Part shown: positions 1 through 64,000 of the stretch, piece after piece
Numbering within the stretch: position 1 is the stretch's first letter
Layout of the letters: the number at the start of each line of letters is the position of its first letter
DNA from: an uncultured delta proteobacterium
Lineage (GTDB): Bacteria > Desulfobacterota > Syntrophia > Syntrophales > Fen-1087
Direction: 5' to 3'
DNA length: 64,000 bases
NCBI GenBank assembly: GCA_963754515.1
Contig: CAVWGC010000001.1
Span: forward strand, 456 to 64,455
Translations under genes and position numbers: made by a program
The notes under the pieces: generated by a model
The model's input: the letters and a program-made list of their open reading frames with translations, nothing else
Told to the model about the DNA's origin: nothing
Databases searched by the model: none

Positions 1-114
1 AAGATTTCCCTCACCGTTCTTCGTCAGATAAACAGGTCCATCTTGCTCATGACACATTACAGCAATTTCGCGCGTTTGATTTCGAAGACTGGATATAGGC
101 TTAATTATTGGCAT
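1..114 (-). CDS. Phd/YefM-type antitoxin, N-terminal part only (gene runs off the left edge)
   Basis: Reverse-strand ATG at 112-114. The translation MPIIKPISSLRNQTREIAVMCHEQDGPVYLTKNGEGNL looks like the N-terminus of Phd/YefM-like antitoxins. Truncated, so absent from the ORF track. Confidence 0.55.
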   Translation of the reverse strand, partial: MPIIKPISSLRNQTREIAVMCHEQDGPVYLTKNGEGNL

Positions 115-147
115 TTCTGCACCTCTTGATAAAATTTGTGTCAATGC

Positions 148-165
148 TATCACCTAATTGTGATA
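148..165. promoter_or_regulatory. Inverted repeat TATCAC-N6-GTGATA, candidate operator upstream of the truncated antitoxin gene
   Basis: Perfect 6-bp arms at 148-153 and 160-165, about 35 nt upstream of the reverse-strand ATG at 114. Confidence 0.3.
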
Positions 166-204
166 AAATCAAGGACATATTATGCGTGTTGGAATTCCAG
201 AATT

Positions 205-249
205 CCGGGGACAGTATACTTAATTCTTACAAACCGGGGATATAATACC
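205..249 (+). repeat. Two tandem copies of repeat family GA (CCGGGGACAnnATAC-type)
   Basis: CCGGGGACAGTATAC at 205-219 and CCGGGGATATAATACC at 234-249. Related copies at 3269-3284(-), 4092-4107, 5355-5370 and 5508-5523(-). Confidence 0.7.
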
Positions 250-281
250 ATTCTTCATTTTTGTGAGTGAAAAAATTGGGG

Positions 282-296
282 TCTGTCCCCATTTAC
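282..296 (+). repeat. Half-site of palindrome family GP (TCTGTCCCCATTTAC)
   Basis: Identical 15-mer recurs at 1040-1054. It equals the right arm of the 37-nt palindrome at 9513-9549. Confidence 0.75.
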
Positions 297-309
297 CTGT
301 TTTTCTTTC

Positions 310-338
310 TTGACAGATACGTTTTCTGATTATATGAT
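310..338 (+). promoter_or_regulatory. Sigma70-like promoter for phd-vapC
   Basis: TTGACA at 310-315, 17-nt spacer, TATGAT at 333-338. A direct GATTATAT x2 overlaps the -10. Confidence 0.45.
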
Positions 339-368
339 TATATCAAATTATAAAGAGTGAGGTCTGCC

Positions 369-635
369 ATGCTTCAGATCACGGCCACGGAACTTGCACG
401 TAAATTCAAGCAGATGATGAATCTGGTCGAATTTCAGGGAGAGGAGCTAATCATCGTTCGCAACAACCATCAGGTGGCGAAGATCATTCCCGGGCCGGCA
501 ACGATGACGGCTCTCGAAGCCATGTCCGATCTTTACCGGACCTTGCCTGAGGATGCGGGCGCCGCATGGGTCAGCGACAGCAGGGAAGGAACCGGGGGCA
601 GCCTCGCCGAGGTGCGTGATCCTTGGGTTTCCTGA
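369..635 (+). CDS. Phd/YefM-family antitoxin
   Basis: ORF track 357..635. The ATG at 369 follows GAGG. MLQITATELARKFKQMMNLVEFQGEELIIVRNNHQVAKIIP is typical of the family. It overlaps the downstream PIN gene. Confidence 0.75.
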   Translation: MLQITATELARKFKQMMNLVEFQGEELIIVRNNHQVAKIIPGPATMTALEAMSDLYRTLPEDAGAAWVSDSREGTGGSLAEVRDPWVS

Positions 636-1036
636 TCGATACCTGCATCTGGGTGGATGTCGAGCGGGGCGCCCTGGCCCCGGCGGACGTAGCCCGATTC
701 ACCGGTACGGAGACCGTTTTTATCTCGCCCGTTTCGATTGCCGAACTCAAATTCGGGGCCGATAGCGCATTGGACCCCAACATCCGCCAGAAGCGCCAGG
801 CGGCCCTTCATCGGCTGAAACGAAAGCCCCTTTTACGCATCGATGAAACCACCGGTGAAATCTTTGGCAGCCTGGCCGCCCAGATGCGGGCACTGGGACT
901 CCAGCATCGACACCGGGTGCAGGATCTGTGGATCGCCAGTCAGGCGATACAGCACAGTTTAACCGTACTCACCTGTAATGAAAAAGATTTCGTCGATATT
1001 CCCGGATTATCTCTCAGAATAGTCGATAAAAAATAG
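623..1036 (+). CDS. vapC: PIN-domain toxin VapC
   Basis: GFLIDTCIWVDVERG N-terminus with the first acidic PIN residue. WIASQAIQHSLTVLTCNEKDF C-terminal motif. TTG start overlaps the antitoxin stop by 13 nt. Confidence 0.85.
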   Translation: MGFLIDTCIWVDVERGALAPADVARFTGTETVFISPVSIAELKFGADSALDPNIRQKRQAALHRLKRKPLLRIDETTGEIFGSLAAQMRALGLQHRHRVQDLWIASQAIQHSLTVLTCNEKDFVDIPGLSLRIVDKK

Positions 1037-1039
1037 GTT

Positions 1040-1054
1040 TCTGTCCCCATTTAC
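1040..1054 (+). repeat. Half-site of palindrome family GP (TCTGTCCCCATTTAC)
   Basis: Exact copy of 282-296, located 4 nt after the vapC stop. Confidence 0.75.
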
Positions 1055-1073
1055 ATCATTGCAATGCCCGCAT

Positions 1074-2318
1074 TCAACCTGTCAGCATAAGGAAATTCAC
1101 AGCCGGAATAATAAAACAATTTCCCGGATACTCTTCGACCCTCTCCGCCCTGTTGACGATCTGGTAGAACGGGATACCCAGTTTATCACTGTAATACCTC
1201 CCGTTTTTGCTGATTTCCCTGCTGCCCTCCTTGGCTTCGATAAGACAGATGGGAATATCATCCTTTACCATGACAAAATCCACTTCCCTCTTTTCGCGGT
1301 CACGGATATACCTGATTTCGTATTCTCCAAGACCTTTTTCCGTTAACCTGGCTGCCATTCTGCTCAGACTTACTGCAATCAGATTTTCAAAGCGAGTCCC
1401 CTCGTCGGTCAGGAGCGACCAGTCGTAAAAGTATAATTTAGTCTCTTTTTTTATTGCCCTGGTGATCTTTCTGTGCCAGGGACGCAGCGTAAAAACGAGA
1501 TAGAGGGCGCCCAGGACATCTATCCATCGTGCTATGGTTCTTTGGTTATATGCCAAATCATCGCTGAGCGATCTGATACTTAACGGCGAACCAACTTTCG
1601 TGGGCAGCACCTCTATCAGCACCTCAACTCCCTTTATATCCTGGATCTGTGAAAGATCTCTGACATCTTCTCTGGCAATTAAAGTTTTGTAATCTTTCTG
1701 CCACCTCCGGTGAAACGCTTCTTCACCCCGCAGAAATGGTTCTGGAAAGCCGCCGAATTTCCTCAGCAGTTCTAACCCTTCGTCAGCCTGCTTCACTTTC
1801 GCGTCTCTTAAGATTTTGGCGAATTTGCCGCCATTGGCAAATACTTCACCATCATTGAGAATACACGAAAAATCACCAACTGCTTCCGGGAGACCTATGG
1901 GAAACATTCGGTATGAAAAATACCTTCCCAATAAGGAGTCTCCTGATCGCTGATAGGTGTCGAACCGTCCGGAACCGGTAACAAGAAGTTGCATCCTGTC
2001 TTTGTTGGTATCAAAAAAACCTTTTAGAATGTTGCGCCAGTGCTTATTTTTATGAATCTCATCAAAGACCATCGGAACGGGATCTTTTTTGAACCTTTCC
2101 TCAACAATATTCTTAAACCATAATGGGTTGCGCTTATACTCCAGTAGAACCGACGGATCATCCCAATTAAAGTAGGTCTCTTTTGTGCCTGTGCCGGAAG
2201 ATTTTAACCACATCTGGGCGAACGTGGTTTTACCCACCTGCCTCGGACCTGTTAAAAAGATCATCTTTCCGGCAGTCATTCGGGGATCAAATATGTAAGT
2301 ACCTACGATTCTTTCCAT
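1074..2318 (-). CDS. AAA-type ATPase with DUF4143-like C-terminal domain
   Basis: Walker A FLTGPRQVGKTT and Walker B-like VFDEIH. Overall pattern matches the AAA_14/DUF4143 'ATP-binding protein' family. Start moved to MERIVG (cat at 2316-2318). The longer track ORF runs through leader repeats. Confidence 0.75.
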   Translation of the reverse strand: MERIVGTYIFDPRMTAGKMIFLTGPRQVGKTTFAQMWLKSSGTGTKETYFNWDDPSVLLEYKRNPLWFKNIVEERFKKDPVPMVFDEIHKNKHWRNILKGFFDTNKDRMQLLVTGSGRFDTYQRSGDSLLGRYFSYRMFPIGLPEAVGDFSCILNDGEVFANGGKFAKILRDAKVKQADEGLELLRKFGGFPEPFLRGEEAFHRRWQKDYKTLIAREDVRDLSQIQDIKGVEVLIEVLPTKVGSPLSIRSLSDDLAYNQRTIARWIDVLGALYLVFTLRPWHRKITRAIKKETKLYFYDWSLLTDEGTRFENLIAVSLSRMAARLTEKGLGEYEIRYIRDREKREVDFVMVKDDIPICLIEAKEGSREISKNGRYYSDKLGIPFYQIVNRAERVEEYPGNCFIIPAVNFLMLTG

Positions 2319-2326
2319 TATTTTTC

Positions 2327-2370
2327 CCGTGCTTTCCGTGCCTTCCTTACCTTCCGTGCTTTCCGTGCTG
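2327..2370. repeat. Four phased CCGTGC motifs in the ATPase leader
   Basis: CCGTGC at 2327, 2336, 2354 and 2363 (9/18/9-nt phasing), just upstream of the reverse-strand start at 2318. A near-perfect palindrome GCATAAATGTC-AA-GACATTTGTGC follows at 2389-2412. Confidence 0.6.
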
Positions 2371-2594
2371 ACAATTGTGCATATCTGCGCATAAATGTCA
2401 AGACATTTGTGCATAGGGAAACCGGGAGTATCGATTTTTCTCCTTAGAGAATATCATGCCGCCATAATGTAGAACGATCGTTCTTTTTGTCAATAAGAAT
2501 ATAGAATGACAGGAAAGAGCCGGCCACGAAAAACTGTAACCACTTCTTGGTTTTTTCCTTTGCCTTTTGTCCCCACTTCTGATATTTTCACAAC

Positions 2595-2848
2595 ATGAAC
2601 AAGAAACAGCGGAAGAACCTTGCCAACATTTACGAAAACCGACCCGATGCGATGTTTCATGGCGGAATGTTGAAGCTCTCTTCAAAGCGATAGGGGCAGA
2701 TATTTTTGAAGGCGAGGGATCGCGTGTTTCGGTAGTTTTCAATAAACGGGTTCTGAATATCCATAAACCGCACCCGAGCGGCCAGTTGAAAAAATATACT
2801 GTTGAAAAAGTAAGGGATTTCCTGAATATCATAGGGCTAAAACCATGA
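2595..2848 (+). pseudogene. hicA: HicA-family mRNA interferase toxin, reading frame broken in an A-run
   Basis: The ATG at 2595 gives MNKKQRKNLANIYE (classic HicA N-terminus), then stops early. The rest (KPTRCDVSWRNVEALFKAIGADIFEGEGSRV...HKPHPSG...) is in the -1 frame, which is track ORF 2567..2848 with a TTG start. One extra A in AAAA 2635-2638 restores an 84-aa HicA. Confidence 0.75.
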
Positions 2849-3192
2849 ATAAAAACTATTTAAAATACAAAAAGTACGTCGGGACCGTTCAGTTTGACGC
2901 CGATGATCGTATCTTTCACGGGCGTGTCTTGGGGATCAATGATGTCATAAGTTTTGAAGGCTCGTCGGTGGCGGAGCTTGAGCAAGATTTCAAGGCGGCC
3001 ATTGACGACTATTTCGAGACATGCCGAAAAATCGGCAAAGAACCGGAAAAACCTTTCAAAGGAGCCTTCAATCTTCGGCTCGATCCATCTCTCCATGAGA
3101 TACTTGTGACCGGCGCTTTGCGCGAGGGGAAAACCTTGAACGCTTTTGTCAAGGATGTTCTGGAAAAGGCCGTTTCTGAGATGCACGCCTGA
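2845..3192 (+). CDS. hicB: HicB-family antitoxin
   Basis: ATGA overlap with the hicA stop. KYVGTVQFDADDRIFHGRVLGINDVISFEGSSVAELEQDFKAAIDDY is a typical HicB N-domain. The C-terminus is RHH-like. Confidence 0.85.
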   Translation: MNKNYLKYKKYVGTVQFDADDRIFHGRVLGINDVISFEGSSVAELEQDFKAAIDDYFETCRKIGKEPEKPFKGAFNLRLDPSLHEILVTGALREGKTLNAFVKDVLEKAVSEMHA

Positions 3193-3211
3193 AGTATCAT
3201 GTGGTTGTTTT

Positions 3212-3284
3212 TTAATTAGGGACAGAGCCCCTATTAATTCTAATTTCCATACTAATTTCCTGAAAAACGGTATGATGTCCCCGG
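3212..3284. repeat. Repeat family GB copy (3212-3240) plus inverted GA copy (3269-3284)
   Basis: TTAATTAGGGACAGAGCCCCTATTAATTC is identical to 4114-4142. GGTATGATGTCCCCGG is the reverse complement of the GA consensus. Confidence 0.75.
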
Positions 3285-3348
3285 TTTTCCCCACCGGTTT
3301 TCCCATTAATTGCGTGACATCCCGGCCAAATTCTGGTATAGGTTCATC

Positions 3349-3570
3349 ATGATCAAGGACACAGAAATACTCAGAAAGTTTGAATGCGATTTTATCAGCG
3401 GCCAGGGGCGCCTCCCCTATGAGCAGTCACAGAAACTCTTTACCGCCATGTGGAAAGAAGGCGTCACGCTCGGGGTGTTTCCCCCCGTTGATCCGCTGGC
3501 GGGCATCGAGGTCGATATTCGGATAGCCCGGATTCTCAATACATGTTTGACGAAACCATTGCCCGGATAG
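3349..3570 (+). CDS. Small hypothetical protein, putative partner of the downstream nucleotidyltransferase
   Basis: Track ORF 3310..3570. ATG at 3349 (MIKDTEILRKFECDF...). It overlaps the next gene by 28 nt. No motif recognised. Confidence 0.45.
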   Translation: MIKDTEILRKFECDFISGQGRLPYEQSQKLFTAMWKEGVTLGVFPPVDPLAGIEVDIRIARILNTCLTKPLPG

Positions 3571-4103
3571 GCGCTTCTCTCGAAAGAGCCGGCATCCCCT
3601 ACATGATCATCGGGGGACAAGCCGTCCTGTTGTATGGTGAACCCCGTCTCACCCGCGACATCGACATCACCCTTGGCGTCAATATCGATCGGCTCGAAAC
3701 CCTTCTCGCTGTGGCGCAGCAGCTTTCCCTCAAGCCCCTCCCGGAAGACACAGCGGCGTTTGTCCGTCAAACCATGGTCTTGCCCACTCTGGACGAGGCA
3801 ACGGGTATTCGGGTTGATTTCATCTTTTCTTTCACGCCCTACGAATCCCAGGCAATCCTGAGGGCGAAAAAAGTCAGGATCCTGGATCAGGACGTCTGTT
3901 TCGCCGCGGTTGAAGACCTGATCATCCATAAGATATTTGCCGGACGGCCCAGAGACATCGAGGATGTGCAGGCGGTGATCCTGAAAAATCCTGCCTTGGA
4001 AATCCCCTACATAGAGGAATGGCTGAAAGCCTTCGATGCCGCATCCGATGAAAAGAATTTCCTGGTCACCTTCAGGGCAATCACGGGAAAACCGGGGACA
4101 TAA
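3543..4103 (+). CDS. Nucleotidyltransferase-fold protein (DUF6036-like)
   Basis: IPYMIIGGQAVLLYGEPRLTRDIDI matches the G-G-x-A...R-x-T-x-D-x-D minimal NTase signature. 186 aa. Confidence 0.65.
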   Translation: MFDETIARIGASLERAGIPYMIIGGQAVLLYGEPRLTRDIDITLGVNIDRLETLLAVAQQLSLKPLPEDTAAFVRQTMVLPTLDEATGIRVDFIFSFTPYESQAILRAKKVRILDQDVCFAAVEDLIIHKIFAGRPRDIEDVQAVILKNPALEIPYIEEWLKAFDAASDEKNFLVTFRAITGKPGT

Positions 4104-4198
4104 TACCGTTTTTTTAATTAGGGACAGAGCCCCTATTAATTCTGACTCAATTGGGGCTCTGTCCCTAATTAAACAATAGGGGCTCTGTCCCTAATTAA
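4092..4198. repeat. Composite repeat block: GA(+) 4092-4107, GB(+) 4114-4142, GB(-) 4153-4172, GB(-) 4175-4198
   Basis: GB(+) and the first GB(-) form a 20-bp stem (TTAATTAGGGACAGAGCCCC / GGGGCTCTGTCCCTAATTAA). The NTase stop lies in GA. The vanZ-like stop and its last 9 codons lie in the GB copies. Confidence 0.8.
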
Positions 4199-5311
4199 TT
4201 GATAAATCGCGATGCCGATAATCGTCCCTGCCGCATTGCAGGCCACATCGGTCAGCGAGGAATCTCTCGTAGGGAGCCAGGCCTGCGTCAACTCGATAAA
4301 CAGGCTGAGCCCGGTACTGAAAATCGCGGTAATCACATAAACTGTCGGACTCTTCTGTCGGGTGCCCCTGAGTAACAAGGCGGTAAAGAAAAATCCCGCG
4401 GGGATAAAGCCGAGAAGATTGACCGTCACATCCTGGACGAAAGACCAATTCAACCGGAAGCCCGGCCAGGGTGGCGCGAGTAATTTTCTCCGGACGGGTT
4501 TGAATATCTCCGGGATGGTCAATGTCTCGTCCGGACTGACCACATTGTGGATCATTCCCCCATTTCTCTCATAGAAGGGATAGAGGCCGATGAGCCCCGG
4601 CTCCTGTTTGATCGCAAAGGAATCCTGCCGCAGCCATGCCTGGTAATGCCTGAAAACCTCATCCGGTGTGAGGGTCCGATTGTAGATGGCGAGGCCCCCG
4701 ATCTCGCCGGTCCAGCAGCTTTCTCCGGTGGGCGAATTGCCGAGGATCAGGCGGGCGTTCCCGGATGCGTCTGCAGCAAGCAGGCGGTGACGAGGATAGG
4801 TTTTCCCCAATTGACCATTTAAATAGAATGCCGATCCTTTCGTGCCCGATACAACCGTTAGAAATACATCCTTGTCTTTCACCAGGACGCCGCGAAATCC
4901 CATTTCCTGGTAGGGCCTGCCCCGCTTCCGGGCGGCCGGGTCATCGGCTCTGCTCCAAATAACCATATGGGACCGCCACTGTCTCACAGCAAAGATATCC
5001 AGTATTTTCCCATCGTAAAGAGTCAGGATGTTCGGGGCATTGCCTGGTTCGAGCGCCGGACGAAGCCGGAACTCCAGCGTGATGGACTTGCTGTCAAAGA
5101 GCGACTTCTGCCGTTCCTGATTGAGATCGGAGCCGATGATCATCCCCTGACCATAAAAATGGACGCCGTCCCTATCAGGCAGCCATGCCACCTTGTTTTT
5201 GGGGAAGAAGTTGAAAGGCCACAAACCAGCTACGAGAGTAATGAAAAGAATGGCAAGACAGATGCTTTTAAGAAGATAATGGGGAACAGCCATTCGGGAG
5301 GTGCGTGCCAT
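4169..5311 (-). CDS. Membrane protein with a LamG/concanavalin-like domain fused to a VanZ-like C-terminal domain
   Basis: N-terminal TM segment, a central LamG-like region (LILGNSP...WTGEIGGLAIYNRTLTPDEV), and a C-terminal multi-TM VanZ-like segment (LTDVACNAAGTIIG). Confidence 0.6.
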   Translation of the reverse strand: MARTSRMAVPHYLLKSICLAILFITLVAGLWPFNFFPKNKVAWLPDRDGVHFYGQGMIIGSDLNQERQKSLFDSKSITLEFRLRPALEPGNAPNILTLYDGKILDIFAVRQWRSHMVIWSRADDPAARKRGRPYQEMGFRGVLVKDKDVFLTVVSGTKGSAFYLNGQLGKTYPRHRLLAADASGNARLILGNSPTGESCWTGEIGGLAIYNRTLTPDEVFRHYQAWLRQDSFAIKQEPGLIGLYPFYERNGGMIHNVVSPDETLTIPEIFKPVRRKLLAPPWPGFRLNWSFVQDVTVNLLGFIPAGFFFTALLLRGTRQKSPTVYVITAIFSTGLSLFIELTQAWLPTRDSSLTDVACNAAGTIIGIAIYQLIRDRAPIV

Positions 5312-5354
5312 GCGTTGAATCTATAACGCCGACGCAATAATATCAACGAGAAAA

Positions 5355-5370
5355 CCGGGGACATTATACC
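5355..5370 (+). repeat. GA repeat copy
   Basis: CCGGGGACATTATACC, flanked by GAAAA and ATTTT like the other copies. Confidence 0.7.
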
Positions 5371-5386
5371 ATTTTCCCGAAATTAG

Positions 5387-5505
5387 TACTCCGGCAAGTA
5401 AACATGTTAAGGGTTGTCATTCCGGGCTTGACCCGGAATCCAGTACAGTCATGGATTCCCGCTTCCGCGGGAATGACGACTTTGATATATATTGTTGCCG
5501 GTGTA
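5387..5505 (-). repeat. MITE-like element R2, full copy (119 bp)
   Basis: Ends TACTCCGGCAA / TTGCCGGTGTA are inverted. Two internal hairpins (ATTCCGGG..CCCGGAAT and ATTCCCGC..GCGGGAAT). Homologous to 30532-30645 and to the half copy at 10365-10427. Produces the spurious VIPAEAGIH ORFs. Confidence 0.85.
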
Positions 5506-5507
5506 AT

Positions 5508-5523
5508 AGTATTATGTCCCCGG
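5508..5523 (-). repeat. GA repeat copy (inverted)
   Basis: AGTATTATGTCCCCGG is the reverse complement of CCGGGGACATAATACT. Confidence 0.7.
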
Positions 5524-5564
5524 TTTTTTCCGGTTTTTGCTCTTGACAGACAATGAAAAATATA

Positions 5565-5593
5565 TTGACAAATAATGACAATGCTCATAAATT
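5565..5593 (+). promoter_or_regulatory. Sigma70-like promoter for the PAS-GGDEF gene
   Basis: TTGACA at 5565-5570, 17-nt spacer, TAAATT at 5588-5593. A second TTGACA sits at 5543-5548. Confidence 0.4.
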
Positions 5594-5629
5594 TATGACC
5601 TTTCCATGTCATAATTAAATACTTAAAAT

Positions 5630-6943
5630 ATGGAGCGCAAAAACATGAAGCCAAAAAGCAAGACGAAGAAACAGCTTGTTGACGAGTTGGACGCGCTGCA
5701 GGAACGTATCTTGGAACTTGAGGCATCAGGAATAGATCCCCGGTATCCCCAGCGGGACTTTGGTGAAAGAATCGGTGGATACTTCCCGCAGGTTGAGCAC
5801 ATGAATGAGGCCATCTATGTCATTTTCGACAGAAAATACGAATTCGTCAACGAGAAGTTTGCCGAATTGTTTGGCGTAACACAGGAAGAGATTTGCAGTG
5901 CCTCATTTGATCCGACAACCCTGGTTGCGCCGGAAAGCAGACATTTCATCAGAGAGAAATACCGCCAGGGGTCCCACGGCGAGTTCATGGTTCAGCAATA
6001 CGAGTTTACCGGCCTGACCAAGGATGGTGTAAAAATTGAGTGCGAAACCTTCGTGCTGTTCGTTCCCTACAAATGGGGGGTCGCCATTCATGGGATGCTC
6101 CGGAACATCACCGTACGCAAACGAATCGACGAGGAGCTTCAGCGGAACCGAAGCGACCTGCAGATTGTTTTGAATTCCATTCCGACCAGTATTTTTTATA
6201 CGGACAAGGATCACCGGTTTGTCCGGGCCAATAAGGCGTTCTGCAAATCTCTCGGATTTCCGATGGAACAGGTCATCGGAAAAACACTGATCGAACTTTT
6301 CCCCAATCTGCCGCCTGATCAACTTTCTCACTTCTTTGATGTCAGCAACCAGGTCATGAGTTCAGGCCATTCCAGACGCGGTTTTATCGAAATCTTCCCT
6401 TCCGTGCGCGGGAGACGATGGATTCAAAATGACCGGGTTCCCTACCGGGACGAAAATGGAGACATCATCGGCGTTATCTGCCTGGCCATTGACATCAGCG
6501 ATTTCAGGGAAACGGAAGAAAAGCTCTGGTACCTGAGCTTCCACGATGTGCTTACCGGTCTTTATAATCGGGCCTACTTTGATGAGGAGGTGTCCCGGCT
6601 CAGAGGCGGCAGGCAATTCCCGATCACTGTTGTCACCATAACCCTGGACGACCTGAGATCCGTTAACGACCGTCACGGCATCGCCGCGGGAAATGAATTG
6701 TTGCGGCGCACATCCAAGGTTTTGAACGCATTCCGCACAGAGGATGTGGTCGCCAGAGTCAGTGGAGACAAGTTTGCCGCGCTCCTGCCCCAGTCGGACA
6801 GCGCCATCGCTGAAAACGTCCTGGGACGGATCAAAGATACCCTTGCGTCACACAACAAACATCACGATGTGATGCCGCTGAACCTCTCATTCACGGCGGC
6901 AACGTTGGCCCAACCCCAGGAGATGTCCCGTATTGTCATTTAG
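5630..6943 (+). CDS. PAS/PAC sensor protein with a degenerate GGDEF domain
   Basis: Two PAS-like segments, then HDVLTGLYNRAYF...DDLRSVNDRHGIAAGNELL...RTEDVVARVSGDKFAALLP. The active-site motif reads SGDKF (6761-6775). Confidence 0.85.
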   Translation: MERKNMKPKSKTKKQLVDELDALQERILELEASGIDPRYPQRDFGERIGGYFPQVEHMNEAIYVIFDRKYEFVNEKFAELFGVTQEEICSASFDPTTLVAPESRHFIREKYRQGSHGEFMVQQYEFTGLTKDGVKIECETFVLFVPYKWGVAIHGMLRNITVRKRIDEELQRNRSDLQIVLNSIPTSIFYTDKDHRFVRANKAFCKSLGFPMEQVIGKTLIELFPNLPPDQLSHFFDVSNQVMSSGHSRRGFIEIFPSVRGRRWIQNDRVPYRDENGDIIGVICLAIDISDFRETEEKLWYLSFHDVLTGLYNRAYFDEEVSRLRGGRQFPITVVTITLDDLRSVNDRHGIAAGNELLRRTSKVLNAFRTEDVVARVSGDKFAALLPQSDSAIAENVLGRIKDTLASHNKHHDVMPLNLSFTAATLAQPQEMSRIVI

Positions 6944-6963
6944 CGGTGCAGAAGGACAAAGCC

Positions 6964-7482
6964 ATGATAAAAAAACCAAATGGGCCCGTCAGCGTCGTCA
7001 TGGGAAGCGACTCCGACCTGCCCGTGATGGAAGAAACCATCAAGATCCTCGAAGAGTTCGGCATCGCCCATGAGGTCTTGCTGACCTCCGCGCACCGTTC
7101 ACCGGAGAGGACCTCATCTTTTGCCAGAGGGGCGGCGGGACGCGGCGTCCGCGTGATTATCGTCGGGGCCGGCGCTGCGGCGCACCTGGCCGGCGTGATC
7201 GCATCTCAGACCCATCTGCCGGTCATCGGCATTCCCATTGATGCCACCTCGTTGCGTGGCCTGGACGCCCTGCTGTCCACCGTGCAGATGCCGGGCGGCA
7301 TTCCCGTGGCGACCATGGCCATCGGTAAGGCGGGGGCGAAAAACGCCGCCCTCATGGCCATCCGGATACTGGCCCTTGAAGACGCCGTCCTGCGAAACAA
7401 GCTGCAGGCCTACTACAAGAAGATGGCAAAGGATGTTGAAAAAAGACAGAAAAGTTTAAATGCCGCAAGTTCTAAAAATTGA
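6964..7482 (+). CDS. purE: 5-(carboxyamino)imidazole ribonucleotide mutase
   Basis: [14 protein letters not shown]...TSAHRSPER...[23 protein letters not shown]. The ATG at 6964 follows GAAGGA. Confidence 0.9.
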
Positions 7483-8098
7483 TCCCCAAAAGCCTGAACC
7501 GGATCTCATCGGCCATGCGATCCGAATTTTAAAGACAGGTGGGATCATTGCCTTCCCCACGGAGACTTTCTACGGACTGGCCGCTGATGCCACAAACCCC
7601 GAAGCCGTCGAGAGGATCTTTCGCATCAAGGGACGACAATTCAACAATCCCGTCGCGCTGATCATCGGCAGTGAAGAACATTTAGACAACCTTGTTGAAG
7701 AAATTCCCGATTACGGACGGCTGCTGATCCGGGCTTTCTGGCCGGGTCCGCTCACCCTCTTGTTTAAATCCTCCGCTCAAATTATCCCGCGATTGACCGC
7801 GCACTCCGGCAAAATCGGTATCCGGATTTCCAGCCACCCTGTCGCGGCCGCTCTCGCCATACACCTGGGCGGCCCTATCACCGCAACAAGCGCCAATCTT
7901 TCCGGCGCGCCCGAGTGTTGCGCCGCCGCGGAGGTGCTGGCCAGTCTGGGCGATCGCGTCGATCTCGTCATCGACGGCGGCGCCACACCGGGAGGCAAGG
8001 GCTCGACCTTGCTCGACATCACCGCAGATCCCCCCTTATGCCTGCGTGAAGGAACGATCACACGCCTGAACATTCGGGAAGCGCTTAACGCTGCCTGA
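7460..8098 (+). CDS. tsaC: L-threonylcarbamoyladenylate synthase (YrdC/TsaC type)
   Basis: IAFPTETFYGLAADATNPEAVERIFRIKGR..NNPVALII and ATSANLSG motifs. 212 aa, YrdC domain only. Confidence 0.85.
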   Translation: MPQVLKIDPQKPEPDLIGHAIRILKTGGIIAFPTETFYGLAADATNPEAVERIFRIKGRQFNNPVALIIGSEEHLDNLVEEIPDYGRLLIRAFWPGPLTLLFKSSAQIIPRLTAHSGKIGIRISSHPVAAALAIHLGGPITATSANLSGAPECCAAAEVLASLGDRVDLVIDGGATPGGKGSTLLDITADPPLCLREGTITRLNIREALNAA

Positions 8099-8181
8099 GG
8101 GGGGTTGCACAACCGGCGTGAAACGGTTTGCTCTACAAGACGTGGAAACAGACAGACCTAGCGTCGTATCAATCAAGAAAT

Positions 8182-8243
8182 GTCATTTCGACCGCAGGGA
8201 GAAATCTAAGATTTCTCAGTCGTGAAGACTCCTTCGAAATGAC
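8182..8243. repeat. Nested hairpin repeat (GTCATTTCGA...TCGAAATGAC)
   Basis: 10-bp outer arms at 8182-8191 and 8234-8243. Inner near-palindrome GAAATCTAAGATTTC. Confidence 0.6.
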
Positions 8244-8295
8244 AGAGTATCGTTGACATGACACTAGCACGGCAGGCGTTCAACGGAGGCCACCG

Positions 8296-8721
8296 TTACG
8301 GCAGATAGGCCGACCATTTACTGATTGTCTGCTGTGCAAGATCCGGAAAAGCCAGAAACCCGGCGCCGGCCAGGATCAGCAGCAACGCCAGCAGATAGGC
8401 CAATACCCTCAGCCTGCCGCGCGCGGGGCGCTCCTCTGACGCCGCAACGTCTTCCATGTCCTCAATATCGTCCTTGATGTTGATGACCGGTTCTGCATCG
8501 ACGCCGTCCTCCGGCTGCGTATCAGGTCTATCCTCCTTGCGGCCGATGGGGCTCCGCTCGATGTGGGACTCCTCGGCCTGCGGGGCGACAGGCGATCCGA
8601 GAGGATGACCCTGGAAAAATTCGTACCGACAGCGGCCGCAGCAGACCCAGACGCCTTCTTCGCGCATGAGCGCATCGTCGAAGCGGAATTTTGCCGAACA
8701 TCGGCTGCACTGGATGATCAT
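8296..8721 (-). CDS. MJ0042-type zinc-ribbon protein with a C-terminal TM anchor
   Basis: MIIQCSRCSAKFRFDD...VWVCCGRCRYEF (CxxC...CxxC), an acidic linker, and a hydrophobic tail LAYLLALLLILAGAGFLAF. Confidence 0.7.
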   Translation of the reverse strand: MIIQCSRCSAKFRFDDALMREEGVWVCCGRCRYEFFQGHPLGSPVAPQAEESHIERSPIGRKEDRPDTQPEDGVDAEPVINIKDDIEDMEDVAASEERPARGRLRVLAYLLALLLILAGAGFLAFPDLAQQTISKWSAYLP

Positions 8722-8747
8722 GCTTTCTCTCCTCTATTCTTTGACAG

Positions 8748-8863
8748 CTGCGCAAAAAGCCCGGATGCTGCGTTGCGCTTCATCCTTCGTCGTTGCGGCG
8801 TACGCCAGAGTACGCCTCACTCCTCAGGATTCGCGCGCCTTGCCTGCGGAGCTTTTTGCGCAG
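8748..8863 (+). repeat. Repeat family R1, short form (116 bp core)
   Basis: 13-bp perfect terminal inverted repeats CTGCGCAAAAAGC / GCTTTTTGCGCAG. Homologous to 16718-16852, 45519-45653 and 51817-51931(-). A conserved tail extends to the hpt stop at 8904-8906. Confidence 0.85.
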
Positions 8864-8903
8864 CCGTCGAATTTTGACAATGATCCGACTCTTTGCGAAG
8901 TCG

Positions 8904-9419
8904 TCATTCTTTGTAAATGCAGATGTCTGGCAAATCCCGGCCCTGCTCGTTGAAATCCAGGCCGTAGCCGATCACGAAACGGTCCTCGATGTCGAATCCC
9001 GTGTAATCCGCCGTAAACGGGACCTTGCGACGCATCTTCTTGTCCAGCAGGACGCAGACCCTGAGCGATCGGGGTCCCCTTGCCTTCAGGGTCTCCACGA
9101 GAAAAGACAGCGTCAGGCCCGTATCCACGATATCCTCCACGATCAGCACATCCCGGTCAGTGATGGACAGGCCGATATCCTTTTTGATGACCACGTCCCC
9201 GGAACTGACGGCCCCGCTGCCGTAACTGGCCAGTTGGGTAAAATCTACCCTGCAGGGAACATTCAGGGCCCGGATCAGGTCGGCCATGAAGATAAAAGCA
9301 CCCTTGAGAACCCCCACGATAATGAGTTCCCCCCCGGCATAGTCGCGGGAGATCTCATCGGCCAGTTCCCGGACGCGCCGGTTGATCTCGTCTTTTGAAA
9401 TAAGCACTTCCCGGTTCAT
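8904..9419 (-). CDS. hpt: Hypoxanthine phosphoribosyltransferase
   Basis: MNREVLISKDEINRRVRELADEI..., PRPP motif VLIVEDIVDTGLTL, FVIGYGLD. Start set at MNREV (cat at 9417-9419). The track ORF extends into a repeat. Confidence 0.9.
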   Translation of the reverse strand: MNREVLISKDEINRRVRELADEISRDYAGGELIIVGVLKGAFIFMADLIRALNVPCRVDFTQLASYGSGAVSSGDVVIKKDIGLSITDRDVLIVEDIVDTGLTLSFLVETLKARGPRSLRVCVLLDKKMRRKVPFTADYTGFDIEDRFVIGYGLDFNEQGRDLPDICIYKE

Positions 9420-9512
9420 GGATCCCCTGAGGTCGCCCTCCTGTATACGATGTGACCATGTAACTGAGCAGCCCTGGCCTGTCAAGCAAAATGAGAATTT
9501 CGCCCCTTTTAT

Positions 9513-9549
9513 GTAAATGGGGACAGAATTCAATTCTGTCCCCATTTAC
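9513..9549. repeat. 37-nt perfect palindrome (family GP)
   Basis: GTAAATGGGGACAGAATT-C-AATTCTGTCCCCATTTAC, with 18-bp arms. Confidence 0.9.
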
Positions 9550-9552
9550 CCG

Positions 9553-10359
9553 TCACCAATGGCTGATGAATTCGTCGATGGCGGCCTGGATCAGACGCTC
9601 CGCCGCAGTCAGGTCTTCCCGGCTTGAAAATTCCGAAGACAGGCTCAAGAATATCCGGTCGAACCGCGACGGCTCGCAGCCCAGCCTTTCATAGTCAATC
9701 TGCTTGATCATATACTGGGAGCCGTCAAAGTAGTATTTTCCCAGCCGGTTGACGGCGGGCGATCGAAACGGCCAGGTCAGCTTGAATGCAAAGAACCGCC
9801 GCGCGGCCTCCCGCAGCGGGCCGCTGATAAAATGCTCCGGCGCGGGCGCCTCGCCGACACCGTCGCTGATCAGGCTAAAATAGGCCTTGACGAGGTCAAT
9901 ATCCGTCAGGCAGAGGCCGTAGCCGTACCAGTCGTCGAAGATATGCAGCAGCGCCAGCTTCTCCCGGTGCGATATGTAATGATAGCTGGGGCAGACGTGA
10001 CCTTCGCACAGTTCCCGGCCGTAGAAGGAGACGCCCCGCAGGTCGGCCCCGCCATGCTGAAGCGGATGCAGCAGGCACCCCACGCGTTTTTCTTCCGGGT
10101 CAAGAAAGCCGATATACTCGCAGCAGTAGATCCCTTCATAGCGCTTTGCCTGGTCTTCCTCCTGCCGGGTCTGATCTGAAAAGGCAGGCAGGTCCTCGAT
10201 CCCGCGGACGCTTGCATGGAATCGGGCCGTGCGCGTGCGCAGCCGGCCCACGAGCGACGCCCGCGTGCTGTCGGCATAGTTATAGAGGCCGCAGCAGGCC
10301 CCGCAGGACTTGCCGGCATCGGGCTGGCACAAATGGGCAAATGGGTCGTTCATAATCAT
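9553..10359 (-). CDS. Cysteine-rich hypothetical protein (possibly a YkgJ-like Cys-cluster protein)
   Basis: KSCGACCGLYN, YCCEYIGF, VGCLLHP and LCEGHVCPSYH clusters. Start set at MIMNDPF (10359) because the upstream part of the track ORF is repeat DNA. Confidence 0.55.
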   Translation of the reverse strand: MIMNDPFAHLCQPDAGKSCGACCGLYNYADSTRASLVGRLRTRTARFHASVRGIEDLPAFSDQTRQEEDQAKRYEGIYCCEYIGFLDPEEKRVGCLLHPLQHGGADLRGVSFYGRELCEGHVCPSYHYISHREKLALLHIFDDWYGYGLCLTDIDLVKAYFSLISDGVGEAPAPEHFISGPLREAARRFFAFKLTWPFRSPAVNRLGKYYFDGSQYMIKQIDYERLGCEPSRFDRIFLSLSSEFSSREDLTAAERLIQAAIDEFISHW

Positions 10360-10364
10360 CTTAT

Positions 10365-10427
10365 TACACCGGCAACAATATATATCAAAGTCGTCATTCC
10401 CGCGGAAGCGGGAATCCATGACTGTAC
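10365..10427 (+). repeat. R2 element, truncated half copy (63 bp)
   Basis: TACACCGGCAACAATATATATCAAAGTCGTCATTCCCGCGGAAGCGGGAATCCATGACTGTAC matches one half of 5387-5505. It abuts the palindrome at 10430. Confidence 0.8.
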
Positions 10428-10429
10428 CG

Positions 10430-10470
10430 GGGTTAATGGGGACAGAATTGAATTCTGTCCCCATTAACCC
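10430..10470. repeat. 41-nt perfect palindrome (family GP)
   Basis: GGGTTAATGGGGACAGAATT-G-AATTCTGTCCCCATTAACCC, with 20-bp arms. Confidence 0.9.
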
Positions 10471-10538
10471 ATAGTCTCGCTGGCTTATATTGCGGATCAA
10501 GGTTGCAGGTCAAGATCAAAGATGATAAAGGTCAGCCC

Positions 10539-10943
10539 ATGATGAAACTTTACGAGCAAATACCGATGCCCAACGGCCTGACGGTCGAAGTCTATGATCT
10601 GTCCCGGCCAATCGCGGCGGACACGGTCAGGGTGGAGATGGTCATCAGAATCCCGGTGACGCTCAGTCCGGATGATTTTGCCGAGACGTCCCGGTTTGAA
10701 CAGACGCGCGCCGTCTTCGGAGAAGAGATTGTTTACGAACACCGCCTGGAACGGAGCTTTGTGACGAGCGAGCAGAAGGACGACGTTTTCCGGACGCTGC
10801 TTTCGACCTTCAAGCAGACTTCGCTGCCCTATCTTTCGAGTCCCGAATTCCGCACCCGCTTTGCCGCATCCAAATACCGGGACATTCTGCAGAATCCTTA
10901 CAAGTACCGTCATCGGCAGGACAATTCGACGGTGTCCGCATGA
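10539..10943 (+). CDS. Hypothetical protein, translationally coupled to the radical-SAM gene
   Basis: Track ORF 10503..10943 (TTG). First ATGs at 10539 and 10542. ATGA overlap with the next gene. No motif recognised. Confidence 0.5.
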   Translation: MMKLYEQIPMPNGLTVEVYDLSRPIAADTVRVEMVIRIPVTLSPDDFAETSRFEQTRAVFGEEIVYEHRLERSFVTSEQKDDVFRTLLSTFKQTSLPYLSSPEFRTRFAASKYRDILQNPYKYRHRQDNSTVSA

Positions 10944-13507
10944 ACTGGGAAGACATCCTGCTTGCCGTTGAGAAGCCCAGCCGCTACACCGGCGGGGAGG
11001 TCAACGCCGTCAAAAAGGACCGCCGGGCCTGTGAATTGAGCGTCGCCCTGGCCTTTCCGGATACCTACGAAGTGGGCATGTCGCATCTGGGCCTCCAGAT
11101 TCTCTACGCCATCCTCAATCAACACCCCCGCATCCTGGCCGAGCGGTGCTACGCCCCCTGGCCGGACATGGAGCAGCAGATGCGGCGCCACGGCCTTCCG
11201 CTGGCGTCGCTGGAGTCGCATACGCCGCTGCATCGCTTCGACATCGTCGGCTTCTCGCTGCAGTATGAACTCAGCTATACAAATGTGCTCAACATGCTCG
11301 ATCTGGGGGGCGTCCCCCTGCAGGCGGCAGACCGCAGTGACGGCCATCCGTTCGTCATTGCCGGCGGCCCCTGCGCCTTTCATCCCGCCCCGATGGCCCG
11401 ATTTATCGACGCCTTCGTCATCGGCGAGGGGGAGGAGGCGATCTCGGAGATCGCCCAAGCCGTCCTGGACGACAAACTAAGCGGGCGCAGGCGTCCGGAG
11501 ACACTGCAGCGCCTGGCAGGCATCGCCGGCGTTTATTGCCCGGCCGTCCACACCGCTCAGAATCCGATAAAAAAACGCGTGATTCCCGACATCAACGCAT
11601 GGCCTTTCCCACTGCGGCCTGTCGTCCCGCTCATGCAGACGATCCATAACCGGGCCACCATCGAGATCGCACGGGGCTGCACGCGGGGCTGCCGTTTCTG
11701 TCAGGCGGGCATGGTCTGGCGGCCCGTGCGCGAACGGGATCAGGCCGGTATCGAGCGGATGGCTGAGGAAATGCTCTGTTCAACGGGTCATCACGAACTG
11801 TCGCTGCTGTCGTTAAGCACCGGAGATTACAGCCGCATCGGACCTTTGCTCACCGCCCTGATGGACCGCTACCACGGGCGGCGCGTGGCAATGGCCCTTC
11901 CGTCCCTGCGCACGGAAACCCTGACCCGGTCGCTCATGGAAGAAATCAAACGGGTCCGCAAGACGAGCTTCACGCTGGCCCCCGAGGCCGGCACACAGCG
12001 TCTGCGGGACACAATCAACAAGGGCAACTCAGAGGCGGACCTGCTGGCAACGACCGAACAGGTCTTCGCCGCCGGCTGGAAATCGGTCAAACTCTATTTC
12101 ATGCTGGGGCTGCCTTCAGAAACGCAGGCGGACATTGAGGGCATCGCGGACCTGGCCCACCAGGTTCTCAGGGAGGCAAAGCGGCGCGGCCAGGTGACCG
12201 TAAGCCTTTCGACATTCGTGCCGAAGCCCCATACGCCTTTCCAGTGGGCAAGACAGATCGGCCTCGCAGAAACCCGCGAAAAACAGGACTATCTCAAGCG
12301 GCGCCTGCGCGGCCCGAGTCTCCATGTCAAGTGGCAGGACGCCCGCATGAGCCTGCTGGAAGGCCTGCTCGCGCGCGGCGACGAAGCGATCGGCCTGCTG
12401 ATCGAACGGGCCTTTGCCTCCGGCTGCCGCTTTGACGGCTGGTCCGATCTTTTCCGCTTCGATCTGTGGGAGCAGGCCATGACCGATCTGGCGGTCCGGC
12501 CGGAAGCGGAACTCCGGGAAAGGGGCCTTACGGAACCTTTTCCCTGGGATCGGATCGATTGCGGCCTCAGCCGGGAGTTTCTGGTCCGGGAGTGGCATAA
12601 AGCGACGCAGGGCGCCTTGACAGCGGACTGCCGCCTGGAGCAATGCCATCTCTGCGGCGTCTGCGACCATCGCAGCATCAAAATGATCAGCGCTGCGGAT
12701 AGTCCGCCGCTTCCGGCAGACGGGTTTGCTTCAACCGGCGTTTCGTCTGCGGGCATAGCCGCCTCCGGCGAACTGAGAGCCATTCCGGCAGGCGGCCTGA
12801 CGGCGCCGCACGGGCCGCTCGGCGCCGGGGACCGTTTTCAGAAATCGCCCCTGGAAAAACGACTGCGGATCGAATTCACCAAACTGGGTCCCTCGCGGTT
12901 TCTGTCTCACCTGGAGCTGTCGGCCGCGCTGATCCGCGCCGTGCATCAGAGCGGCCTGACCTTTGTTTATTCCCAGGGATTTCACCCCCTGCCGAAGATT
13001 TCATTTGCTTTCGCGACGGCCGTAGGAATGGAAAGCCACGGGGAATACGCCGATATCCAGATCAGAAACAGCCTTTCAGGCGCAATGCCAATCGGGGAAA
13101 TGAACGCCTTCTTACCGGAAGGCATGACGGTCAAAAGCCTCCGCGAGATCCCGTCGTATCGCCCGTCCCTTTCCGAGGAAATCCGGGGCTTTCAATATCA
13201 CCTCCGCCTGCCGGCGACAGTCGGGCCGGACAGGGATGCGGCCATCGCATCGAAGCTGGACCAATTTCTCGGCGCCGCTACGTTCACGATCACGCGCAAG
13301 GCCAAAGACAAAACCGTCGTGAAGGATATCCGCCCGCTCGTTGAGGACCTGCGGCTCGATCCGGAGCAGCGCCGGATCGAACTTCGCGCCGCCTGCAAGC
13401 CGGCGGGCCTGGTCCGGCCGGCGGATATTCTGACCCAAGTCTGCGGCTTCGACGAGGACACGGCGCGGGGCGTGCGCATCGTCAAGCAGGAAACCTTTTT
13501 TCGATAA
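10940..13507 (+). CDS. B12-binding-domain radical SAM protein (TIGR03960-like) fused to a DUF2344/TIGR03936-like domain
   Basis: N-terminus MNWEDILLAVEKPSRYTGGE. Radical-SAM cluster IEIARGCTRGCRFCQAG. A low-complexity linker (about aa 585-640). C-terminal LRIEFTKLGPSRFLSHLE typical of DUF2344. Confidence 0.8.
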   Translation: MNWEDILLAVEKPSRYTGGEVNAVKKDRRACELSVALAFPDTYEVGMSHLGLQILYAILNQHPRILAERCYAPWPDMEQQMRRHGLPLASLESHTPLHRFDIVGFSLQYELSYTNVLNMLDLGGVPLQAADRSDGHPFVIAGGPCAFHPAPMARFIDAFVIGEGEEAISEIAQAVLDDKLSGRRRPETLQRLAGIAGVYCPAVHTAQNPIKKRVIPDINAWPFPLRPVVPLMQTIHNRATIEIARGCTRGCRFCQAGMVWRPVRERDQAGIERMAEEMLCSTGHHELSLLSLSTGDYSRIGPLLTALMDRYHGRRVAMALPSLRTETLTRSLMEEIKRVRKTSFTLAPEAGTQRLRDTINKGNSEADLLATTEQVFAAGWKSVKLYFMLGLPSETQADIEGIADLAHQVLREAKRRGQVTVSLSTFVPKPHTPFQWARQIGLAETREKQDYLKRRLRGPSLHVKWQDARMSLLEGLLARGDEAIGLLIERAFASGCRFDGWSDLFRFDLWEQAMTDLAVRPEAELRERGLTEPFPWDRIDCGLSREFLVREWHKATQGALTADCRLEQCHLCGVCDHRSIKMISAADSPPLPADGFASTGVSSAGIAASGELRAIPAGGLTAPHGPLGAGDRFQKSPLEKRLRIEFTKLGPSRFLSHLELSAALIRAVHQSGLTFVYSQGFHPLPKISFAFATAVGMESHGEYADIQIRNSLSGAMPIGEMNAFLPEGMTVKSLREIPSYRPSLSEEIRGFQYHLRLPATVGPDRDAAIASKLDQFLGAATFTITRKAKDKTVVKDIRPLVEDLRLDPEQRRIELRAACKPAGLVRPADILTQVCGFDEDTARGVRIVKQETFFR

Positions 13508-13529
13508 TATAAATTTGATATAAATTATA

Positions 13530-13559
13530 TTGACAAACGCTTTTAACTTCCGGTATAAG
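13530..13559 (+). promoter_or_regulatory. Sigma70-like promoter for rplU-rpmA
   Basis: TTGACA at 13530-13535, 18-nt spacer, TATAAG at 13554-13559, preceded by an AT-rich UP-like tract. Confidence 0.5.
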
Positions 13560-13593
13560 TGCCGTTCAAAATTTTTCAACGAGGACAGGAATC

Positions 13594-13905
13594 ATGTACG
13601 CAGTGATAAAAGCAGGCGGAAAGCAGCACCGGGTCTCGCCCGGAGAAGTGCTCGCCGTTGAGAAGATCGCCGGTAATCGCGGTGAACAGGTTGTTTTCGA
13701 TCAGGTATTGATGGTCGTCGATGAGACGGATATCCGGATCGGCGCGCCCATCGTCGCAGGGGCCAGGGTGGTCGGCGAAATCCTGGAACAGAAAAAAGGA
13801 CCGAAAATCAACATTTTCAAAATGAAGCGCCGCAAGGGCTCCAAGAAAAAAACCGGGCATCGCCAGCTCTTGACCAGCATGAAGATCAAGGAAATATCGG
13901 TGTAA
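13594..13905 (+). CDS. rplU: 50S ribosomal protein L21
   Basis: [24 protein letters not shown]...GHRQ. Confidence 0.95.
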
Positions 13906-13917
13906 GCGGAGGACAGT

Positions 13918-14178
13918 ATGGCACACAAGAAGGGACAGGGGAGTTCCCGTAACGGGCGGGACAGCAATGCGCAGCGGCGGGGCGTCAAGGTTTTCGGCGG
14001 CCAGCAGATCAATGCCGGCGGCATCATCGTCCGCCAGGTGGGAACCCGGATCCATCCCGGCAATAACGTCGGATTAGGCAGGGACTACACGCTTTATGCC
14101 AGAATCGACGGTTTTGTCACCTATGAGCGGCTGGATAAAACAAGAAAAAAGGTCAGCGTTTACGCCGCACAGGCTTGA
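13918..14178 (+). CDS. rpmA: 50S ribosomal protein L27
   Basis: [29 protein letters not shown]. Confidence 0.95.
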
Positions 14179-14209
14179 TTTGCATACATAAAGGAGGATG
14201 CCGGTTCGC

Positions 14210-14419
14210 ATGGACGAGCGAGAAAGAGGCGTTGTTAAATGGTTCAACGACAAGAAAGGGTACGGATTCATTTCCCGTGAGTCGGGAAAGGACATTTTTG
14301 TTCACCATTCATCCATCGTCAGTGAAGGGTTTCGCAGCCTGAAGGAGGGCGATCAGGTTGAATTCTCCATCAAGCAGGACGAAAAGGGACAGGCGGCTGC
14401 CGATGTCCGCAAGGTTTAA
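14210..14419 (+). CDS. Cold-shock domain protein (CspA family)
   Basis: [15 protein letters not shown] (RNP1) and DIFVHHSSI (RNP2). Start choice 14198 versus 14210 is uncertain. Confidence 0.9.
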
Positions 14420-14467
14420 GCGACGCCGGCCATCCGCGTTTGCCCGGATAAAATAGCTGTACATTAT

Positions 14468-14502
14468 AAGGCACTTTTTCAGAAAGTGCCTTTTGTGTTT
14501 TT
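14468..14502 (+). terminator. Rho-independent terminator after csp
   Basis: AAGGCACTTT-ttcag-AAAGTGCCTT followed by TTGTGTTTTT. Confidence 0.75.
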
Positions 14503-14510
14503 GAATCCCC

Positions 14511-15518
14511 ATGAAATTTATCGACGAAGCGAAGATTTATGTGAAGGCGGGCGACGGCGGCAAGGGCTGCGTGAGTTTCCGGCGCGAAAAGTTTGTCCCC
14601 CGGGGCGGACCGAACGGCGGAGACGGCGGCAAGGGGGGCGATGTGATCATCCGGGCCGTCAACAGCCACCGGACCCTGCTGGATTTGAAATACCGGCAGC
14701 ATCAGACGGCAGAACGGGGCGGAGCCGGCGAGGGGAGCAACCGGACCGGACGAAGCTCGGATGATATTGTGGTGGTCGTTCCGATCGGCACCCTGGTCAA
14801 AGATGCCGATACCGGCGACGTGCTGGCCGATCTGACGGCGGACGGCCAGTCTTTCATCGCCGCCAGGGGCGGCATCGGCGGCCGCGGCAACGCCCGTTTC
14901 GCCACGGCGAGAAATCGGGCGCCGCGTTTTGCCCAGGACGGCATTCCCGGAGAAGAACGTAAGCTGCTGCTCGAACTCAAGCTGCTGGCCGATGTGGGCA
15001 TCATCGGCATGCCCAACGTGGGTAAATCGACCTTTATCGCCAGAGTCTCCGCTGCCCGGCCCAAAATCGCGGATTATCCCTTCACGACGCTGACTCCAAA
15101 CCTGGGGGTCGTGCGTCTGGACGTTGATGCGAGCTTTGTCATTGCCGACATCCCCGGCCTGATCCCGGGCGCTTCCCAGGGGCTGGGCATGGGCGTCCGT
15201 TTCCTGCGTCATGTGGAACGGACGACTCTTCTTCTGCATATCCTCGATATCACAAATGATTCTGACCCATGGACGAATTTCGAGGCCATCAACCGGGAGC
15301 TGGCCCGGTTCAGTCCGGAGCTGGTTCAAAAACCGCAGATCGTGGGGATAAACAAGCTCGACCTGCCGGAGACGCGCGAGAGAATCAAAAAAGAGATTGA
15401 CAACTTCCGTGGAAAAGGCATAGAAATCCTGACGTTTTCCGCTGTCACGGGTGAAGGCGTCAGCGAGGCCATCGGCCGGATCGCCCGAACACTGCAGACA
15501 GCAAACGAAGCCGGATAA
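14511..15518 (+). CDS. obgE: GTPase Obg/CgtA
   Basis: MKFIDEAKIYVKAGDGGKGCVSFRREKF, G1 motif GMPNVGKST, DIPGLI. Confidence 0.95.
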   Translation: MKFIDEAKIYVKAGDGGKGCVSFRREKFVPRGGPNGGDGGKGGDVIIRAVNSHRTLLDLKYRQHQTAERGGAGEGSNRTGRSSDDIVVVVPIGTLVKDADTGDVLADLTADGQSFIAARGGIGGRGNARFATARNRAPRFAQDGIPGEERKLLLELKLLADVGIIGMPNVGKSTFIARVSAARPKIADYPFTTLTPNLGVVRLDVDASFVIADIPGLIPGASQGLGMGVRFLRHVERTTLLLHILDITNDSDPWTNFEAINRELARFSPELVQKPQIVGINKLDLPETRERIKKEIDNFRGKGIEILTFSAVTGEGVSEAIGRIARTLQTANEAG

Positions 15519-15580
15519 ATTCAGGGCCGTCACCGGATTGCGCAAAAAAGGCATACGAATTAACAGATGATAAAGGCATT

Positions 15581-16711
15581 ATGACAAACATCAGAAAAAG
15601 CACTTTGCAGCATGTAAAAAAAGTGATCATCAAAATCGGCAGCGCCGTCCTGACAGGCGAAGACGGCCTGGATCTGCAGATCATCGAACAGTTAGTGGAT
15701 GAAATCGCCGAACTGACCAAGAATGGCTACCAGATTGTTGTCGTAACGTCCGGGGCCATCGCCTCGGGCAAACACCGCATGGGCATTTCCGGCCCCCTTA
15801 AAAGCATGCCCCAGAAGCAGGCTGCCGCGGCCATCGGCCAGAGTCGGCTCATGCGGGTCTATTCCAACGCCTTCGGGAAGCACGGCCTCTACGTGGCCCA
15901 GATCCTGCTGACCATGAGCGACCTCACCGACCGCAAACGGTTCCTCAACATCCGCAACACGCTCTCTACCCTGACAGAGTGGAGCGTGATCGCCGTCATC
16001 AATGAAAACGACTCCGTCGCCGTGGACGAAATCAAATTCGGCGACAACGACCACCTGGCCGCCATGATCGCCAATATCACCGAGGCGCACCTGCTGATCA
16101 ACCTGACCAGCACAGAGGGCCTCTACGACAAGAACCCCGCGCTGTCCAAAAATGCCAAAGTGATTTCGCTGGTCAGGGAAATCACGGAAGAAATCGAGGC
16201 GGCGGCAACCGCCGATACGACTTCTGTAGGCATGGGCGGCATGAAAAGCAAGGTCATCGCCGCCCGGAAAGTCATGGCCTTCGGAATTCCGTACATCATT
16301 GCCCCGGGCAAGGAAAAAGGGATTCTCCATGCAGTCATCGCCGGAAAAGACAAGGGAACCCTCTTTTTGCCCATGAGCGAACACCTGACCAGCCGCAAGT
16401 GCTGGATCGCCTTTACGCTGCGCTCCCGCGGAAAGCTGATCATCGACGAAGGGGCCAGAACGGCCATCTGCGAGCATGGAAAAAGCCTGCTGCCCTCGGG
16501 AATCATCAGCGTGGAGGGGGATTTCGACGTCGGCGACCCGGTCACCTGCATCGATCAGAACGGTGTATCGCTGGCCAAGGGCCTAACCAATTACGGATCG
16601 CAGGAAATCCTCAAGATCATGGGCCTGAAATCCTCAAAAATCGAGCAGGTGCTGGGGCACAAGGATTACGACGAAGTGATCCACCGCGACAATATGGCGG
16701 TGGAGAAATAA
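15581..16711 (+). CDS. proB: Glutamate 5-kinase
   Basis: VIIKIGSAVLT, VVTSGAIA and NENDSVAVDEIKFGDND motifs, with a C-terminal PUA-like domain. Confidence 0.9.
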   Translation: MTNIRKSTLQHVKKVIIKIGSAVLTGEDGLDLQIIEQLVDEIAELTKNGYQIVVVTSGAIASGKHRMGISGPLKSMPQKQAAAAIGQSRLMRVYSNAFGKHGLYVAQILLTMSDLTDRKRFLNIRNTLSTLTEWSVIAVINENDSVAVDEIKFGDNDHLAAMIANITEAHLLINLTSTEGLYDKNPALSKNAKVISLVREITEEIEAAATADTTSVGMGGMKSKVIAARKVMAFGIPYIIAPGKEKGILHAVIAGKDKGTLFLPMSEHLTSRKCWIAFTLRSRGKLIIDEGARTAICEHGKSLLPSGIISVEGDFDVGDPVTCIDQNGVSLAKGLTNYGSQEILKIMGLKSSKIEQVLGHKDYDEVIHRDNMAVEK

Positions 16712-16717
16712 TGACGG

Positions 16718-16852
16718 CTGCGTAAAAAGCCCGGATGCCGCGTTGCGCTGCATCCTTCGTCGTTGCGGCGTACGCCCAATGTACGCCTCACTTGGATAGG
16801 GACATGACTCTGTCATGTCCCCATGCGCCTTGCCTGCGAACTTTTTACGCAG
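16718..16852 (+). repeat. Repeat family R1, long form (135 bp core)
   Basis: CTGCGTAAAAAGC...CTTTTTACGCAG ends. Carries an extra internal palindrome GGGACATGAC-TCT-GTCATGTCCC (16799-16821). The conserved tail reaches the ogt stop at 16892-16894. Confidence 0.85.
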
Positions 16853-16891
16853 CCGTCTTGCTCGGCCAATTATTGACTTTTTGCGAGTTCG

Positions 16892-17455
16892 TCAAATAAT
16901 ACAGTCCTTGCTGATCCTTCCATGAGAATCGAACCGCACCCCTTCCATCTCCAGGAGCGCCCTTTTCATCTTCAGGCCGCCACCATATCCGCCCAATGTC
17001 CTGTCTGCCCGGATGGTTCGGTGACAGGGAATGATAATGGGGAAAGGGTTATGGGCAAGCGCCGTACCGACTGCTCTTGCCGCCCGCGGATGGCCCAGCC
17101 TGCCGGCCAGGGCGCCATAGGTGCTGACCTTGCCCCGGGGTATTTGAAATTCCAGGCGGAGGACCCGCTGCTGAAAGGTCCCGCAGGCGCCAGGATTCAA
17201 ATCATCCAGGGAAAACACGACTGCATCGCCCTGAAGATACCGTTCGATCCGGTCGATGATCCGGCCGATGGCGGCATGGGTGCGATGGGTGACGCCCGGA
17301 AAGGCTTCACATATATCCGCTTCGATTGTTCCCCGTCCCGTCGGAAGAAAAATGCGCCTCACTGCGGGAGAGGCCGTCTGGCTGTCCAAGGTCCAGACCA
17401 GGCCGATTTCTCCATATTTTGACGTGAACCGCCGATAGAAAAAAGTTTTGGTCAT
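16892..17455 (-). CDS. ogt: Methylated-DNA--protein-cysteine methyltransferase
   Basis: VSTYGALA...NPFPIIIPCHRTI active-site PCHR motif. The start overlaps the mntP stop (ATGA). Confidence 0.9.
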   Translation of the reverse strand: MTKTFFYRRFTSKYGEIGLVWTLDSQTASPAVRRIFLPTGRGTIEADICEAFPGVTHRTHAAIGRIIDRIERYLQGDAVVFSLDDLNPGACGTFQQRVLRLEFQIPRGKVSTYGALAGRLGHPRAARAVGTALAHNPFPIIIPCHRTIRADRTLGGYGGGLKMKRALLEMEGVRFDSHGRISKDCII

Positions 17456-18013
17456 GTCAGATGCCCCCAGAGAATTTTTATACCGATGCCTAACAGCACG
17501 AGTCCGCCTACCAATTCCGCCTTCTTGCCGAAAAGTCTCCCGAGTTTGCGGCCAAATACCATGCCTGCCGCGGTCATGAGGAAACAGACGACGCCGATGA
17601 TGACGCCGGCATGGATAATGGGCGCCTTCAGAAATGCAAGGCTCAGTCCGACCGCAAGCGCGTCGATGCTGGTCGCCACGGATAAAACAAGCAGCGTCAT
17701 GCCGCGTGTCGGATCGCCCACCCGAGTGAGTTCCTTCTCATGATGAAAGGAGTCCCAAATCATCTTCCCGCCCACGAGGACCAAAAGCAGAAAAGCCACC
17801 CAGTGATCATAACGGCTGATGTGAGCGGCTACCGTCCGGCCGGCCAGCCATCCGGCAAGGGGCATGGCAAACTGAAAGAAGGCCGAAGCTGCCGGCCAGG
17901 CGCAAAACGGCGCCGGACGTGAGCGTCCGGGCTGCGGCGCCGATTCCGACGGCCACGGAAAGGGCATCCATGCCCAGTCCGACGGCGATCAGCAATATGG
18001 AAAGAAAGTCCAA
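17452..18013 (-). pseudogene. mntP: Manganese efflux pump MntP, frame broken by a 1-nt insertion
   Basis: The N-terminal frame (17807..18013) gives MDFLSILLIAVGLGMDALSVAVGIG...VLRLAGSFG. The remainder (FFQFAMPLAGWLAG...DHWVAFLLLVLVGGKMIWDSF...) is in another frame (17452..17967). The junction is at GGCC 17881-17884. Confidence 0.8.
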
Positions 18014-18038
18014 CGATTATTCCTCATTTTGAGACCGC

Positions 18039-18177
18039 TGAAAAATGGTTCGCAAGCGGCGAATCAAATGTTTTCCGCCTTTCCAGAGATGACGTTAACG
18101 GCTTGCCTGAATCATGATAACGTCTGGAAGTTCTCTTAGCGGAAAAGATTTTTGAGACGCGGCGAAGCCATTTTTCA
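18039..18177. repeat. Repeat family R3 (139-bp long-hairpin element)
   Basis: Ends TGAAAAATGGTTCGCAAGCGGCGAATCAAA / TTTGAGACGCGGCGAAGCCATTTTTCA are inverted and shared with 63270-63407. The interior differs. Confidence 0.85.
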
Positions 18178-18190
18178 AGGCCTCCCTTAT

Positions 18191-20011
18191 TCAATTTTCC
18201 CCGGACTGGAAGAAGGCGTGGATCTTTTGCACCTGCGCCCGGCCGAGACCGGGAACTTCCTGCAGTTCCTCCGGAGACGCCCGCTCAATACGACGCAGGT
18301 CGCCGAAAAAGGTCAGCAATGCCTTTTTCCTGGCCGGGCCGACGCCGGGAATCTGCTCCAGGACGGATTGAAAGTCCTCTTTTTCCTTCACCTTCCTGTG
18401 ATAGGAAACGACGAAGCGGTGAGCTTCATCCCGGATGCGCTGAAGCAGGAGCTGGGCGGCCGGCCACCGGTAGAGCGGCACGGGATCTTTCCGGCGGGGC
18501 AGATAAACGCGATCAAAGGCCTGGGTGTCGTCCCGTTCCTTGGCCAGTCCGATCGCCGCCACGCCCTCGATCCCCAGATCCTTCAGGACGGACAGGGCCA
18601 CGCCAAGCTGCCCTTTCCCCCCGTCCACCACGATCAGATCGGGCAGTCCCTCTTTTTTCTGGTAGCGCCTGTGCAGCACCTCGTAGAGCATGCCGTAATC
18701 GTCGGCGGCCGCCACAGTCCGGATCCGGAAGCGCCGGTATCCGGGTTTCCAGGCCGCTCCCGCCAGAAAGGTTACCATGGCGCCCACAGCCCACCGGCCC
18801 CCTATGTTGGAGATGTCGAAGCATTCGATGCGCTCGGGCAAACGGTGCAGCATGAGTTTCTCCATCAGCAGGCGCAGGGCTTCTTCGGTCCCGTCGGCTG
18901 TCAGGCTGGACGTTTTGAACACATTTTCGGCGTTGAGGCGGGCCATCTTCAGCAGATCCCCGCCCTGACCGCGCCGGGCGACCCCGATGGTCACCTTCTT
19001 TCCCTTTTTATCGGAGAGCCACTCGGCAATGACCGCCTGATCCTCCAGCAATTCGGGAATAAGAATCGCATCGGGCAGATCCACCGCACCATCATAATAC
19101 TGTTTGATCAGGGAGGACAGCAGTATCTTCGTTTCGCCGCCGAGCTTGATCAACACAAAATCCTTCTGTCCCAAAAGTTTTCCCTGCCGGATAAAAAGGG
19201 CGCAGACCTGCGTCAGGTCGCCTTCGCGGTAAACGCCGAAAATATCCTGGGCGCCGCCACTCAAGGAAACCATGCGCTGTATCTCCAGCGTCGCGACAAT
19301 GGCGGCCACCCTGTCCCTGAGGACGGCAGCCGTCTCAAACTGCAAATTTTCAGACGCCTGCGCCATGCGCGCCTGCAAGTCGGCAATGAGAGCCCTTCCC
19401 CGTCCCTCCAGAAAGGCGACGGCGTCGCGCACCAGTTCCCGATAGGCCGCTTCCTCCACGTATCCCGTACAGGGGGCCAGACAGCGACGAATCTGATGCT
19501 CCAGGCAGGGCCTTTGGCGGGTTTTCATCTCCCGATCCCGGCAGGTGCGCAGCGGAAAGAGCAATTGCAGAAACCGCAGGGTTTCGCGGGCTGCGGCGCC
19601 GGACGGATAGGGGCCGAAACAGACCGCCCCATCCTTGCGCGGACGGCGGACCAGCTCAAAGCGCGGAAATGGTTGCTCCAAATCGATCCGGATGTGATAA
19701 TAGCTCTTGTCGTCGCGGAAATTCACATTGTAGCGGGGCCGGTGCTCCTTGATGAGCGTGTTTTCCAGGATCAGGGCCTCTTTTTCGGTCGCCGTGACGA
19801 TAAAGGCGACAGCCTGAACCCGGGAGACGAGAAACGGAATCATGGCGCGTCCATCCGTCCCGCCGAAGTAGGCGCGCACACGTTCACGCAGGTTTTTAGC
19901 CTTGCCCACATACAGAACCCTGCCGTCGCCGTCCTTCATAAGGTAAACCCCCGGCGCGCGCGGTGCGTTTTTGATGCTGTTTTCCGGCCCCTGGTTCATG
20001 CTACCCATCAC
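18191..20011 (-). CDS. uvrC: Excinuclease ABC subunit C
   Basis: GIY-YIG N-terminus ([26 protein letters not shown]), UVR domain, C-terminal HhH ([13 protein letters not shown]). Confidence 0.95.
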
Positions 20012-22005
20012 CCCCGAATTCCAGCATCAACGCCGTCAGCTCCTTGATCTCGTCCCGCAGCGTCGCGGCTTTTTCAAAATCCAGCAATTTGGCGGCCGCC
20101 TTCATCTCCCGTTTGAGCCGTCCGATCTGCGCCGACAGATCCACTTCCGAGGTGTATGCCGTTTTTCCCTCAGATATCATTGGGATACTAGAATAATCAG
20201 CCTCGTAAATCGAGCCCAGAATATTGTGAATGGCTTTTTTGATCGATTCGGGAGTGATCCCTTTTTCCCGGTTGTACCGCTCTTGAATCGCCCGGCGACG
20301 GCGGGTCTCGTCGAGGCAGGCCCGGATCGACCCCGTGATCGTATCCGCGTACATAATGACCTGTCCGGCGATATGCCGCGCCGCACGTCCACTGGTCTGG
20401 ATCAGGGAGCGTTCGGACCGCAGAAATCCCTCCTTGTCGGCGTCCAGGATGGCGACGAGAGACACTTCGGGAATATCAAGGCCCTCACGCAAGAGATTAA
20501 TGCCCACGAGCACGTCGAATACGCCGAGCCGCAAATCCCGTATGATGCTGACCCGATCCAGCGTATGCACGTCGGAATGCAGATAGCGCACCTTCACGCC
20601 CAGGTCCTCATAATAGGCCGTCAGGTTTTCCGCCATGCGTTTCGTCAGCGTCGTCACGAGCACGCGTTCGTTTTTATTCACGCGGTCGTGGATTTCCGCG
20701 AGGAGGTCATCCACCTGGCCCTGGGCCGGCTTCACGACAATCTCCGGGTCCATCAGGCCCGTGGGCCGGATGATCTGCTCCACCACGCTCCCCCCCGCCT
20801 TGTCCAGCTCATACCGGGCCGGCGTGGCGGAGATATAGAGCCGGGGTTGTATAAACCGCTCGAATTCATCGAAACGCAGCGGACGGTTGTCCAGCGCCGA
20901 CGGCATCCGGAAACCGTAATTCACGAGGGTCTCCTTGCGGGACCGGTCTCCCCGGTACATTCCGATAAGCTGGGGAATCATCGCATGGCTTTCATCGAGG
21001 ACGATCAGGGCGTTGGCGGGCAGATATTCCAGCAGCGTCGGCGGCGGCTCCCCGGGCCGGCGGCCCGTCAGGTGACGGGAATAGTTTTCGATGCCCTGGC
21101 AGTAACCCATCTCCTCCATCATTTCAATATCGAAGCGCGTCCGCTGTTCAAGCCGCTGCGCCTCTAATAGTTTGTTCTGCGCCCGCAGTTCGCCGAGCCG
21201 CTCTCCCAACTCGGCCCAAATATCGGCAATGGCCCGCTTGAGATTATCCCGGGTGGTGACATAATGACTGCCGGGATAAACGGCAATCCTCGGCAGTGTC
21301 TGGAGTTTCCTGCCCCGCAGGGGGTCCACCACCGTAATCGACTCAACCTGGTCGCCGAAGAATTCCACGACGGATAGCGCGTTCCTCCTCATAGGGCGGA
21401 AAGATTTCCACGACATCACCGCGGACCCGGAACGTTCCACGGTGAAAATCAATATCGTTGCGCTCATACTGAATCTCGACGAGCCTTCTCAGCACCTCGT
21501 CCCGCGGAATGTCCATACCTTGCTGGAGCACAAGCAGCATGCCCTGGTAGGCCTCGGGCGAACCGAGACCGTAGATGCAGGAAACGCTGGCCACAATGAT
21601 GACATCCGGCCGTTCCAGCAGCGAGTGCGTCGCGGAATGCCGCAGCTTGTCGATGTCCTCGTTGATGGCCGAATCCTTTTCAATATAGGTATCCGTACTC
21701 GGGATATAGGCCTCCGGCTGGTAGTAGTCGTAGTAGCTCACAAAATATTCCACGGCGTTTTCGGGAAAAAGGGTTTTGAATTCGCCGTAAAGCTGCGCCG
21801 CCAGGGTTTTGTTGTGAGCCATGACAAGCGTAGGACGCTGGACGGCCTGAATCACGTTGGCAATCGTGAAGGTCTTGCCGGAACCAGTCACCCCTAACAG
21901 GACCTGATGGCCGTCGCCCCGCGCCAGCCCCGCGACGATCTGTTCAATGGCCCGGGGCTGGTCGCCTTTGGGCTCAAATTCCGTAACCATTTGAAATGGA
22001 TTCAT
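20001..22005 (-). pseudogene. uvrB: Excinuclease ABC subunit B, frame broken by a 1-nt insertion (or an assembly error)
   Basis: The N-terminal ORF 21343..22005 (GVTGSGKT Walker A...[21 protein letters not shown]) and the C-terminal ORF 20001..21467 ([11 protein letters not shown]...DESH...UVR domain) join perfectly if the C at about 21369 is removed (AIR|VEFFGD). Confidence 0.85.
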
Positions 22006-22173
22006 GGGATGAGACTAACCCGAATCTTCTGCTCCCTGCAACAATAAAAACAGACCGGTCCGCACATGCCGGGAGCTGAATCGGGCCGTCCGGCCTGATC
22101 TAATTTAACCTTGACAAAATAATGCGACTATGGTTTACAGGGCAGCTCATTAACTTGCACCGGGGATGGAAAG

Positions 22174-22311
22174 ATGAAAAAGAACCTGACCGCATTCAGC
22201 AACACGAAGAGGAAGAGAACCCACGGCTTTCTTGTGCGCATGGCCACCAAGGGCGGCAGGCGCGTCCTGAGCCGCAGGCGGGCCAGAGGGCGAAAAAGGC
22301 TCACTGTTTAA
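22174..22311 (+). CDS. rpmH: 50S ribosomal protein L34
   Basis: Too short for the ORF track. The ATG at 22174 gives [45 protein letters not shown]. Confidence 0.9.
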
Positions 22312-22377
22312 AAACAAGGCAAGGGGTTCGGAAGACAGAGTCCTGCCTGCCGGCCTTTTGCTTTTTTTTCACGACGC

Positions 22378-22743
22378 ATGGAAAGACAGACATTCAGCAA
22401 AGATGAGCGGATTCGGAAAAAAAGGGATTATCTGACCGTCTATGAGCAGGGGGCGCGCAGCCATTCACGTCATTTCACCGTTATCGCGCACAGGAATCCA
22501 TCAGGAAAGAAACGGTTAGGCATCACAGTCAGCAAAAAGGTTGGAAACGCCGTTAAAAGGAACAGGCTCAAAAGGTTATTGCGAGAGTTTTTTAGATTGC
22601 ATAAGGAGCAGTTCCCCCTCGCACGGGACATTGTCATCATGGCCAGATGGACCAAGGGGGCCAAGGGGAACGTGCCTGTCCTGGGTTACTTGGATCTCCG
22701 CCTGGAACTGCAAGGTCTGCTGCAAAAAATATCTCATGATTAA
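22378..22743 (+). CDS. rnpA: Ribonuclease P protein component
   Basis: [25 protein letters not shown] (RNR motif), positioned after rpmH. Confidence 0.9.
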
Positions 22744-22972
22744 AGGCCTATGCATAAATATTCTGGGAAAAGGCCTGGTCGCTCTGATCAGGCTTTATCA
22801 GATCGGCTTATCCCCTTTTTTCAATCCTTGCTGCCGTTTTTTCCCGACCTGCTCCGACTATGCGATTATGGCCATCAGGCGCCATGGTCCCTTCCAGGGG
22901 CTGCTCATGGCGGGCATGCGCCTGCTCCGTTGCCATCCCCTGCATCCCGGCGGGTATGACCCGGTGAGATGA
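22736..22972 (+). CDS. yidD: Membrane protein insertion efficiency factor YidD
   Basis: [38 protein letters not shown] at 22736 inside track ORF 22541..22972. Confidence 0.9.
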
Positions 22973-22999
22973 ATTAAATCAATAACTCTGGAGGTCTAA

Positions 23000-24616
23000 A
23001 TGGACAAGAAGGCCCTTATTGCCATTGTTCTGTCGGTTCTGGTGGTTTTTATCTACCAGACCTATTTTGCGCCGCCGCCGCCGTCCAAACAGCCGGACAA
23101 GACCATCAAGGAAACCCCTGCAGCGCCGGCTGCCAGGCAGGCCATAACACCCGCACCGGGGGGGAAAGCGTCGGCCCCGGCCAAAGCCAAACCGGTCGCT
23201 GCACCTGCAGTCATTCCGGAAAAAGAGATCACAGTCGATACAAAGCTCTACAAGGCCGTGTTCACGACGAAAGGCGGGACGCTGAAATCGTTCAAATTAA
23301 AGGACTACCGCAAAACACCAGCCAAAGATGCGGAATTGATTGACCTGGTCCAGATCAAACCGGACATGCCGGGGCCGCTCGGCCTGACCTTTTCTGAATC
23401 CGACATCATCACCCCCGCCGATGGCATGCATGAAACGACAGCCACGGCCCTCGACCTGATCAAGGCGCCGGAGCAGAACCGTTTGACGCTTTCCCAGACC
23501 TATCCCGATCAGATCAAAGTTGAAAAAATTTATACGTTCAATCCGTCCGGGTATAACATTGAACTGGAGGTCCGGGTTCACAATCTCTCCGGCGCCCCCA
23601 TCAACCAGGACGCTCTGTTGAGCTGGCACGAATATGTGGATCCCAGGACCGAGACGGACAGCTACACCCACGAAGGCCCCGTAATCTTTGTCGCAAAAAG
23701 CGTTGAACGCGAAGAGGTCAAGAAAATCACCAAGGATAAAATCTTCGGGCCGGACGTGTCCTGGGGCGGTTTCGAAACCAAATATTTCATCTCCGCGATG
23801 ATCCCACAGAATCCGTCGCTGAGCAGCATGGTCGTCTCCCAGGACAGCCAAAACATGGTTACGACGAGCCTGAAGGGCCCGAAGCATCTGATCCCCGCCG
23901 GGCAGGCCGGATTATTCAGCTACACGCTTTTCTTCGGGCCGAAGGATCACAGCATCCTCAAGGCTCTGGGCGTCGGCCTGGAAAATGCGATCGACTTTGG
24001 ATCCTGGCTGAAGTGGCTTGCCATGCCGATGCTTGTTATACTCAAGTATATAAACAACTTCGTAAATAATTACGGCATCACGATCATCATCCTGACGCTC
24101 CTGATCAAAATCGCCTTCTGGCCCCTGGGAAACAAGAGCTACAAATCCATGAAGGAAATGCAGAATCTGCAACCCCAGTTGACGGCCATTCGTGAAAAGT
24201 ACAAGGGCGACAAGCAGAAAGCAGGCCAGGAGACCATGGCCCTGTACAAGGCCCACAAAGTGAATCCTCTGGGGGGATGTCTTCCCATGGTGGTTCAGAT
24301 CCCCGTCTTTTTCGGCCTCTACAGGACCCTGTTGTATGCCATCGAACTCCGCCACGCCCCGTTTTTCTGGTGGATACAGGATCTTTCGGACAAGGACCCC
24401 TACTATATCACACCCATCATCATGGGGGCCACCATGTTCATCCAGCAGAAAATGAGTCCGCCGGCCGGCGAGCCCATGCAGCAGAAAATCATGCTCATCA
24501 TGCCGGTAGTTTTTACGTTTCTCTTCCTGACTTTTCCCTCGGGACTGGTCATTTACTGGCTGTTCAACAATATCCTGAGCATCGGCCAGCAATACTACAT
24601 CATGAAGAAAAAGTGA
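23000..24616 (+). CDS. yidC: Membrane protein insertase YidC
   Basis: N-terminal TM, a large periplasmic domain, and a conserved C-terminal core (NYGITIIILTLLIK...GGCLPMVVQIPVFF...). Confidence 0.95.
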   Translation: MDKKALIAIVLSVLVVFIYQTYFAPPPPSKQPDKTIKETPAAPAARQAITPAPGGKASAPAKAKPVAAPAVIPEKEITVDTKLYKAVFTTKGGTLKSFKLKDYRKTPAKDAELIDLVQIKPDMPGPLGLTFSESDIITPADGMHETTATALDLIKAPEQNRLTLSQTYPDQIKVEKIYTFNPSGYNIELEVRVHNLSGAPINQDALLSWHEYVDPRTETDSYTHEGPVIFVAKSVEREEVKKITKDKIFGPDVSWGGFETKYFISAMIPQNPSLSSMVVSQDSQNMVTTSLKGPKHLIPAGQAGLFSYTLFFGPKDHSILKALGVGLENAIDFGSWLKWLAMPMLVILKYINNFVNNYGITIIILTLLIKIAFWPLGNKSYKSMKEMQNLQPQLTAIREKYKGDKQKAGQETMALYKAHKVNPLGGCLPMVVQIPVFFGLYRTLLYAIELRHAPFFWWIQDLSDKDPYYITPIIMGATMFIQQKMSPPAGEPMQQKIMLIMPVVFTFLFLTFPSGLVIYWLFNNILSIGQQYYIMKKK

Positions 24617-24633
24617 TTTAAGGAGAGGTTAAA

Positions 24634-25377
24634 ATGCAAACTCTCGACATTGAAGGTAAATCAATAGATGAAGCCATCGAAAAAGCCTGTCGCGACTTCG
24701 GCGTTTCGCGGGATAAACTCAATATCGAAATCATCTCGGAAGGATCGACCGGCTTCCTGGGACTCATGGGCGGCAGAAAGGCCAGGATCAAGGCCGGCCT
24801 GCTTTCCATCGACGCAACACTGAACATGCCGCTGACGGCGCCGCAACCGGAAACGGCAGAAAAAATGCAGGCAGCGGGCATCACCGCGGCTGCATTTGAC
24901 ATGCCGCCGGCATCAGACGACGACAAGGTCGGCGAAAGGGCCAAAACAGTCCTGGAAGGCATTTTGGCCCGCATGGGCATTGCGGCGCCGGTCAGCGTCG
25001 AGGAAACGGAAGAATCGATTCTGTTGAACATCCAGGGCGACGGCGGCGGCCTGATCATCGGAAGGCGCGGCCAGAACCTCGATGCGATCCAATACATTGT
25101 CAATAAGGCCACAAACCGCTCCAGAGACGGACGAAAGATAATCATCATCGATACCGAAGCCTATCGCAAAAGACGCGAAGAATCCCTGGTCACCCTGGCC
25201 GGGAAGCTGGGCGAAAAGGTCAAGAAAACGAAAAAGGCCGTTACGGTCAGTCACATGAACGCCCATGACCGCCGCGTCATTCACATGGCGCTGCAGAACG
25301 ACGCATCGCTGACGACCAAAAGCAGGGGCGAAGGGGAATATCGGAAGATCGTCATCATACCTTCGAAAAAGAATTAA
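24634..25377 (+). CDS. jag: Jag/KhpB RNA-binding protein (Jag_N, KH, R3H)
   Basis: Jag N-domain (IEGKSIDEAIEKACRDFGV), GRRGQNLDAIQYIV (KH), and DRRVIHMALQND (R3H). Confidence 0.9.
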   Translation: MQTLDIEGKSIDEAIEKACRDFGVSRDKLNIEIISEGSTGFLGLMGGRKARIKAGLLSIDATLNMPLTAPQPETAEKMQAAGITAAAFDMPPASDDDKVGERAKTVLEGILARMGIAAPVSVEETEESILLNIQGDGGGLIIGRRGQNLDAIQYIVNKATNRSRDGRKIIIIDTEAYRKRREESLVTLAGKLGEKVKKTKKAVTVSHMNAHDRRVIHMALQNDASLTTKSRGEGEYRKIVIIPSKKN

Positions 25378-25380
25378 AAA

Positions 25381-26760
25381 ATGCCTTCGGACGACACCAT
25401 CGCCGCCATTGCCACCCCTCCCGGCGTCGGCGGCATCGGGATTATCCGGGTCAGCGGCCCGCTCTCGGAGGCAATCGCCCGCCTCCTCTTTCGATCCCCG
25501 AAGGGCGCTTTTCCGCTGAAGTCCCATCAGCTCTACCACGGACGGATCATTTCGCCTTCCACGGGCGCCATCCTCGATGAAGCGCTGATCACGCTCATGC
25601 GGAAACCCCGTTCCTACACCGGCGAGGACCTGCTGGAGATCCAGGGTCACGGCAGTCCGCTGATTCTGGAGGCCGTGCTGACCGAAGTCATCCGGGCCGG
25701 CGCAAGGCCGGCTGCACCGGGCGAATTCACGCGGCGGGCCTTTCTGAACAACCGCATCGACCTGACGCAAGCCGAGGCGCTCATGGGCCTGATGACGGCC
25801 GGAACCTCCCGAAGCCTGGACATTGCCCACGCCCAGTTGCAGGGCGCCCTGAGCTGCCGGATTGAAGCTTTCCGCCAGACCCTCATTGCAATCCTGGCAA
25901 CACTGGAAGCCGCCATCGACTTTTCCGAAGATGACGGCGGACACACCCCGCCAAACGGCGCGGCGGCACAGATCCGGGATGTTTCCGACGGGATCCGGGA
26001 GTTGCTGTCCACCTGCAAGGAGGGCGCGTTGATCCGGAAAGGCGCCGGCGCCGTGATCATCGGCCGCCCGAACGTCGGTAAATCAAGCCTTCTCAACCGG
26101 CTGCTCGGGGAAAACAGGGCCATCGTGACGGCGATTCCAGGCACCACGCGCGACTTCATTGAAGAGTCCATCGATATCCACGGCATCGCCGTCAGGCTGA
26201 CCGACACCGCCGGTCTCAGAAATCCCGACAACATCATTGAAAAAGAAGGGATTGAACGGGTCTGGGGAAAGTTGTCCACAGCGGATGTGATTATTGCCGT
26301 TTTCGACGGCAGTATGCCGCTGGCCGGAGAGGACCGTGACATTCTGGAAAAAACAAAATCTCACAACATCGTCCCGGTCATCAACAAGTCGGATCTGGAC
26401 CATCTCCTGAACGACCGGGCATTGCAGGCATGGCTGCCCGATGCGGAACCGCTGCGGATCTCGGCAAAAACGGGTTTCGGCATCCCGGCCCTGAAGGAGA
26501 ATATTTACCGGCGGCTGACGGGCGAACAGGCGGAGCAGGCCGCTGAAATCGTGATCACACAGATCCGACACAAAACAGCCCTGGAAAAAACAATCGGCCA
26601 CCTGCAGCAGGCCCAGGCGAGTCTGGCGGACGCCATGTCCTTTGAATTCATCGCCTTCGACCTCCGGGAAGCCCTGGACAGCCTCGGAGAAATCGTAGGC
26701 GTCACGACGTCGGAGGATGTTCTGGACCGCATCTTTTCAACCTTCTGCATCGGCAAGTAA
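25381..26760 (+). CDS. mnmE: tRNA modification GTPase MnmE
   Basis: DTIAAIATPPGVGGIGIIRVSG, G1 motif GRPNVGKSS, C-terminal FCIGK. Confidence 0.95.
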   Translation: MPSDDTIAAIATPPGVGGIGIIRVSGPLSEAIARLLFRSPKGAFPLKSHQLYHGRIISPSTGAILDEALITLMRKPRSYTGEDLLEIQGHGSPLILEAVLTEVIRAGARPAAPGEFTRRAFLNNRIDLTQAEALMGLMTAGTSRSLDIAHAQLQGALSCRIEAFRQTLIAILATLEAAIDFSEDDGGHTPPNGAAAQIRDVSDGIRELLSTCKEGALIRKGAGAVIIGRPNVGKSSLLNRLLGENRAIVTAIPGTTRDFIEESIDIHGIAVRLTDTAGLRNPDNIIEKEGIERVWGKLSTADVIIAVFDGSMPLAGEDRDILEKTKSHNIVPVINKSDLDHLLNDRALQAWLPDAEPLRISAKTGFGIPALKENIYRRLTGEQAEQAAEIVITQIRHKTALEKTIGHLQQAQASLADAMSFEFIAFDLREALDSLGEIVGVTTSEDVLDRIFSTFCIGK

Positions 26761-26763
26761 CCT

Positions 26764-27096
26764 ATGACCGAACACATTCACCAACCTCCCGGAATGGAAG
26801 TCCAGTCTATCGGCGGTCACTACACGATCATCGAAGAGGGCCGCATAAACCACCGGGGCAGGATTTTGCTGTATGTGGCGGGCATCGCCGTTGTCGACAG
26901 GTCCTGCTGCGGAACAGGCGGATGCCGGTTTATCCATGTTCCCGGCTATATCACATCCTGGCAGCATCAAACCGGACCCGATGGTCTGGCCGTCAGCGCC
27001 GTGGAACCCGTCGCTGACCCCAAAGACCGGAAAACAATCAAAGCGCTTCTGGACCTGCAATTCCCGCATTCCCAGGTTTTTTTCGGAGAGGCATAA
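26764..27096 (+). CDS. Hypothetical 110-aa protein with a CCGTGGC motif
   Basis: The ATG lies 4 nt after the mnmE stop. No family recognised. Coding-like codon usage. Confidence 0.5.
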   Translation: MTEHIHQPPGMEVQSIGGHYTIIEEGRINHRGRILLYVAGIAVVDRSCCGTGGCRFIHVPGYITSWQHQTGPDGLAVSAVEPVADPKDRKTIKALLDLQFPHSQVFFGEA

Positions 27097-27296
27097 TCGC
27101 CCCACAGTGCGGATAATTATATTTACATCTCACGCTCATTTCATTATATTGGCCCGGAAATGCGAAAGGTCGAATGCGCTGTCATCACGATGAAAATTAG
27201 CAGCACGCGGACGTCCGAAGCGGTCAAAAACCAGCAGAGACTAATACAGCAGATACAAGGTCAATAATTTTTCGTTGCAGAAGGGAGAAAAAGGGG

Positions 27297-28265
27297 ATGG
27301 TAAAAATGAAGGAAATCAGGGCGAAAGATCTGGATACAGCTTTATTTATCAGGGAAAAAGTCAGGGAATTGCGCAGCAAGGTCGGGAAAGGCCTGGCCAT
27401 TAACGCCCTTTCGGGCGGCGTGGACTCGTCCGTTGTCACCGCGCTGGGATTCAAGGCCCTGGGGGAGCGCCTGGTCAGCTATTTTATTGACAACGGCCTC
27501 ATGCGCCAGGGCGAGCCGCAGCGTGTCGTCGCGCTTTTCCGCGAAATCGGCATCCCGGTCGTCATCATCCCCGCGCAAAAGGCGTTCTTCGCCGCACTGA
27601 AAGGCATCACCGATCCGGAAGAAAAACGCGAAGCCATCACGCAGACCTTCTACCGGGACGTGTTCCGAAAGCTGGTCCTCGACAGTGGCGCCAAACATCT
27701 GCTGCAGGGCACGATTCTCACCGACGTGGATGAGACCGTGGCCGGCATCAAGCGCCAGCACAATGTCTTTGAACAGTTGGGCATCGATCCCCAGAAAGTC
27801 TTTGGATACAAGATTCTGGAACCGCTCATTGAGCTGCGTAAGGACGGCGTCAGAAAACTGGGGCAGGCCCTCGGGTTGCCGGAGGCGGCATTCATGAGAA
27901 TCCCCTTTCCCGGTCCCGCCCTTGCCGCCCGCGTTATCGGCGACGTGACGCCTGAGAAGATCAGGATCGTCCGAAAGGCGACGGCCATCACCGAAAAAGC
28001 GCTCGGCGGTTCGGGCGCCTTTCAGTATCTGGCGATTCTGCATGACGATCGCGTGACGGGCATGAAAGACGGCAAGCGGGTCTTTGGAAACCAGATCGAA
28101 ATCCGCTGCTGGGACAGTCTGGACGCACGCGTCGCCCGGCCGACACGTCTGCCCTTTGAGACGCTGGAAGAAATCGCGAAGCAGATCGTGGACGCAATCC
28201 CCGGGGTGGTCAGCGTCACCTATAACATCACGCCCAAGCCGCCCTCCACGATCGAGGCGGTATAA
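27297..28265 (+). CDS. GMP synthase ATP-pyrophosphatase/dimerisation domains only (GuaA subunit-B-like)
   Basis: PP-loop ALSGGVDSSV, LLQGTILTDV, IKRQHNV, EPLIELRKDGVRKLG, PFPGPALAARV, and C-terminal YNITPKPPSTIE. No glutamine amidotransferase domain. Confidence 0.75.
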   Translation: MVKMKEIRAKDLDTALFIREKVRELRSKVGKGLAINALSGGVDSSVVTALGFKALGERLVSYFIDNGLMRQGEPQRVVALFREIGIPVVIIPAQKAFFAALKGITDPEEKREAITQTFYRDVFRKLVLDSGAKHLLQGTILTDVDETVAGIKRQHNVFEQLGIDPQKVFGYKILEPLIELRKDGVRKLGQALGLPEAAFMRIPFPGPALAARVIGDVTPEKIRIVRKATAITEKALGGSGAFQYLAILHDDRVTGMKDGKRVFGNQIEIRCWDSLDARVARPTRLPFETLEEIAKQIVDAIPGVVSVTYNITPKPPSTIEAV

Positions 28266-28317
28266 GGCGTGATGTCGCAACGGGTGTTTTTAGAGGTCTC
28301 CGTCTGTGATCCGATGA

Positions 28318-29370
28318 TTAATCGAGATACCCCTTGATCGGCATCAACTGCTGGCGCCTGAGAATGGCGCCTGTCGCCGCAATGACATCGCCGGGGATGC
28401 GAACCTTCGCGTGCAGCATCGGCCCCACTTTTATATCCGCCCGGGGGCCGAAGGCGAAGAAATGATCGATGGCCTTGTTGGCGTTGGCAAAGGCATTGCC
28501 GCAGGGCAAGGGCTGCACGAGCGTAAAGACCTCGGTGATGGCCGCAGTCAGCCTTTCAGAAATCTCCCCGGCTTCTTTCTGATGGCCCTTCTCCAGATTG
28601 CCGATGAGGGTTGAAAGCTCCCGGGCAAAGCAGTTTGCCGTGCTGAGCAGAAACCCCGCGTAAGGCCCGCCGGTTTCCCGCAGCCATTTTGCGTAATCAC
28701 CTTCGGCGCCCCGCACCAGAAAAACACCTCCCTTGTCCACCGAGGATGTTGCGATACCGTCCTGACCGCTCGAATCCTTGAAGAAGATCAGGTTGAAATA
28801 TTTTTCGAGAAGCCTGCCAAAGGTCTCCGGCGAGACTTCATTTTCAGTCACCTGGGGGAGCTGATACAGGGCGACGGGCAGCCCAAGGTCGAGGGTCGTG
28901 GAGAGTCCGGCTTCCATGTCCGCCTGCGTCAGCGTCTTTCCCGACGACGGGCAAACGGTAAACCCGCAAACCCGTTTGTCTTTGAGCATTCGTGCCACAT
29001 CATCATCGCCGGACAAACCATTTGGGTCGATCAGCTTCAGGATGCCGGAAATCGTCCGCTGCACGCTTTCGGCATCCCGCTTCAGAGCGCCCAAAAGCAG
29101 ATATATTTCGTGCTTCCGGGCCTGCTGCAACGCAAATTCTGCAACCTGCATGGTTTCCTGCTCGTCCAGCTCCCAACCGTCGCCCGTTGAACCGGGAATC
29201 AGAAATCCCTTCACCCAGGGGACAATATGGCGGAAATGGGCGGACATTCGGTCAAGGTCGATGGTGCCGTCGTTCTGGTAATGCGTCAGCAAAGGGCACC
29301 ATAACCTGGGAATTCCGGCCGGAAAAAACTCCCGCATGAGGGTCTGTCTCTTTTTCGCGATCGTATTCAT
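28318..29370 (-). CDS. Dihydrodipicolinate synthase/N-acetylneuraminate lyase-family aldolase
   Basis: GFLIPGSTGDGWELDEQE motif region with a TIM-barrel-like pattern. 350 aa. Confidence 0.55.
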   Translation of the reverse strand: MNTIAKKRQTLMREFFPAGIPRLWCPLLTHYQNDGTIDLDRMSAHFRHIVPWVKGFLIPGSTGDGWELDEQETMQVAEFALQQARKHEIYLLLGALKRDAESVQRTISGILKLIDPNGLSGDDDVARMLKDKRVCGFTVCPSSGKTLTQADMEAGLSTTLDLGLPVALYQLPQVTENEVSPETFGRLLEKYFNLIFFKDSSGQDGIATSSVDKGGVFLVRGAEGDYAKWLRETGGPYAGFLLSTANCFARELSTLIGNLEKGHQKEAGEISERLTAAITEVFTLVQPLPCGNAFANANKAIDHFFAFGPRADIKVGPMLHAKVRIPGDVIAATGAILRRQQLMPIKGYLD

Positions 29371-29396
29371 AAAATGGGGCCTCCGGAATGTGTTTT

Positions 29397-30512
29397 TCAG
29401 GTCGTCTGCAATAGTTTTTTCAGGGCCGCCAGCAGCCGGGAGACGCTCTCTTCCCTGGACGAATGGCCCATCAGGCCGATCCGCCAGATCTTGCCCGCCA
29501 GGGGTCCAAGGCCAGCACCGATTTCGATTCTGAACTCACTGCGCAACAGTTTCCGGATGGACAGCTCATCGACGCCCGCCGGAATCATAACCGTATTGAG
29601 CATGGGCAGCCGCCAGGGCTCCTCCACGAGCATCTCCATGCCGAGTTCCCTGAGGCCGCCGACCAGCGCCAGGTGGTTCTTCCGGTGCCGCTGGAAGGCT
29701 TTATCGAGTCCCTCTTCGAGCAGCAACGCGAGGGCCTGGTAGAGCCCGTAAAGCATGTTCACGGGCGCGGTGTGGTGATAGACGCGTTTGGCGCCCCAGT
29801 AATTCGCGATAAGCGACAGGTCCAGATACCAGTTGGGGACTTTGGTTTTGCGGCCGTTGAGTTTGGCAACCGCCTTTTCGGAAAAGGACAGGGGCGCAAG
29901 GCCCGGCGGGCAGGACAGGCATTTCTGCGTCCCGCTGTACAGCGCATCGATGCCCCATTCGTCCATGCGCACGTCGATCCCGCCGAGGCTCGTCACCGCA
30001 TCCACGAGGTAGAGTGTATCGCTTCCCTTGAGGAGTTTCCCGATTTCAGCCACCGGGTTCATAACGCCCGTTGATGTTTCCGCGTGCACCACGGCAACGA
30101 TGCGGTAGGCGTTTTCTCGGATTTTCTTTTCCACCGCTTCCGGAAGAACCGGCGTCCCCCAGGCGAATTCAAGGGTCTCCACTGCGGCGCCCAGCCGGGC
30201 TGCCACATCGCTCATGCGCATGCCGAAAACGCCGTTGATGAGGATCAGCGCTGTGTCGCCCGGTTCGATGAGATTCACGAAACAGGCCTCCATGCCGGCC
30301 GATCCGGTTCCGGACATGGGAACCGTCAGGGTGTTTTTGGTGTTCAGTACCTGCCTGAGCATCTCCCTGATTCCGTCCATGATCGTCATGAAATAGGGGT
30401 CCATATGCCCGAGGGTCTTGCGGCTCAGGGCGTCATAGACTTCCTGCGGGACGCATGACGGACCGGGACCAAGCAACAATACGTCTTCGATGCCTTCCAG
30501 TAAATTCTGCAT
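29397..30512 (-). CDS. Class-V aminotransferase (serine-pyruvate/alanine-glyoxylate type)
   Basis: LLLGPGPS N-terminus, LYLVDAVTSLGG, and YSGTQKCLSCPPG (PLP lysine). Confidence 0.85.
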   Translation of the reverse strand: MQNLLEGIEDVLLLGPGPSCVPQEVYDALSRKTLGHMDPYFMTIMDGIREMLRQVLNTKNTLTVPMSGTGSAGMEACFVNLIEPGDTALILINGVFGMRMSDVAARLGAAVETLEFAWGTPVLPEAVEKKIRENAYRIVAVVHAETSTGVMNPVAEIGKLLKGSDTLYLVDAVTSLGGIDVRMDEWGIDALYSGTQKCLSCPPGLAPLSFSEKAVAKLNGRKTKVPNWYLDLSLIANYWGAKRVYHHTAPVNMLYGLYQALALLLEEGLDKAFQRHRKNHLALVGGLRELGMEMLVEEPWRLPMLNTVMIPAGVDELSIRKLLRSEFRIEIGAGLGPLAGKIWRIGLMGHSSREESVSRLLAALKKLLQTT

Positions 30513-30531
30513 GTCAATATTCTCCTTTTAT

Positions 30532-30645
30532 TACTCCGGCGATTAAACATATAAAAAGTTATGCCGAACTTGATCCGGCATTCAGTCCGGTTTTGGATTC
30601 CCGCTTCCGCGGGAATGACGACTTTGATATATTGTTGCCGGTATA
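30532..30645 (-). repeat. MITE-like element R2, full copy (114 bp)
   Basis: TACTCCGGCGA...TTGCCGGTATA ends. The second hairpin is identical to copy 5387-5505. The first hairpin has a different sequence but is still self-complementary (ATGCCG..CGGCAT). Confidence 0.85.
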
Positions 30646-30654
30646 ATAATGGGA

Positions 30655-31584
30655 TCAATCCGTTGCGCCGGCAGTTTCGATCTTCCGGATCTGATCGAAC
30701 AGTCTCTGATTCACCGGCGTGGGAACGTTGTAGCGCAGGCCCAGCTCGATCACCCTGCCGGCAAACATCTCCACCTCGGTTTTTCGACCCGCCTCCACGT
30801 CCTGAAGCATGGAGGTCTTCCCCTGCGGATTCAGCCGGAAGAGGAAGGGATCGAAACCGTCGATATCCGCTTCCGACAGATCAACACCGGCTTTGACGGC
30901 CAAACGCACCACTTCCCGCATGGCCGCGCCCATGAGCTCCCTCGCCTCCCCTGCGGTCTGAAACATCGCATAGGGGGCGCGCAGCACGGCCGATGCCTGG
31001 TTGATCCCCACGTTGATCATGAATTTCCACCACAGGATGCGCAGCATGTCCGGCGGCGTCTCATAAATGATGCCGGCCTTTTGAAAACATTCCTGAACGT
31101 GCCGGACCTTCTCCGTCGGAATGAGATTGGTTGCCTCGCCGATGAACAGCTTGCCCTGTGTGGTATAAATGACGCGATTTGCGTCCCGCAGTGCATCGAT
31201 TCCGAGGGAAACGGCGTACAGGACCCTGTCCATGCCATAGGCGGCGCCGATCCGCTCCTCGCTCTCGATGCCGTTCATGACGGAAATGATCAGGGTTTTC
31301 GCGCCCACCCGGTTTTTCATATCCCCGATGGCGTCGTCGAGATGCTGGTATTTGACGGCGACGATGACGAGATCGGCCGGCTCGGCGCGTTCCTCCGGGG
31401 TGAGGACGGAAATATGGTAGGATTTGCCGTTGACGACCACGCCTTCCCGGCGGAGCCTTTCTGCACGCTCTCCTCCGGCCACAAAGGCGACGCAACCGGG
31501 GTCCATATCATAAAGCATGGCGGCATAAACCGCCCCCAGCGCGCCGGCCCCGATAATGGAAACGGTTTTGATGGATGGTTTCAT
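30655..31584 (-). CDS. 2-dehydropantoate 2-reductase family (PanE/ApbA-like) oxidoreductase
   Basis: VSIIGAGALGAVYAAML Rossmann motif. Start at MKPSIK after GAGGAAG. Confidence 0.7.
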   Translation of the reverse strand: MKPSIKTVSIIGAGALGAVYAAMLYDMDPGCVAFVAGGERAERLRREGVVVNGKSYHISVLTPEERAEPADLVIVAVKYQHLDDAIGDMKNRVGAKTLIISVMNGIESEERIGAAYGMDRVLYAVSLGIDALRDANRVIYTTQGKLFIGEATNLIPTEKVRHVQECFQKAGIIYETPPDMLRILWWKFMINVGINQASAVLRAPYAMFQTAGEARELMGAAMREVVRLAVKAGVDLSEADIDGFDPFLFRLNPQGKTSMLQDVEAGRKTEVEMFAGRVIELGLRYNVPTPVNQRLFDQIRKIETAGATD

Positions 31585-31751
31585 AACTTCCTCAATCTTT
31601 ATTGCCACAGCATTTCTTAACGTCGAATTCAAATGTCCCGGCATGGAAATCATACCTAAAAGATATATGTTGTCAATCAGTTATATTTTGAGTGATATTT
31701 AAAGACAAGATGAAACGTTTTAACAATGGCACTATTTCATGTGGGGACCCG

Positions 31752-33070
31752 TTGCCTCATATTAAAATGTTACCCAAAGAGGAACGATAGAGGATAACGT
31801 TGCCTCATAAAGAATGTTACCCTAGCTTGATATGAGAGCAGATCCGTTTTAGTTTCTTTTCCATGGTTTTTCTTAACAGGAAAGGGTTGTTCTTTTCAAG
31901 TTGTTTGGAGAGGGCCTGTTTTATGGAATCAGAGATATGCGGTGAAGCGAGGATCCTCTGGTAAGAGGTTTTGGGAGTCATGGTGTTTGATGGTTTTAGA
32001 TCCGGATCTTTCTTTGGCGATGAGTTTGACGGAAGGGCAGAAGAAGTTGTGAAAGAGCCGCCATTCTTTTGTGTAGAGGTGATTGAGGAGGGACGATTCG
32101 GGTTGATCTAATCTTTCGTACCCCAGCCATTGTCTTGCGTGCGTCCAGTTTTTCTGTTCGATGTGTGCGTTATCGTCTTTGTGATAGGCCCTGCTGCGGG
32201 TAAAGCGGACGGATTGATTTCTTTGGGAGAAGTGACGGAAGAGGTGGTAATTGAGGAACTCTGAGCCGTTATCGGAATCGAAGCCGAGGAGAGGAAACGG
32301 CAGGGATTTTTCAATATCCTTGATTTGTTCCAGTACCCCGGTTTCTCCTTTTCCCCAGACGGCGCGTTGCTCGGTCCATCCGGTGGCGATATCGACGGTG
32401 TCGAGGTTATAGACGAACATACCTGAGAGGGATTCTCCGCAATGGGCGACGGTATCGGCCTCGAGGAACCCTGGTTTTGATTCGTCCCATTGATTGGTTT
32501 GGATGGGTATTTGTTTTCTTAAAAGGGTTCCCGGCTTGGTTGTTGATCGGCCCCTTTTTTGATATTGGATTCGGGTGGGTGCAAGAAGCCGGGCTATGGT
32601 TGCCGGAGAGATTGCCATCAGGGCATTTGTGACTTTTCTGGAGGAAGCTTTCCGAACAATTGATCATATCCGGGCATCCAGATCGGCAGAATGGCTTTCA
32701 GTCGTTTTGAGCAGGGAAGATTGGCTGCAAGCCATATCTGTTTTAGCGGGGTGATGACCTCGTCTTTCCGGTAAACGGGCTTTGGCCCCCGTCTCTTTGG
32801 CTTGGGTTTTGTAAATCGTTTGAAGCTGCGCAAGAGCCTGATGGCGTATTTACAGTGATAGCCGAACATTGCGCAGAACTCGTTAAGGATGAATGTTTTT
32901 TCGATGTGGGAGGCATTTTTATAGTGCCGGTGCGCGGCTTCCGTGTACTCTTTTTTGGATCGCGGACTCATGATTATCCCTCCTTTTGGAAGTCGATGTT
33001 CGGTAACATCGAATTATGAGTCAACGATCCTCTTTATTCACCTCCTTGGGTAACATTTAATATGAGTCAA
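31752..33070 (-). mobile_element. Insertion sequence (about 1.3 kb) with an rve-type DDE transposase, apparently decayed
   Basis: Terminal inverted repeats TTGCCTCATATTAAAATGTTACCCAAAGAGG (31752-31782) and CCTCCTTGGGTAACATTTAATATGAGTCAA (33041-33070). A second, subterminal copy of the about 23-bp motif is at each end (31800-31822 and 33002-33024). Confidence 0.8.
31817..32971 (-). pseudogene. DDE (integrase-core, rve) transposase with two frameshifts
   Basis: ORF 32618..32971 (HTH-like N-terminus) and ORF 31929..32618 (EADTVAH, FDSDNGSEF and HIEQKNW, forming the D-D-E triad) are in different frames (TGATG junction). The C-terminus continues in a third frame as TPKTSYQRILASPHISDSIKQALSKQLEKNNPFLLRKTMEKKLKRICSHIKLG down to the stop at 31817-31819. 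Confidence 0.8.
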
Positions 33071-33090
33071 TTCGGGGAGTCAATATTGCA

Positions 33091-33119
33091 TTGACAGACA
33101 AGTCCGATCTCTTTATACT
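33091..33119 (+). promoter_or_regulatory. Strong sigma70-like promoter for the CoA-transferase-GNAT gene
   Basis: TTGACA at 33091-33096, 17-nt spacer, TATACT at 33114-33119. Leaves a leader of about 110 nt. Confidence 0.55.
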
Positions 33120-33234
33120 TCCTGCCAATATCAAATATGAAGTTATTAAATAAAACCTTGATTAACCGTAAGAATCATTTAGATTTGCTAAAGGATGCAG
33201 CAGACAGTTCATAAGCCCAGATATTCAGATTGAT

Positions 33235-35124
33235 ATGAAGTTAGAAGCGAATTCACTTGAATACTGGAAAAAGAAATATCCCGAGAAGTTCACGTCGGAA
33301 GATATTATCTTCAGCCATATTCATCGAGGCAATACGATATTTATCGGTTCAGCTTGCGCGGAGCCGCAATATCTTGTTCAGGGGCTGATCCGCTATGTCG
33401 AGTCAAAGCCTCATGCCTTTTTCGATGCGGAAATCATTCACGTGAGGACTCTCGGCGTAGCCCCCTACACCGAAAAAAAATTCAAACGCAACTTTCGACA
33501 CAATTCTTTCTTTATCGGTGATACAACAAGGGATGCCATCAACACAGGGCAGGCAGATTACACGCCTATCCTCCTGTCCCAGTTACCCTCTTTATTTCAA
33601 AGGGGCCTCGTCCATATTGATGTGGCCCTTATTCAAACGTCCCTGCCTGACAGCCATGGCCATTTGAGCCTTGGCGTCAGTCTGGACATCGTGAAAGCTG
33701 CTGTTGAAAACGCCTCTCATGTTGTTGCCCAGGTTAATGACTGTATGCCTCGCGTCCATGGAGATTCTTTCATTTACATCGATGACATCGATTTCCTATT
33801 ACCTTATAATGAACCTCTTCTGGAATATAGCCCGGAGTCAGAGATGGAAATCACCCGTAAGATTGGGGATAATATTGCTCGTCTTGTTCAGGATGGCGAT
33901 ACGATCCAAGTTGGATATGGCGCCGTTACCAATGCCATCCTTGAGAACCTTTCCGGGAAAAAGCATCTTGGTGTGCATACTGAGCTCTTCAGTGACGGTA
34001 TTGTCGAACTCATGAAAAAAGGAGTTATCGACAATACAAAGAAAACCATCAATCGTGGGAAATCTGTGGCGACGTTCTGTATGGGGCATAAAAACACATA
34101 CGAATTTATCCATGACAATCCGGACATAGAATTCAGGACGATCGACTATACCAATAACCCTCTGGTGATTGCCCAGCATGAAAATATGGTGGCCATCAAC
34201 AGCGCTCTGGAAATTGACCTTTCCGGACAGGCTACGGCAGAATCTATCGGGAAAGTTTTTTACAGCGGGATCGGCGGACAAGCCGATTTTATGCGTGGGG
34301 CTTTCTTATCCAGAAATGGCAAGGCCATTCTTGCCCTTCCGTCAACGGCAGTGGGCGATAGTATCTCAAGGATCACGCCGGCACTTAAAGAGGGGGCTGG
34401 GACGACATTGATTCGTGGTGACATCCATTATGTTGTCACTGAGTATGGTATTGCCTATATTCACGGGAAAAGCATCCGTGAACGGGCAATGAACTTGATT
34501 GCCATCGCTCACCCCAAATTCAGACAATGGCTCGTTGAAGAAGCAAAGAAGTCAGGTCTGATCTATCAGGATCAGGCGTTCATCCCGGGGGAGAAAGGAA
34601 GGTACCCCGAGAAGCTGGAGTCTTACAAAACCACCAAAGCGGGTTTTAAGATATTCTTCCGACCCATTAAAATAAGTGATGAGCCGCTTTTAAAGGATTT
34701 TGTTTATTCTCTTTCTGATAACAGTTTGTACCGACGGTTTATTTCCATTCGTAAAGATATGCCCCATGAACGGCTTCAGGAGTTTGTCGTTATCGATTAT
34801 ACAAAAGAAATGGCGATTGTTGCTACTGTTGGCGATGAGGAGAATCAGGAAATCATAGGAGTAGGCAGATATTTTATTGACGAAAGCAAGCATTTCGCGG
34901 AAGTGGCTTTTGCTGTAAGAGATGAGTACCATAAGAAAGGTATTGGAACGGAGTTGCTTGTATATTTGACTTACCTTGCAAAGAGACAGGGGCTCCTGGG
35001 ATTTACTGCAGAGGTCTTAGCAGACAACACGCCAATGCTGCACGTGTTTGAAAATGGGGGGTTCGATATCGCAAAGCACAATATCGCCGGCATCTATGAA
35101 ATGACGATGGCCTTCAAGGAATAA
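33235..35124 (+). CDS. Acetyl-CoA hydrolase/transferase-family domain fused to a C-terminal GNAT acetyltransferase domain
   Basis: The N-terminal 430 aa resemble 4-hydroxybutyrate/acetyl-CoA transferases (GSACAEPQ, GVHTELFSDG, GIGGQADF). The C-terminal about 190 aa are a Pat-like GNAT (FRPIKISDEPLL...YRRF...HKKGIGTEL). Confidence 0.8.
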   Translation: MKLEANSLEYWKKKYPEKFTSEDIIFSHIHRGNTIFIGSACAEPQYLVQGLIRYVESKPHAFFDAEIIHVRTLGVAPYTEKKFKRNFRHNSFFIGDTTRDAINTGQADYTPILLSQLPSLFQRGLVHIDVALIQTSLPDSHGHLSLGVSLDIVKAAVENASHVVAQVNDCMPRVHGDSFIYIDDIDFLLPYNEPLLEYSPESEMEITRKIGDNIARLVQDGDTIQVGYGAVTNAILENLSGKKHLGVHTELFSDGIVELMKKGVIDNTKKTINRGKSVATFCMGHKNTYEFIHDNPDIEFRTIDYTNNPLVIAQHENMVAINSALEIDLSGQATAESIGKVFYSGIGGQADFMRGAFLSRNGKAILALPSTAVGDSISRITPALKEGAGTTLIRGDIHYVVTEYGIAYIHGKSIRERAMNLIAIAHPKFRQWLVEEAKKSGLIYQDQAFIPGEKGRYPEKLESYKTTKAGFKIFFRPIKISDEPLLKDFVYSLSDNSLYRRFISIRKDMPHERLQEFVVIDYTKEMAIVATVGDEENQEIIGVGRYFIDESKHFAEVAFAVRDEYHKKGIGTELLVYLTYLAKRQGLLGFTAEVLADNTPMLHVFENGGFDIAKHNIAGIYEMTMAFKE

Positions 35125-35264
35125 AAAGGGGCAAATTTAACGAATAACACCTTTTTTCTTGAAATGGAAATCTGTACCCTGTACAAGAAAGTGCGTTAAA
35201 AAAGCGGATCGAATTGACAAACATCGTGAAGCTCAAAAATTAAGAGGATCAAAGAGGAGGCATT

Positions 35265-35975
35265 ATGGAGACACCCCATTCACATGAAACGATGATGGAG
35301 CAGATTATCTCATCTCAGGTAAAAAAATGGCAGACGAATATGAAAAAGAAATATAAAAAGCCTATCCGTCCGGTCATTACCATTTCCAGACTGCCGGGCA
35401 GTGGTGCTGATACGCTGGCAAAACAACTGTCGACAGATTTGCATATAGACTTTTTTAACAATGAAATCGTAGGAGCCGTAGCCAAGAGCGCCAATGTGAG
35501 TGAGGCCGTGATCGCCACGCTTGATGAACAGGATCGTTCTATTCTGGATGACTGGATCGGTGCGCTTGAAAAAAAATATCATCTATGGCCTGATGAATAT
35601 TTACACCATCTGACAAAAGTTGTCGGCGCCATTGCCGCACATGGCCATGCCGTCATCGTCGGGAGGGGAGTTGGTTACATCCTGCCCAGTGAAGTCTGTC
35701 TCCGTCTGCTCATTGTTGCGCCCATGGATGTGCGCGTCCGGAATGTCATGCATGCCTATGGTGCGACCTATGAAGAGGCGGAAAAAAGGATCATTAAAAC
35801 TGAGAAGGATCGTAAGGCCTTTATTAAGAAATACTTTAATGCCGAACTGACTGATCCTGTTAATTATGACCTGACGCTCAATACAGCCCATTACACCGTT
35901 GAGGCGGCCGTGAATATCGTCAAGGAAGCCTTCAACGGTCGACCGTGGTATGATTATTCGATCAGAAAATCTTAA
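35265..35975 (+). CDS. Cytidylate kinase-like family protein
   Basis: ITISRLPGSGADTLAKQL P-loop-like motif with the overall pattern of the CMK-like family. Strong RBS AGAGGAGG. Confidence 0.65.
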   Translation: METPHSHETMMEQIISSQVKKWQTNMKKKYKKPIRPVITISRLPGSGADTLAKQLSTDLHIDFFNNEIVGAVAKSANVSEAVIATLDEQDRSILDDWIGALEKKYHLWPDEYLHHLTKVVGAIAAHGHAVIVGRGVGYILPSEVCLRLLIVAPMDVRVRNVMHAYGATYEEAEKRIIKTEKDRKAFIKKYFNAELTDPVNYDLTLNTAHYTVEAAVNIVKEAFNGRPWYDYSIRKS

Positions 35976-36102
35976 AGCAAATAAGTGTTAAAATGCGAAA
36001 AAGAAAGTTCTCTTCAATAATCAATTTATGAAGGGGCTCTTTCCTGGGGGCTCACCTTCGGAAACGCCCCCACCATCGCGCAGGAAAGGATACGGAACAC
36101 CC

Positions 36103-38247
36103 ATGAGCAACCTGAATGCCATTTTCGCACCGGAGTCGGTGGCCATCATCGGCGCCTCGACCACGCCGGGAAAGGTGGGGCACGATATCTTCGCCAATAT
36201 CCTGAAGGGGGGCTTCACGGGCACCCTCTATCCCGTCAACCCCAAGTCCAAGTCCGTCCTCAGCGTACGGGCCTTCCCCACCATCCGGGACGTCCCCGAC
36301 ACGGTGGATCTGGCCATGATCGTCCTGCCCCCGCAGGAGACCCTGAAGGCCGTCGAGGCGTCCGTGGCACACGGCGTCAAAGGCCTTGTCATCGTCTCCG
36401 CCGGTTTCCGGGAAGTGGGCGGCGCGGGCCTGGAGATCGAGAACCGTATCGTCGCCATTTGCCGGGAGGCGGGTATCCGCCTTGTCGGGCCCAACTGCCT
36501 GGGAGTCATCAACCCCATGCCCGCCGTCCGCCTCAACGCAAGCTTCTCCTCCCGCATGCCCGCCACCGGGAACATCTCCTTCATCTCGCAGAGCGGCGCG
36601 CTCTGTACTGCCGTCCTCGACTTCGCCGCCGACCGGGACTTCGGTTTCTCCAAGTTCATCTCCATCGGCAACAAGGCTGATGTGGACGAGTTGGACCTCC
36701 TCCGCTATTTCTACGAGGATCCGGACACGGCGGTGATCATGCTCTACATGGAGGAGCTCCGTCGGGGCGCGGAGTTCATTGAGGTCGTCAAGGAAATCAC
36801 CTCTGGAAGCCGCCCCACCCCGGTGCTCATCATCAAGTCCGGCCGCACGCGGGCGGGGGCCCAGGCCGCGGCCTCCCACACGGGGGCCCTGGCGGGTACC
36901 GAGGCGGTCTACGAGGCCATCTTCAAGCAGTCCGGGGTAATCCGCGCCGACACCGTGGATGAGCTCTTCGACTTTGCCAACGTCTTCGCCTACAAGCAGG
37001 AGAGCGCCCTCGGCAAGATGCGGCGCAAGCTCCCCGACGGGAACCGGGTGGCTATCGTCACGAACGCCGGCGGCCCGGGGATCCTCGCCACGGACATGAC
37101 CGTCTCATCGGATCTGCGGCTCGCTCAGTTTCAGAAAGAGACCATCGAGGACTTGGCCCAGCACCTGCCGCAGACGGCCAACATCCACAACCCCGTGGAC
37201 ATCATCGGTGACGCCACCCAGGAACGCTATGAGAGCGCCCTGCGGACGGTCATCAACGATCCGGGCGTGGACGGTGCTCTGGTCATTCTCACCCCCCAGT
37301 CCATGACCAACGCCCTAGGCACAGCGGAAGCCATCGTGCGTGTCGCCCGCCGGACCCAAAAGCCGATCCTCTGCTGCTTCATGGGGATCATCGACGTCTC
37401 CCCGGGCGTTAAATTCCTCCAGGAGCACGGGTACCCCGTATACAAGTTCCCTGAAAACACCGCAAAAGCGTTCAGTGCCCTCTATAAATATTCCCACTGG
37501 CTCAATCGGGAGCAACTGCCGGCGCTCACTCTCGCCCATGACCGGGCACAGGCCACCGAGCTAATCCAGCAGTGCCTTGCGGAGGGCCGGACCTATCTCG
37601 GGGAACTGGACGGCCTGGAGTTGCTGCGCTGCTATGGCTTCCAGACCCTTCCGACGCAACTGGCCGTAAGCGAGGGGGTGGCGGCGGACATCGCCGAGTC
37701 CATGGGCTTCCCGGTAGTGATGAAGATCGTCTCCGATCAGATCATCCATAAATCCGACGCGGGCGGCGTGGTGGTGGGGCTGCAGAACCGGGAAGAGACC
37801 GAAGCGGCCTACCACCGGATCATCGCCAACGCACGCCAGTACGACCCCCAGGCCTTCATCCGGGGGGTCCTGGTCCAGAAGATGGCCCCCAAAGGGGAAG
37901 AGGTAATCATCGGCATGAACCGCTACGGGGTCGGCCCGCTGCTGATGTTTGGCCTCGGGGGGATCTTCGTGGAGGTCTTCCGCGACGTGGTTTTCCGCCT
38001 GGCCCCCATCGACCGGAACGAGGCCCACGGCATGATCCGGGAGATCCGGGGCTGGCGGCTGCTCCAGGGCTTCCGGGGTCGTCCCGAGGCGGATACGGAC
38101 ACCTTGGAACGGCTGATGGTGTGCCTCTCCGACCTGGTGACGAACCACCCGGAGATCAATGAAATGGACATCAACCCGCTGCTGGTGCACCCCCAGGGCC
38201 AAGGAGCAACCGTGGCGGATTGTCGCATCATCCTGAGCCCCGCCTGA
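36103..38247 (+). CDS. ADP-forming acetyl/acyl-CoA synthetase (fused alpha-beta, CoA-binding plus ATP-grasp)
   Basis: SVAIIGASTTPGKVG, GPNCLGVINP, ISQSGALC, AASHTGALAG, and a C-terminal ATP-grasp (FPVVMKIVS...HKSDAGGV). Start set at MSNLNAIF. Confidence 0.85.
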   Translation: MSNLNAIFAPESVAIIGASTTPGKVGHDIFANILKGGFTGTLYPVNPKSKSVLSVRAFPTIRDVPDTVDLAMIVLPPQETLKAVEASVAHGVKGLVIVSAGFREVGGAGLEIENRIVAICREAGIRLVGPNCLGVINPMPAVRLNASFSSRMPATGNISFISQSGALCTAVLDFAADRDFGFSKFISIGNKADVDELDLLRYFYEDPDTAVIMLYMEELRRGAEFIEVVKEITSGSRPTPVLIIKSGRTRAGAQAAASHTGALAGTEAVYEAIFKQSGVIRADTVDELFDFANVFAYKQESALGKMRRKLPDGNRVAIVTNAGGPGILATDMTVSSDLRLAQFQKETIEDLAQHLPQTANIHNPVDIIGDATQERYESALRTVINDPGVDGALVILTPQSMTNALGTAEAIVRVARRTQKPILCCFMGIIDVSPGVKFLQEHGYPVYKFPENTAKAFSALYKYSHWLNREQLPALTLAHDRAQATELIQQCLAEGRTYLGELDGLELLRCYGFQTLPTQLAVSEGVAADIAESMGFPVVMKIVSDQIIHKSDAGGVVVGLQNREETEAAYHRIIANARQYDPQAFIRGVLVQKMAPKGEEVIIGMNRYGVGPLLMFGLGGIFVEVFRDVVFRLAPIDRNEAHGMIREIRGWRLLQGFRGRPEADTDTLERLMVCLSDLVTNHPEINEMDINPLLVHPQGQGATVADCRIILSPA

Positions 38248-38412
38248 ACGGACGATCCGGTACGCCCGAGATTTCTGATCAACGAGCCCGGCATTGGTTA
38301 ATAGATTGAATACGACCCAGGAAAAGACTAAGACGAATGCAGATGCAAAGGGACTGTTCACAATAGAAAAGATCATGACCGAGAAAAGTTCAGATGAAGC
38401 CCTGTCGTCCCC

Positions 38413-39294
38413 TCAGGCGTGCTCACCGGCCTTGCGCAGCAGCAGTCCCCAGTCCTCGTTGACCATTTGCTGGATCTGGTCGAGGTCCTGATCGGTAAGG
38501 TGCCTGAAGCGACCCTGGAGTCTGAAATACTCCCGCACGAGGTATTCCCTGGGCTTGTAGTTGATCGTATAACGCAGGCCGTCTTCCACCTCATAGAGCG
38601 GGAAAATGTTGGTCTGCACGGCCATGCGGGCGATCTTGACTGACATTTCGGAGGGAATGCGCCAGCCCGTGGGGCAACTCGCGTAGATGTGCAGAAACCG
38701 GGATCCTTTCGTTTCCTTTGCTTTCTGGGCCTTGCGCAGCAGGTCATCGGGATAGGCAATACTGGCTGTCGCCACATAGGGAATCCGGTGGGCCACGAGG
38801 ACTTCCACGATATTTTTCTTGCGCAGTCTTTTCCAGTCCCGGCCGGTGGTGGTCGTCGTCCAGGCGCCGTAGGGTGTGGAGGAGCTGCGCTGGATGCCGG
38901 TATTCATATAGGCTTCATTGTCGTAGCAGACATAGAGGAAATTTTCGTTGCGTTCCACGGCGCCGCTCAAGGCCTGGAAACCGATGTCGAAAGTCCCGCC
39001 GTCTCCGGCCCAGGTGAGCACGGTGGTTTCCGTATCGCCCAGCATGTCCAGGGCCGCCCGCACCCCGGTGGCCGTCGCGCCGCCCGTTTCAAAGGCTGCG
39101 TGGATCACGGGAATCTTCAGCGCCGATTGCGGATAAGCTCCTGCAATCACGGACCAGCAGCAGGCCGGGAGCACCATCATGGTCTTTTCTCCGAGCGCCT
39201 TGAGCACAAAACGCATGGCGATCGTCGCGCCACAACCCGGACATCCCACATGCCCCGAATGGACAAATTCTCGATCCATGACATCAGTCTGCAT
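38413..39294 (-). CDS. 2-oxoacid:ferredoxin oxidoreductase beta subunit (TPP-binding)
   Basis: GCPGCG near the N-terminus and the GDGG TPP motif (WAGDGGTFDIG). Confidence 0.85.
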   Translation of the reverse strand: MQTDVMDREFVHSGHVGCPGCGATIAMRFVLKALGEKTMMVLPACCWSVIAGAYPQSALKIPVIHAAFETGGATATGVRAALDMLGDTETTVLTWAGDGGTFDIGFQALSGAVERNENFLYVCYDNEAYMNTGIQRSSSTPYGAWTTTTTGRDWKRLRKKNIVEVLVAHRIPYVATASIAYPDDLLRKAQKAKETKGSRFLHIYASCPTGWRIPSEMSVKIARMAVQTNIFPLYEVEDGLRYTINYKPREYLVREYFRLQGRFRHLTDQDLDQIQQMVNEDWGLLLRKAGEHA

Positions 39295-40453
39295 ATTTCA
39301 CCTCATGCAACCCCATCCAGACACTTTCCTTTTGTGGCACGTCGCTGTTTTTCGTCTGCCAGTAGATCTCGGTCAGCATTTCCGGCGTCACGTCCCGGCC
39401 GCCGATTCCGGCGATGAAGCCGAATACGGGGGGATGATCGGGCATGTTGCAGAGCACGGCCCGGACCTCCTGGGCAAAGATGCCGCCGGCCCCGAATGAG
39501 AAATTCCGGTCGATGACGGCCACCTTTTTCGCCGCTTTGAGTTCTTCCCGGATCCTCTCTCCGGGAAAGGGCCGGAACAGCTTGATCTTCAGAATGCCCG
39601 CTTTTTCTCCCTTTGCCCTCAATTCCTTCAGGGCGAGGCGGCAGGTGCTCGTCACGGTTCCCGACGTCACGAAGATGATTTCCGCATCCTCGCACGCAAT
39701 GGCCTCTACGGGACCGTACCGCCGGTCAAACTGCGCGGCAAAGACATCCTCGATCTCGCCGAAACGGATGAGGGCGTCTTCCATGGCCAGGGCGATGTGG
39801 TAACGCATTTCCATATAGTCGCCGGGCGCCACCAGCGGGCCGAAGCCGCAGGGGTGCGCCGTGTCCAGTTGAAACTTCGGAACATAAGGGGGCAGAAAAC
39901 GGTCGACTTCTTCCTGGCCGGGGACATCCACCGGTTCATAGGTATGGGAAAGATAGAAGGCGTCCAGGACGATCATGACGGGCAGATTCACCGTTTCGGC
40001 CAGATAAAAAGCCTGGAGGGTCGAGTCCAGCACCTCCTGGCCGTTCTCGCAGTACATCTGGATCCAGCCCGTGTCCCGCTGGGCCAGGCTGTCGGTCTGA
40101 TCGACCCAGATGTTCCATCCCGGCGCGAGGGCCCGGTTGACCTCGGCCATGACGATGGGAAGCCGGGCGCCGGACGCCCAGTGCAGCAGCTCATGCATCA
40201 GGGCAAGCCCCTGCCCGGAGGTCGCAGTGAAGGTTCTCACCCCCGCGGTCTGGGCGCCGATGAGCGCGGCCATGCAGGAATGTTCGCTTTCCACGCGCAG
40301 GAACCTGGCGTTCATCAACCCCTTCGTACAGTATTCCGACAGGATCTCCACAATATGGGTCTGCGGCGTGATCGGATAGGCGGAAATCACCTGAACCTTC
40401 GCCAGCCTCACCGCTTCTGCGACGGCATGGCTGCCTTCCAGGACCCGCTTCAT
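39284..40453 (-). CDS. 2-oxoacid:ferredoxin oxidoreductase alpha subunit
   Basis: MKRVLEGSHAVAEAVRLAKVQVISAYPITPQT... is typical of PorA/VorA. ATGA overlap with the upstream gene. Confidence 0.85.
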   Translation of the reverse strand: MKRVLEGSHAVAEAVRLAKVQVISAYPITPQTHIVEILSEYCTKGLMNARFLRVESEHSCMAALIGAQTAGVRTFTATSGQGLALMHELLHWASGARLPIVMAEVNRALAPGWNIWVDQTDSLAQRDTGWIQMYCENGQEVLDSTLQAFYLAETVNLPVMIVLDAFYLSHTYEPVDVPGQEEVDRFLPPYVPKFQLDTAHPCGFGPLVAPGDYMEMRYHIALAMEDALIRFGEIEDVFAAQFDRRYGPVEAIACEDAEIIFVTSGTVTSTCRLALKELRAKGEKAGILKIKLFRPFPGERIREELKAAKKVAVIDRNFSFGAGGIFAQEVRAVLCNMPDHPPVFGFIAGIGGRDVTPEMLTEIYWQTKNSDVPQKESVWMGLHEVKYAD

Positions 40454-42201
40454 GGCTTCTCCTCCCCGAGGGACATGGCATTGCGGGGACATTCCACCAC
40501 GCACAGGCCGCATCCCTTGCAATAGTCGTAATTGATATGCCGTCCCTGAGGATCCCTCTCAAGGATCACCGAAGTGTCCGGGCAGTAGATGTAGCAGTTG
40601 TCGCACTGGTTGCAGATACCGCAGTTGAAGCAGCGCTCCGCCTCTTTCATGGCCAGTTGGGCTGATATCTTCAGATCGATTTCTTCGAAGGATCGGACCC
40701 GTTCTTCCTTGAGCAGCCGGGGTTGGGTTACCCGGGAAATGAATTGAAAATGATCGGTGTTGATTTCCTCATAGCGGACCACATGCGGGTTTCTGAGCCG
40801 GCGCTCCCCACCCAGATAGACCTCCATGGAAAGGGACCGGCCGTCTCCGACCCGACAGGCCTCCAGTCTCGGGACGACGGCTTCGATACCCTCCTGAAAA
40901 AGGATGTCCAGCGCAATGGCGGCCTGCTTGCCGGACGCGACGGCGTGGACCACACTTTTTGTCGCGTTGGTCAGATCGCCGCCAAAGACCAGGACAGCGC
41001 CCGGTGCCCGGCGGTCCAGAACCGTGTGGGTAAGCTTGAACATTTCCCGATCGGCGGCATCGGGCTCATGCCAGGCTTCAACCACCTGGGCGCCGATGGC
41101 CTTGAAAAGCCGGTCCACCCGGATCTGTCTTATTTTTCCGTGGTCTGGAACAATACGCCCCCTGCTGTTTTCCTCGCCGGCAATCATCATCTCCTGCAGC
41201 GTCAGCAGGATTTTTTCCCCCTCCTGTGCAACAGCCACAAGCGCCACGAGTTCCTGCAGATCCACGCCCTCTTCAAGCGCCATTTCCACTTCAGGATCGA
41301 AGGCGGGCATATCCCGTCGCCGGCGACGGTAGAGCAGGAGGGCTTTTCCCCCCAGGCGCACGATGTTGCGCGCTACGTCGACAGCGGTATTGCCTCCGCC
41401 GATGACGGCCGACACGCCCTGGCAGGCCGGTGTTTTGCCGTCCCGGAGCTGCCGCAGGAAATCCAGGCCCTCACCGACGCCTTTGAGATTCTCTCCGGGC
41501 ACATTCATCGCCGTCCCCCGGCCGTGGCCGCAGGCCATGAACACGGCATCGAAGTCTTTCTTCAACGTTTCCAGAATCTCTGCAGTTACCGGTTTTCCTA
41601 AAACGATGGATACGCCCTGCGCCTCGATCTGCTTGATATCATGCCGCAGGGCCGTCAAAGGCAGACGGTAAGCGGGGATGCCCCAGCGCAGGATCCCGCC
41701 GGCTTCCATGTCTGTCTCAAAAACGCGGCAGGAATAACCCAGCAGGGTCAGAAACCAGGCGGCGGATAGCCCTGCCGGGCCTGCGCCGACAATGGCGATC
41801 TTCTGTCTCCGGGGCGGTCTTATTTCGAGATCCGGTTTGATGCCGTAGCGGATGGCCGTATCCGCAAGAAACCGCTCAAGACTGTGGATGGCCACAGCGG
41901 CATCGAATTCCCGACGGTTGCAGAGGTCTTCACAGGGATGGAAACAGACACGGCCGCAGACGGAAGGAAAGGGATTCTCCAGAAGAATCGTCTCCCAGGC
42001 TTCCTTGAAGAGCCCCTGCGTCGCGAGCATCTCGATCCGGGCGATGTCCTCTCCTGCCGGACAGGCGGCGCTGCAGGGCGATGTTTTTTCATCGTACCGC
42101 GGGCGTGCGAAACGCCACGACCCGGTCTTGTTGCTCTCCGTGGTCAGATAAGTGCACGGCATGAATAAGGGATTGGGATTTGCCGATTCGTTCATGGTCA
42201 T
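40450..42201 (-). CDS. GltD/NfnB-like FAD/NAD(P)-binding oxidoreductase fused to a C-terminal 2x[4Fe-4S] ferredoxin (PorD-like) domain
   Basis: N-terminal Cys motifs (CSAACPAGEDI, CGRVCFHPCEDLC). Dinucleotide folds IAIVGAGPAGLSAA and VIGGGNTAVD. C-terminal CFNCGICNQCDNCYIYCP...CKGCGLCVVECP. Confidence 0.8.
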   Translation of the reverse strand: MTMNESANPNPLFMPCTYLTTESNKTGSWRFARPRYDEKTSPCSAACPAGEDIARIEMLATQGLFKEAWETILLENPFPSVCGRVCFHPCEDLCNRREFDAAVAIHSLERFLADTAIRYGIKPDLEIRPPRRQKIAIVGAGPAGLSAAWFLTLLGYSCRVFETDMEAGGILRWGIPAYRLPLTALRHDIKQIEAQGVSIVLGKPVTAEILETLKKDFDAVFMACGHGRGTAMNVPGENLKGVGEGLDFLRQLRDGKTPACQGVSAVIGGGNTAVDVARNIVRLGGKALLLYRRRRRDMPAFDPEVEMALEEGVDLQELVALVAVAQEGEKILLTLQEMMIAGEENSRGRIVPDHGKIRQIRVDRLFKAIGAQVVEAWHEPDAADREMFKLTHTVLDRRAPGAVLVFGGDLTNATKSVVHAVASGKQAAIALDILFQEGIEAVVPRLEACRVGDGRSLSMEVYLGGERRLRNPHVVRYEEINTDHFQFISRVTQPRLLKEERVRSFEEIDLKISAQLAMKEAERCFNCGICNQCDNCYIYCPDTSVILERDPQGRHINYDYCKGCGLCVVECPRNAMSLGEEKP

Positions 42202-42203
42202 TT

Positions 42204-42767
42204 TTATCCGATCATTCCCAGCAGGCAGACCGCTTCGAACGCCTCGCGGGCCGCCTCGATATTTTTTTGCGCCTCGGCTGCAAGGTCTTCCCTGATTGCA
42301 GCGGCAATGGCTTCCAGGGGCGGCATTCCCAGTATCCTTGAGAAGGCCCCGATCATGGCGGTGTTGACGATGGGATGGGTGCGCGTCCCCAGCCGGTGAT
42401 TGAGCGCGATCTGATTGGCGTCCACATGGGCCAATTGAAAACCGGCATAGGGCGTCAAATCGACAGGCGGCGAGGGGCCGTTGATCAGAATCCAGCCGCC
42501 GGGCTTCAGCCCCCGCGTGACATTGATGCTGTGCAGAAGGGTCTGATCCTGAACGGCCACGTGGTCCGGCGTGGTGACGTTTGTTCGCAGCAGGATCTTT
42601 TCCCTGTCCAGGCGAACATAGGCTTCGACGGGTGCGCCGCGCCGCTCTACGCCGAAAAAGGGGAAGCTCTGAACCTGATAGCCGGCCTCGAAAAAGGCCT
42701 TGGCCAGCAGAATGGTGGCGACCACCGTTCCCTGGCCGCCGCGGCCGTGAAAACGGATCTCGATCAT
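42204..42767 (-). CDS. 2-oxoacid:ferredoxin oxidoreductase gamma subunit
   Basis: MIEIRFHGRGGQGTVV is the canonical PorG N-terminus. Confidence 0.85.
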   Translation of the reverse strand: MIEIRFHGRGGQGTVVATILLAKAFFEAGYQVQSFPFFGVERRGAPVEAYVRLDREKILLRTNVTTPDHVAVQDQTLLHSINVTRGLKPGGWILINGPSPPVDLTPYAGFQLAHVDANQIALNHRLGTRTHPIVNTAMIGAFSRILGMPPLEAIAAAIREDLAAEAQKNIEAAREAFEAVCLLGMIG

Positions 42768-42780
42768 TTTTTTACCTTTT

Positions 42781-43383
42781 TCAGGTTTTGTTCCACACAA
42801 CCACCACGGCCCGCGCCGGGGCCTCCGTCAGCGAGCGGAAACTGTGGTTCAGGCCGGAGTCAAAATAAAGGGCGTCGCCGGCAGAAAGGCTCTCCACGCG
42901 GTCATTGGTGCGGAATTCAAGCTTTCCATCCAGAAGAAACATGAATTCCTCTCCTTCGTGGCTCGTGAACACCATCTCTGCCGTTTCCATCGGCACGAAT
43001 TCGACCAGAAGCGGTTCCATATGCTTGCCGGGCATCCTGGCCTCGAGGGACTCGTAGACATAATCGACCTCGCCTTCCCGGTGATGCGGGCGCCGCTTGA
43101 CGCTGAGCCGTTCTCCGGCCCGGGTGACGGAAACCTGCTCGACAGGCGCCTCATCCTTGAAGAAATAGGCCATCCCGATATTGAGCGCCCTGGCCAGCTT
43201 CAGCAGGGTGGCCACGGGCGGCATGATCTCGTCGGATTCGATCTCGTTCAGCACGGATTTGGAAATGCCGGTCTTCGCAGCCAGGTCGTGGAGGGTATAG
43301 AAGTTTCTTTCACGCAGATCTTTGACCTTGCCGCCGATTTTGAATTCCCCTGCGGCAGAAAGGGTTTGCTCGTTCTGTGGCAT
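42781..43383 (-). CDS. XRE-family HTH regulator with a C-terminal cupin domain
   Basis: LRERNFYTLHDLAAKTGISKSVLNEIESDE (HTH_3), then a cupin beta-barrel (HEGEEFMFLLDGKLEF...YFDSGLNHSF). Start at MPQNEQ after GGAGGTG. Confidence 0.8.
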   Translation of the reverse strand: MPQNEQTLSAAGEFKIGGKVKDLRERNFYTLHDLAAKTGISKSVLNEIESDEIMPPVATLLKLARALNIGMAYFFKDEAPVEQVSVTRAGERLSVKRRPHHREGEVDYVYESLEARMPGKHMEPLLVEFVPMETAEMVFTSHEGEEFMFLLDGKLEFRTNDRVESLSAGDALYFDSGLNHSFRSLTEAPARAVVVVWNKT

Positions 43384-43582
43384 TTTCTCACCTCCACCGG
43401 AACAGGTTCGTATGAGGTTAAGAACAACCTTTGGATGACAGACGGGCTTCTTATATCGGAAGTCAACGACATGATGCCCAAGGGAAACGGGGATGTCAAG
43501 GAAAAACAGGAAAAACGACGGCATGAATGCGGCGCCGAAGCGGTCGCCGTGCCCGTGATACATGCCGTATTCTGAAGCGCCC

Positions 43583-45244
43583 TCAGGACTCTCTGCGGCG
43601 GCAGGCATCCACAACGAGTTGTGCAAGGTGATCGCCGATCAGGGCATAGGGCAGAAGCACTTCATTGGCCCCGCTCGTTTTCAAAATTTCAACCTCATCA
43701 ACCGAATCGGCAGTGGCGACGATAACGGCGTTCGGCGCTATGACGCGACAGGTCGTTACTATTGACTGGTTGTTTGTTCCCTTAAGCAGCATATCGGGAA
43801 TGGTCGAAAGGATCACTTCCGCATGAGCGACGTGGGCGTGTTCCAGAGTATCCCTGCTGCTGATGTCGCCGAATATTCCCTTAATATTCCTGTCATTTAA
43901 CTCTTTCAGGACTTCGAGGTTGAAATCGATCACCAGGGTCTTCTTCAAAATATCGGGAGATATTTCATCCAGCCGGTCGATGACAGACCGGGCCCCACGG
44001 TGAAACCCGAGGAGCACCACCGGATAATGATTCCGAAGTTCCTCCGATGCTGATTCTTTGTATTTCGACGCTAAGCCGGTCCTGGCGAGCAAACGCTCGA
44101 ACATCAGGTACGCATCGTGATTGCCCTTGATGAAATAGGAAGAAAGGACCGAGGTGACGGCCATCGCGTAGATGATCAGCGACAGCATGCGTTGCTCGAT
44201 GTGGCCGTAACCCACACCGAGAGCCGCGACCACAAGCGAGAATTCGCTGACCTGCGACAGATTGAGACTGGCGATGAAGCTCGTGCGCCGTCCGCTTCCG
44301 GCAAGCGAGAGGATCGGATAGATCGTCAGAAAACGGGAGACGATCACGAACAATACGATAACCCCCGCCATGATCAGCATGGCGAGGTCCGGAACGGGGA
44401 TCTTCATGCCGATGGACAGAAAAAAGAGAGTCAGAAAGAAATCGCGCAGGGGCAGCACCTTTGCCGTGACATGGACGCTGTAGGGAAACGTTGAGATGGC
44501 CACCCCGGCGATCAACGCCCCCATTTCCATGGAAAGACCGATCCAGGCCCCCGTTCCCGCCATGAACGCGCACCAGGCAATGGACATGGCCACCACCATT
44601 TCCGGCGTTTTCGAGATTTTTTCAAAAACCCAGCGAAGCAGATATTTGCTTAGAAAAAAACCAATGGCCAGAAGCGCTATACTCTTGCCGAGCGCGATGA
44701 CGACGAGATGAATCTGAGGATTGGTAAAATGGGGCTGCAGGGCCAGGATCAGGATCGCCCAGAGGTCCTGAAAGATGAGGATGCCGAGCGTCATGCGGCC
44801 CGGAAGGGTGTCGAACTCAAACTTGTCGTACAGGAGCTTGACCACAATGGCCGTACTGCTCAACGCGCAGAGCAGCGCCAGATACAGGGCGTCGATCCGG
44901 CCTTTGCTGAGCTCGTAGCCCAACAACAGGAAGAACCCCAGCCCCATGAGAACACACAGGATAAACTGACCCACCCCGGCGTAGAACAACTGCCGCCCTG
45001 AAGAGAGAAGTTTTTTGGGATTGAGTTCCAGGCCGATAATGAACAGCAGCAGGATCAATCCGATTTCCGAGATGACTTCGACATTGGCCGGCTCGGAGAC
45101 CAGCTTGAAGCCTATCCCGGGACCAATCAGGGCGCCGGCAACGAGATAACCCAGGATGACGGGCTGACGGAAAAGCTGGAAGACAAACCCAAGCGCCGTG
45201 GCCGAAAGAATGGAAATGCCGATATCGGGAAGGAGGCCATGCAT
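43583..45244 (-). CDS. CPA2 cation:proton antiporter with a C-terminal RCK (TrkA-N) domain
   Basis: Kef-type N-terminus (QPVILGYLVAGALIGP), about 12 TM segments, and VVLLGFHRGARSV Rossmann-like RCK. Confidence 0.85.
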   Translation of the reverse strand: MHGLLPDIGISILSATALGFVFQLFRQPVILGYLVAGALIGPGIGFKLVSEPANVEVISEIGLILLLFIIGLELNPKKLLSSGRQLFYAGVGQFILCVLMGLGFFLLLGYELSKGRIDALYLALLCALSSTAIVVKLLYDKFEFDTLPGRMTLGILIFQDLWAILILALQPHFTNPQIHLVVIALGKSIALLAIGFFLSKYLLRWVFEKISKTPEMVVAMSIAWCAFMAGTGAWIGLSMEMGALIAGVAISTFPYSVHVTAKVLPLRDFFLTLFFLSIGMKIPVPDLAMLIMAGVIVLFVIVSRFLTIYPILSLAGSGRRTSFIASLNLSQVSEFSLVVAALGVGYGHIEQRMLSLIIYAMAVTSVLSSYFIKGNHDAYLMFERLLARTGLASKYKESASEELRNHYPVVLLGFHRGARSVIDRLDEISPDILKKTLVIDFNLEVLKELNDRNIKGIFGDISSRDTLEHAHVAHAEVILSTIPDMLLKGTNNQSIVTTCRVIAPNAVIVATADSVDEVEILKTSGANEVLLPYALIGDHLAQLVVDACRRRES

Positions 45245-45259
45245 GACCGTGATCGTTTT

Positions 45260-45457
45260 CTATCCAGGCACGCGTTTCACGGCGCCGCTGTTTACAAGCT
45301 CGTGCAACTGGGCCAGGAGCTGCCGCTCCTGGGGGTCGATTTTCATATCCGCATTGGCGAGCGCGAGAATCTTTTCGTATTCCATGGTCGTCAGTTCATG
45401 ATCCTCGATGGCCTTGTCGATCATTTCTTTTAATTTGGCGGCTTCTTTGCTTAACAT
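45260..45457 (-). CDS. Small helical hypothetical protein upstream of the antiporter
   Basis: MLSKEAAKLKEMIDKAIEDHELTTMEYEKILALANADMKIDPQERQLLAQLHELVNSG. The rest of the track ORF is R1 repeat DNA. The stop lies 15 nt before the antiporter start. Confidence 0.45.
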   Translation of the reverse strand: MLSKEAAKLKEMIDKAIEDHELTTMEYEKILALANADMKIDPQERQLLAQLHELVNSGAVKRVPG

Positions 45458-45518
45458 GAATAACACCTCTCTCTGGATTCTGCTCACTTGGACCGGATCG
45501 CTCTTTCGGGCATGACGG

Positions 45519-45653
45519 CTTCGTAGAAAGTCCGGATGCTGCGTGGCGCTGCATCCTTCGTCATTGCGGCGTACGTAAAAGTACGCCTCATTTGGATGGG
45601 GACACGACTCTGTCATGTCCCCATGCGCCTTGCCTGCGGAACTTTTTACGCAG
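45519..45653 (+). repeat. Repeat family R1, long form
   Basis: CTTCGTAGAAAGT...CTTTTTACGCAG, with an internal palindrome as in 16718-16852. Confidence 0.85.
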
Positions 45654-45775
45654 CCGTCGAAATAGGCTCATTTTTCGATTTTTTGCGAGTCCGTCAATCA
45701 TGCGGCAATATAGGAGAGTACATCGGGAATGTCAATACCATTCCTGGAACTTGAGCGTGCGTACGGGCTTTGATC

Positions 45776-47770
45776 TCATGCCTTTCCTGGTTCGGGATGA
45801 TTGTACAGACGCATCGCGTCTGCAATCTTGTCGGGTTCACCGACGACAAACAGGATATCTCCTTCCGAAAAGACCGTTTCAGCCGGGGGGTTGGAAATGA
45901 TCTCATTCTTCCGGCGCACGGCCAACACGGACACACCCATCTTTTTTCGCATCTCCGTCTCGGCCAGCGTTTTCCCGGTAAGCAGCGAGCCTTCGGCAAT
46001 GCGAAAGGATTTTATTTCCACGTCCGGCAGGCATAATTCAATATCCATACAGGTTGAGGCCTCCCTCGAAAGGCTTCGCAGCATCTCGTAGCGCTCCGAA
46101 CGGATTTCCGCCACAAACCGCTCAATCTCCTCCTTCGGCATGAGATATTTTGCCAGCACACGGCTGAAGATTTCCACCGACGTTTCAAATTCTTCCGGAA
46201 TGACTTCATCGGCGCCCAGCTCGCACAGGGGCGCCATTTCCTGAATGAACCGCGTGCGGACTACAAGATAAATTTTCGAATTCAATCTTCGGGCCAATTC
46301 CGTAATCCGTCGTGTTGCCGCCGGATCATTGATGACCACCACCAGGGCCTTGGCGGTTTTAATGTTCAAATGCTGAAGAACCGCCTCCTGGGTGGCGTCG
46401 CCGTAATAGATCGGCGTCCCTTTGGCACGCTCCTCCCTCACCACCGTCGGGTTCATTTCGAGGATGACGTAAGGAATGCCGCTGAATTTCGCGGCGCGGG
46501 CCAGATTCCGCCCGTTGAGGCCAAATCCCACAATAACGAGATGGTTTTTTGCATGCAACCGCTCCGTATGGGGCGCCGGATAGGATCCCCGCTTGATGTT
46601 TCTGGGCAGGGGCAATTTTTGGACCAGCGCTGCAATCCGGGGGGACGCCGCCAGGGCAAAGGGCGTCGCCATCATCGTCAACACGGATACCGCCAGGAAT
46701 CCCTGATGCATAGCACCCGCAAGCAGGCCATGCTGAAGGGCCTTCTCCGACAGGATAAAGGAAAATTCACCCACCTGGCCGAGGGAAACGGACACGAGAA
46801 CGGCCGTGCGCAAGGAAAGGCCCAGGAGGATCGCGATCACAAGGACAATCAGGGCTTTGAAGATGAATACGCCCAGGGCCAGCAACGCCAGATAAAGAGG
46901 GTGCTCCAGAAGAAACCCCATATTGAGCAGCATCCCGATGGATACGAAAAAGAAGCTCGTGAAGACGTCGCGGAAGGGCAGGATGTTGCCGAGCGCCTGA
47001 TGGCTGTATTCGGATTCGGAGATGATCAGTCCGGCCATAAAGGCGCCCAGGGCCAGGGAGAGTCCCGCCAGGTGGGTCAGCCAGGCTACGGCCAGACAGA
47101 TGGCGATTACGCTTAGCAGGAACAATTCACGGCTTTTTGTACGGGCGATGCTGTAGAATACGTGCGGCACGATCCATTTCGCACTGACGATCACCAGCGC
47201 AACGATCGCGACGACCTTCGCCAGAAAAAGCAGCAGCGAATCCATATCGCCGCCCTTCCCCTCTCCGGCCAGCAGCGGAACAAGCAGCATCATGGGAACG
47301 ATGATGATGTCCTGAAAGATCAGGATGCCGAGGGCCGTGTTGCCCTGCGGGGTTTCGACCTCGGCACGGTCCTGGAGGATTTTCATGACGATGGCGGTGC
47401 TGCTCAGGGAAACCAGAAAGCCGATCAGCACCGATTCCCCGATGCCCAAGCCGAAATATCGCGAGACGCCAAAGGCGGCGGCGACCGTGATGACGACCTG
47501 AAGCGAACCGCCGATCAAGACGGATCTCCTGATCTGCAGCAGGCTGCGGAAGGAAAATTCAAGGCCGATCGTAAAAAGCAGCAGCACCACGCCCACATCG
47601 GCCAGGATTTTGACCGCGTCAATATCCCGGACCAGTCCCAGCCCGTAGGGACCGCTGATCAGGCCGGTCGCCAGAAATCCCACGATAATGGGAACCCGTA
47701 TCAGGTGGCACACATACAGAACAAAGGCCGAAAGGCCAACGATAATGAGGATATCATTCAACAGGGGCAT
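45776..47770 (-). CDS. CPA2 cation:proton antiporter with TrkA-N and TrkA-C domains
   Basis: VPIIVGFLATGLISGP, 12-13 TM segments, LVIVGFGLNGRNLA (RCK-N), and a C-terminal RCK-C (GKTLAETEMRKKMGVSVLAVRR). Confidence 0.85.
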   Translation of the reverse strand: MPLLNDILIIVGLSAFVLYVCHLIRVPIIVGFLATGLISGPYGLGLVRDIDAVKILADVGVVLLLFTIGLEFSFRSLLQIRRSVLIGGSLQVVITVAAAFGVSRYFGLGIGESVLIGFLVSLSSTAIVMKILQDRAEVETPQGNTALGILIFQDIIIVPMMLLVPLLAGEGKGGDMDSLLLFLAKVVAIVALVIVSAKWIVPHVFYSIARTKSRELFLLSVIAICLAVAWLTHLAGLSLALGAFMAGLIISESEYSHQALGNILPFRDVFTSFFFVSIGMLLNMGFLLEHPLYLALLALGVFIFKALIVLVIAILLGLSLRTAVLVSVSLGQVGEFSFILSEKALQHGLLAGAMHQGFLAVSVLTMMATPFALAASPRIAALVQKLPLPRNIKRGSYPAPHTERLHAKNHLVIVGFGLNGRNLARAAKFSGIPYVILEMNPTVVREERAKGTPIYYGDATQEAVLQHLNIKTAKALVVVINDPAATRRITELARRLNSKIYLVVRTRFIQEMAPLCELGADEVIPEEFETSVEIFSRVLAKYLMPKEEIERFVAEIRSERYEMLRSLSREASTCMDIELCLPDVEIKSFRIAEGSLLTGKTLAETEMRKKMGVSVLAVRRKNEIISNPPAETVFSEGDILFVVGEPDKIADAMRLYNHPEPGKA

Positions 47771-47814
47771 GCTGATAATCTACCATCGGAGAAAAAACAT
47801 GTCGAGAAAAATCA

Positions 47815-47844
47815 TTGACATTTGCTTTTGAAAAGACTTAGTAT
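47815..47844 (+). promoter_or_regulatory. Sigma70-like promoter for the nitroreductase gene
   Basis: TTGACA at 47815-47820, 18-nt spacer, TAGTAT at 47839-47844. Confidence 0.4.
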
Positions 47845-47948
47845 GCGGCGCAGTCAGAATCGTTACGGCAACCAGACGCAAAGCGGGCTTTCAGGGCACT
47901 GGCTTTTATAAAGAGATGCCCTTTGAAGGTCGTCACCGGGAGGTCGGC

Positions 47949-48518
47949 ATGATCAAAGATCTTGTCGTCAGGAACAGAACTTACCGTCGTTTTGATCAGA
48001 GCTTCGCCATCGGCATGGACACGTTGCAGGATCTGGTTGACATGGCCAGGTTGAGCGGCTCGGCCGGCAACAAACAACCCCTCAAATACATCCTTTCCTG
48101 CGATCCCCCGAAAAACACGCTCATTTTTGAACACCTGGCCTGGGCCGGTTATCTGAAGGATTGGCCCGGCCCCGCCGAGGGTGAAAGACCCTCCGCCTAT
48201 ATCCTCATGCTGGGCGACAAAGAGATCAGCCCGTCTTTTGATTTCGACAACGGCATCGCCGCACAGAGTATTCTGCTGGGCGCTGTGGAAAAAGGGCTCG
48301 GCGGCTGCATGATCGGCTCCATCCAGCGGCCCAAACTTCGTGAAAAGCTCAATATTCCGGAAAGATATGAGATCCTCCTGGTCATCGCCCTGGGCAGGCC
48401 CGTCGAAACGGTCATCCTCGAGACGGTGAAGGCCGATGGAGACATCAGATACTGGCGCGACCATGACGGCAGACATTATGTTCCCAAGCGATCTTTGGAC
48501 GATATTATTGTGTCTTAA
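47949..48518 (+). CDS. Nitroreductase-family protein
   Basis: RNRTYRRFDQS...SGSAGNKQPLKYI...GIAAQSILLGAVEKGLGGCMIG. The ATG at 47949 follows GGGAGG. Confidence 0.85.
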   Translation: MIKDLVVRNRTYRRFDQSFAIGMDTLQDLVDMARLSGSAGNKQPLKYILSCDPPKNTLIFEHLAWAGYLKDWPGPAEGERPSAYILMLGDKEISPSFDFDNGIAAQSILLGAVEKGLGGCMIGSIQRPKLREKLNIPERYEILLVIALGRPVETVILETVKADGDIRYWRDHDGRHYVPKRSLDDIIVS

Positions 48519-48604
48519 GAAGGAATTGTCATTGCCGCATTTTGGCAACAGGAATGCATTGATCACTTTATTTTATTGATTTTATTGATGAAAGGAGGAT
48601 GTTT

Positions 48605-50371
48605 ATGACAACCACAGTCGTTATTATCATCGGTTTTATCATTTATGTAGGTCTCTACTTCACGTACGGTAAAAAGATCGAGCGGGACGTCGTCCGGGCG
48701 TCGGACGATATCAAGACGCCCGCCCATCGCCTTTACGACGGCGTGGACTACATTCCGGCCCATAAGGCGGTCCTCTTCGGACATCACTTTTCGTCCATCG
48801 CCGGCGCGGGGCCGCTCGTCGGGCCGGCACTGGCCATTTGTTGGGGCTGGCTTCCGGGCCTGTTGTGGGTCTGGTTCGGCAATGTCCTGATCGGCTCCGT
48901 GCACGACTATCTGGCCCTGATGGCTTCGGTGCGTTACGACGGCAAATCCGTCCAGTTCGTGGCGTCGGATCTGATCTCCAAAAGGACGGGCAGGGCCTTC
49001 TACTGGCTCGTCTTTTTCCTGCTGATCCTGGTCGTGGCGGCCTTTGGCAATATCATCGGCATGATGTTCGTCAACACGCCGTCAATCGCCGGAGCTTCCA
49101 TTTACATGACTTTCGCCGGGCTCATCCTGGGGGTCCTGATCTACCGGGTCAAGATGAACCTGCCGGCAGCCACCGTCATCGGCATCGTCATGATGGCTAT
49201 CGCCATCTGGGCAGGCACGCAATTTCCCGTGCCGGCCAGCTACGAGGTGTGGATGGTGGTTCTGTTCCTCTACATCATCATCGCCGCGGCCATACCCGTG
49301 AATGTGCTCTTGCAGCCGCGGGATTACATGAATTCCTTCCTGCTGTATTTCGGCATCGCCATCGGGTTCATCGCCGCCATCTTCACGTTCCGGGGCTTTG
49401 AGGTTCCCATGGTAACCTCGTTTTCGCCGATCCTGATGGGAGGAAAACCGACGCCCTTCTGGCCCGCCATCCTGCTGGTCATCGCCTGCGGCTCGCTGTC
49501 GGGTTTCCACTCACTCGTCGGATCCGGCACCACTTCTAAACAGCTCTCCAAAGAGAGTGACGGCCTGTTCGTGGGATACGGCGCCATGTTTACGGAAGGC
49601 TTCCTCTCAACGTTGATTATCTGCGCCATCGGCGGCTTCGGCTATACGGCCATCCAGAACGCCCATGCCGCGCAGGCCGCAGCGGCTCTGGCCAAGGACG
49701 CCACGGCGGCCATGGTACCGTTAGCCCTGACTGCGGACAACTGGGGGGAACTCTACACGAAGACCACGGCGACCCTGAAGCTCCCGGCGCCGACCATGAT
49801 CGTCCAGTGCTTCTCCGACATGGTCGCCGCGAGTTTCCTGTCCTTCCTGCCCGTGAAGATCGTCAAGGTCATCGCGGGGCTCTGGATTTCGGCCTTCGCC
49901 CTGACAACGCTCGATACGACAAACCGGCTGGCCCGCTACTGCCTCGTGGAGATGCTTCAGCCGCTGAAAAACACGGCGGAGGGTCTTTACAAGGCCCTGA
50001 CGTTCCGCTGGACCGCCTCGCTTATTCCTGCGGCCATCGGCATCTATCTGGCCTGGAGCAAACAGTTCACGATCCTCTGGCCGTCTTTCAGCGCCGCCAA
50101 CCAACTCATCGCCGCCATCGCACTGATGACGGGCGCAGCCTATGTCTCCAAGAAGATGCAGTCCAAGTTTGCCATCATGGCCGTCATTCCGGCCTGGCTC
50201 CTCTGGATCACCGTCACGGCGGCCATCATCTGGTTCATGGCCGTCGTCATGCCGGGCGCCATTGCCAAAAGCCCCGGTCAGGGCTGGACGGTCCAGATCA
50301 TCATGGGGATCATGCTGATCCTGAACATCCTGTTTATTGTTGACTTTACGAAGTCGAGGAAACAGCCGTAA
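48605..50371 (+). CDS. cstA: Carbon starvation protein A (peptide/pyruvate transporter family)
   Basis: VLFGHHFSSIAGAGPLVGPALA signature and about 16 TM segments. The ATG at 48605 is 6 nt after GGAGG. The track start at 48599 abuts the RBS. Confidence 0.9.
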   Translation: MTTTVVIIIGFIIYVGLYFTYGKKIERDVVRASDDIKTPAHRLYDGVDYIPAHKAVLFGHHFSSIAGAGPLVGPALAICWGWLPGLLWVWFGNVLIGSVHDYLALMASVRYDGKSVQFVASDLISKRTGRAFYWLVFFLLILVVAAFGNIIGMMFVNTPSIAGASIYMTFAGLILGVLIYRVKMNLPAATVIGIVMMAIAIWAGTQFPVPASYEVWMVVLFLYIIIAAAIPVNVLLQPRDYMNSFLLYFGIAIGFIAAIFTFRGFEVPMVTSFSPILMGGKPTPFWPAILLVIACGSLSGFHSLVGSGTTSKQLSKESDGLFVGYGAMFTEGFLSTLIICAIGGFGYTAIQNAHAAQAAAALAKDATAAMVPLALTADNWGELYTKTTATLKLPAPTMIVQCFSDMVAASFLSFLPVKIVKVIAGLWISAFALTTLDTTNRLARYCLVEMLQPLKNTAEGLYKALTFRWTASLIPAAIGIYLAWSKQFTILWPSFSAANQLIAAIALMTGAAYVSKKMQSKFAIMAVIPAWLLWITVTAAIIWFMAVVMPGAIAKSPGQGWTVQIIMGIMLILNILFIVDFTKSRKQP

Positions 50372-50397
50372 GACATTGCCGTTAAACCATTCAACCG

Positions 50398-50437
50398 GAT
50401 GGGACGGCGCAGGTTTCCCAACCTGCGCCGTCCCATC
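50398..50437 (+). terminator. 18-bp perfect stem-loop after cstA (terminator-like, no U-tract)
   Basis: GATGGGACGGCGCAGGTT-tccc-AACCTGCGCCGTCCCATC. Confidence 0.45.
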
Positions 50438-50463
50438 CACTCCGATATTCACGAAAAGGCCTT

Positions 50464-50498
50464 TGAAAAATGGCCGCGCCGCGTGCGAGCCATTTTTC
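50464..50498. repeat. Miniature R3-like hairpin
   Basis: TGAAAAATGGC-N14-GCCATTTTTC uses the same terminal 10-mers as the R3 elements. Confidence 0.55.
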
Positions 50499-50814
50499 TG
50501 CGGTTATGCAGAACTCTCGCGGACTCTTCATGGACTCTAAATGGATGCGCTTCTGCCGCCGGATTGCCGCCGATATGGGCACAACCCAGCGTCAGCGCGC
50601 GGCGGCCCTCACCTGCGTGGAAGAGCGGGAGCTCGAAAATATCTTTGCGCTGCTGCTGCTGGGGTCTTTTGTCGGCCTGCCGGCGCCGCCGACCTTTCTG
50701 GCCGTGGAACTTCTCCCCTTTATGCAAAAAGAACTAAAGCTCTTGAGCCAGCGGGCGGAGGACGCCCCGGATATGCTGGCCGTGCTCATGGGATCCTTGG
50801 GGGTTGACGGATGA
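50470..50814 (+). CDS. Small hydrophobic hypothetical protein, translationally coupled to the ArsA-like ATPase (start uncertain: 50470, 50506, 50530 or 50545)
   Basis: The frame ends GVDG-TGA, overlapping the arsA-like ATG (ATGA). Hydrophobic core IFALLLLGSFVGLPAPPTFLAVELLPF. The first ATG lies inside the hairpin at 50464-50498, so a later start is likelier. Confidence 0.4.
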   Translation: MAAPRASHFSAVMQNSRGLFMDSKWMRFCRRIAADMGTTQRQRAAALTCVEERELENIFALLLLGSFVGLPAPPTFLAVELLPFMQKELKLLSQRAEDAPDMLAVLMGSLGVDG

Positions 50815-51776
50815 GGATCTTGTTTTATACCGGCAAGGGCGGCGTCGGAAAATCCACCATGGCCGCGGCGGCGGCATGGCAGCTCTCAAAGAAACACCGG
50901 GTCCTGATTGTCTCCCTGGATCCGGCTCATAACCTGGGTGACCTGTTCGGAGTCAGCCTGAAAAACCGCCGCAAGCGCTTCTCCGATACCCTCTATCTCG
51001 AAGAAGTCGACCTGAAACGCCTGGCCCGGGCCTATCTGGAACGGGAAACGACCGTTCTTGAGGAATCCTATCCCTATCTGAGCGCCATGAATCTTGACCG
51101 TTATTTCTCGGTGCTCAAGTATTCGCCCGGCATCGAGGAATACGCGCTTTTGACCAGCATCGAGAAGACGATCCGCGAAGACCTGGATTTTGATTTCATC
51201 ATCTTCGACACGCCGCCGACGGGGCTCACGCTGCGGTTTCTGGCGCTGCCCCAGGTCACCGTCACGTGGATCGAGCGGCTGACGGCTATCCGGCGCCAGA
51301 TTCTGGAAAAACGCTACACGATCCAGAAGATCCGCGGAACCCCCGGAAACGAAAGCGCGGAGACGGGCGTTCGCCTCAACTTCAGCGAGGACGACGACGA
51401 CATGCTCAGGCGGCTCAAAACGCTGCACGAGAATTACCGACGGCTGAACGGGACTCTCCAGGGGGCGGATTGCGGGATCGTTCTCGTTTTCAATCCCGAC
51501 CTGCTTTCAATACGGGAATCGGAGCGGCTCATCACGGGGCTCAAAGAGCTGAAACTTCCATTGAGGCTCCTGATCCAGAACAAGGTCTCCACGGAAAACG
51601 CCGATACGGCGGAGCGGACGGCCCTGCATCTCCGAACGAAGGTCAGTCAAGACATCCCTTTTCAGCAGGTCAGATTGCAAAGCGCTCTGGCCGACGACCG
51701 GGGCGACGATTTCTTTTCCCTGCCGGAAGATATGACGAAACATTTGATTTCAACAGCGGGTAACGATCATGTTTGA
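50811..51776 (+). CDS. ArsA/Get3-family P-loop ATPase, single-domain (321 aa)
   Basis: MRILFYTGKGGVGKSTMAAA (deviant Walker A), SLDPAHNLGDLFG, and IIFDTPPTGLTLRFL. Confidence 0.85.
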   Translation: MRILFYTGKGGVGKSTMAAAAAWQLSKKHRVLIVSLDPAHNLGDLFGVSLKNRRKRFSDTLYLEEVDLKRLARAYLERETTVLEESYPYLSAMNLDRYFSVLKYSPGIEEYALLTSIEKTIREDLDFDFIIFDTPPTGLTLRFLALPQVTVTWIERLTAIRRQILEKRYTIQKIRGTPGNESAETGVRLNFSEDDDDMLRRLKTLHENYRRLNGTLQGADCGIVLVFNPDLLSIRESERLITGLKELKLPLRLLIQNKVSTENADTAERTALHLRTKVSQDIPFQQVRLQSALADDRGDDFFSLPEDMTKHLISTAGNDHV

Positions 51777-51816
51777 TGAACCAGCAAAAAGTCGAGCAAT
51801 GAACCGGACACGACGG

Positions 51817-51931
51817 CTTTGTAAAAAGCTCCGCAGGCAAGGCGCGCAAATCATGAGGAGTGAAGCGTACTTTGGCGTACGCCGCAATGACGAAGGATGC
51901 AGCGCAACGCGGCATCCGGACTTTTTACGAG
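51817..51931 (-). repeat. Repeat family R1, short form, inverted
   Basis: Reverse complement of the 8748-8863 type. It lies between the ArsA-like gene and the next ORF. Confidence 0.85.
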
Positions 51932-51937
51932 GGCGTC

Positions 51938-52609
51938 ATGTTTGAATACGAAGCGATTGCCCGACAGCCTATCTTTTATCTCTTCATCGCCTTCTCGGCC
52001 CTGTTGAGTTTCGGCTACTTCTGGGGAAAGCGCACCAACGAGCGTCTGTTCCGCTCTGCCTTTGAAGAACTCGTTTCTGTGTTCAAACCCGTGGACCAGA
52101 CCTTTACGAACATCGGCGGCCTCATCGGCTATCACGCGAGCCTGGTGATGCCGAAGAAAGGTGCCGTCGAGGCGGTCAACGCCACGATCACCTTTCTGCC
52201 GAGACACTCCTGGCTCTGGATGCCCGTCTCCAAGCTCATCCGGAAATACGACCGCCTCTTTATCACGGTGCAACTGCGCCAGACGCCCATCGCAGAAGGT
52301 CATCTCATCGAGGCAGCCTACGCCCGCTTCCGGGGACCGAAAATCACGAACGCCGCGAACCTCCAACATGAACAAATCGCCTGGGGAAACCGGAATTTCA
52401 TCCTCTATTACGGCAGCAACCGCATCCGGGATCGGTTGCGGTCCTTTGTCGCGGCTAATCCTGATCCGGGAACCCTGCGGCACATTGCCATCGTCCCGGA
52501 ACAGAACAAATGCTTCATCTTCATGATCCCGTTGAAAGGCCAGGTCGCCCGGAGCCTGTCACCCGTTTACCAGTTGATTTCGACACTCATGAAACAGGAG
52601 GACAAATAA
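51938..52609 (+). CDS. Signal-anchored hypothetical protein with motif order resembling eukaryotic CCDC47/DUF1682 (unverified)
   Basis: The ATG at 51938 follows GAGGG. TM IFYLFIAFSALLSFG, then YFWGKRTNERL, ATITFLPRHSWL, YDRLFITVQL, RHIAIVPEQ and KCFIFMIPL. The upstream part of track ORF 51860.. is repeat DNA. Confidence 0.55.
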   Translation: MFEYEAIARQPIFYLFIAFSALLSFGYFWGKRTNERLFRSAFEELVSVFKPVDQTFTNIGGLIGYHASLVMPKKGAVEAVNATITFLPRHSWLWMPVSKLIRKYDRLFITVQLRQTPIAEGHLIEAAYARFRGPKITNAANLQHEQIAWGNRNFILYYGSNRIRDRLRSFVAANPDPGTLRHIAIVPEQNKCFIFMIPLKGQVARSLSPVYQLISTLMKQEDK

Positions 52610-52691
52610 CCGGACTAAAAAAGGTACGCTGTCTCATCAGCGGCGGCGGACGTTTTGCAACAATAAATAACTAAAACAAGGAGGTCAAATC

Positions 52692-53210
52692 ATGGCGAAG
52701 CGAGAGAAATTGGACGTTTTTGATTTTGCAATTAACGCGGAAAAGAACGGCATGGACTTCTACATGAAGGCGGCGAAAAAATTTGCCGACAAGGACTTGA
52801 AAAACCTGTTTGTCAAGCTGGCTCGGGAAGAGTCCGTTCATCTTCAGATTTTCATGGAATTCAAAGCCAAGGCGGAAGGCAAGGGGATCGACCAGACCCT
52901 GCGGAATCCGGAAATAGACGAATACATCGAATCGATTGTCCAGGAAGGGCTTTTCCCCAGAAGTGAAACGGTGAACAAACGGCTGGATCAGGTCGAGACC
53001 GTGGCGCAGGCCGCCGCCATCGCCATGGCGGCGGAAAAGAACGCGATCCTGCTGTATTCCGAACTGGCCAGGCTCGCCAAGGACAAGGACCAGAAAAAGT
53101 TTTTCGAAAAGATCACCAAAGAGGAAAAATCCCACATTGTGATGGTGCGCAACCTGCGGGCGGATCATGACCCCGCGTACGCGGCGCTGGCTTTCGGGAA
53201 ATTCTTTTAG
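52692..53210 (+). CDS. Ferritin-like/rubrerythrin-family diiron protein
   Basis: Two E-x-x-H half-sites (AREESVHLQ and KEEKSHIV) in a four-helix pattern. RBS AAGGAGG. Confidence 0.7.
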   Translation: MAKREKLDVFDFAINAEKNGMDFYMKAAKKFADKDLKNLFVKLAREESVHLQIFMEFKAKAEGKGIDQTLRNPEIDEYIESIVQEGLFPRSETVNKRLDQVETVAQAAAIAMAAEKNAILLYSELARLAKDKDQKKFFEKITKEEKSHIVMVRNLRADHDPAYAALAFGKFF

Positions 53211-53218
53211 CTCTACGC

Positions 53219-53491
53219 TCAGACGAACTCGATGGCCAGATCGGGAAACTCCCTCTGAAACTCTGCCGTTACATCCCGGACGATTGTGGCGATGATGGTT
53301 TCTGCGATGGCGGCGCAGGTGACGCAGTGGGGAAGATGGCGGTAAGCATCGGTGAAGATGTAGAGCCGCTTGTCTTTCTCACTGTAGCGGACCCGCCGGA
53401 CAAGGCCGAGTTGTGCGACGGGAAGGCCGCTTTCGGGGTCTTTGATCTTCTCTAAAACAGCGTCGATTTTCCGGATCATTTCCGGGGACAT
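53219..53491 (-). CDS. DUF59/MIP18-like small protein
   Basis: LEKIKDPESGLPVAQLGLVRRVRY resembles the DUF59 core. Start at MSPEMI after GGGAGGGGAAGG. Confidence 0.5.
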   Translation of the reverse strand: MSPEMIRKIDAVLEKIKDPESGLPVAQLGLVRRVRYSEKDKRLYIFTDAYRHLPHCVTCAAIAETIIATIVRDVTAEFQREFPDLAIEFV

Positions 53492-53719
53492 TTCCTTCCC
53501 CTCCCTGTTATCATCATGTTCAGATTGCATCACAACCCCCACAAATATTCCGGACCAAATTTCCGGAGGAAAGATCATAGCAGCCGAATGTACTACCTCG
53601 CAGCACGCTGCGGGGAATTGATCCCGGAGCGATTAAACATTTTCCGATATTTCCGTTTGAGCCGGCGATGTCTTTCTTCAAGGATCAATCGTGGATTTGT
53701 CTGTGGGTTTGTTATGATT

Positions 53720-54912
53720 TTACCCGTCTCTTTTCCATCCCATTTGCAGGACGCCGGCCGTCATGACGATGATGGTCAGAACGATGACGCTGACGGCATA
53801 GACGATAAAGTCCCTGGAACCTTCAATGCCTGCTGCCAGGAGAAGAGTAGCGAGAACTGCCGTCGCTAAACCGCGGGGAAGCATATAAAAGAAAGCGTTC
53901 TTCTCCTCTTTTCCTTTCCCGGAACGTCGGATCATGAATTCTACACTCAGGTACCTCATGAGAATGATGATGAACACAAAGGCAATGCTCATGGCAATAT
54001 TGCCAGGCGCAAGGGCGTCCGCGGTGATCATCATACCCATGTAAACGAAAAAAATGTGCGGATAAAAAAGGTCACCTCGCCATGAAAGAATTTGATCGTT
54101 TCGTCAATCAATTTACACTGAGATGATCCCTGTAAAAACGAGATATCTCCACAGTTGCCGAGAATGACGCCGAAGATGAGGACGGCCACAGGCCCGCTTC
54201 CCCCTAAGAAATCGACTGCTGCAACAACGATCAACATTACGCCCAAGGTGATCATATATGAATATTTTCGTTCACCCATGAAGTTCAATATCTTATACTA
54301 TGATAATCCGAAGGCCGTTCCGGCAACAATGCCTATGGAGAAAGAGCTGGCAATTGCGTGCAAAGGCTTGTCGATACCGATGTTCTCAAGTTTAACGAAT
54401 TCAATCAAAGAGATAGCCAAAACGACAGCCAGAACGTCACTCATGGTGGATTCGATATAAATGACGGTTTTTGTCTCATCCTTCAACGACATTTTGGCAA
54501 GAACGGGAAGGACAATGGCCGCGCTCGTGCAGCCAAGCACGGTAGCCATCATGAGACTGGGAAGAAGTTCCCAGCCATGAACATAGATGAGAAAGGCTGT
54601 AATGGCGCTTGTCGTTGAAATAAAAGAAATGACGACAAGAATGGTGGCATTCCCGAATTCCTGCAGCAGCATCCTGATTTTGAGGTCCATGCCCCCTTCA
54701 AACAGGATGACAATGAGGGCAAAGGTTCCGAAATATTCAGCAAAGTCGGTCAAATGTCGATGATCGACCACCTTGAATACAGGACCGAGAAGAATGCCGA
54801 TCCCAAGAAGCACCAGAACATCGGGGATCTTGATCTTATCATACACAAGATCACCCAGAAATCCGACAATGATAATACTGCCGACTATGAAAAACAGCAG
54901 CGGCGCGTCCAT
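53720..54912 (-). pseudogene. CPA1-type Na+/H+ exchanger, interrupted by an in-frame TAG and a frameshift in an A7/T7 run
   Basis: Three consecutive ORFs (54298..54912, 54031..54288 and 53720..54040) read as one antiporter. TAG at 54298-54300 (GLS*YKILNF). The frame changes at AAAAAAA 54048-54054 (FFIRTFF|FVYMGMMITAD). Confidence 0.8.
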
Positions 54913-55608
54913 TTATTTTTTCTCCTGAAGCTTTCCGAGCTCATGCCACAGGAGATCAAGGCGATTGACTGCAGATGAAAAATTCACATCCAAATCCGCT
55001 TTAACTTTTCTCAACATCTCATGCAATTCCCCAATGCCGGCTTTTTCATCATCGGAAGCGATGATCAACGCTTTGTCGAACTGCCTGTCGATGATATCCA
55101 GCTCATTTCTGGCGACGGTGATGTTCTTGTCGCCGACCTCCAGGCGTGCTTTAAGGATTTGCCCTTTGATGTTGTTTAACAGGCTGTCAAATGCCGTCAT
55201 GCGGACAAAGGCCTTCGCTTCCGCGCTGAGTTTTTTTGAAGTCTCAATCTGTTCCTTCAGGCCTTCTTCTATCCTGGTTTGTTGCTTTCCCGTCTCATCG
55301 CCAATGTGTTTTATTTCTCCGGTAATTTTGCCCTCCAGGGCATCAATGCGTGCAGTCTGTTTGTTCAGCGCTTTTACAATCGTGTTTGCATCTGACCCGA
55401 TTTTCAGCTGGCCCGCTTTGATCTCTTTCTCTTCGGATGCGATATAGGACTCCACTTTCTGCAGACGTTCTTCAGTTTGTTGAAGCTGTGAACGCAAGCC
55501 GGCGGTTTGTTCCTGTATCATGACAGGTAAAAGAAAATATGCACCGGCTCCGGCAGCAACGATTAAAACACCGGCCACTAAAACACAAATGACAATATTT
55601 GTTTTCAT
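54913..55608 (-). CDS. Membrane-anchored coiled-coil hypothetical protein
   Basis: N-terminal TM (IVICVLVAGVLIVAAGAGAYFLL), then about 200 aa of heptad-like, E/K/Q-rich sequence. Its stop abuts the antiporter start (TAAATG). Confidence 0.6.
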   Translation of the reverse strand: MKTNIVICVLVAGVLIVAAGAGAYFLLPVMIQEQTAGLRSQLQQTEERLQKVESYIASEEKEIKAGQLKIGSDANTIVKALNKQTARIDALEGKITGEIKHIGDETGKQQTRIEEGLKEQIETSKKLSAEAKAFVRMTAFDSLLNNIKGQILKARLEVGDKNITVARNELDIIDRQFDKALIIASDDEKAGIGELHEMLRKVKADLDVNFSSAVNRLDLLWHELGKLQEKK

Positions 55609-55736
55609 TTCATCCTCCTTTTTCCCAATAAATGGCCCGTACCGTGCGTACCCATTTCCCGGCTGAGCTTGACCTCGGTATCAAGTTTTCTCATAGAATT
55701 CTCTGCTAAAAACACCGCTTCGATTATGTAAATCCT

Positions 55737-56945
55737 CTATTGGTTGTCCAACACCACCGCTTCGTTGAGTCTTTCGGCAAAATCCGGGACGGCCGCGGCG
55801 ACCCTGACCCAGGCCGCCATAAGCGGAATGCCGACGGGATCATTGACAAATTCCTCAACTGCCTTTTTCAGGGAGCCGACAAAGGCATCCACCGCCTCGA
55901 TTTCGCTGTGGCGGTCGTAGGTCAGCCCGTTGATCAGCGCCAGGGCGCTGTATTTCTCGATGGCCATGCGGGATTCCTGAATGTAGGCGGTTATCATGGT
56001 CCGGAAGAAAGCCTCGCTCATAACCAGACCGTCCTGGCTCAATACCCTGAACAGGGCATTGGCAATGTCGGTCGCCATGCGGATCAGTCCTTCATTCGGC
56101 TTGTCTTTCTCCACAATCTGATGTTTATGATCATAGGTCTCGATAATTTCCACCTGGCAGATACGATTGACCGACGTCAACTGATAGACGTCGCTGAGCA
56201 TGGAGACCTCCAGGCCCCAGGTCGGTGATATCCGGATGCCGCGTGCCAGGCTGCTGACAAAGGCGAATTCGCCCGACAGGGCGTAACGGAAATTGTCGAG
56301 ATAGGAGATGAAATTGTTGTGGCCGAGTATCCGCTTGAGGGTTTGAATCAGAGGAGCATAAAAGAGTCTCGTGGCGCGCCCGTAAAGCTTGTCCGTCACC
56401 CGTGCATAGTATCCCTTGCTGAATTCAAAATTAACAGCAGGGTGAACGACGGGATAAATGAGCCGTGCGAGCATTTCCCTCTTGTAGTTCAGGATATCGC
56501 AATCATGAAGGGCCGTCGCATAGACCTCCCGGTTTGAAAGGACGTACCCGAGCGTCATCCAGACCGAGCGCCCCTTGCCCGGCCGGTCCAGTTGAAAGTC
56601 AGATGCCATGAGCTCCTGCAGCAGAGCCTTCATGCGGGGCCCGTCATGCCAGACAACCTTGACCTCCGTGGGCAGGACGGACATGATCTTCTTGACCTGC
56701 CCGAACTGTCGCTTCGTCGCCCGGTCCAGGGACAAAACGATCTGATGCAGATAGGTTACCCCTTTCAATGCCTCGATGATCTTCGGCATGGCCTGGCCGT
56801 CGAATTCCGTCACGAGGGCGGGCAGAAGCAGAATCATCTTCCGTCTCTCTGAAATCTTTTTCAGTTCCCGCTCCAGCTCCTCGACGGGTCTTTCCCTTAA
56901 TTTCTGCAGGGTGGCGATGACCCCGTTCTGATAGAAATCGGACAT
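55737..56945 (-). CDS. GT-A glycosyltransferase resembling glucosyl/mannosyl-3-phosphoglycerate synthases
   Basis: MSDFYQNGVIATL N-terminus, DxD (HDCDIL), and GKGRSVW. My assignment to the GpgS type is from memory of family N-termini. Confidence 0.55.
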   Translation of the reverse strand: MSDFYQNGVIATLQKLRERPVEELERELKKISERRKMILLLPALVTEFDGQAMPKIIEALKGVTYLHQIVLSLDRATKRQFGQVKKIMSVLPTEVKVVWHDGPRMKALLQELMASDFQLDRPGKGRSVWMTLGYVLSNREVYATALHDCDILNYKREMLARLIYPVVHPAVNFEFSKGYYARVTDKLYGRATRLFYAPLIQTLKRILGHNNFISYLDNFRYALSGEFAFVSSLARGIRISPTWGLEVSMLSDVYQLTSVNRICQVEIIETYDHKHQIVEKDKPNEGLIRMATDIANALFRVLSQDGLVMSEAFFRTMITAYIQESRMAIEKYSALALINGLTYDRHSEIEAVDAFVGSLKKAVEEFVNDPVGIPLMAAWVRVAAAVPDFAERLNEAVVLDNQ

Positions 56946-56947
56946 GG

Positions 56948-58204
56948 CTATTCTCCGCTCTTTTTCCAGATCTCGATCAGGTATCCTTTCATGTCCTCGA
57001 AGATCTGGGCCTGTTGCTCAAAATGCCGCTCCGCCTCTTTCCGGTCCTTTTCCCTGAGATCATTGACCAGCGAAGCAACCCTTCCGTAATACAGCGGAAT
57101 CAGGGTATCCAGAACCTTGAAACGCTGCCGGGGTGAAGCATGAAAGGCCCGGGTGTAGCGATAGACAATCCGCACCCATGTCTCAATGGGCATCGTAAAC
57201 TGATCGTTCAGATCGATGCGGGTCAGATCCCGGATGATTTTAAAATCCTTCCTCTCCACGATGTTCTGCCAGACGCCGCTGAAATTGTTGAACCCCAGCT
57301 TGAAATATTCGATGAGGCTCGCCTGATCGATTTCGAAGGGCGGCGCATCCTGACCGATATCATCCCCCAGCGAAGGCACGTCCCTGGACCCCCGGACGTT
57401 CATCCAGAAATCCTGATACTGATCCATGAGCTGGAATGTCGTCCCCACCACCTGGCGGAACATGGGTCCCAGATCTGCAGACGGATCCTTGTGTCCGTGA
57501 ATCTTCGCACCCAATTTTGCCTGGCAGATCCGAAAATTCCCGACGATGGCCGATGTGGTCATCCAGATGTCGATGCCGAACTTCGCCACATCGGTCTCCC
57601 ATACATCCCGATCCAGATAATATTTGACCAGCGCTGGAGAGAGGCCGAAATCGCCGCCGATCGGCTGGCGGATCTTCTGACCGTAGAGCGCCCGGGTCAT
57701 ACTATACGCGATGGTGTTGGTAATGGTCGCATCCAGCTTGTACCGGTTGTAATCCGGGGCGACGTAGTCATAACCTTCGATCACAGGCGCCAGGATGTTG
57801 CGAATCCATTCCGGCGTGATGGACACCAGATCGGAATCGAAAACGGCCACGGCTCTGGCTTTGAGAAAATGGGCGATTTCGAAAACGGCCCGCAGCCCCG
57901 AGCCTTTGCCTGCAGGCCCCCGGTAGATGGTGACGATGCTGTCGATATTGTAGGATTTCGGATCCACCGAACGGGCCAGGTCTCTCGTGTCATCCGTCGA
58001 GCCCCCGTCCGACACCACAATGAGGGCTTTCCGATCGGGATAATAACGGTCGAGCCCCTTGATGACGGTCTTGATGACATGGACGATGGCGTCGCCGCTG
58101 AAATAGGACGGGATACCGATCACGATATCGGCAGTTTTCAACTGTTCAATCTTTGTCCGCACGTGCGGCCTCAAGGCCGTGGAAAATCTATCTGTCATTG
58201 ACAT
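56948..58204 (-). CDS. Second GT-A (family-2-like) glycosyltransferase
   Basis: IVIGIPSYFSGDAI, VVSDGGSTDDT, and DxD (FDSDL). 418 aa. Separated by 2 nt from the downstream GT. Confidence 0.7.
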   Translation of the reverse strand: MSMTDRFSTALRPHVRTKIEQLKTADIVIGIPSYFSGDAIVHVIKTVIKGLDRYYPDRKALIVVSDGGSTDDTRDLARSVDPKSYNIDSIVTIYRGPAGKGSGLRAVFEIAHFLKARAVAVFDSDLVSITPEWIRNILAPVIEGYDYVAPDYNRYKLDATITNTIAYSMTRALYGQKIRQPIGGDFGLSPALVKYYLDRDVWETDVAKFGIDIWMTTSAIVGNFRICQAKLGAKIHGHKDPSADLGPMFRQVVGTTFQLMDQYQDFWMNVRGSRDVPSLGDDIGQDAPPFEIDQASLIEYFKLGFNNFSGVWQNIVERKDFKIIRDLTRIDLNDQFTMPIETWVRIVYRYTRAFHASPRQRFKVLDTLIPLYYGRVASLVNDLREKDRKEAERHFEQQAQIFEDMKGYLIEIWKKSGE

Positions 58205-58209
58205 ATCTG

Positions 58210-59058
58210 TTATCCTATCATTGCTATAGCTGGCGGATCATCCGGTCTGAGTTCATTCAGAATCTTCTCAATTATGCTATTCCATCCCCTGCACCCCGGT
58301 TCATCCGCCCTAAGAAGACCGGATCGCTGGATATTGAGATCTCCCCGGACCGGGTTTGGAATCAGGACAGGAATATCCACCTCCTTCAACATAGGCAGAT
58401 CATTTTCACTGTCGCCAACACCGACGGCCAGCCAATCGCTGCCCGCGTTCCGATGGAAAATATCACGAACCAGGCGCACCGCCGCTCCCTTGTCCTGATG
58501 GGCGTCGATGAGATGATGAAACCTCCCGCCGCTTGTCACCTTCAACCCCAGCGTTGCCGCCATTTCTTTCACAGTAGAAAGATCCGCACCGGAAGTCAGC
58601 AGGAAGGGCTCCGTAAATTCACGGACCCGTGCCATTTCAACCCGGTCAGGGGGAAGACCTGTTGCAGAGGTAATGTCTTCGGCTGACATATCGCCGAACC
58701 CCTTGATCCCGACCTGAAGCCGAGTCCGGATCTGCTCAAAGAAACGGCGGATCCGGTTGTACGGCGCCCCTAACTGGACAACCGTATAACCCGATTTTGG
58801 TCTGCCCCCCGCGATTGTGAAACCCCGATAGCCGGTCGGGAAAAAGACGCCGCCGCCGTTCTCGACGATGAACGGTTCCCGGAGGCCCATTTCCGCCTGC
58901 AAGGATTCAACCTCGCTGCGGGTCTTGCTCGTCGTCATGATCAACGGAATCTCAGCGTGCCTGATTCGCTCCAGAGACGGCCTGGCTTCCTCGAACGAAT
59001 AATCCCCATAGTTGAGCAGGCTGCCGTCCAAGTCTGTAAATATAAGTATTTTCATCAT
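58210..59058 (-). CDS. HAD-IIB phosphatase of the mannosyl-3-phosphoglycerate phosphatase (YedP/MpgP) type
   Basis: Motif I FTDLDGSLL, motif II MTTSKT, and motifs III/IV (K...GDSENDLPML). Confidence 0.75.
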   Translation of the reverse strand: MMKILIFTDLDGSLLNYGDYSFEEARPSLERIRHAEIPLIMTTSKTRSEVESLQAEMGLREPFIVENGGGVFFPTGYRGFTIAGGRPKSGYTVVQLGAPYNRIRRFFEQIRTRLQVGIKGFGDMSAEDITSATGLPPDRVEMARVREFTEPFLLTSGADLSTVKEMAATLGLKVTSGGRFHHLIDAHQDKGAAVRLVRDIFHRNAGSDWLAVGVGDSENDLPMLKEVDIPVLIPNPVRGDLNIQRSGLLRADEPGCRGWNSIIEKILNELRPDDPPAIAMIG

Positions 59059-59282
59059 CAAAACATTGTATTAATAGCATATTTTGAGACCTTTTGAAAG
59101 ACGGATAAAAGTCACGGCTAACGAATCCTTTCCCCGCTTGCCGGATGATGATCAGTAATCGTGAAACATATCAATCTTTTATAGTTATCCCAAGCAAAGG
59201 CAAAACCCTTTCGACGGACCGCTGTTGAACCCTTTTTCATCGGTCAGGCAAAGTTATAAAAGCTTGTATGAAATGGTCCCGG

Positions 59283-60731
59283 TCACTTCCGCCAGAAGCC
59301 CGGTACGAGCAGGACAAGGATGGTGTATATCTCCAGTCTTCCGAGCAGCATGCAGACGATCAATATCCATTTGCCGACCCCCGGCACCGCGGCATAATGA
59401 TCCGTCGGACCCACGATACCCATACCGGGGCCGACGTTCCCGAGACAGGCGGCCACGGAGGAAATGGCGGACATGAAATCGAGGCCGATGAAAGACATCA
59501 GCAGCGTGGCCGCCACATAAATCGCCAGAAAAAGGAAGGAAAACCCCCAGATGCTGCGCATGATCGTCTGCGGCACGGGGATGTGCCCGAGCTTCACGAC
59601 CGTCACGGCGTGGGGGTGAATAATCCGGAACAGCTCCAGGTAACTGTGCTTGAACAACAGAACGAGGCGCACGACCTTGATGCCGCTGCCGGTGGATCCG
59701 GCCATGCTGCCGACAAACATGCACAGAAGCAGGATCAACTGGGAAAAGGCGGGCCATTTCTCGTAATCGGCCGTCACAAAGCCCGTGGTGGTCATGATCG
59801 AGACGACCTGAAAGGAAGCGTAGCGGAATGCGTCGGCAAAGCTGTTGTAAATCGTTCCGTATATGTCCCAGGCCACCACGAGCACAAAAGCGCCGGCGAT
59901 CAACAGGTAGGCGCGCAGTTCCGGATCTGAAAAAAATGTCCCGACCCGGCCTTTCATGAGCTTGTAATGAAGGGCGAAATTAATGCCGGCGATCAGCATG
60001 AACAGGATGACGACATAATCGATGTAGGCGCTCCGATAATGGGCGATGCTTGCATTTTTTGTGGAAAAGCCGCCGGTCGGCATGGTGGTAAAGGCATGAT
60101 TGACGGCATCGAACAGGGACATGCCGCCCAAAAGCAGCAGGATGATCTGCAGCAGGGTCAGGAAAATATAAATCTTCCAGAGCGCCTTCGCCGTATCGGA
60201 AATCCGGGGGGTCAGCTTGTCCACCACGGGGCTGGGCGTTTCGGCCTTGTAGAGCTGCATGCCCCCGACACCCAGATAGGGAAGGATGGCAATGGACAAA
60301 ACGATAATGCCCATTCCGCCCAGCCACTGGGTCTGGCTTCGCCAGAACAGGATGCTCCGGGGCAGGCGTTCGATATCCTTCAGGATGCTGGCGCCCGTGG
60401 TCGTGAAGCCGGAGATGGACTCAAAGTAGGCGTCGGTGAAACCGGGAATGGCGCCGGACAGGACATAAGGAAGCGCCGCCGCCAGACCTGCCACGACCCA
60501 GCCGAAGGTGACGATCATGACCCCGTCCCGGTGGCTCAGGTAAAGGTCCTGCTGGCCTCTGGTCCATAAATATCCGGCGCCGCCCAGGGCGCAGACGATC
60601 AGCATCGCAGAGACAATGGGATAGACGCTGCCGTCGCCGTCATAGATTGAAATGCCGAGAGGGGCCAGCATGGAAAGGCCGAGGAAGAAAACCAGAATCG
60701 CCACCAGGTGGACGATGAGGCGGAAATTCAT
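59283..60731 (-). CDS. trkH: TrkH-family potassium uptake protein
   Basis: 482 aa, multi-TM with repeated pore-loop MPTGG/TTTG-type segments. ATGA overlap with trkA. Confidence 0.9.
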   Translation of the reverse strand: MNFRLIVHLVAILVFFLGLSMLAPLGISIYDGDGSVYPIVSAMLIVCALGGAGYLWTRGQQDLYLSHRDGVMIVTFGWVVAGLAAALPYVLSGAIPGFTDAYFESISGFTTTGASILKDIERLPRSILFWRSQTQWLGGMGIIVLSIAILPYLGVGGMQLYKAETPSPVVDKLTPRISDTAKALWKIYIFLTLLQIILLLLGGMSLFDAVNHAFTTMPTGGFSTKNASIAHYRSAYIDYVVILFMLIAGINFALHYKLMKGRVGTFFSDPELRAYLLIAGAFVLVVAWDIYGTIYNSFADAFRYASFQVVSIMTTTGFVTADYEKWPAFSQLILLLCMFVGSMAGSTGSGIKVVRLVLLFKHSYLELFRIIHPHAVTVVKLGHIPVPQTIMRSIWGFSFLFLAIYVAATLLMSFIGLDFMSAISSVAACLGNVGPGMGIVGPTDHYAAVPGVGKWILIVCMLLGRLEIYTILVLLVPGFWRK

Positions 60732-62089
60732 GCAAAATACTCCAGTTTTACCGTCAGCAGTTTTTCAAGCTCCGGGATCACCTGCTGGAGTGCGATAATA
60801 ATCAGCCGGTCATGGGGAAGGATCACCGTATCTCCCCTGGGGATAATGATGTCTTCCCCCCGGACAACCGCCGCCAGAATCGCCCCCTCGGGGAATTTCA
60901 CGTCTTTCAGGGGTGTATTGACGATATCCGACGTCTCCAGGGCTTCGGCTTCGAGGGCTTCCGCATGTTCGTCCCGAAGGGGCGCCACGGAGATGATCTT
61001 GCCCTGGCGGATGTATTGAAGAATGGCCCGCACAGCGGCCATCCTCGGATTGATCACGGTATCCAGGCCGATGTCGGACACGACGGGGATGTAACTGAGC
61101 TTACTGACCCGGGTAATGGTCCGTCTGGCCCCCATACCCTTGGCGAGTAAAGAAATGAGAATATTGCTTTCTTCATCCCCCGTCAAGGCGATTAGTAAAT
61201 CCGCATCCCCGACGTTCTCTTCCCGCAGGAGGTCCCGGTCCGTACCGTCTCCCTTGATGGCGATGACGCGCTTGAGCGTCGTCGCCAATTGCTTGCATCG
61301 ATCCGAGTCTTCATCGATCACCTTGACATGCAGGCGCTTTTCACCCAGTGCGGCGGCCAGAGCCATACCGGTTTCACCGGCGCCGACAATGATGACGTTT
61401 GTGATTGGTCGGGCCTTGATCTTCAGGTCTTCCAGCGTACGGTTCACATCGTCGCCCCGGACGACGAAATAGACCAGGTCATGAGGCTGAATGGTGTCCC
61501 GGCCACTCGGAATCAGGATTTTTTGTCCCCGGACAATGGCCCCCACGAGGATGTTGCCCTCCTGTCCCTTGAGAGAACTCAACTGTCGGCCCGCAAAAGG
61601 AGATTCACCGGTAATCAGGAAGCTGATCAGCTTAACCTTCCCCCCCACGAAATCGATGACCTCGGAGGCGCCAGGAACCTCCATGAGCCCCAGGATCGTA
61701 TCGACCATCATCGCACGGGTGTTGATGATCAGATCTATCCCCAGGAGTTCCTTGCGGAACAGGTCTTTTTCAGCCAGATATTCCCGGTTCTTGACCCGGG
61801 CGATCTTGATCATATGCCGGTTGAGATGCCTCGCCAGCAGGCAGGCGATGAGGTTCACCTCGTCGCTGTCTGTGGCCGCCACGAGCATCTCGGCTTCCTC
61901 GATGCCCGCATCCCGGAGCATCTGCGGGCTGGTTCCGGAACCCCAGATGGTCTGAACGTCGATATTTTCGCTGATCCGCTTGATTTTCTTCGGATCCTTG
62001 TCAATCAACACCACATCCTGATTTTCTTCAGAGAGCTGCTTGGCGATAGAATAACCGACTTCCCCGGCGCCTACGATGATGATGCGCAT
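60728..62089 (-). CDS. trkA: Trk system NAD-binding component TrkA (two RCK-N/RCK-C pairs)
   Basis: MRIIIVGAGEVG and VIIVGAGETG Rossmann motifs. 453 aa. Confidence 0.9.
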   Translation of the reverse strand: MRIIIVGAGEVGYSIAKQLSEENQDVVLIDKDPKKIKRISENIDVQTIWGSGTSPQMLRDAGIEEAEMLVAATDSDEVNLIACLLARHLNRHMIKIARVKNREYLAEKDLFRKELLGIDLIINTRAMMVDTILGLMEVPGASEVIDFVGGKVKLISFLITGESPFAGRQLSSLKGQEGNILVGAIVRGQKILIPSGRDTIQPHDLVYFVVRGDDVNRTLEDLKIKARPITNVIIVGAGETGMALAAALGEKRLHVKVIDEDSDRCKQLATTLKRVIAIKGDGTDRDLLREENVGDADLLIALTGDEESNILISLLAKGMGARRTITRVSKLSYIPVVSDIGLDTVINPRMAAVRAILQYIRQGKIISVAPLRDEHAEALEAEALETSDIVNTPLKDVKFPEGAILAAVVRGEDIIIPRGDTVILPHDRLIIIALQQVIPELEKLLTVKLEYFA

Positions 62090-62151
62090 CCACTGCCTCC
62101 TGAATTCATGATATTCCGGCTTTCTCGCATCCCCCGTTTCGCTCGGTGTGT

Positions 62152-62180
62152 TTTATATCCCGACTTCTGTATTTCGTCAA
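62152..62180 (-). promoter_or_regulatory. Sigma70-like promoter for trkA-trkH
   Basis: On the reverse strand: TTGACG (62175-62180), 17-nt spacer, TATAAA (62152-62157). Leader of about 65 nt with AGGAGG. Confidence 0.5.
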
Positions 62181-62200
62181 GCGTGACGGCTTGCTTTTTC

Positions 62201-62229
62201 TTGACACACAGACGCCTTCCCCTTATATA
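62201..62229 (+). promoter_or_regulatory. Sigma70-like promoter for the glycerate dehydrogenase gene
   Basis: TTGACA at 62201-62206, 17-nt spacer, TATATA at 62224-62229. Confidence 0.5.
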
Positions 62230-62271
62230 TCAGCCGTATAAAAAAGCAAGTCCACGAAAGGTTATAATAAA

Positions 62272-63258
62272 ATGACCCGGAAAATTCTTGTAACAGGGCG
62301 ACTGCCCGATGACGTCCTGTCCGTCCTTGCCGAGCAATACGAGGTGGAATCCCAGCATGAAGACCGCCCCATGGAACGGCGGCGCCTGCTCGACACCGTC
62401 GGCGACAAGGAAGGACTGCTGTGCATGATCACGGACAGCATTGACGAAGAACTCCTGAGTCATGCCCCCCTCCTGAAGATGATCGCGAACATGGGCGTGG
62501 GCTACAATAATATCGACGTCCGGGCGGCGACCACCCGCGGAATCCCCGTCTCCAACACGCCGGGCGTGCTGACGGAAGCCACGGCCGATCTGGCCTTCAC
62601 GCTGCTGCTGGCCATCGCCCGGCGCGTGGTGGAGGGAGATCGGCGCGTGCGGGCCGGTGAATTCCGGTTCTGGGCGCCTTTTCTTTTTTTGGGCCGGGAG
62701 GTATCCGGCAAGACCCTCGGCATCATCGGCATGGGACGAATCGGAAAAGCCGTCGCGCAGCGCGCCCGGGGCTTTGACATGCCGGTGATGTATCACAACC
62801 GCTCCCGCATTGAATCCGCAGAGGAAGACAGACTGGGCGCCGGATATGTATCTATGGAAGAGCTGTTGCGGAAATCCGATTTTGTCTCGCTGCATGTTCC
62901 GCTCATGGCGGAAACCAGACATCTGATCGGCCGCAAGGAACTCGCCCTCATGAAACCTACGGCTTATCTGATCAACACGTCCCGGGGATCCATAGTGGAT
63001 GAACAGGCGCTGCTGGCGGCCATACAGGCAGGTCAAATCGCCGGCGCGGCGCTGGACGTTTATGAGCACGAACCAGCCCTCACAAAGGGACTGACACTGC
63101 TCGATAATGTGATCCTGCTGCCCCACGTGGGCAGCGCGACGCTGGAAACACGCACGCGCATGGCCTCCATGGCAGCGCAGAATCTGATCGCCGGACTGAG
63201 CGGGCAGACGCCGCCAAACCTCGTCAATCCGGAAGTTTTTGCGACCGGGTCGCAGTAA
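62272..63258 (+). CDS. D-isomer-specific 2-hydroxyacid dehydrogenase (glyoxylate/hydroxypyruvate reductase, D-glycerate dehydrogenase type)
   Basis: GIIGMGRIGKAVA NAD motif, the catalytic R...E...H pattern (NTSRG...PHVGSAT), and N-terminus MTRKILVTG. Confidence 0.85.
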   Translation: MTRKILVTGRLPDDVLSVLAEQYEVESQHEDRPMERRRLLDTVGDKEGLLCMITDSIDEELLSHAPLLKMIANMGVGYNNIDVRAATTRGIPVSNTPGVLTEATADLAFTLLLAIARRVVEGDRRVRAGEFRFWAPFLFLGREVSGKTLGIIGMGRIGKAVAQRARGFDMPVMYHNRSRIESAEEDRLGAGYVSMEELLRKSDFVSLHVPLMAETRHLIGRKELALMKPTAYLINTSRGSIVDEQALLAAIQAGQIAGAALDVYEHEPALTKGLTLLDNVILLPHVGSATLETRTRMASMAAQNLIAGLSGQTPPNLVNPEVFATGSQ

Positions 63259-63269
63259 AAGTAATCATT

Positions 63270-63407
63270 TGAAAAATGGTTCGCAAGCGGCGAATCAAAG
63301 ATTTTTCGCATTTCCGGAAATCAGGCTAATTTATTTATTCCGACATATTCAAGCATTCTCATATTTCAAGCGAAAAAGATTTTGAGCCGCGGCGAAGCCA
63401 TTTTTCA
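63270..63407. repeat. Repeat family R3 (138 bp)
   Basis: Same about 30-bp inverted ends as 18039-18177, with a divergent interior. Confidence 0.85.
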
Positions 63408-63414
63408 TCGGTTT

Positions 63415-64000
63415 CTATGAGTTGATGCGTTGGAGGATGGCCCCGAAAAATCCGTCTGTGCCGTGAAGATCGGGGCGGGTCTTGAAAAAACCTTCGTCCG
63501 TTACCATCGACAAAGGGATGATGTCGGGCGGACGGAGACACCGGAAATCCGCGTGACGGGAAATGAAATCCTTAATCACCGCTTCATTCTCCCCGGGCAT
63601 CACGGAGCAGGTGCAGTAAACGAGGCGGCCGCCCTGCCGCAGGCATCCGGCAACAAAGCCAAGCAGTCTTTTCTGCAAATCTGCATGACGCTGGAGATCC
63701 TGCGCAGTGATGCGCCATTTGATCTCCGGGTTCCGCCGCAGCGTCCCGATGCCGGAACAGGGCACATCCAGCAAAATTCCGTCAAAGGCGCCCCGGAAGG
63801 CCTCGCCGGGTTCTTCCCGGAGATCCTTCACCAGCGGCTCCACAATGACGATCCCCAGCCTTTCGGCGTTTTCCCGCAACGCCTTTACTTTCTGCCTGCT
63901 GATGTCCACGGCCGTGACTGTCCCCTGATTTTGCATGATTTCGGCAAGATACGAAGCCTTTACGCCTGCACCGGCACAGGCATCCAGGATTTTTTCTCCG
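63415..64000 (-). CDS. RsmB/NOP2/Sun-family RNA cytosine-C5 methyltransferase, C-terminal part (gene continues past the right edge)
   Basis: ILLDVPCSGIGTLRRNPEIKW and VYCTCS motifs. The frame stays open upstream of the track start to position 64000 (GEKILDACAGAGVKASYLAEI). Confidence 0.85.
   Translation of the reverse strand, partial: GEKILDACAGAGVKASYLAEIMQNQGTVTAVDISRQKVKALRENAERLGIVIVEPLVKDLREEPGEAFRGAFDGILLDVPCSGIGTLRRNPEIKWRITAQDLQRHADLQKRLLGFVAGCLRQGGRLVYCTCSVMPGENEAVIKDFISRHADFRCLRPPDIIPLSMVTDEGFFKTRPDLHGTDGFFGAILQRINS

Follow-up and report, generated by a model that had tools for sequence, protein, structure and literature searches.

We propose, with moderate confidence, that three neighbouring genes at 33235–38247 of the window (the whole 64-kb stretch of DNA analysed here) work together as a single unit at the acyl-CoA/acetate node of a Syntrophales-like anaerobic bacterium, regulated through a lysine acetyltransferase that is built into it. 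The genes encode a CoA-transferase–GNAT fusion (FUS), a kinase-like protein (CMK) and an ADP-forming acyl-CoA synthetase (ACD(B)), and the ORF listing places them as an earlier note had described them. In many uncultured microbes their families are found side by side, and this co-occurrence points to a hitherto undescribed unit for the control of acetate and acyl-CoA metabolism. The features of the locus are:

31752–33070, minus strand: decayed insertion sequence (IS), its terminal inverted repeats imperfect and its transposase broken up into at least two frames
33091–33119, plus strand: candidate sigma-70-type promoter, TTGACA-17-TATACT, matching the consensus at 11 of 12 positions
33235–35124, plus strand: FUS, 629 aa, with a family-I CoA-transferase at residues 13–440 and a Pat-type GNAT at about 468–629
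35153–35264, plus strand: conserved intergenic block before CMK, containing TTTTTTCTTGAAAT..., AATTGACAAACATC and a GAGGAGG Shine-Dalgarno
35265–35975, plus strand: CMK, a PF13189 'cytidylate kinase-like' protein, 236 aa, Pfam score 145.9 bits
36103–38247, plus strand: ACD(B), a fused alpha-beta ADP-forming acyl-CoA synthetase, 714 aa from ATG 36103

Domain content of the three proteins

Judged by sequence, both domains of FUS are intact, the short-chain acyl-CoA:carboxylate CoA-transferase as well as the Pat-type lysine acetyltransferase. The completeness of the transferase, already claimed in the earlier note, is borne out by Pfam models PF02550 and PF13336 across residues 13–437; GNAT models match across 473–614, and the top NCBIfam match of the GNAT part is the mycobacterial Pat. 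The transferase domain is of the 4-hydroxybutyrate/short-chain fatty acid (SCFA) type and about 50% identical to active enzymes, its closest solved match being 9vag (E 1e-122). The segment GVHTELFSDG (246–255), in which the note had placed the catalytic glutamate, aligns with the same segment of the solved 4-hydroxybutyrate CoA-transferases 9vag, 3eh7 and 2oas; position 250 is Glu in 39 of 42 FUS homologues and Asp in the other three, and GGQxDF (347–352) is invariant or nearly so. With the 4-hydroxybutyrate and butyryl-CoA:acetate CoA-transferases (AbfT 3gk7; 3eh7; 2oas; TIGR03948), FUS shares the two-domain fold family of about 430 aa, the catalytic Glu in GxHTE and GGQxDF, whereas none of these enzymes has the GNAT. 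Against the TIGR03948 equivalog model FUS reaches 270 bits, far below the cut-off of 675, which precludes assignment of a substrate.

The GNAT part aligns with PatZ (9it0), SlPatA (4nxy) and MtPat (4ava), in keeping with the comparison to Pat drawn earlier. AE556VAF of FUS falls on AEFA (PatZ), AEVAF (SlPatA) and AEIAF (MtPat), whose Glu we take to be the general base of those enzymes, and hence Glu556 to be that of FUS; HKKGIG (566–571) matches motif A of Pat-group GNATs, so that the acyl-CoA-binding motif is retained on alignment. FUS thus has the same GNAT subtype as Pat/PatZ (YfiQ, type I) and Streptomyces PatA (type II), with which it has the general base, motif A and FRPI...LYRRF in common and which provide its best solved matches (9it0, 9isq, 4nxy; E 5e-19 and 3e-15). 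All of them fuse a large CoA-thioester-binding domain to the GNAT and have genetic ties to ACD-type proteins and to Acs. In Pat, however, the partner domain is NDP-forming acyl-CoA-synthetase-like, while in FUS it is a family-I CoA-transferase with its catalytic residue kept, and the ACD at the FUS locus is, unlike in Pat, a separate and apparently active enzyme. This CoA-transferase–GNAT architecture lies outside the published type I–V classification of bacterial lysine acetyltransferases (PMC8556138) and is not mentioned in PMC12184503.

ACD(B) contains five ACD domains (Pfam) and, like the ACDs of archaea and anaerobic bacteria, has these together with the His loop, AASHTGALAG, at residue 281 of the 739-aa ORF. 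SHTG is kept in all 46 ACDs. ACD(B) thus has the phosphohistidine loop that characterises active enzymes of this class and, as the note had supposed, apparently is active itself. The ORF is open from 36028 (739 aa), with GGAAAGGA 13 nt upstream of ATG 36103; the latter is probably the start, more likely so than 36028.

For the middle gene, the cytidylate-kinase-like assignment (PF13189) stands but not the P-loop that the earlier note had read into it. CMK scores 49.9 bits against the (d)CMP kinase model, under the cut-off of 102.1, and has SRLPGSGADT at the position of the P-loop kinase motif GxxGxGK[ST]. In the subfamily alignment the Walker-A lysine is absent from all 13 members and from both solved relatives, 3hdt and 3fdi, the only ones available and neither named for a function. 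Since the catalytic lysine is absent and the 'P-loop' degenerate, CMK probably does not work as a kinase but as an accessory subunit that binds a nucleotide or CoA. Its N-terminus bears a conserved basic extension (W22 Q23 ... KKKYKKPIRPV).

Linkage across genomes

The linkage of the families was surveyed from both sides. Among 62 species-representative FUS loci from at least ten phyla, each with at least 2.5 kb downstream of FUS, an ACD is present in 46 and lies directly downstream in 39. A protein with AAA_26 and DRTGG domains (c2) occurs in 41, CMK in 12 and Acs in 6, while neither ACD nor Acs is found near FUS in 13; with an ACD, the usual order is FUS-ACD-c2. The two domains of c2 are those of the N-terminal regulatory half of the E. 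coli-type phosphotransacetylase (Pta). In most relatives c2 follows the ACD as a free-standing protein, unlike that half, with the ACD in place of the Pta catalytic domain. The neighbours of FUS in relatives comprise ACD, this Pta-N-terminal-like protein, AMP-forming Acs and SatP, and the L072 operon includes an SCFA transporter. L023 contains, next to FUS and Acs, an ACD that retains its His loop and is itself fused to the same GNAT type. Within the 64-kb window, a search for Acs and c2 revealed neither, and no sirtuin-type partner was found.

From the side of CMK, 26 metagenome loci flanked by 3 kb or more on each side contained FUS in 20, ACD in 16 and c2 in 14 cases; linkage of CMK to the cluster was seen only within Syntrophales. 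There, co-conservation of the three genes, on which the earlier note had made its proposal depend, is visible: 10 loci have exactly the order FUS-CMK-ACD(B), and clusters of these families come in at least seven different arrangements (others being L082/L126/L159, L084/L119, L105–109, L110–114, L164 and L017/L138/L139). On this sequence evidence, the association of the gene families has outlasted many rearrangements and extends over several phyla. ACD(B) does not need FUS, since orthologues about 75% identical to it are often found among unrelated genes (L085–L087). An ACD(B) 87% identical to that of the window follows an AtoDA-type transferase and a thiolase in L081. A wetland metatranscriptome holds FUS and CMK fragments of about 90% identity.

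Proposed function and its alternatives

The closest solved relative of the transferase domain is taken to be TtCoAT (TT_C1083) of Thermus thermophilus, a broad SCFA:acetyl-CoA CoA-transferase which is acetylated by a GNAT on Lys5 (10.1101/2025.10.31.685773). We take 9vag to be this enzyme, as its depositor name is the same and 9VAG is mentioned once in that report. In Thermus, the acetyltransferase TT_C1711 is a separate protein, and an NAD+-sensing alanine-dehydrogenase-like subunit serves as regulator (10.1101/2025.10.31.685773). FUS, by contrast, contains its GNAT, and its partners are ACD, CMK and, in relatives, the Pta-N-like protein. By analogy, the transferase domain of FUS would exchange CoA between acetyl-CoA and C3–C5 acids, and the ACD would convert acetyl-CoA or acyl-CoA with ADP and Pi to acid, CoA and ATP. 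Together they would allow substrate-level phosphorylation from any acyl-CoA accepted by the transferase, or activation in the reverse direction. In the acetate:succinate CoA-transferase/succinyl-CoA synthetase cycle of hydrogenosomes and trypanosomes, a CoA-transferase and an NDP-forming synthetase gain ATP from a CoA thioester in the manner proposed here; that cycle uses succinyl-CoA synthetase, while here an ACD is present, plus an acetyltransferase domain and accessory proteins. The fused GNAT would read the acetyl-CoA supply and acetylate lysines on enzymes of the same node. Its most probable targets would be AMP-forming acyl-CoA synthetases, since these are the classic Pat target and their genes lie beside FUS in several genomes, with ACD or FUS itself as alternatives. 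As an effect, a futile cycle between ATP-yielding acetate formation and ATP-consuming acetate activation would be avoided. CMK would act as the accessory subunit binding nucleotide or CoA.

The idea of the earlier note amounts to an acyl relay: the transferase would spend acetyl-CoA to turn a free acid into a non-acetyl acyl-CoA (propionyl-, butyryl-, crotonyl- or 4-hydroxybutyryl-CoA), the GNAT would acylate a target with it and the ACD would supply or recycle the thioester. Two intact catalytic centres within one chain would fit this reading, as would the many SCFAs accepted by the closest solved transferase, and conservation of the fusion at 57–93% identity across phyla suggests that the two domains cooperate. 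We nevertheless regard it as unlikely: the GNAT carries no sequence sign of a wider acyl pocket, and the Acs, SatP and Pta-N-like neighbours point to acetate handling. The geometry between the domains has no usable model, as the linker (410–458) is predicted at pLDDT <50 and both structure models are too weak for domain contacts. The genomic context supports the plainer reading equally well or better, in which CoA-transferase and ACD are catabolic partners and the fused Pat-type acetyltransferase regulates.

A rather improbable reading makes FUS just another regulated lysine acetyltransferase, with a transferase domain that only binds acetyl- or acyl-CoA and switches the GNAT allosterically, like the dead ACD-like domain of Pat/PatZ. 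Type I–III enzymes all have a ligand-sensing domain beside the GNAT (PMC8556138), and that of PatZ is required for activity (PMC12184503). The sensor domain of Pat, however, has lost its catalytic His (PMC8556138), whereas FUS homologues keep Glu or Asp at position 250 and GGQxDF in a domain this close to active enzymes. That the GNAT modifies a small molecule or a protein N-terminus instead of lysine side chains seems very doubtful: generic GNAT models match as well, including RimI at E 1e-4, but all solved relatives found by sequence are protein lysine acetyltransferases of the Pat group or Sulfolobus Pat, and the N-terminal FRPI...LYRRF segment is common to them and FUS.

Origin and upstream elements of the present copy

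FUS and CMK are AT-richer than the synthetase gene, as stated previously, with GC contents of 0.46, 0.46 and 0.64 and GC3 of 0.50, 0.49 and 0.85, respectively (flanks about 0.72). The sharp GC break at about 36,030 shows that this lineage acquired its present arrangement of the three genes only recently. In the FUS tree, a starred clade of 9 comprises the canonical FUS-CMK-ACD(B) proteins, while the window and L007 fall among FUS-ACD(A) operons in another starred clade (100/92), which shows that the order FUS-CMK-ACD arose at least twice. The FUS gene of the window is 91% identical in nucleotides to that of L006, 35153–35980 is 89% identical to L006 15145–15972, and the DNA of the window equals that of L006 minus positions 11892–15144. 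FUS and CMK of the window derive from a FUS-ACD(A)-c2-CMK operon after loss of ACD(A)-c2, and their AT-richness reflects origin in an operon type other than that of ACD(B). They now precede a compositionally different ACD(B), by which the gene order normal for another FUS clade is recreated. That an IS-associated insertion merely placed two foreign genes before an unrelated housekeeping synthetase is highly improbable: the GC3 break, the decayed IS and the closest ACD(B) (94% identity, L084), which has neither flank in common with the window, would agree with it, but the order recurs in 10 loci and two separate FUS clades, the closest ACD(B) relatives (L084, L119) also have CMK and FUS beside them in another order, and the CMK–ACD(B) junction is present on an independent sediment metagenome contig (X3).

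The earlier note had let the genes follow an IS, and inverted repeats at about 31750–31782 and 33041–33070 (repeats I1–I5) do mark one where the AT-richer block begins on the left. This IS is context and not part of the module, a decayed neighbour just upstream of a native candidate promoter and not a driver of expression. Its transposase ORFs (32618–32971 and 31929–32618) resemble the IS481 family weakly (E 1.3e-6; 28 bits, cut-off 224), and the window contains no second copy. The near-consensus promoter and leader of about 110 nt up to the FUS start were recovered as noted before. The candidate promoter lies inside a 39-nt block 90% identical to L006 9913–9951, upstream of the FUS gene of L006, in which both hexamers are identical and the spacer has diverged; the leader displays no conservation in relatives, no Rfam match and no unusual fold. 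In relatives, the block preceding CMK sits between the c2 gene and CMK (by-eye alignment of L003, L005 and L006). Judging from its sequence, this block may be an internal promoter or operator, and CMK may with it constitute a separate transcription unit.

Domain composition of the fusion protein

The sequence of the locus displays two intact catalytic domains in the CoA-transferase–GNAT fusion (FUS), an active-looking ADP-forming acyl-CoA synthetase (ACD; the type found in the window is termed ACD(B)) and a persistent linkage. The following features are considered:

About 31750-31782 and 33041-33070: inverted repeats of a decayed insertion sequence (IS) just upstream of the promoter; repeats imperfect, transposase split over frames
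33091-33119, + strand: sigma-70-type promoter candidate, TTGACA-17-TATACT, 11 of 12 consensus positions
33235-35124, + strand: FUS, 629 aa, from its open reading frame and Pfam/NCBIfam matches
35153-35264: conserved block of 112 nt before the kinase-like gene; the same region precedes the kinase-like gene in loci L003, L005 and L006 of other genomes or metagenomes
35265-35975, + strand: kinase-like gene (CMK), 236 aa, PF13189
36028-38247, + strand: open reading frame of ACD(B), start better placed at ATG 36103; five-domain ACD

The earlier note had described a complete family-I CoA-transferase domain in FUS, which could be confirmed, since both halves of the fold are matched by Pfam at full length (PF02550, 159.8 bits, residues 13-190; PF13336, 211.1 bits, residues 284-437) and the domain aligns end to end with the solved 4-hydroxybutyrate CoA-transferases 9vag (E 1e-122), 3eh7, 2oas and 3gk7. 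In this family the catalytic glutamate forms the acyl-anhydride and CoA-thioester intermediates. This residue is retained in FUS as claimed: Glu250 in GVHTE aligns with the HTE segment of 9vag, 3eh7 and 2oas, and among 42 aligned homologues of many phyla (mean column identity 69%), 39 have Glu and 3 have Asp at this position. In the GGQxDF segment, no variation occurs at G347, G348, F352, R354 and G355. The three Asp-bearing copies belong to Bacillota / Syntrophomonadaceae FUS genes (L067, L070, L071). A Glu-to-Asp change reportedly made glutaconate CoA-transferase a CoA-ester hydrolase, and if this precedent holds, these copies might be hydrolases. With a best score of 269.7 against a cut-off of 674.8, the transferase part misses all NCBIfam equivalog cut-offs, and its substrate therefore cannot be named. 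The closest solved relative, 9vag, is presumably the Thermus enzyme TtCoAT. TtCoAT has been described as a broad-range short-chain acid CoA-transferase whose Lys5 is acetylated by a GNAT (10.1101/2025.10.31.685773).

GNAT models of Pfam cover residues 473-614, and the best NCBIfam match of this part is the mycobacterial Pat model (79.4 bits against a cut-off of 460). The best solved matches are full-length PatZ (9it0, 9isq), the GNAT of Streptomyces PatA (4nxy, 4u5y) and mycobacterial Pat (4ava, 4orf). Glu556 in the segment AEVAF aligns with Ala-Glu segments of PatZ, SlPatA and MtPat, the glutamates of which we take to be the general bases of those enzymes, and the position is acidic in 41 of the 42 homologues. 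Motif A (Q/R-x-x-G-x-G/A) reads HKKGIG (566-571); 35 of 42 homologues have Q, and G569 is invariant. The assignment as a Pat-type GNAT with intact motif consequently stands. From 42 homologues, the structure of FUS was predicted with a mean pLDDT of 74 and a pTM of 0.61; pLDDT falls below 50 at 325-348, 371-394 and 410-458, which includes the linker, and whether the active sites face each other therefore cannot be read from the model.

Bacterial GNAT lysine acetyltransferases are classed as types I-V: in types I and II the GNAT is joined to a dead NDP-forming acyl-CoA-synthetase-like domain, in type III to small ligand-binding domains; the known job of the Pat group is to turn off AMP-forming acyl-CoA synthetases at high acetyl-CoA (PMC8556138). 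In the structure of PatZ, the acyl-CoA-synthetase-like domain was found to be essential for activity, and a CoA-transferase partner domain is not mentioned in that paper (PMC12184503). FUS lacks the dead synthetase-like domain that defines types I and II and carries a CoA-transferase in its place. Because of this partner domain and the Pat score below cut-off, it is not a type I/II Pat and represents at most a type-III-like layout with a new domain. Judged by its sequence, we regard it as a new architecture variant, Pat-type in its GNAT part and missing the defining type I/II feature. FUS would add to the type I-V scheme an acetyltransferase architecture which is missing there, and what serves as its "regulatory" domain probably is at the same time an enzyme of the regulated pathway. 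A full-text literature search returned no description of a CoA-transferase–GNAT fusion.

A search with the GNAT part only, against 1.84 billion representatives, returned three layouts: stand-alone proteins, residues ~430-620 of many proteins of 585-663 aa (the layout of FUS) and the C-terminus of Pat-like proteins of ~960 aa. At L023:7763-14899, a protein of 921 aa combines a complete ACD, the His loop of which is intact (ASHTGSLAG), with a C-terminal Pat-type GNAT and is followed directly by FUS and then by an AMP-forming acyl-CoA synthetase (Acs); its sequence resembles a type I Pat in which the catalytic histidine of the synthetase domain was not lost.

Gene order and origin of the window's copy

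FUS was followed over one genome per species, giving 80 loci with 57-93% identity to the window's FUS. Bacterial loci were found in Syntrophales, Dehalococcoidia, Anaerolineales, Neomarinimicrobiota, Nitrospirota, Bacillota, Actinomycetota, Lentisphaeria and Desulfovibrionaceae, archaeal ones in Thermoplasmata, Methanomassiliicoccales, Woesearchaeota and Heimdallarchaeota. Sequence extends 2.5 kb or more downstream of FUS in 62 loci; among these, an ACD is present at 46 (39 directly downstream on the same strand), a protein of ~345 aa termed c2 at 41, the kinase-like gene at 12 and Acs at 6; overall, Acs lies beside FUS in 6-9 loci. In the common operon, the ACD is of another type, ACD(A), which has only 33-37% identity to the ACD(B) of the window and also keeps the His loop. 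c2 consists of AAA_26 and DRTGG, both of which it shares with the E. coli-type phosphotransacetylase, where they form the N-terminal regulatory half. Approached from the kinase-like subfamily in metagenome contigs (80 loci, 26 of which extend 3 kb or more to either side), FUS was met at 20 of 26 loci, ACD at 16 and c2 at 14. These families are combined in at least seven arrangements:

FUS-ACD(A)-c2-CMK
FUS-CMK-ACD(B)
FUS-ACD(A)-c2 converging on CMK
c2 / CMK / FUS
CMK, c2 and FUS next to a divergent ACD(B)
ACD(B)-CMK with FUS convergent
CMK-FUS

The window's exact order, FUS-CMK-ACD(B), recurs in 10 loci, and together with these arrangements this supports the proposed co-conservation of the three genes. 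Further neighbours are Acs with a SatP/YaaH-type carboxylate channel near FUS in Dehalococcoidia and Actinomycetota, and an AtoE-type SCFA transporter within the operon of L072; along with the ACD-GNAT protein of L023, they fit short-chain acid handling. Within the 64-kb window, c2, Acs, SatP and ACD(A) were not found. Some Syntrophaceae genomes hold two FUS paralogues (L020:996-8924; also L016 and L080, from one MAG), which in L020 flank the kinase-like gene on the opposite strand.

As stated in the earlier note, the first two genes of the window are AT-richer than the third and follow an IS: the GC content is 0.46 for FUS, 0.46 for the kinase-like gene and 0.64 for ACD(B), with GC3 values of 0.50, 0.49 and 0.85 compared to ~0.72 in flanking genes. 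Window positions 33217-35125 share 91% DNA identity with the FUS gene of L006, and 35153-35980 share 89% with L006 15145-15972, from which we conclude that the window carries an L006-type FUS-ACD(A)-c2-CMK operon minus ~3.25 kb, namely ACD(A) and c2. L007 has the window's order, and there the first ~20 nt of the ACD(A) gene remain after the FUS stop codon. In a maximum-likelihood tree, nine FUS proteins from canonical FUS-CMK-ACD(B) operons group in one well-supported clade, whereas those of the window and L007 fall into a different supported clade (100/92) consisting mostly of FUS-ACD(A) operons. The same order in two separate clades indicates that it was produced at least twice, and of all arguments for a functional link we consider this repeated creation the strongest.

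The GC break at ~36,030 is a seam. An assembly chimera at this position is ruled out, since the low-GC block sits within high-GC sequence and the CMK/ACD junction recurs in the independent freshwater-sediment metagenome contig X3, in L007 and in L019. X3 joins 35980 to 36085 over a shortened spacer. This spacer between the kinase-like gene and ACD(B) (35981-36084) differs from one close relative to the next: three soil metagenomes have contigs that break at 35980/35982, and in one contig from sediment 18 nt stand in place of 104 nt.

Synthetase, kinase-like protein and proposed role

ACD(B) shows the five-domain set of CoA_binding, Succ_CoA_lig, Ligase_CoA_2 and ATP-grasp_5 in Pfam. Its start is better placed at ATG 36103, because relatives measure 714-719 aa, DNA homology with the closest relative begins at 36112 and GGAAAGGA lies before that ATG. 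The phosphohistidine loop AASHTGALAG is located at 281-290 of the 739-aa open reading frame, and SHTG is kept in all 46 aligned ACDs beside FUS genes, of both types, in line with the suggestion of a separately encoded and apparently active ADP-forming synthetase. Scores were 564.7 against a cut-off of 567.15 for the curated family model TIGR02717 and 658 against one of 1300 for the best full-length model, 4-hydroxybutyrate-CoA ligase. ACD(B) is a common Desulfobacterota enzyme, with ~75%-identical orthologues often in unrelated contexts. The closest ACD(B) copies (94%; L084, L119) are followed by the kinase-like gene and a convergent FUS; between window 36103-38254 and L084 559-2701 the gene shares 90% DNA identity, while neither flank is common to both. 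With a GC3 above that of its own neighbours, the ACD(B) gene may itself have been relocated. At L081:352-5345, an ACD(B) 87% identical to that of the window is preceded by a thiolase and a two-subunit AtoDA-type CoA-transferase, so that a different transferase family occupies the position of FUS. In the window, a 2-oxoacid:ferredoxin oxidoreductase operon (38413-43383, minus strand) converges on the ACD(B) gene and is a plausible acyl-CoA source for the enzyme.

The kinase-like protein matches PF13189, a family without known function, at 145.9 against 28 (Pfam), and scores 49.9 with the (d)CMP kinase model TIGR02173, below the cut-off of 102.1. Its designation as a P-loop protein needs revision: the Walker A site reads SRLPGSGADT compared to GxxGxGK[ST] with its catalytic lysine, and the lysine is present in 0 of 13 subfamily members and also missing in the only solved relatives, 3hdt and 3fdi, so that the protein is not a canonical P-loop kinase. 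The names of 3hdt and 3fdi state no function, and a full-text search found none described for PF13189. Conserved in the subfamily are a basic N-terminal extension (W22, Q23, K27, K29, Y30, K31, P33, R35, P36) and the segments LDEQDR, HGHAxIVGRG, NYDL and FNSRxWY. The structure predicted from 13 homologues is unusable (pLDDT 46). Linkage of the gene to the cluster is confined to Syntrophales, and its product is most likely an accessory subunit binding a nucleotide or a CoA-type ligand.

We propose an acyl-CoA/acetate node, in which CoA transfer is combined with an ATP-yielding ACD and the fused GNAT acts as regulator. The transferase should shift CoA between acetyl-CoA and short-chain acids, as known for its family, and the ACD should interconvert acyl-CoA, ADP and Pi with acid, CoA and ATP; together, they would gain ATP from any acyl-CoA accepted by the transferase. 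When expressed with the ATP-yielding ACD, the GNAT would guard against futile cycling with Acs, which by analogy to known Pat enzymes is the role we prefer for it. Control of acetate activation through reversible lysine acetylation by Pat is a textbook case in bacteria. To our knowledge, this control is described almost only from aerobes and facultative organisms. The FUS family would extend it to strict anaerobes and archaea near the thermodynamic limit, that is syntrophs, Dehalococcoidia, Marinimicrobia, Nitrospirota and Thermoplasmata- and Heimdall-type archaea, where every ATP from acyl-CoA counts. The close association with an active ACD suggests a concrete, testable route by which Pat could have gained its dead ACD-like domain. 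The cluster would also provide a first functional context for PF13189 and for free-standing AAA_26-DRTGG proteins.

A further-reaching alternative, which taken as a whole we regard as unlikely, is that FUS, the active ACD, c2 and the kinase-like protein form one complex, a "split Pat". The GNAT would then dock on the working ACD as on the dead ACD-like domain of Pat/PatZ, with the kinase-like protein joining the complex in Syntrophales, and four modules that each bind a nucleotide or CoA in a different way would let it sense acetyl-CoA, CoA and adenylate charge. By acetylating Acs and/or its own enzymes, the complex would set which way the acetate switch runs, and it would represent the ancestral state of enterobacterial Pat (ACD-like domain plus GNAT), with the L023 protein as an intermediate.

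Promoter, leader and transcription

The near-consensus promoter with a leader of ~110 nt, proposed in the earlier note, was recovered as a candidate from the sequence. It is part of a 39-nt block with 90% identity to the region upstream of FUS in L006, with both hexamers identical and the spacer diverged. As L006 shares this block, it is probably the native promoter and the IS inserted just upstream; an outward promoter carried by the IS is ruled out, since L006 has the block and no IS there. The leader is not common to relatives, in which homology begins 6-18 nt before the ATG, and it folds no better than shuffled sequences (z +0.63). Over 31000-39000, no Rfam match was obtained at E ≤0.1. 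On the + strand, no terminator-like site was found between FUS, the kinase-like gene and ACD(B). The conserved block before the kinase-like gene may hold an internal promoter or operator, and this gene may have its own promoter. The organism itself was not found in any RNA run; in one wetland metatranscriptome, ~90%-identical short contigs cover FUS and part of CMK, showing no more than that relatives of these genes are probably transcribed.

In L001, L002 and L072, a sigma-54-type element (TTGGCAAGTCACTTGCA, GG-N10-GC) lies ~100-130 nt upstream of FUS and replaces the sigma-70-type promoter of the window and L006. At L082, a histidine kinase and a sigma-54 activator adjoin the cluster.

Follow-up and report, generated by a model that had tools for sequence, protein, structure and literature searches.

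How do electrons leave a 2-oxoacid:ferredoxin oxidoreductase (OFOR) when the place of its small ferredoxin subunit is taken by a large flavoprotein? This question is raised by an operon in the window, the 64,000-nucleotide (64-kb) stretch of DNA analysed here, in which a protein of 583 residues, termed X in the following, occupies the position of porD. A preliminary description of the locus had proposed that X joins the delta ferredoxin to a flavoprotein and thereby wires the OFOR to NAD(P). This core reading holds, since occupation of the porD slot, natural fusions and the clustering of the alpha subunits all suggest such a wiring, and we consider it likely that the operon encodes a self-sufficient 2-oxoacid:NADP+ oxidoreductase whose delta ferredoxin has been replaced by the DsrL-like X.

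Operon layout and catalytic subunits

The five genes regulator-gamma-X-alpha-beta are all encoded on the minus strand and packed closely. The features are:

43471 to 43499, minus strand: candidate sigma-70-like promoter, TTGACA, 17 nt spacer, CATCAT (consensus scan)
42781 to 43383, minus strand: XRE-family HTH plus cupin regulator, 200 aa (HTH_3 47.5 bits, Cupin_2 53.9 bits)
42204 to 42767, minus strand: OFOR gamma, 187 aa from ATG (PF01558, 132 bits)
40450 to 42201, minus strand: X, 583-aa iron-sulfur flavoprotein in PorD's place, DsrL-like domain order (NF009410 matched end to end)
39284 to 40453, minus strand: OFOR alpha, 389 aa (POR_N 235 bits, PFOR_II 102 bits)
38413 to 39294, minus strand: OFOR beta, 293 aa, TPP and one [4Fe-4S] (TPP_enzyme_C 70.6 bits)

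Coordinates and domains bear out the gene order gamma, X, alpha, beta, described earlier as that of porG-porD-porA-porB, as well as the XRE-cupin regulator running ahead in the same direction. This regulator is the first gene of the unit and ends 13 nt before gamma, the stop codon of gamma is immediately followed by the ATG of X, the stop of X and the start of alpha share the ATGA overlap already described, and the first 11 nt of beta lie within alpha. An alternative upstream TTG start at 42800 is possible for gamma. The candidate promoter, a pattern match, precedes the start of the regulator by about 88 nt, and the TTGACA...CATCAT pair is also conserved in the relative L093. In the profile search the regulator gave a weak PuuR-like match. 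It is also found ahead of gamma-X-alpha-beta in the relatives L093, L094/L095, L142 and L143, and in every relative examined the conserved unit consists of regulator-gamma-X-alpha-beta alone. Relatives share a conserved, divergently oriented cstA transporter operon next to the X operon, and an ATP-yielding, ADP-forming acyl-CoA synthetase is also encoded within the window. On contig C14, the same genome carries a canonical porGDAB operon; the genome of this Syntrophales-type anaerobe also encodes many NfnL-like modules in fusion with HdrA-like, NuoF-like and further partners.

The gamma subunit scored 190 bits with TIGR02175 (PorC_KorC), above the cut-off of 81. The nearest solved chains of alpha and beta are 9bt4_B (322 bits) and 9bt4_C (244 bits). 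In alpha, the substrate/TPP motif YPITP (Y26-P27-I28-T29-P30) and R107 are conserved in 18 homologues, and in beta C18, C21, C46, C207, N126 and G97-D98-G99 are invariant; by alignment, the catalytic residues of both subunits are intact. The substrate models are split: alpha scored best with PorA_Arch (475 bits, cut-off 550) ahead of VorA (409 bits, cut-off 646), and beta with the VOR-type model PRK11864 (404.6 bits, cut-off 405) ahead of PorB (363 bits, cut-off 405). None of the 81 genomes of the phylum contains a VorA match above the cut-off. Kor/Oor models reached 30-161 bits on the catalytic subunits, far under their cut-offs and under the POR/VOR models. Thus, the enzyme is most likely a POR/VOR-class OFOR with pyruvate or a branched-chain 2-oxoacid as the predicted substrate, which would be a short aliphatic 2-oxoacid. 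The conserved cstA neighbour operon and the similarity to the solved four-subunit PFOR speak for pyruvate, the VOR-leaning scores for a branched-chain 2-oxoacid.

Domains and predicted cluster ligands of X

X is composed of the following parts:

41848 to 42087, minus strand: residues 39-118, Fe-S part of the NfnB-like body (Fer4_20, 64 bits)
40894 to 41811, minus strand: residues 131-436, FAD and NAD(P) Rossmann domains (Pyr_redox_2, 66.5 bits)
40615 to 40737, minus strand: residues 489-529, transposed NfnB/NfnL N-terminal segment by alignment to NfnI-L and NfnB, ending RC524FNC527G
40453 to 40620, minus strand: residues 528-583, PorD-type 2x[4Fe-4S] domain (TIGR02179, PRK09625, PorD_Arch, 9bt4_G)

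The Pyr_redox_2 match spans residues 134-396 and the match to the PorD-type dicluster residues 528-581. Both dinucleotide motifs noted earlier are present, GAGPAG at 139-144 and GGGNTA at 268-273, and a YRR motif follows at 291-293 (Y291-R292-R293). The C-terminal cysteine string, residues 524-572, is CFNCGICNQCDNCYIYCP...CKGCGLCVVECP, in which C530/533/536/540 and C561/564/567/571 belong to the PorD domain; all eight are invariant in 34 homologues with 32-59% identity. The 75-residue piece 509-583 scored 59.3 bits with TIGR02179 (PorD_KorD), just under the cut-off of 60.05, 59.3 bits with PRK09625 and 58.1 bits with PorD_Arch, and the C-terminal domain matches the PFOR delta chain 9bt4_G (E 1.6e-11), so by these comparisons it appears specifically PorD-like.

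The architecture of X is already known as a sequence family, NCBIfam NF009410, which spans the protein end to end (positions 27-565 of 566; 478.9 bits, below the cut-off of 516). Elsewhere this model gave 749 bits for a DsrL-like gene, and 776 and 714 bits for OFOR-linked genes of a Rhodocyclaceae MAG and of Actinotalea, respectively. Since X falls below the NF009410 cut-off and its PorD domain below that of TIGR02179, the assignments are based on architecture and context. The order of parts matches DsrL: the NfnB-like body with its Fe-S, FAD and NAD(P) parts comes first, followed by a "linker" of about 100 aa and finally the PorD-type 2x[4Fe-4S] domain. By alignment, the "linker" of X corresponds to the N-terminal segment of NfnB, transposed: residues 489-529 align with residues 7-47 of P. 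furiosus NfnI-L (E 1e-4) and 13-43 of T. maritima NfnB, which puts C524 on Cys39 and C527 on Cys42, two distal-cluster ligands of NfnB (PMC7596348). A late CxxC after the NfnL-like domain is also present in 9bov_A and 9n5u_A. In the AF2 model (pLDDT 91.6, pTM 0.90), X is predicted to be one rigid body, with 9bov_A, 8oh5_C and 9n5u_A as top structural matches (TMq 0.71-0.73).

The preliminary description had seen two Fe-S cysteine motifs at the N-terminus. The cysteines are there, but the N-terminal region supplies only part of the ligands of two clusters, namely C43, C47, C86, C90, C94 and E109, all of them invariant or nearly so in the 34 homologues. Cysteines C39, C42, C47 and C100 of T. maritima NfnB correspond to C524, C527, C43 and C94 of X, which would ligate the distal cluster, and C51, C90, C96 and E117 correspond to C47, C86, C90 and E109, the predicted ligands of the proximal cluster. 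C47, C86 and C90 also align with C108, C147 and C151 of Csac NfnA, and E109 with K170 (ligand identities from PMC11829005). All NfnB ligands and YRR are matched, the first two ligands (C524, C527) in permuted position, and X thus appears to have the complete cofactor set of NfnB. Since C524 and C527 belong to the NfnB-like module, the PorD-type ferredoxin previously placed in the last 100 or so residues is indeed present but its PorD-like part comprises only about 55 of them. C527 is only three residues before C530, which means that the two modules must lie side by side, and the position of C524 and C527 just before the first PorD cysteine implies an unbroken wire of four clusters.

YRR is the 2'-phosphate-binding motif of T. 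maritima NfnB, and with recombinant DsrL it separates the NADP(H)-preferring DsrL-2 from the NAD(H)-using DsrL-1 (PMC7596348). Its presence in X predicts a preference for NADP(H).

The X family and its closest precedents

The X-type gene family is real and widespread. At least 139 clusters (50% identity) share the architecture, and of the best 150 representatives at this identity 139 show the same C-terminal cysteine pattern as X. More than 100 clusters at 61-91% identity match X in length and in Pfam domains, which shows that the fusion is genuine and does not result from a frameshift or a missing stop codon, the artefacts considered earlier. The survey of its spread, suggested at the same time, finds X in the porD slot across at least ten phyla, and it is frequent among Acidobacteriota, Actinomycetota, Planctomycetota and Bacteroidota. 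A separate porD was absent from all 33 X operons (28 with X before alpha, five with X after beta), whereas all 17 canonical operons contain a separate porD of 97 aa and none contains X. In the operon described here, no separate delta subunit (PorD, about 80-130 aa) was found, the PorD-type domain being the C-terminus of X. Natural fusions of gamma and X (about 750 aa) and of an IorA-like protein and X (1130-1190 aa) exist, and fusion proteins were also found at L019, L020 and L022. In a quick, midpoint-rooted tree, X-linked alphas are set apart from canonical ones, with four label changes against a mean of 19.6 after shuffling; two acidobacterial X-linked alphas sit in another part of the tree, on a long branch. 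Löffler et al. (2020) had noticed DsrL-like genes beside pyruvate/ketoisovalerate:ferredoxin oxidoreductase genes and then deliberately excluded them (PMC7596348). We found no biochemical study of the X-type family in the literature.

As precedents, DsrL, PadEFGHI and the NADP+-reducing KGOR of Azoarcus evansii come closest. The KGOR, which Ebenau-Jehle, Boll and Fuchs reportedly described in 2003, is said to reduce NADP+ with a FAD and Fe-S subunit of about 62 kDa, to consist of subunits of 63/62/37 kDa and to deliver electrons to both ferredoxin and NADP+. By this description, it resembles the enzyme proposed here in being an OFOR that reduces NADP+ directly via a FAD/Fe-S subunit, and the reported masses would fit a gamma+alpha fusion, X and beta. 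It differs in being Kor-type and specific for 2-oxoglutarate, whereas alpha and beta here are POR/VOR-type (106-161 bits with KorA-type models versus 475 bits with PorA_Arch). Kronen et al. (2023) list the FAD/Fe-S subunit (alpha) of KGOR among the GltD homologues (PMC10134865).

DsrL shares with X the Fe-S part, the FAD domain with embedded NAD(P) domain, the linker of about 100 aa and the C-terminal 2x[4Fe-4S] domain (PMC7596348), and also the membership model NF009410, the six-cysteine string RCxxCGxCxxCxxCxxxCP and the YRR rule for NADP(H). However, DsrL genes are located in dsr clusters and serve DsrAB, whereas X takes the porD position in an OFOR operon, and the C-terminal domain of X is more PorD-like (59 versus 42 bits with TIGR02179). 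Under criteria 1 and 3 for DsrL proper, the gene is linked to dsrAB in a Dsr-containing organism and unlinked to POR/VOR genes (PMC7596348); X lies between porG and porA and is ruled out as DsrL proper.

The best sequence matches of X (E 1e-61 to 1e-70) are to the NfnL-like domain of NfnA/StnC in Bfu-type transhydrogenases (9bov, 9n5u, 8oh5; PMC11829005, PMC12018979, PMC10482914). These also have the late CxxC behind the flavoprotein body and place NADPH-FAD at the end of the cluster chain, but their module is joined to a domain of the formate-dehydrogenase/NuoG type and supplies a bifurcating FMN site, and their proximal cluster has Lys as its fourth ligand where X has Glu. NfnB/NfnL of NfnAB (NfnSL; 4ylf, 5jca) shares the FAD/NADP fold, the Glu-ligated proximal cluster and YRR. 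X is circularly permuted in comparison, the 45 N-terminal residues of NfnB (with Cys39 and Cys42) following the flavoprotein body, has the additional PorD-type domain and lacks an adjacent NfnA/S gene; such a partner, a PyrK-like [2Fe-2S] flavoprotein, was found neither in this operon nor in the operons of the relatives examined. The earlier label GltD/NfnB-like was thus right for NfnB, but X is most closely related to DsrL and to the NfnL-like domain of NfnABC/Stn, not to GltD.

Phenylglyoxylate:NAD+ oxidoreductase, PadEFGHI (Hirsch, Schagger and Fuchs 1998, Eur J Biochem 251:907), likewise combines a POR-like OFOR with a flavoprotein that reduces pyridine nucleotide. PadH and the delta subunit PadF are two distinct proteins, however, and the Pad alpha, beta and gamma models stayed far below their cut-offs on the operon described here. 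The PadH model NF045765 hits six places in the genome, X not among them, suggesting that PadH is a different class of flavoprotein. The four-subunit PFOR (9bt4) and the canonical operon on contig C14 have homologous alpha, beta and gamma subunits in the same gene order, but there PorD is a protein of 85-97 aa and soluble ferredoxin is needed, whereas here PorD is represented by the last 55 residues of X. In the eukaryotic pyruvate:NADP+ oxidoreductase of Euglena and Cryptosporidium, a single-chain PFOR is fused to a cytochrome-P450-reductase-like FMN/FAD module. This enzyme had been named as a precedent, and the proposed net reaction via a flavoprotein attached to a PFOR is indeed the same. 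Its reductase module is, however, unrelated to X, profile searches found no flavodoxin/FNR domain in the operon subunits, which are separate and not a single chain, and KGOR and PadEFGHI are closer.

Proposed electron route and its alternatives

Judged from the conserved residues, X probably passes the electrons of the OFOR directly to NADP+. A 2-oxoacid would be decarboxylated on the TPP of alpha/beta, the acyl group being transferred to CoA, and two electrons would exit singly via the [4Fe-4S] cluster of beta. They would then cross both clusters of the PorD-type domain, the distal cluster (C43, C94, C524, C527) and the proximal cluster (C47, C86, C90, E109) of X before its FAD collects them for hydride transfer to NADP+. 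The net reaction would be 2-oxoacid + CoA + NADP+ -> acyl-CoA + CO2 + NADPH; soluble ferredoxin would not be required, and some leakage to ferredoxin might be possible.

The 2-oxoacid/acyl-CoA couple has a potential of about -500 mV and NADP of about -320 mV, so the oxidative direction would be strongly favourable. In principle, OFORs can run both ways, and some anaerobes use POR/VOR enzymes as synthases. [quoted passage not shown] Such an anabolic synthase is highly improbable, however, since NADPH (about -320 to -370 mV) is some 130-180 mV too positive for a carboxylation at -500 mV without extra energy, a coupling device is not encoded, and the conserved cstA uptake operon and the ADP-forming acyl-CoA synthetase in the window both point to catabolism. 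X could also be an NADPH:ferredoxin-type hub or a protective or reactivating subunit instead of the main electron outlet, its flavin holding the clusters of the OFOR in the reduced state, for oxygen tolerance or reactivation, or trading electrons with soluble ferredoxin. The reported use of both acceptors by the A. evansii KGOR would be in line with this role, as would the frequency of the X family in lineages with many aerobes, where protection of an OFOR from oxygen matters. Yet the cluster chain and the dinucleotide sites are complete, invariant and kept down to 32% identity, which argues for a catalytic route, and with no separate delta subunit all electrons leaving beta must pass through X. 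We thus regard this role as unlikely.

A direct route to NADP+ would dissipate about 180 mV, which is odd for an energy-limited syntroph expected to keep its low-potential electrons. In addition, E109 is the type of Glu ligand found in bifurcating NfnB/NfnL and not the Lys of the non-bifurcating NfnABC module, and the proximal cluster of X may consequently be very low in potential. Both E109 (E117 in NfnB) and YRR would fit a confurcating enzyme, in which the FAD of X works as in NfnB and combines a low-potential electron from the 2-oxoacid with a higher-potential electron from a second donor to reduce NADP+, the donor being for example NADH, acting through an NfnA/NfnS-like partner encoded elsewhere; in reverse, the OFOR and a high-potential acceptor would each take a share of the electrons from NADPH. 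The energy held by the low-potential electrons would thereby be saved, as would suit a Syntrophales-type anaerobe, and the many fused NfnL-like modules of this genome are consistent with it. [quoted passage not shown] Confurcation by X is therefore improbable and bifurcation by X-type OFORs unlikely, so that the bifurcating-type reaction raised in the preliminary description is not favoured over direct transfer to NADP+.

It is very unlikely, for the family as a whole, that X-type OFORs are energy-conserving OFOR/Nfn hybrids. In such a hybrid, a proximal cluster made very low in potential by its Glu ligand and a FAD of the NfnB type would allow low-potential electrons from the 2-oxoacid to be confurcated with those of a second, higher-potential donor to two NADPH; in reverse, NADPH would be bifurcated to drive 2-oxoacid synthesis. 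The partner that supplies the second branch would be encoded outside the operon. If true, this idea would mean a new class of flavin-based bifurcating enzymes built directly on a TPP enzyme.

Conservation of the fused flavoprotein and its place in the operon

Names of close homologues and the tree labels place the genome, G000, among the Thermodesulfobacteriota, as a Syntrophales-type member. The iron-sulfur flavoprotein X lies among the genes of a 2-oxoacid:ferredoxin oxidoreductase (OFOR), and all five genes are co-directional, in the order regulator, gamma, X, alpha, beta:

about 88 nt upstream of the regulator: sigma-70-like promoter (TTGACA, 17 nt spacer, CATCAT), conserved in one relative
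42781-43383, minus strand: XRE-HTH/cupin regulator
42204-42767, minus strand: OFOR gamma subunit
40450-42201, minus strand: X, 583 aa
39284-40453, minus strand: OFOR alpha subunit
38413-39294, minus strand: OFOR beta subunit

The tight packing and the overlaps reported in the preliminary description are borne out: regulator and gamma are separated by 13 nt, the ATG of X follows directly after the gamma stop codon, X and alpha share an ATGA, and the alpha-beta overlap is 11 nt long. Alpha and beta retain YPITP, the substrate arginine, GDG...N and the four cysteines for the beta cluster, residues that would be expected of an active enzyme.

The observation that X fuses a GltD/NfnB-like flavoprotein to a PorD-type ferredoxin was confirmed, and the fusion is real and not an artefact. 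More than 100 clusters with 61-91% identity to X have equal length and Pfam content. An exhaustive search covered 1.8 billion representatives; of its best 150 matches, 139, whose median length is 572 aa and whose identity goes as low as 35%, have the cysteine pattern of the X C-terminus (C-x2-C-x2-C-x2-C-x2-C-x3-CP together with a second ferredoxin motif). X also aligns end to end with NF009410 (PRK12771, "NAD(P)-binding protein"), the NCBIfam model that spans this architecture, at 478.9 bits (cut-off 516). Each of the sequencing runs contains at most 0.20 of the sampled words, and the reads of four runs yielded only short contigs from relatives with 85-99% likeness. No frame-breaking indel was found at the fusion junction in the DNA runs, which gave short contigs only, none spanning the gene, and the metatranscriptome contigs that cover parts of X may be DNA carry-over. 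Such data say too little about expression or sequence accuracy; it is conservation that argues against an artefact.

To place X among related operons, 52 POR-type operons from the named genome contigs, close relatives and 81 evenly sampled genomes from the host's phylum were classified with the window's own proteins and a separate PorD from its own genome, G000. The order gamma-X-alpha-beta was found in 28 operons and gamma-porD(97 aa)-alpha-beta in 17. Another five have gamma-alpha-beta-X; their hosts are Actinomycetota, one Rhodocyclaceae MAG, Actinotalea subterranea HO-Ch2 and one genome of the phylum. X and porD occur together in none of the 52 operons. X takes the place of PorD. X-type operons are present in Thermodesulfobacteriota, Planctomycetota, Acidobacteriota, Bacteroidota, Bacillota (Moorellales), Actinomycetota, Tectimicrobiota, Fraseribacteriota and Pseudomonadota, and in at least 15 of the 81 sampled phylum genomes, some of which contain two or three copies. 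Natural fusion proteins of X with gamma (about 750 aa) and with an IorA-like unit (1130-1190 aa) were also found.

A quick, midpoint-rooted maximum-likelihood tree of the alpha subunits follows the operon types, whose labels require four changes on the tree versus a mean of 19.6 when shuffled. Here, one group (SH-aLRT 87) unites 26 of the 28 X-before-alpha sequences, the X-after-beta type is a fully supported clade, and 15 canonical alphas fall into a 98% clade; two acidobacterial sequences are placed elsewhere, on a long branch.

In two acidobacterial loci (L023:626-4210 and L036:7688-11269), X-like genes adjoin a PFOR-like protein in one chain of about 1193 aa, not separate subunits, and an X-like module may therefore also serve nifJ-type enzymes. 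In an X-type operon from Tectimicrobiota (L021:7261-9498), the ORF of the beta subunit is 745 aa long and so hints at another C-terminal fusion.

Fold and iron-sulfur clusters of X

Among solved structures, X comes closest, by sequence and fold, to the Bfu-type transhydrogenases 9bov, 9n5u and 8oh5, namely to the NfnL-like domain of their NfnA/StnC (E 1e-61 to 1e-70; TMq 0.71-0.73 across about 620 columns), followed by NfnB/NfnL, DPD and GltD. The AF2 model, built with 34 homologues, is confident and compact (pLDDT 91.6, pTM 0.90). The C-terminal 55 residues are specifically PorD-like: PorD models score 58-59 bits on the piece 509-583, the best non-PorD ferredoxin models stay below 30 bits on the piece 436-583, and 9bt4, a solved four-subunit PFOR, has a delta subunit that residues 530-578 match. 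A predicted complex of alpha, beta and X(436-583) scored 0.64, and 0.65 with an unrelated protein in place of alpha; the model counts neither for nor against binding.

In the N-terminal Fe-S region, only C43, C47, C86, C90 and C94 are invariant or near-invariant cysteines; E109 is invariant, C82 is variable, and the first CxxC of NfnB is absent from this region. Residues 489-529, the "linker" of the DsrL papers, align with the N-terminus of P. furiosus NfnI-L (7-47, E 1e-4) and with residues 13-43 of T. maritima NfnB, which puts C524 on Cys39 and C527 on Cys42. A late "RCxxCG" after the flavoprotein body is also present in 9bov, 9n5u, the DsrL-like gene and three paralogues in G000. These alignments and the recurrence of the motif indicate that the segment is a relocated piece of the NfnB fold and not a loose tether. 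In NfnB, the distal cluster is bound by Cys39, Cys42, Cys47 and Cys100 and the proximal cluster by Cys51, Cys90, Cys96 and Glu117 (Löffler et al., citing the NfnB structure; PMC7596348). From homology and invariance, the counterparts in X would be C524, C527, C43 and C94 for the distal cluster and C47, C86, C90 and E109 for the proximal one. An alignment with Csac NfnA agrees, with C108, C147 and C151 of cluster A7 corresponding to C47, C86 and C90 of X, and Lys170 to E109 (PMC11829005). With C527 three residues from C530, the first PorD cluster must lie next to the distal one.

Substrate, gene neighbourhood and coenzyme

The nearest match of alpha and of beta is the four-subunit PFOR 9bt4 (322 and 244 bits), with oxalate oxidoreductase next, and the sequence around the substrate arginine is nearly identical to that of 9bt4. 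HMM scores are split: alpha scores best on PorA_Arch and reaches 409 bits on VorA, versus 302 bits for the canonical PorA of G000, and beta is 0.4 bits short of the cut-off of a VOR-type model. Within the phylum sample, the alphas that most resemble VorA are the X-linked ones, and none of the 81 genomes has a VorA above the NCBIfam cut-off. From these comparisons, together with the gene neighbourhood as a further clue, we conclude that the substrate is probably a short aliphatic 2-oxoacid, pyruvate or branched-chain. Further genes in the window lie on both sides of the operon:

36028-38247, plus strand: ADP-forming acyl-CoA synthetase, 739 aa, convergent with beta (porB)
43583-47770: two Kef-type antiporter genes, between the regulator-OFOR unit and the cstA operon
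48599-52609: cstA operon (cstA 48599-50371), 5 kb from the regulator-OFOR unit

In three relatives with 62-77% identity (L093, L094, L142), the regulator-OFOR unit divergently adjoins a cstA-DUF7990-ArsA-like operon, which continues there with a CCDC47-like gene. The intergenic region between cstA and the regulator of these relatives may hold the operator of the XRE-cupin protein. Proteins of the CstA family take up peptides and, in the case of E. coli, also pyruvate. The ADP-forming synthetase fits a route from 2-oxoacid via acyl-CoA to acid and ATP; a consensus scan found no terminator-like hairpin in the 165 nt between the stop codons of synthetase and porB. As a pathway partner it was rejected, since it does not occur beside X at any other locus examined, and its link to the OFOR is thus local only.

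Electrons would pass from TPP-bound intermediates to the beta cluster and on to the two PorD-type clusters of X, then through the NfnB-like body, first its distal and next its proximal cluster, to FAD, which would reduce NADP+. The motif YRR (Y291-R293 of X) is the 2'-phosphate site of NfnB and separates, in enzyme assays, NADP(H)-preferring DsrL-2 from NAD(H)-using DsrL-1 (PMC7596348). It is present in 83 of 139 representatives of the X family; at least nine of the 139 have an acidic variant at this site, which suggests NAD use.

The preliminary description had considered both a direct link to NAD(P)(H) and a bifurcating-type reaction. This reading is partly supported: X as replacement of PorD and a direct link to NAD(P) find support, whereas bifurcation is not favoured. 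As predicted biochemistry, the enzyme is probably a plain 2-oxoacid:NADP+ oxidoreductase. The glutamate ligand, typical of bifurcating Nfn, keeps a confurcating enzyme in the discussion, but this appears quite improbable, and the lack of an encoded NfnA/S-type partner at the operon is among the reasons why the plain oxidoreductase is favoured. Textbook potentials favour the oxidative direction by roughly 180 mV.

G000 plugs the NfnL-like NADP module into several redox enzymes. Its canonical operon is located on another contig:

C14:5979-11821 (L009:2979-8821): porG-porD-porA-porB, PorB 438 bits, above cut-off

Directly after this operon comes a 642-aa NfnL-like flavoprotein whose N-terminus is a NuoF-type Fe-S region, and then a 248-aa HoxU/NuoG-N-like protein. 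The NADP module is here a separate gene adjoining a complete POR, which suggests that POR is coupled to pyridine nucleotides in another, possibly Bfu-like, way. Contig C20 carries a near-identical copy of the operon; it could be a true repeat or stem from contamination, estimated at 8.4%. Contig C6 (22966-27396; L010:3966-8396) encodes a 1476-aa HdrA-like protein with an NfnL-like module and a six-cysteine string as in X (C624-C640). On contig C8 (127706-133471; L011:3706-9471), a 1018-aa NuoF+NfnL-like protein is encoded beside a formate-dehydrogenase-like gene that is split into ORFs of 356 and 538 aa, possibly at a selenocysteine codon.

Related systems and meaning

X has exactly the domain order that Löffler et al. 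2020 (PMC7596348) set out for DsrL. DsrL is the closest characterised homologue and serves a different enzyme. A gene scoring 749 bits on NF009410 is located in a dsr cluster of a Rhodocyclaceae MAG. The dsr-type cluster at L110:1-16000 (Rhodocyclaceae MAG) contains DsrAB-like NIR_SIR genes and DsrK-, DsrM-, DsrO-, DsrP- and DsrN-like genes, and its DsrL-like gene contains RCMSCGLCFECDNCVVYCP. In the published reading of DsrL, the N-terminus binds the distal cluster through Ser/Thr and Cys/Arg; given the late CxxC, this reading may need revisiting.

The closest functional precedent is the KGOR of A. evansii, reportedly a three-subunit, FAD-containing OFOR that reduces NADP+. Its flavoprotein is among the GltD homologues (Kronen et al., PMC10134865). 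A Rhodocyclaceae locus considered as a KGOR candidate (L085) was discarded, the match lying inside a 1087-aa ORF of another kind. PadEFGHI is analogous to the X-type OFOR, but its flavoprotein belongs to a different class. Löffler et al. (PMC7596348) left out of their study those DsrL-like genes that directly adjoin genes for pyruvate/ketoisovalerate:ferredoxin oxidoreductase; the linkage had thus been seen previously and not followed up. No description of an enzyme with this fusion was found in the literature searched, which left most subscription journals outside its reach. A 2026 review of PFOR diversity (PMC13768988) mentions neither glutamate synthase, GltD and phenylglyoxylate nor the X linkage, and Vanoni's review of Fe-S flavoenzymes does not mention the linkage of X and OFOR. 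The X-OFOR is real, widespread and mechanistically interpretable, with a predicted function; it is neither unprecedented in principle nor a newly discovered gene arrangement.

If the prediction is true, a large and taxonomically broad set of bacteria, including many Acidobacteriota, Actinomycetota, Planctomycetota, Bacteroidota and Thermodesulfobacteriota, would use NADP+ instead of soluble ferredoxin to oxidise pyruvate or related 2-oxoacids, and reconstructions that credit every por/vor operon with reduced ferredoxin would be wrong for X-type operons. In this enzyme, prokaryotes would have a counterpart to the eukaryotic pyruvate:NADP+ oxidoreductase, made from different parts, and it would be a compact, self-sufficient engineering candidate for the formation of acyl-CoA and NADPH. 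For the family, the permutation would mean that the DsrL-type "linker" of about 100 aa is to be read as a relocated cluster-binding segment and not as a flexible tether.

Follow-up and report, generated by a model that had tools for sequence, protein, structure and literature searches.

CCDC47 (Pfam PF07946, formerly DUF1682) belongs, as a PAT-complex subunit, to the ER multipass translocon and is regarded as a eukaryotic invention of that machinery; in multipass-translocon structures, it touches the ribosome and Sec61 through a C-terminal coiled coil and latch helices. We know of no case in which Get3 and CCDC47 work together in eukaryotes. Archaeal Get3 binds tail-anchored proteins, and some functional Get3 homologues lack a CxxC motif (PMC6593721), while in mycobacteria TtfA acts as an accessory factor of the trehalose monomycolate transporter MmpL3 (PMC6593404). 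Closest in gene content to the locus described here is the operon cstA-cstX-arsA homologue-cstY, proposed from sequence analysis by Castillo and Saier (2010, Int J Microbiol; PMC2963123), who already reported the coevolution of the four proteins and proposed that the ATPase energises CstA. In that study, CstY was found in just five archaea, Thermococcus kodakarensis among them, and was termed a non-essential auxiliary protein, and no connection with CCDC47 was drawn (PMC2963123). Neither such a connection, nor a prokaryotic relative of CCDC47, nor an experimental study of any part of the system was found in the literature searched.

The window analysed here, a stretch of 64,000 nucleotides from an uncultured delta proteobacterium that appears to be of a Syntrophales type within the Desulfobacterota, carries a bacterial example of this cassette, with the following features:

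48599..50371, plus strand: cstA, first gene of the cassette, encoding a CstA-family (carbon starvation protein A) multipass membrane transporter of 590 aa
50397..50438, plus strand: stem-loop in the cstA-cstX spacer, with perfect 19-bp arms that are reverse complements and no U tract after it
50530..50814, plus strand: cstX, encoding 94 aa with the very strongly conserved core ELENIFALLLLGSFVGLPAPPTFLAVELLPFM, the equivalent of Pfam DUF7990
50811..51776, plus strand: gene for a 321-aa, single-domain ArsA/Get3-family P-loop ATPase of a CstA-associated clade
51811..51940, no strand assigned: copy of the dispersed intergenic repeat R1, between the ATPase gene and cstY
51938..52609, plus strand: cstY, encoding 223 aa, with one N-terminal anchor (approximately residues 11-30) followed by a predicted cytoplasmic alpha/beta domain
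53219..53578, minus strand: gene for a DUF59/FeS_assembly_P-like small protein (PF01883, 3.4e-4, below the cut-off)

An earlier note on this DNA had described the last three genes of the cassette as an ATPase locus, and their coordinates, the ATGA overlap, the ATPase motifs and the 223-aa length of the third ORF were all confirmed. What it missed was the upstream cstA, the presence of which recasts the locus as a transporter operon of four genes in the order cstA-cstX-ATPase-cstY. The earlier note knew of no described bacterial locus of this kind, but the locus type is already present in PMC2963123, though without the CCDC47 link. The product of cstA matches Pfam PF02554 (CstA) at 2.7e-126 over profile positions 3-560 of 560 and belongs, as a multipass secondary transporter, to the pyruvate/peptide transporter family. 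Its gene is followed after 158 nt by cstX on the same strand, and the stop codon of cstX overlaps the start codon of the ATPase gene (ATGA, 50811-50814), which indicates translational coupling.

Gene order and gene sizes are those of the operon proposed in 2010, including the CstA permease encoded in the same operon. The published CstX has around 90 aa and one hydrophobic segment, compared to 94 aa and one segment (residues 38-60) in the window; the ArsA homologue is a single-domain protein of around 300-330 aa, compared to 321 aa and one PF02374 domain; and CstY has around 210 aa and one membrane segment, compared to 223 aa and one N-terminal helix. The equivalence to the published CstY rests on a Pyrococcus abyssi protein reached by profile search: the family profile of the window CstY retrieved the database protein P0165 at 1.3e-32, and the profile of the P0165 subfamily in turn retrieved the P. 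abyssi protein at 8e-73, which itself sits in a cstA cassette. In contrast to the five archaea of the 2010 study, CstY appears here as widespread in bacteria and with a predicted fold, with matches in 173 stretches of species-representative genomes, mostly labelled as Syntrophales or other Desulfobacterota, plus Caldisericum.

The gene order was kept in all 80 species-representative loci, wherever the contig was long enough, with cstA located 5' of cstX in 74 of them and the remaining 6 ending at a contig edge. In this co-occurrence check, suggested in the earlier note, cstY adjoined the ATPase gene in every one of the 80. The same cassette was found in members with only 20-35% identity, namely in loci L081 and L085-87, a P. 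abyssi-type locus (L089), Caldisericum exile, and a Crenarchaeota genome. CstX, the ATPase, and CstY thus accompany CstA as a fixed set in bacteria and archaea. In one divergent member, cstY lies beside cstA with no ATPase on that short contig, which makes CstA the most constant partner. In C. exile, a LytS/LytTR two-component system is encoded directly upstream of the cassette. The LytS/LytTR-type system BtsS/BtsR of E. coli controls the CstA-family pyruvate transporter BtsT, and the parallel fits a regulated nutrient-uptake operon.

The longest reading of the first ORF of the earlier note spans 50470-50814 (114 aa at most), but the ATG at 50530, giving 94 aa, was taken as the start of cstX because its homologues have 91-94 aa. 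Twelve positions are invariant among 34 bacterial and archaeal homologues (E31, E34, N37, F39, L41, F47, G49, P53, P54, P63, E68, and D81), and the hydropathy maximum is 1.75 in a 19-residue window. The label DUF7990 (PF25952) comes from precomputed annotations of the equivalent genes in L081, L085-87, and the P. abyssi-type, C. exile, and Crenarchaeota loci; no mention of this family was found in the literature searched. A weak NCBIfam match to a cory-CC-star protein (26 bits vs a cut-off of 80) was also obtained for the window CstX, and the Pfam scan gave no Asterix-like match.

Regarding the intergenic elements, the stem-loop between cstA and cstX has a predicted RNA fold of -43.3 kcal/mol (z = -7.3 vs shuffles). 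It was rejected as an intrinsic terminator, as it lacks a U tract and the terminator scan made no call; our guesses would be a REP-like element or one that acts in processing or stability. The R1 repeat, pointed out in the earlier note, is real and has three further copies in the window, each on the minus strand and with 90-96% identity (8754-8857, 16721-16776, and 45511-45659). In many relatives, the ATPase match stops at or just before the start of cstY (e.g., at 1948/1947 in locus L002), and a gap of similar size (approximately 165 bp) was seen only in the closest relative, L001, so the R1 copy looks like a lineage-specific insertion. In many Syntrophales loci, too, tblastn detected the DUF59-like gene downstream and on the opposite strand, and a 95-aa relative of its product (28% identity, E 5e-6) is encoded within the L089 cassette, between the ATPase and cstY. 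The gene is thus a neighbour with a loose association to the cassette, and its product may be a fifth component.

The ATPase of the window carries the motifs GKGGVGKST, DPAHNLGD, and DTPPTG, and throughout the clade, whose members have 305-324 aa, the motifs GKGGVGKST, DPAHNLGD, YSPGIEEYA, and DTPPTG-L/I/A are found. It matches the Pfam family ArsA_ATPase (PF02374) at 1e-51 and TIGR00345 with 164 bits (cut-off, 135), and its best solved relative is the Get3 of Methanocaldococcus jannaschii (3ug6, 7e-31); ArsA proteins and eukaryotic Get3 come next. By its family-model scores, PDB bit scores, and motifs, the ATPase falls in a distinct single-domain ArsA/Get3 clade, separate from bona fide ArsA as well as from canonical Get3, with intact nucleotide-binding motifs, without the metalloid-binding cysteines of ArsA and without the CxxC zinc site of Get3.

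The Pfam match, and the name "arsenical pump-driving ATPase" given to several of the closely related solved proteins, could suggest a classical ArsA that energises an arsenite/antimonite resistance transporter. However, the protein consists of one domain of 321 aa instead of the two tandem domains of ArsA (approximately 580 aa), scores 91 bits against the ArsA equivalog TIGR04291 (cut-off, 650), and has one cysteine (most relatives, 0-1), with no metalloid-binding triad. Moreover, no arsenic-resistance family was detected among the ORFs scanned from approximately 43.6 to 56.9 kb, the transporter belongs to an unrelated family, and ars genes were never observed to share an operon with carbon starvation genes (PMC2963123). 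Domain number, TIGR04291 score, cysteines, and gene context effectively refute this explanation, to which we give next to no credit, in agreement with the earlier note, which had argued against an ArsA role from the lack of arsenic genes nearby. The ArsA-ArsB pair is nevertheless similar in another respect: there, too, a secondary transporter is encoded alongside an ATPase from this family that may couple ATP to transport, and such coupling is the model proposed for CstA in PMC2963123.

With Get3/TRC40, the ATPase shares the P-loop family, the single domain, the deviant Walker A motif, and the DPAHN switch I. Downstream of switch II, a segment of similar length can be aligned to the M. jannaschii Get3 insert, but its conserved sequence is basic and amphipathic (IRrxILeKRyTI) rather than methionine-rich. 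Switch II itself reads DTPPTG-L instead of DTAPTGH, and the CxxC used by animal and fungal Get3 for zinc-mediated dimerisation is absent. No Get1/Get2-type receptor is encoded at the locus either, the constant partners being CstA, CstX, and CstY.

The start of cstY at 51938 agrees with the starts and lengths of its homologues, a family of 431 relatives (247 representatives of 50%-identity clusters), all of them unnamed and without a Pfam domain. Ten residues lie ahead of the membrane helix, and the last helix spans residues 203-216, with the protein ending at 223. By the positive-inside rule, the globular domain is probably cytoplasmic, with acidic residues on the N-terminal side of the helix and K31, R32, R36, and R39 after it. 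One database protein, P0265, joins the C-terminus of the ATPase and CstY in a single chain; this fusion, if real, would argue for the opposite topology, and would also count against a function of CstY as part of an accessory module of CstA.

The similarity of this protein to CCDC47 had been proposed in the earlier note from the order of motifs. The CstY motifs (YFWGKRTNERL, ATITFLPRHSWL, YDRLFITVQL, RHIAIVPEQ, and KCFIFMIPL) are all present, the CCDC47 motifs given there do occur in the human protein (PDB 6w6l, chain 7), and hhalign pairs the two sets in the proposed order. Against PF07946, the window CstY scored 18.2 bits (E 1.5e-3), below the gathering threshold of 27.7 bits, over CstY residues 15-60 and profile positions 7-49 of 326. 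The best E-values were 4.9e-5 among 33 close family members and 6.2e-5 among 101 divergent ones, with none seen reaching the threshold; this sub-threshold match recurred in 44 of the 101 divergent members, compared to 5 for the next family. Aligned with a CCDC47 set of the human and 18 fungal sequences, the 101 CstY sequences gave a probability of 59.6% (E 8.9e-5, 95 columns), and a relaxed alignment gave 39.6% over 185 columns with the motif order kept, in both cases with a shallow CCDC47 alignment (template Neff approximately 2.8), in which the added sequences are all at least 63% identical to the fungal query. Against human CCDC47 alone, the probability was 8%. On the whole, the sequence signal appears weak but consistent. 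When two CstY alignments were used for profile searches of the PDB, neither CCDC47 nor TtfA was retrieved, and no sequence similarity between TtfA and CstY was detectable; both links rest on fold rather than on direct sequence searching.

The fold comparison was carried out with Foldseek against 350,542 PDB chains, using as queries two predicted models, the AF2 model of the window CstY (pLDDT 87.2, pTM 0.81) and that of the P. abyssi CstY, built from a different alignment (pLDDT 93.5). With the window model, the top three matches were 7tm3_4 (2.3e-9, TMq 0.66), 9i78_4 (1.5e-7, 0.67), and 6w6l_7 (5.5e-4, 0.56), these three being all the distinct CCDC47 sequences that the PDB contains. CCDC47 again ranked first with the archaeal model (E 6e-7, TM approximately 0.65). 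The next related match was TtfA (6t84), at 2.7e-3 and 3.5e-3 for the window and archaeal models, respectively, with a TM of 0.51 normalised to TtfA. The predicted fold of the CstY globular domain thus resembles that of the cytosolic domain of CCDC47 as well as that of mycobacterial TtfA.

CstY and CCDC47 also share one membrane helix followed by a cytosolic alpha/beta domain (TM 0.56-0.67, normalised to CstY), a juxtamembrane Y..G..N + FT.(I/V)G stretch, and a strand with L..(K/P)R. The differences are considerable, as CstY has 223 aa vs 483 aa, lacks the signal peptide and the N-terminal acidic luminal domain, and lacks the long C-terminal coiled coil, human CCDC47 running approximately 120 residues further as a charged coil; in the genome, it is accompanied by a transporter and an ATPase rather than by Asterix or Sec61. 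The claim of CCDC47 likeness held for the fold and the recurrent PF07946 match, and did not hold for a Pfam score at threshold or for the full domain architecture. None of the three outcomes that, according to the earlier note, would have refuted its reading was observed.

A resemblance of fold alone, in which CstY, TtfA, and CCDC47 share a domain by convergence or by ancestry too remote for function to be implied, is possible but doubtful in our view. The identity of 8-12% in the structural alignments would be in line with it, as would a sub-threshold Pfam match of approximately 45 residues that includes the membrane helix, the PDB profile searches, and the drop in hhalign probability between the alignment and human CCDC47 alone. 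However, three distinct CCDC47 sequences lead among all the PDB chains for the window model, CCDC47 leads again for an archaeal model from a different alignment, and PF07946 is the sole recurrent family. Furthermore, the alignment continues beyond the membrane helix as far as the first strands, the order of the motifs survives in the relaxed alignment, and the topology is the same.

The reading that we prefer, with a probability of roughly 0.5, is that CstX, the ATPase, and CstY constitute an ATPase accessory module of CstA, with ATP energising or gating uptake. In its favour are the conserved gene order, the overlapping start and stop codons, the coevolution reported in 2010, the matches of two independent CstY models to CCDC47 and TtfA, the place of the ATPase within the family but outside ArsA proper, and the two-component system of C. 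exile. CstY would sit against CstA in the membrane, where the conserved hydrophobic segment of CstX would probably lie too; CstY, probably together with CstX, would dock a dimer of the ATPase on the cytoplasmic face of CstA, and CstA would in this way be coupled to the binding and hydrolysis of ATP, which would either supply energy for uptake or gate it. ArsA acts in this manner on the secondary carrier ArsB. TtfA, too, is a membrane-anchored accessory protein of a transporter, the role proposed here for CstY, and its fold is matched by both CstY models, although MmpL3 belongs to a family different from CstA. We know of no ATPase partner of TtfA. To our knowledge, E. coli CstA and BtsT function without partners of this kind, which counts against such a module.

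Three further observations do not favour the accessory module: the best solved relative of the ATPase is the tail-anchor-binding archaeal Get3, the insert after switch II sits where Get3 has its client-binding helices, and a biogenesis factor is among the only characterised relatives of the CstY fold. Such features would be explained about equally well by a role as chaperone or in assembly.

A less likely alternative is a role of the locus in membrane-protein biogenesis. In such a device, the Get3-like ATPase would be a holder, CstY a CCDC47-like factor at the insertion site, and CstX an adaptor or client, together helping to insert, fold, or assemble CstA or membrane proteins generally. The first rank of CCDC47 for two independent CstY models, the same layout of helix and domain, and the common Y..G..N...FT.(I/V)G stretch speak for it, and so do the closeness of the ATPase to M. 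jannaschii Get3 with a switch II insert absent from ArsA, a CstX hydrophobic core that hardly varies between bacteria and archaea, in the way a specific binding segment would be expected to behave, and the nature of CstA as a large multipass protein. In contrast, CstY ends after one helix at residue 223, without the coiled coil and latch helices of CCDC47; the ATPase insert is not methionine-rich and there is no CxxC; and no SecY, YidC, or Get1-like gene was found in the cassette in the 80 related loci, L081, L085-87, L089, C. exile, or the Crenarchaeota genome. E. coli CstA, as far as we know, needs no comparable factor, and we consider this role unlikely. The strict tie to one transporter speaks against a general pathway, and a general tail-anchor pathway was judged unlikely on the same strict cstA linkage. 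Distinctly unlikely, in our estimate, is the proposal that CstY is a true prokaryotic homologue of CCDC47, perhaps its evolutionary source, and that with the Get3-type ATPase and CstX it makes up a machine that inserts or assembles a multipass membrane protein.

In conclusion, CstY represents a conserved, unnamed prokaryotic family with a CCDC47-like predicted fold and topology, its gene sharing an operon with those for a Get3/ArsA-type ATPase and a multipass transporter. Its predicted fold provides a structural lead for the 2010 proposal of ArsA-like ATPases driving CstA transporters and joins mycobacterial TtfA to the same fold class as CstY and CCDC47. If CstY were only a docking subunit for a transporter ATPase, this would still be a useful annotation for several hundred "hypothetical proteins". 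T. kodakarensis is genetically tractable, and the cassette is a simple system for asking what a CCDC47-like fold does. Finally, CstY offers a possible evolutionary root for CCDC47, and if it were a true homologue acting in such a machine, relatives of two eukaryotic ER biogenesis factors would form one conserved operon of archaea and bacteria.

All three ORFs claimed in the earlier note were found, on the plus strand, together with the ATGA overlap (50811–50814) between the ORF1 stop and the ATPase start. That three-ORF view was incomplete, as the gene of a key partner, a CstA protein encoded upstream, had been overlooked. The locus comprises:

48599–50371, plus strand: cstA, 590 aa (Pfam CstA, 2.7e-126), directly upstream of cstX
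50397–50438: stem-loop with a perfect 19-bp stem, located between cstA and cstX (−43 kcal/mol, z = −7.3)
50530 (ATG start), plus strand: ORF1/cstX, 94 aa, set by homologue lengths; longest ORF from 50470, 114 aa
50811–51776, plus strand: single-domain ATPase, 321 aa (Pfam ArsA_ATPase, 1e-51)
51938–52609, plus strand: ORF3/cstY, 223 aa, start set by homologues

The ATG at 50530 fits as the cstX start because homologues measure 91–94 aa (70 loci). For cstY, an alternative start at GTG 51860 would lengthen the ORF; homologues instead start with MFE(Y/H)E and span 219–232 aa. The stem-loop has no U tract, was not called by the terminator scan, and has no second copy in the window.

Operons of this type (cstA, cstX, an ArsA homologue, and cstY) were published in 2010 by Castillo and Saier from genome context and phylogenetic trees (PMC2963123), so the locus is not an undescribed one, as had been supposed. 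In that work, cstX encodes ~90 aa with one hydrophobic segment, the ArsA homologue is a single-domain protein of ~300–330 aa, and cstY, recorded in five archaea only, encodes ~210 aa with one membrane segment. Coevolution of the four proteins was reported, and the ArsA homologue was proposed to energise CstA with CstX as a linker, CstY being rated a probable non-essential auxiliary protein (PMC2963123). ORF1 corresponds to CstX, and its equivalents in other loci belong to the precomputed Pfam family DUF7990. ORF3 corresponds to CstY; a divergent CstY subfamily profile matched "hypothetical proteins" of Pyrococcus abyssi, P. yayanosii, Thermococcus, and Palaeococcus, and the P. abyssi protein sits in a cstA cassette. 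Neither another use of the names CstX and CstY in this sense nor experimental work on the cstA-cstX-ATPase-cstY system was found in the literature searched. The window locus adds a new bacterial member to this known, uncharacterised operon type.

A word-indexed search recovered 431 cstY relatives, all "hypothetical protein" or unnamed and all devoid of Pfam domain annotation, and an exhaustive profile search yielded 247 cluster representatives (50% identity), with few exceptions 200–240 aa long. A cstY relative was encoded in 173 stretches (one genome per species), and synteny was examined in the best 80 of them, labelled mostly Syntrophales, Syntrophaceae, Desulfobacterales, Desulfohalobiaceae, or delta proteobacterium. 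Among these best 80 of 173, the pairing of ORF3 with an ArsA-like gene recurred throughout, with the ATPase directly upstream of cstY (80/80); cstX preceded the ATPase in 77 loci and cstA came ahead of that in 74, every locus without cstX or cstA lying on a contig that ends too early. The same cassette surrounds cstY members only 20–35% identical to the window protein in the related loci L081 and L085–87, in the Pyrococcus abyssi-type locus, in Caldisericum exile, and in a Crenarchaeota genome, there with cstA divergently oriented. The fixed four-gene set spans two domains of life. One divergent cstY, on a short contig, adjoins cstA with no ATPase, which makes CstA the most constant partner. 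In C. exile (L090 1–1780, AP012051.1), the cassette is immediately preceded by genes for a histidine kinase of LytS type and a LytTR response regulator. This pair resembles E. coli BtsS/BtsR, a LytS/LytTR-like system controlling the CstA-family transporter BtsT, and fits a regulated nutrient-uptake operon.

Other elements of the window lie in and around the cassette:

8754–8857, 16721–16776, 45511–45659, and 51811–51940: dispersed intergenic repeat R1, ~100–150 bp, at least four copies, 90–96% identity
43583–45244 and 45776–47770, minus strand: two neighbouring Kef-type cation/H+ antiporter genes (Na_H_Exchanger + TrkA), upstream of the cassette
52692–53210, 3' of cstY: rubrerythrin/ferritin-like protein, also weakly like encapsulin ferritin-like cargo
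53219–53578, minus strand: DUF59/FeS_assembly_P-like small protein, found close to the cassette in many loci of Syntrophales
53720–54912, minus strand: Na+/H+ exchanger gene split into three ORFs (204, 85, and 106 aa)

The last R1 copy, opposite in strand to the other three, lies in the ATPase–cstY spacer. As the ATPase match stops at or just short of the cstY start in many relatives, and a spacer of comparable size was found only in L001, the closest relative, this copy looks like a lineage-specific insertion. The DUF59/FeS_assembly_P-like protein may be a fifth, optional component; a relative lies within the Pyrococcus abyssi-type cassette (L089 4711–4998; 28% identity, E 5e-6), between ATPase and cstY. 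The rubrerythrin/ferritin-like gene after cstY is kept only in the Syntrophales subset of loci. In L035, L039, L054, L059, L076, and L079, cstA–cstX spacing is enlarged by ~0.6–2.3 kb, and the extra sequence of L076 and L079 partly codes a ferritin/rubrerythrin-like ORF. The broken exchanger, with Pfam profile positions 5–193 in its first piece and 271–366 in its last, probably reflects either a frameshifted pseudogene or an error in sequencing, and sits where G+C dips to ~0.48. Together with the two Kef-type genes, it makes three exchanger/antiporter genes within 12 kb. Farther upstream, G+C is 0.45–0.47 over 32001–36000 and 0.63 over 36001–38000, a jump that may mark a boundary of foreign or mobile DNA.

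The ATPase passed the GET3/ArsA/TRC40 family model (NCBIfam TIGR00345, 164 bits, cut-off 135) and failed those of NosAFP, BagA, and BagB. Its nearest solved relative is M. jannaschii Get3 (3ug6, 7e-31), followed by Chlamydomonas ArsA1, bacterial ArsA (E. coli ArsA among them, 5.5e-24), M. thermautotrophicus Get3, and, last, the Get3 of eukaryotes. When aligned with M. jannaschii Get3, the ATPase matches through the region after switch II, the site of the client-binding insert of Get3, whereas its alignments with ArsA end near residue 150. The 83 cassette ATPases compared conserve GKGGVGKST, DPAHNLGD, YSPGIEEYA, and DTPPTG-L/I/A, the last in place of the DTAPTGH of Get3 and ArsA. In the insert they share a basic, amphipathic helix (IRrxILeKRyTI) without the methionine richness of Get3, and most members have 0–1 cysteine, hence neither the metalloid site of ArsA nor the CxxC of Get3. 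As argued in the earlier note, the protein is not a classical ArsA, scoring 91 bits against the 650 of the ArsA equivalog, and such a function is effectively excluded. The cassette ATPase is a separate clade, in agreement with clusters 14–18 of Castillo and Saier.

Conservation of CstX is unusually high, with 12 positions invariant from Syntrophales to Pyrococcus in and around the core ELEN(I/V)FAL...G.F.G.P.PP......LLP.M..E. Its hydrophobic stretch, interrupted by the invariant PxPP, peaks at a hydropathy of 1.75 over 19 residues, the level of a membrane segment. CstX might pack on CstA as a membrane hairpin or, alternatively, be a helix bound by the ATPase.

For CstY, a likeness to the eukaryotic ER protein CCDC47 had been proposed from the order of family motifs. 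PF07946 (CCDC47) was the sole Pfam match of ORF3, at 18.2 bits (E 1.5e-3; residues 15–60 against profile positions up to 49 of 326); it fell short of the 27.7-bit family threshold, which is why CstY is not filed there. Of 33 close members, 31 show this sub-threshold match, as do 44 of the 101 divergent ones (5 of 101 for the runner-up family), and CstY profile searches of PDB sequences gave no relevant match. With hhalign, 101 CstY sequences reached 8% probability against human CCDC47 alone and 59.6% (E 8.9e-5, 95 columns) against human plus 18 fungal CCDC47, pairing YFWGKRTN with NYIIGKNKN, FTNIG with FTLVG, and TITFLPRHSWLW with LIQLRFLKRQDLL. A relaxed run (185 columns, 39.6%) reproduced the motif order proposed earlier, but with low column confidence where LRHIAIV met IESVHFS and KCFIFM-IPL met RTLLFTFNVP. 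The sequence evidence for the suggested likeness is weak but consistent.

Predicted structure bore out the likeness in two CstY models. Modelled with AlphaFold2 (mean pLDDT 87.2, pTM 0.81), the window protein has a long helix 11–49 (membrane segment plus extension), an alpha/beta domain, and a terminal helix. Among 350,542 PDB chains, Foldseek ranked 7tm3_4 first (E 2.3e-9, query-normalised TM 0.66), then 9i78_4 (1.5e-7, 0.67) and 6w6l_7 (5.5e-4, 0.56). A probe of human CCDC47 residues 132–483, run against PDB sequences, identified all three chains as CCDC47, matching 6w6l_7 over its full length with zero mismatches, and they are the sole three distinct CCDC47 sequences found in PDB. Fourth came TtfA (6t84, E 2.7e-3, TM 0.51 normalised to TtfA), a mycobacterial protein that is an essential accessory of the transporter MmpL3 (PMC6593404). 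The second model, P. abyssi CstY from a separate alignment (pLDDT 93.5, pTM 0.87), recovered 7tm3_4 first (5.6e-7, TM 0.63), TtfA second, and 6w6l_7 third, with no credible match in PDB beyond CCDC47 and TtfA. As modelled, the structural evidence for a CCDC47-like CstY is strong. With acidic residues before the helix and K31, R32, R36, and R39 after it, the positive-inside rule places the globular domain, by prediction, in the cytoplasm, in agreement with the cytosolic domain of CCDC47 (PMC7505659). In the database protein P0265 (323 aa), a single frame carries the last third of a cassette ATPase (residues 5–81 of P0265) and a full CstY (132–316). A genuine fusion would have a bearing on this topology; the alternative is an error of assembly or gene calling where the stop and start codons overlap. 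CstY differs from CCDC47 in having neither the luminal acidic domain nor the ~120-residue C-terminal coiled coil. We regard true homology of the two as probable; no such link was found in the literature searched.

The closeness of the ATPase to archaeal Get3 and the predicted CstY fold would both suit a dedicated aid to the assembly or insertion of CstA, working in a Get3/CCDC47-like mode. However, the missing coiled coil, the non-hydrophobic ATPase insert, and a cassette with no Sec, YidC, or Get1 genes make this main rival unlikely. The set combines a transporter, an intact P-loop ArsA/Get3-family ATPase, the small CstX with its conserved hydrophobic core, and a membrane-anchored CstY of predicted CCDC47/TtfA fold. 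By analogy, we favour, at a probability of about 0.5, a system in which CstY and CstX would tether the ATPase dimer at the cytoplasmic face of CstA, and the ATPase cycle would be coupled to CstA uptake through this tether. The ATPase would act on CstA as ArsA couples its ATP cycle to ArsB, and CstY would serve CstA as TtfA, a membrane-anchored accessory factor, serves MmpL3. The CCDC47-like fold predicted for CstY may reflect shared ancestry and a shared mechanism.
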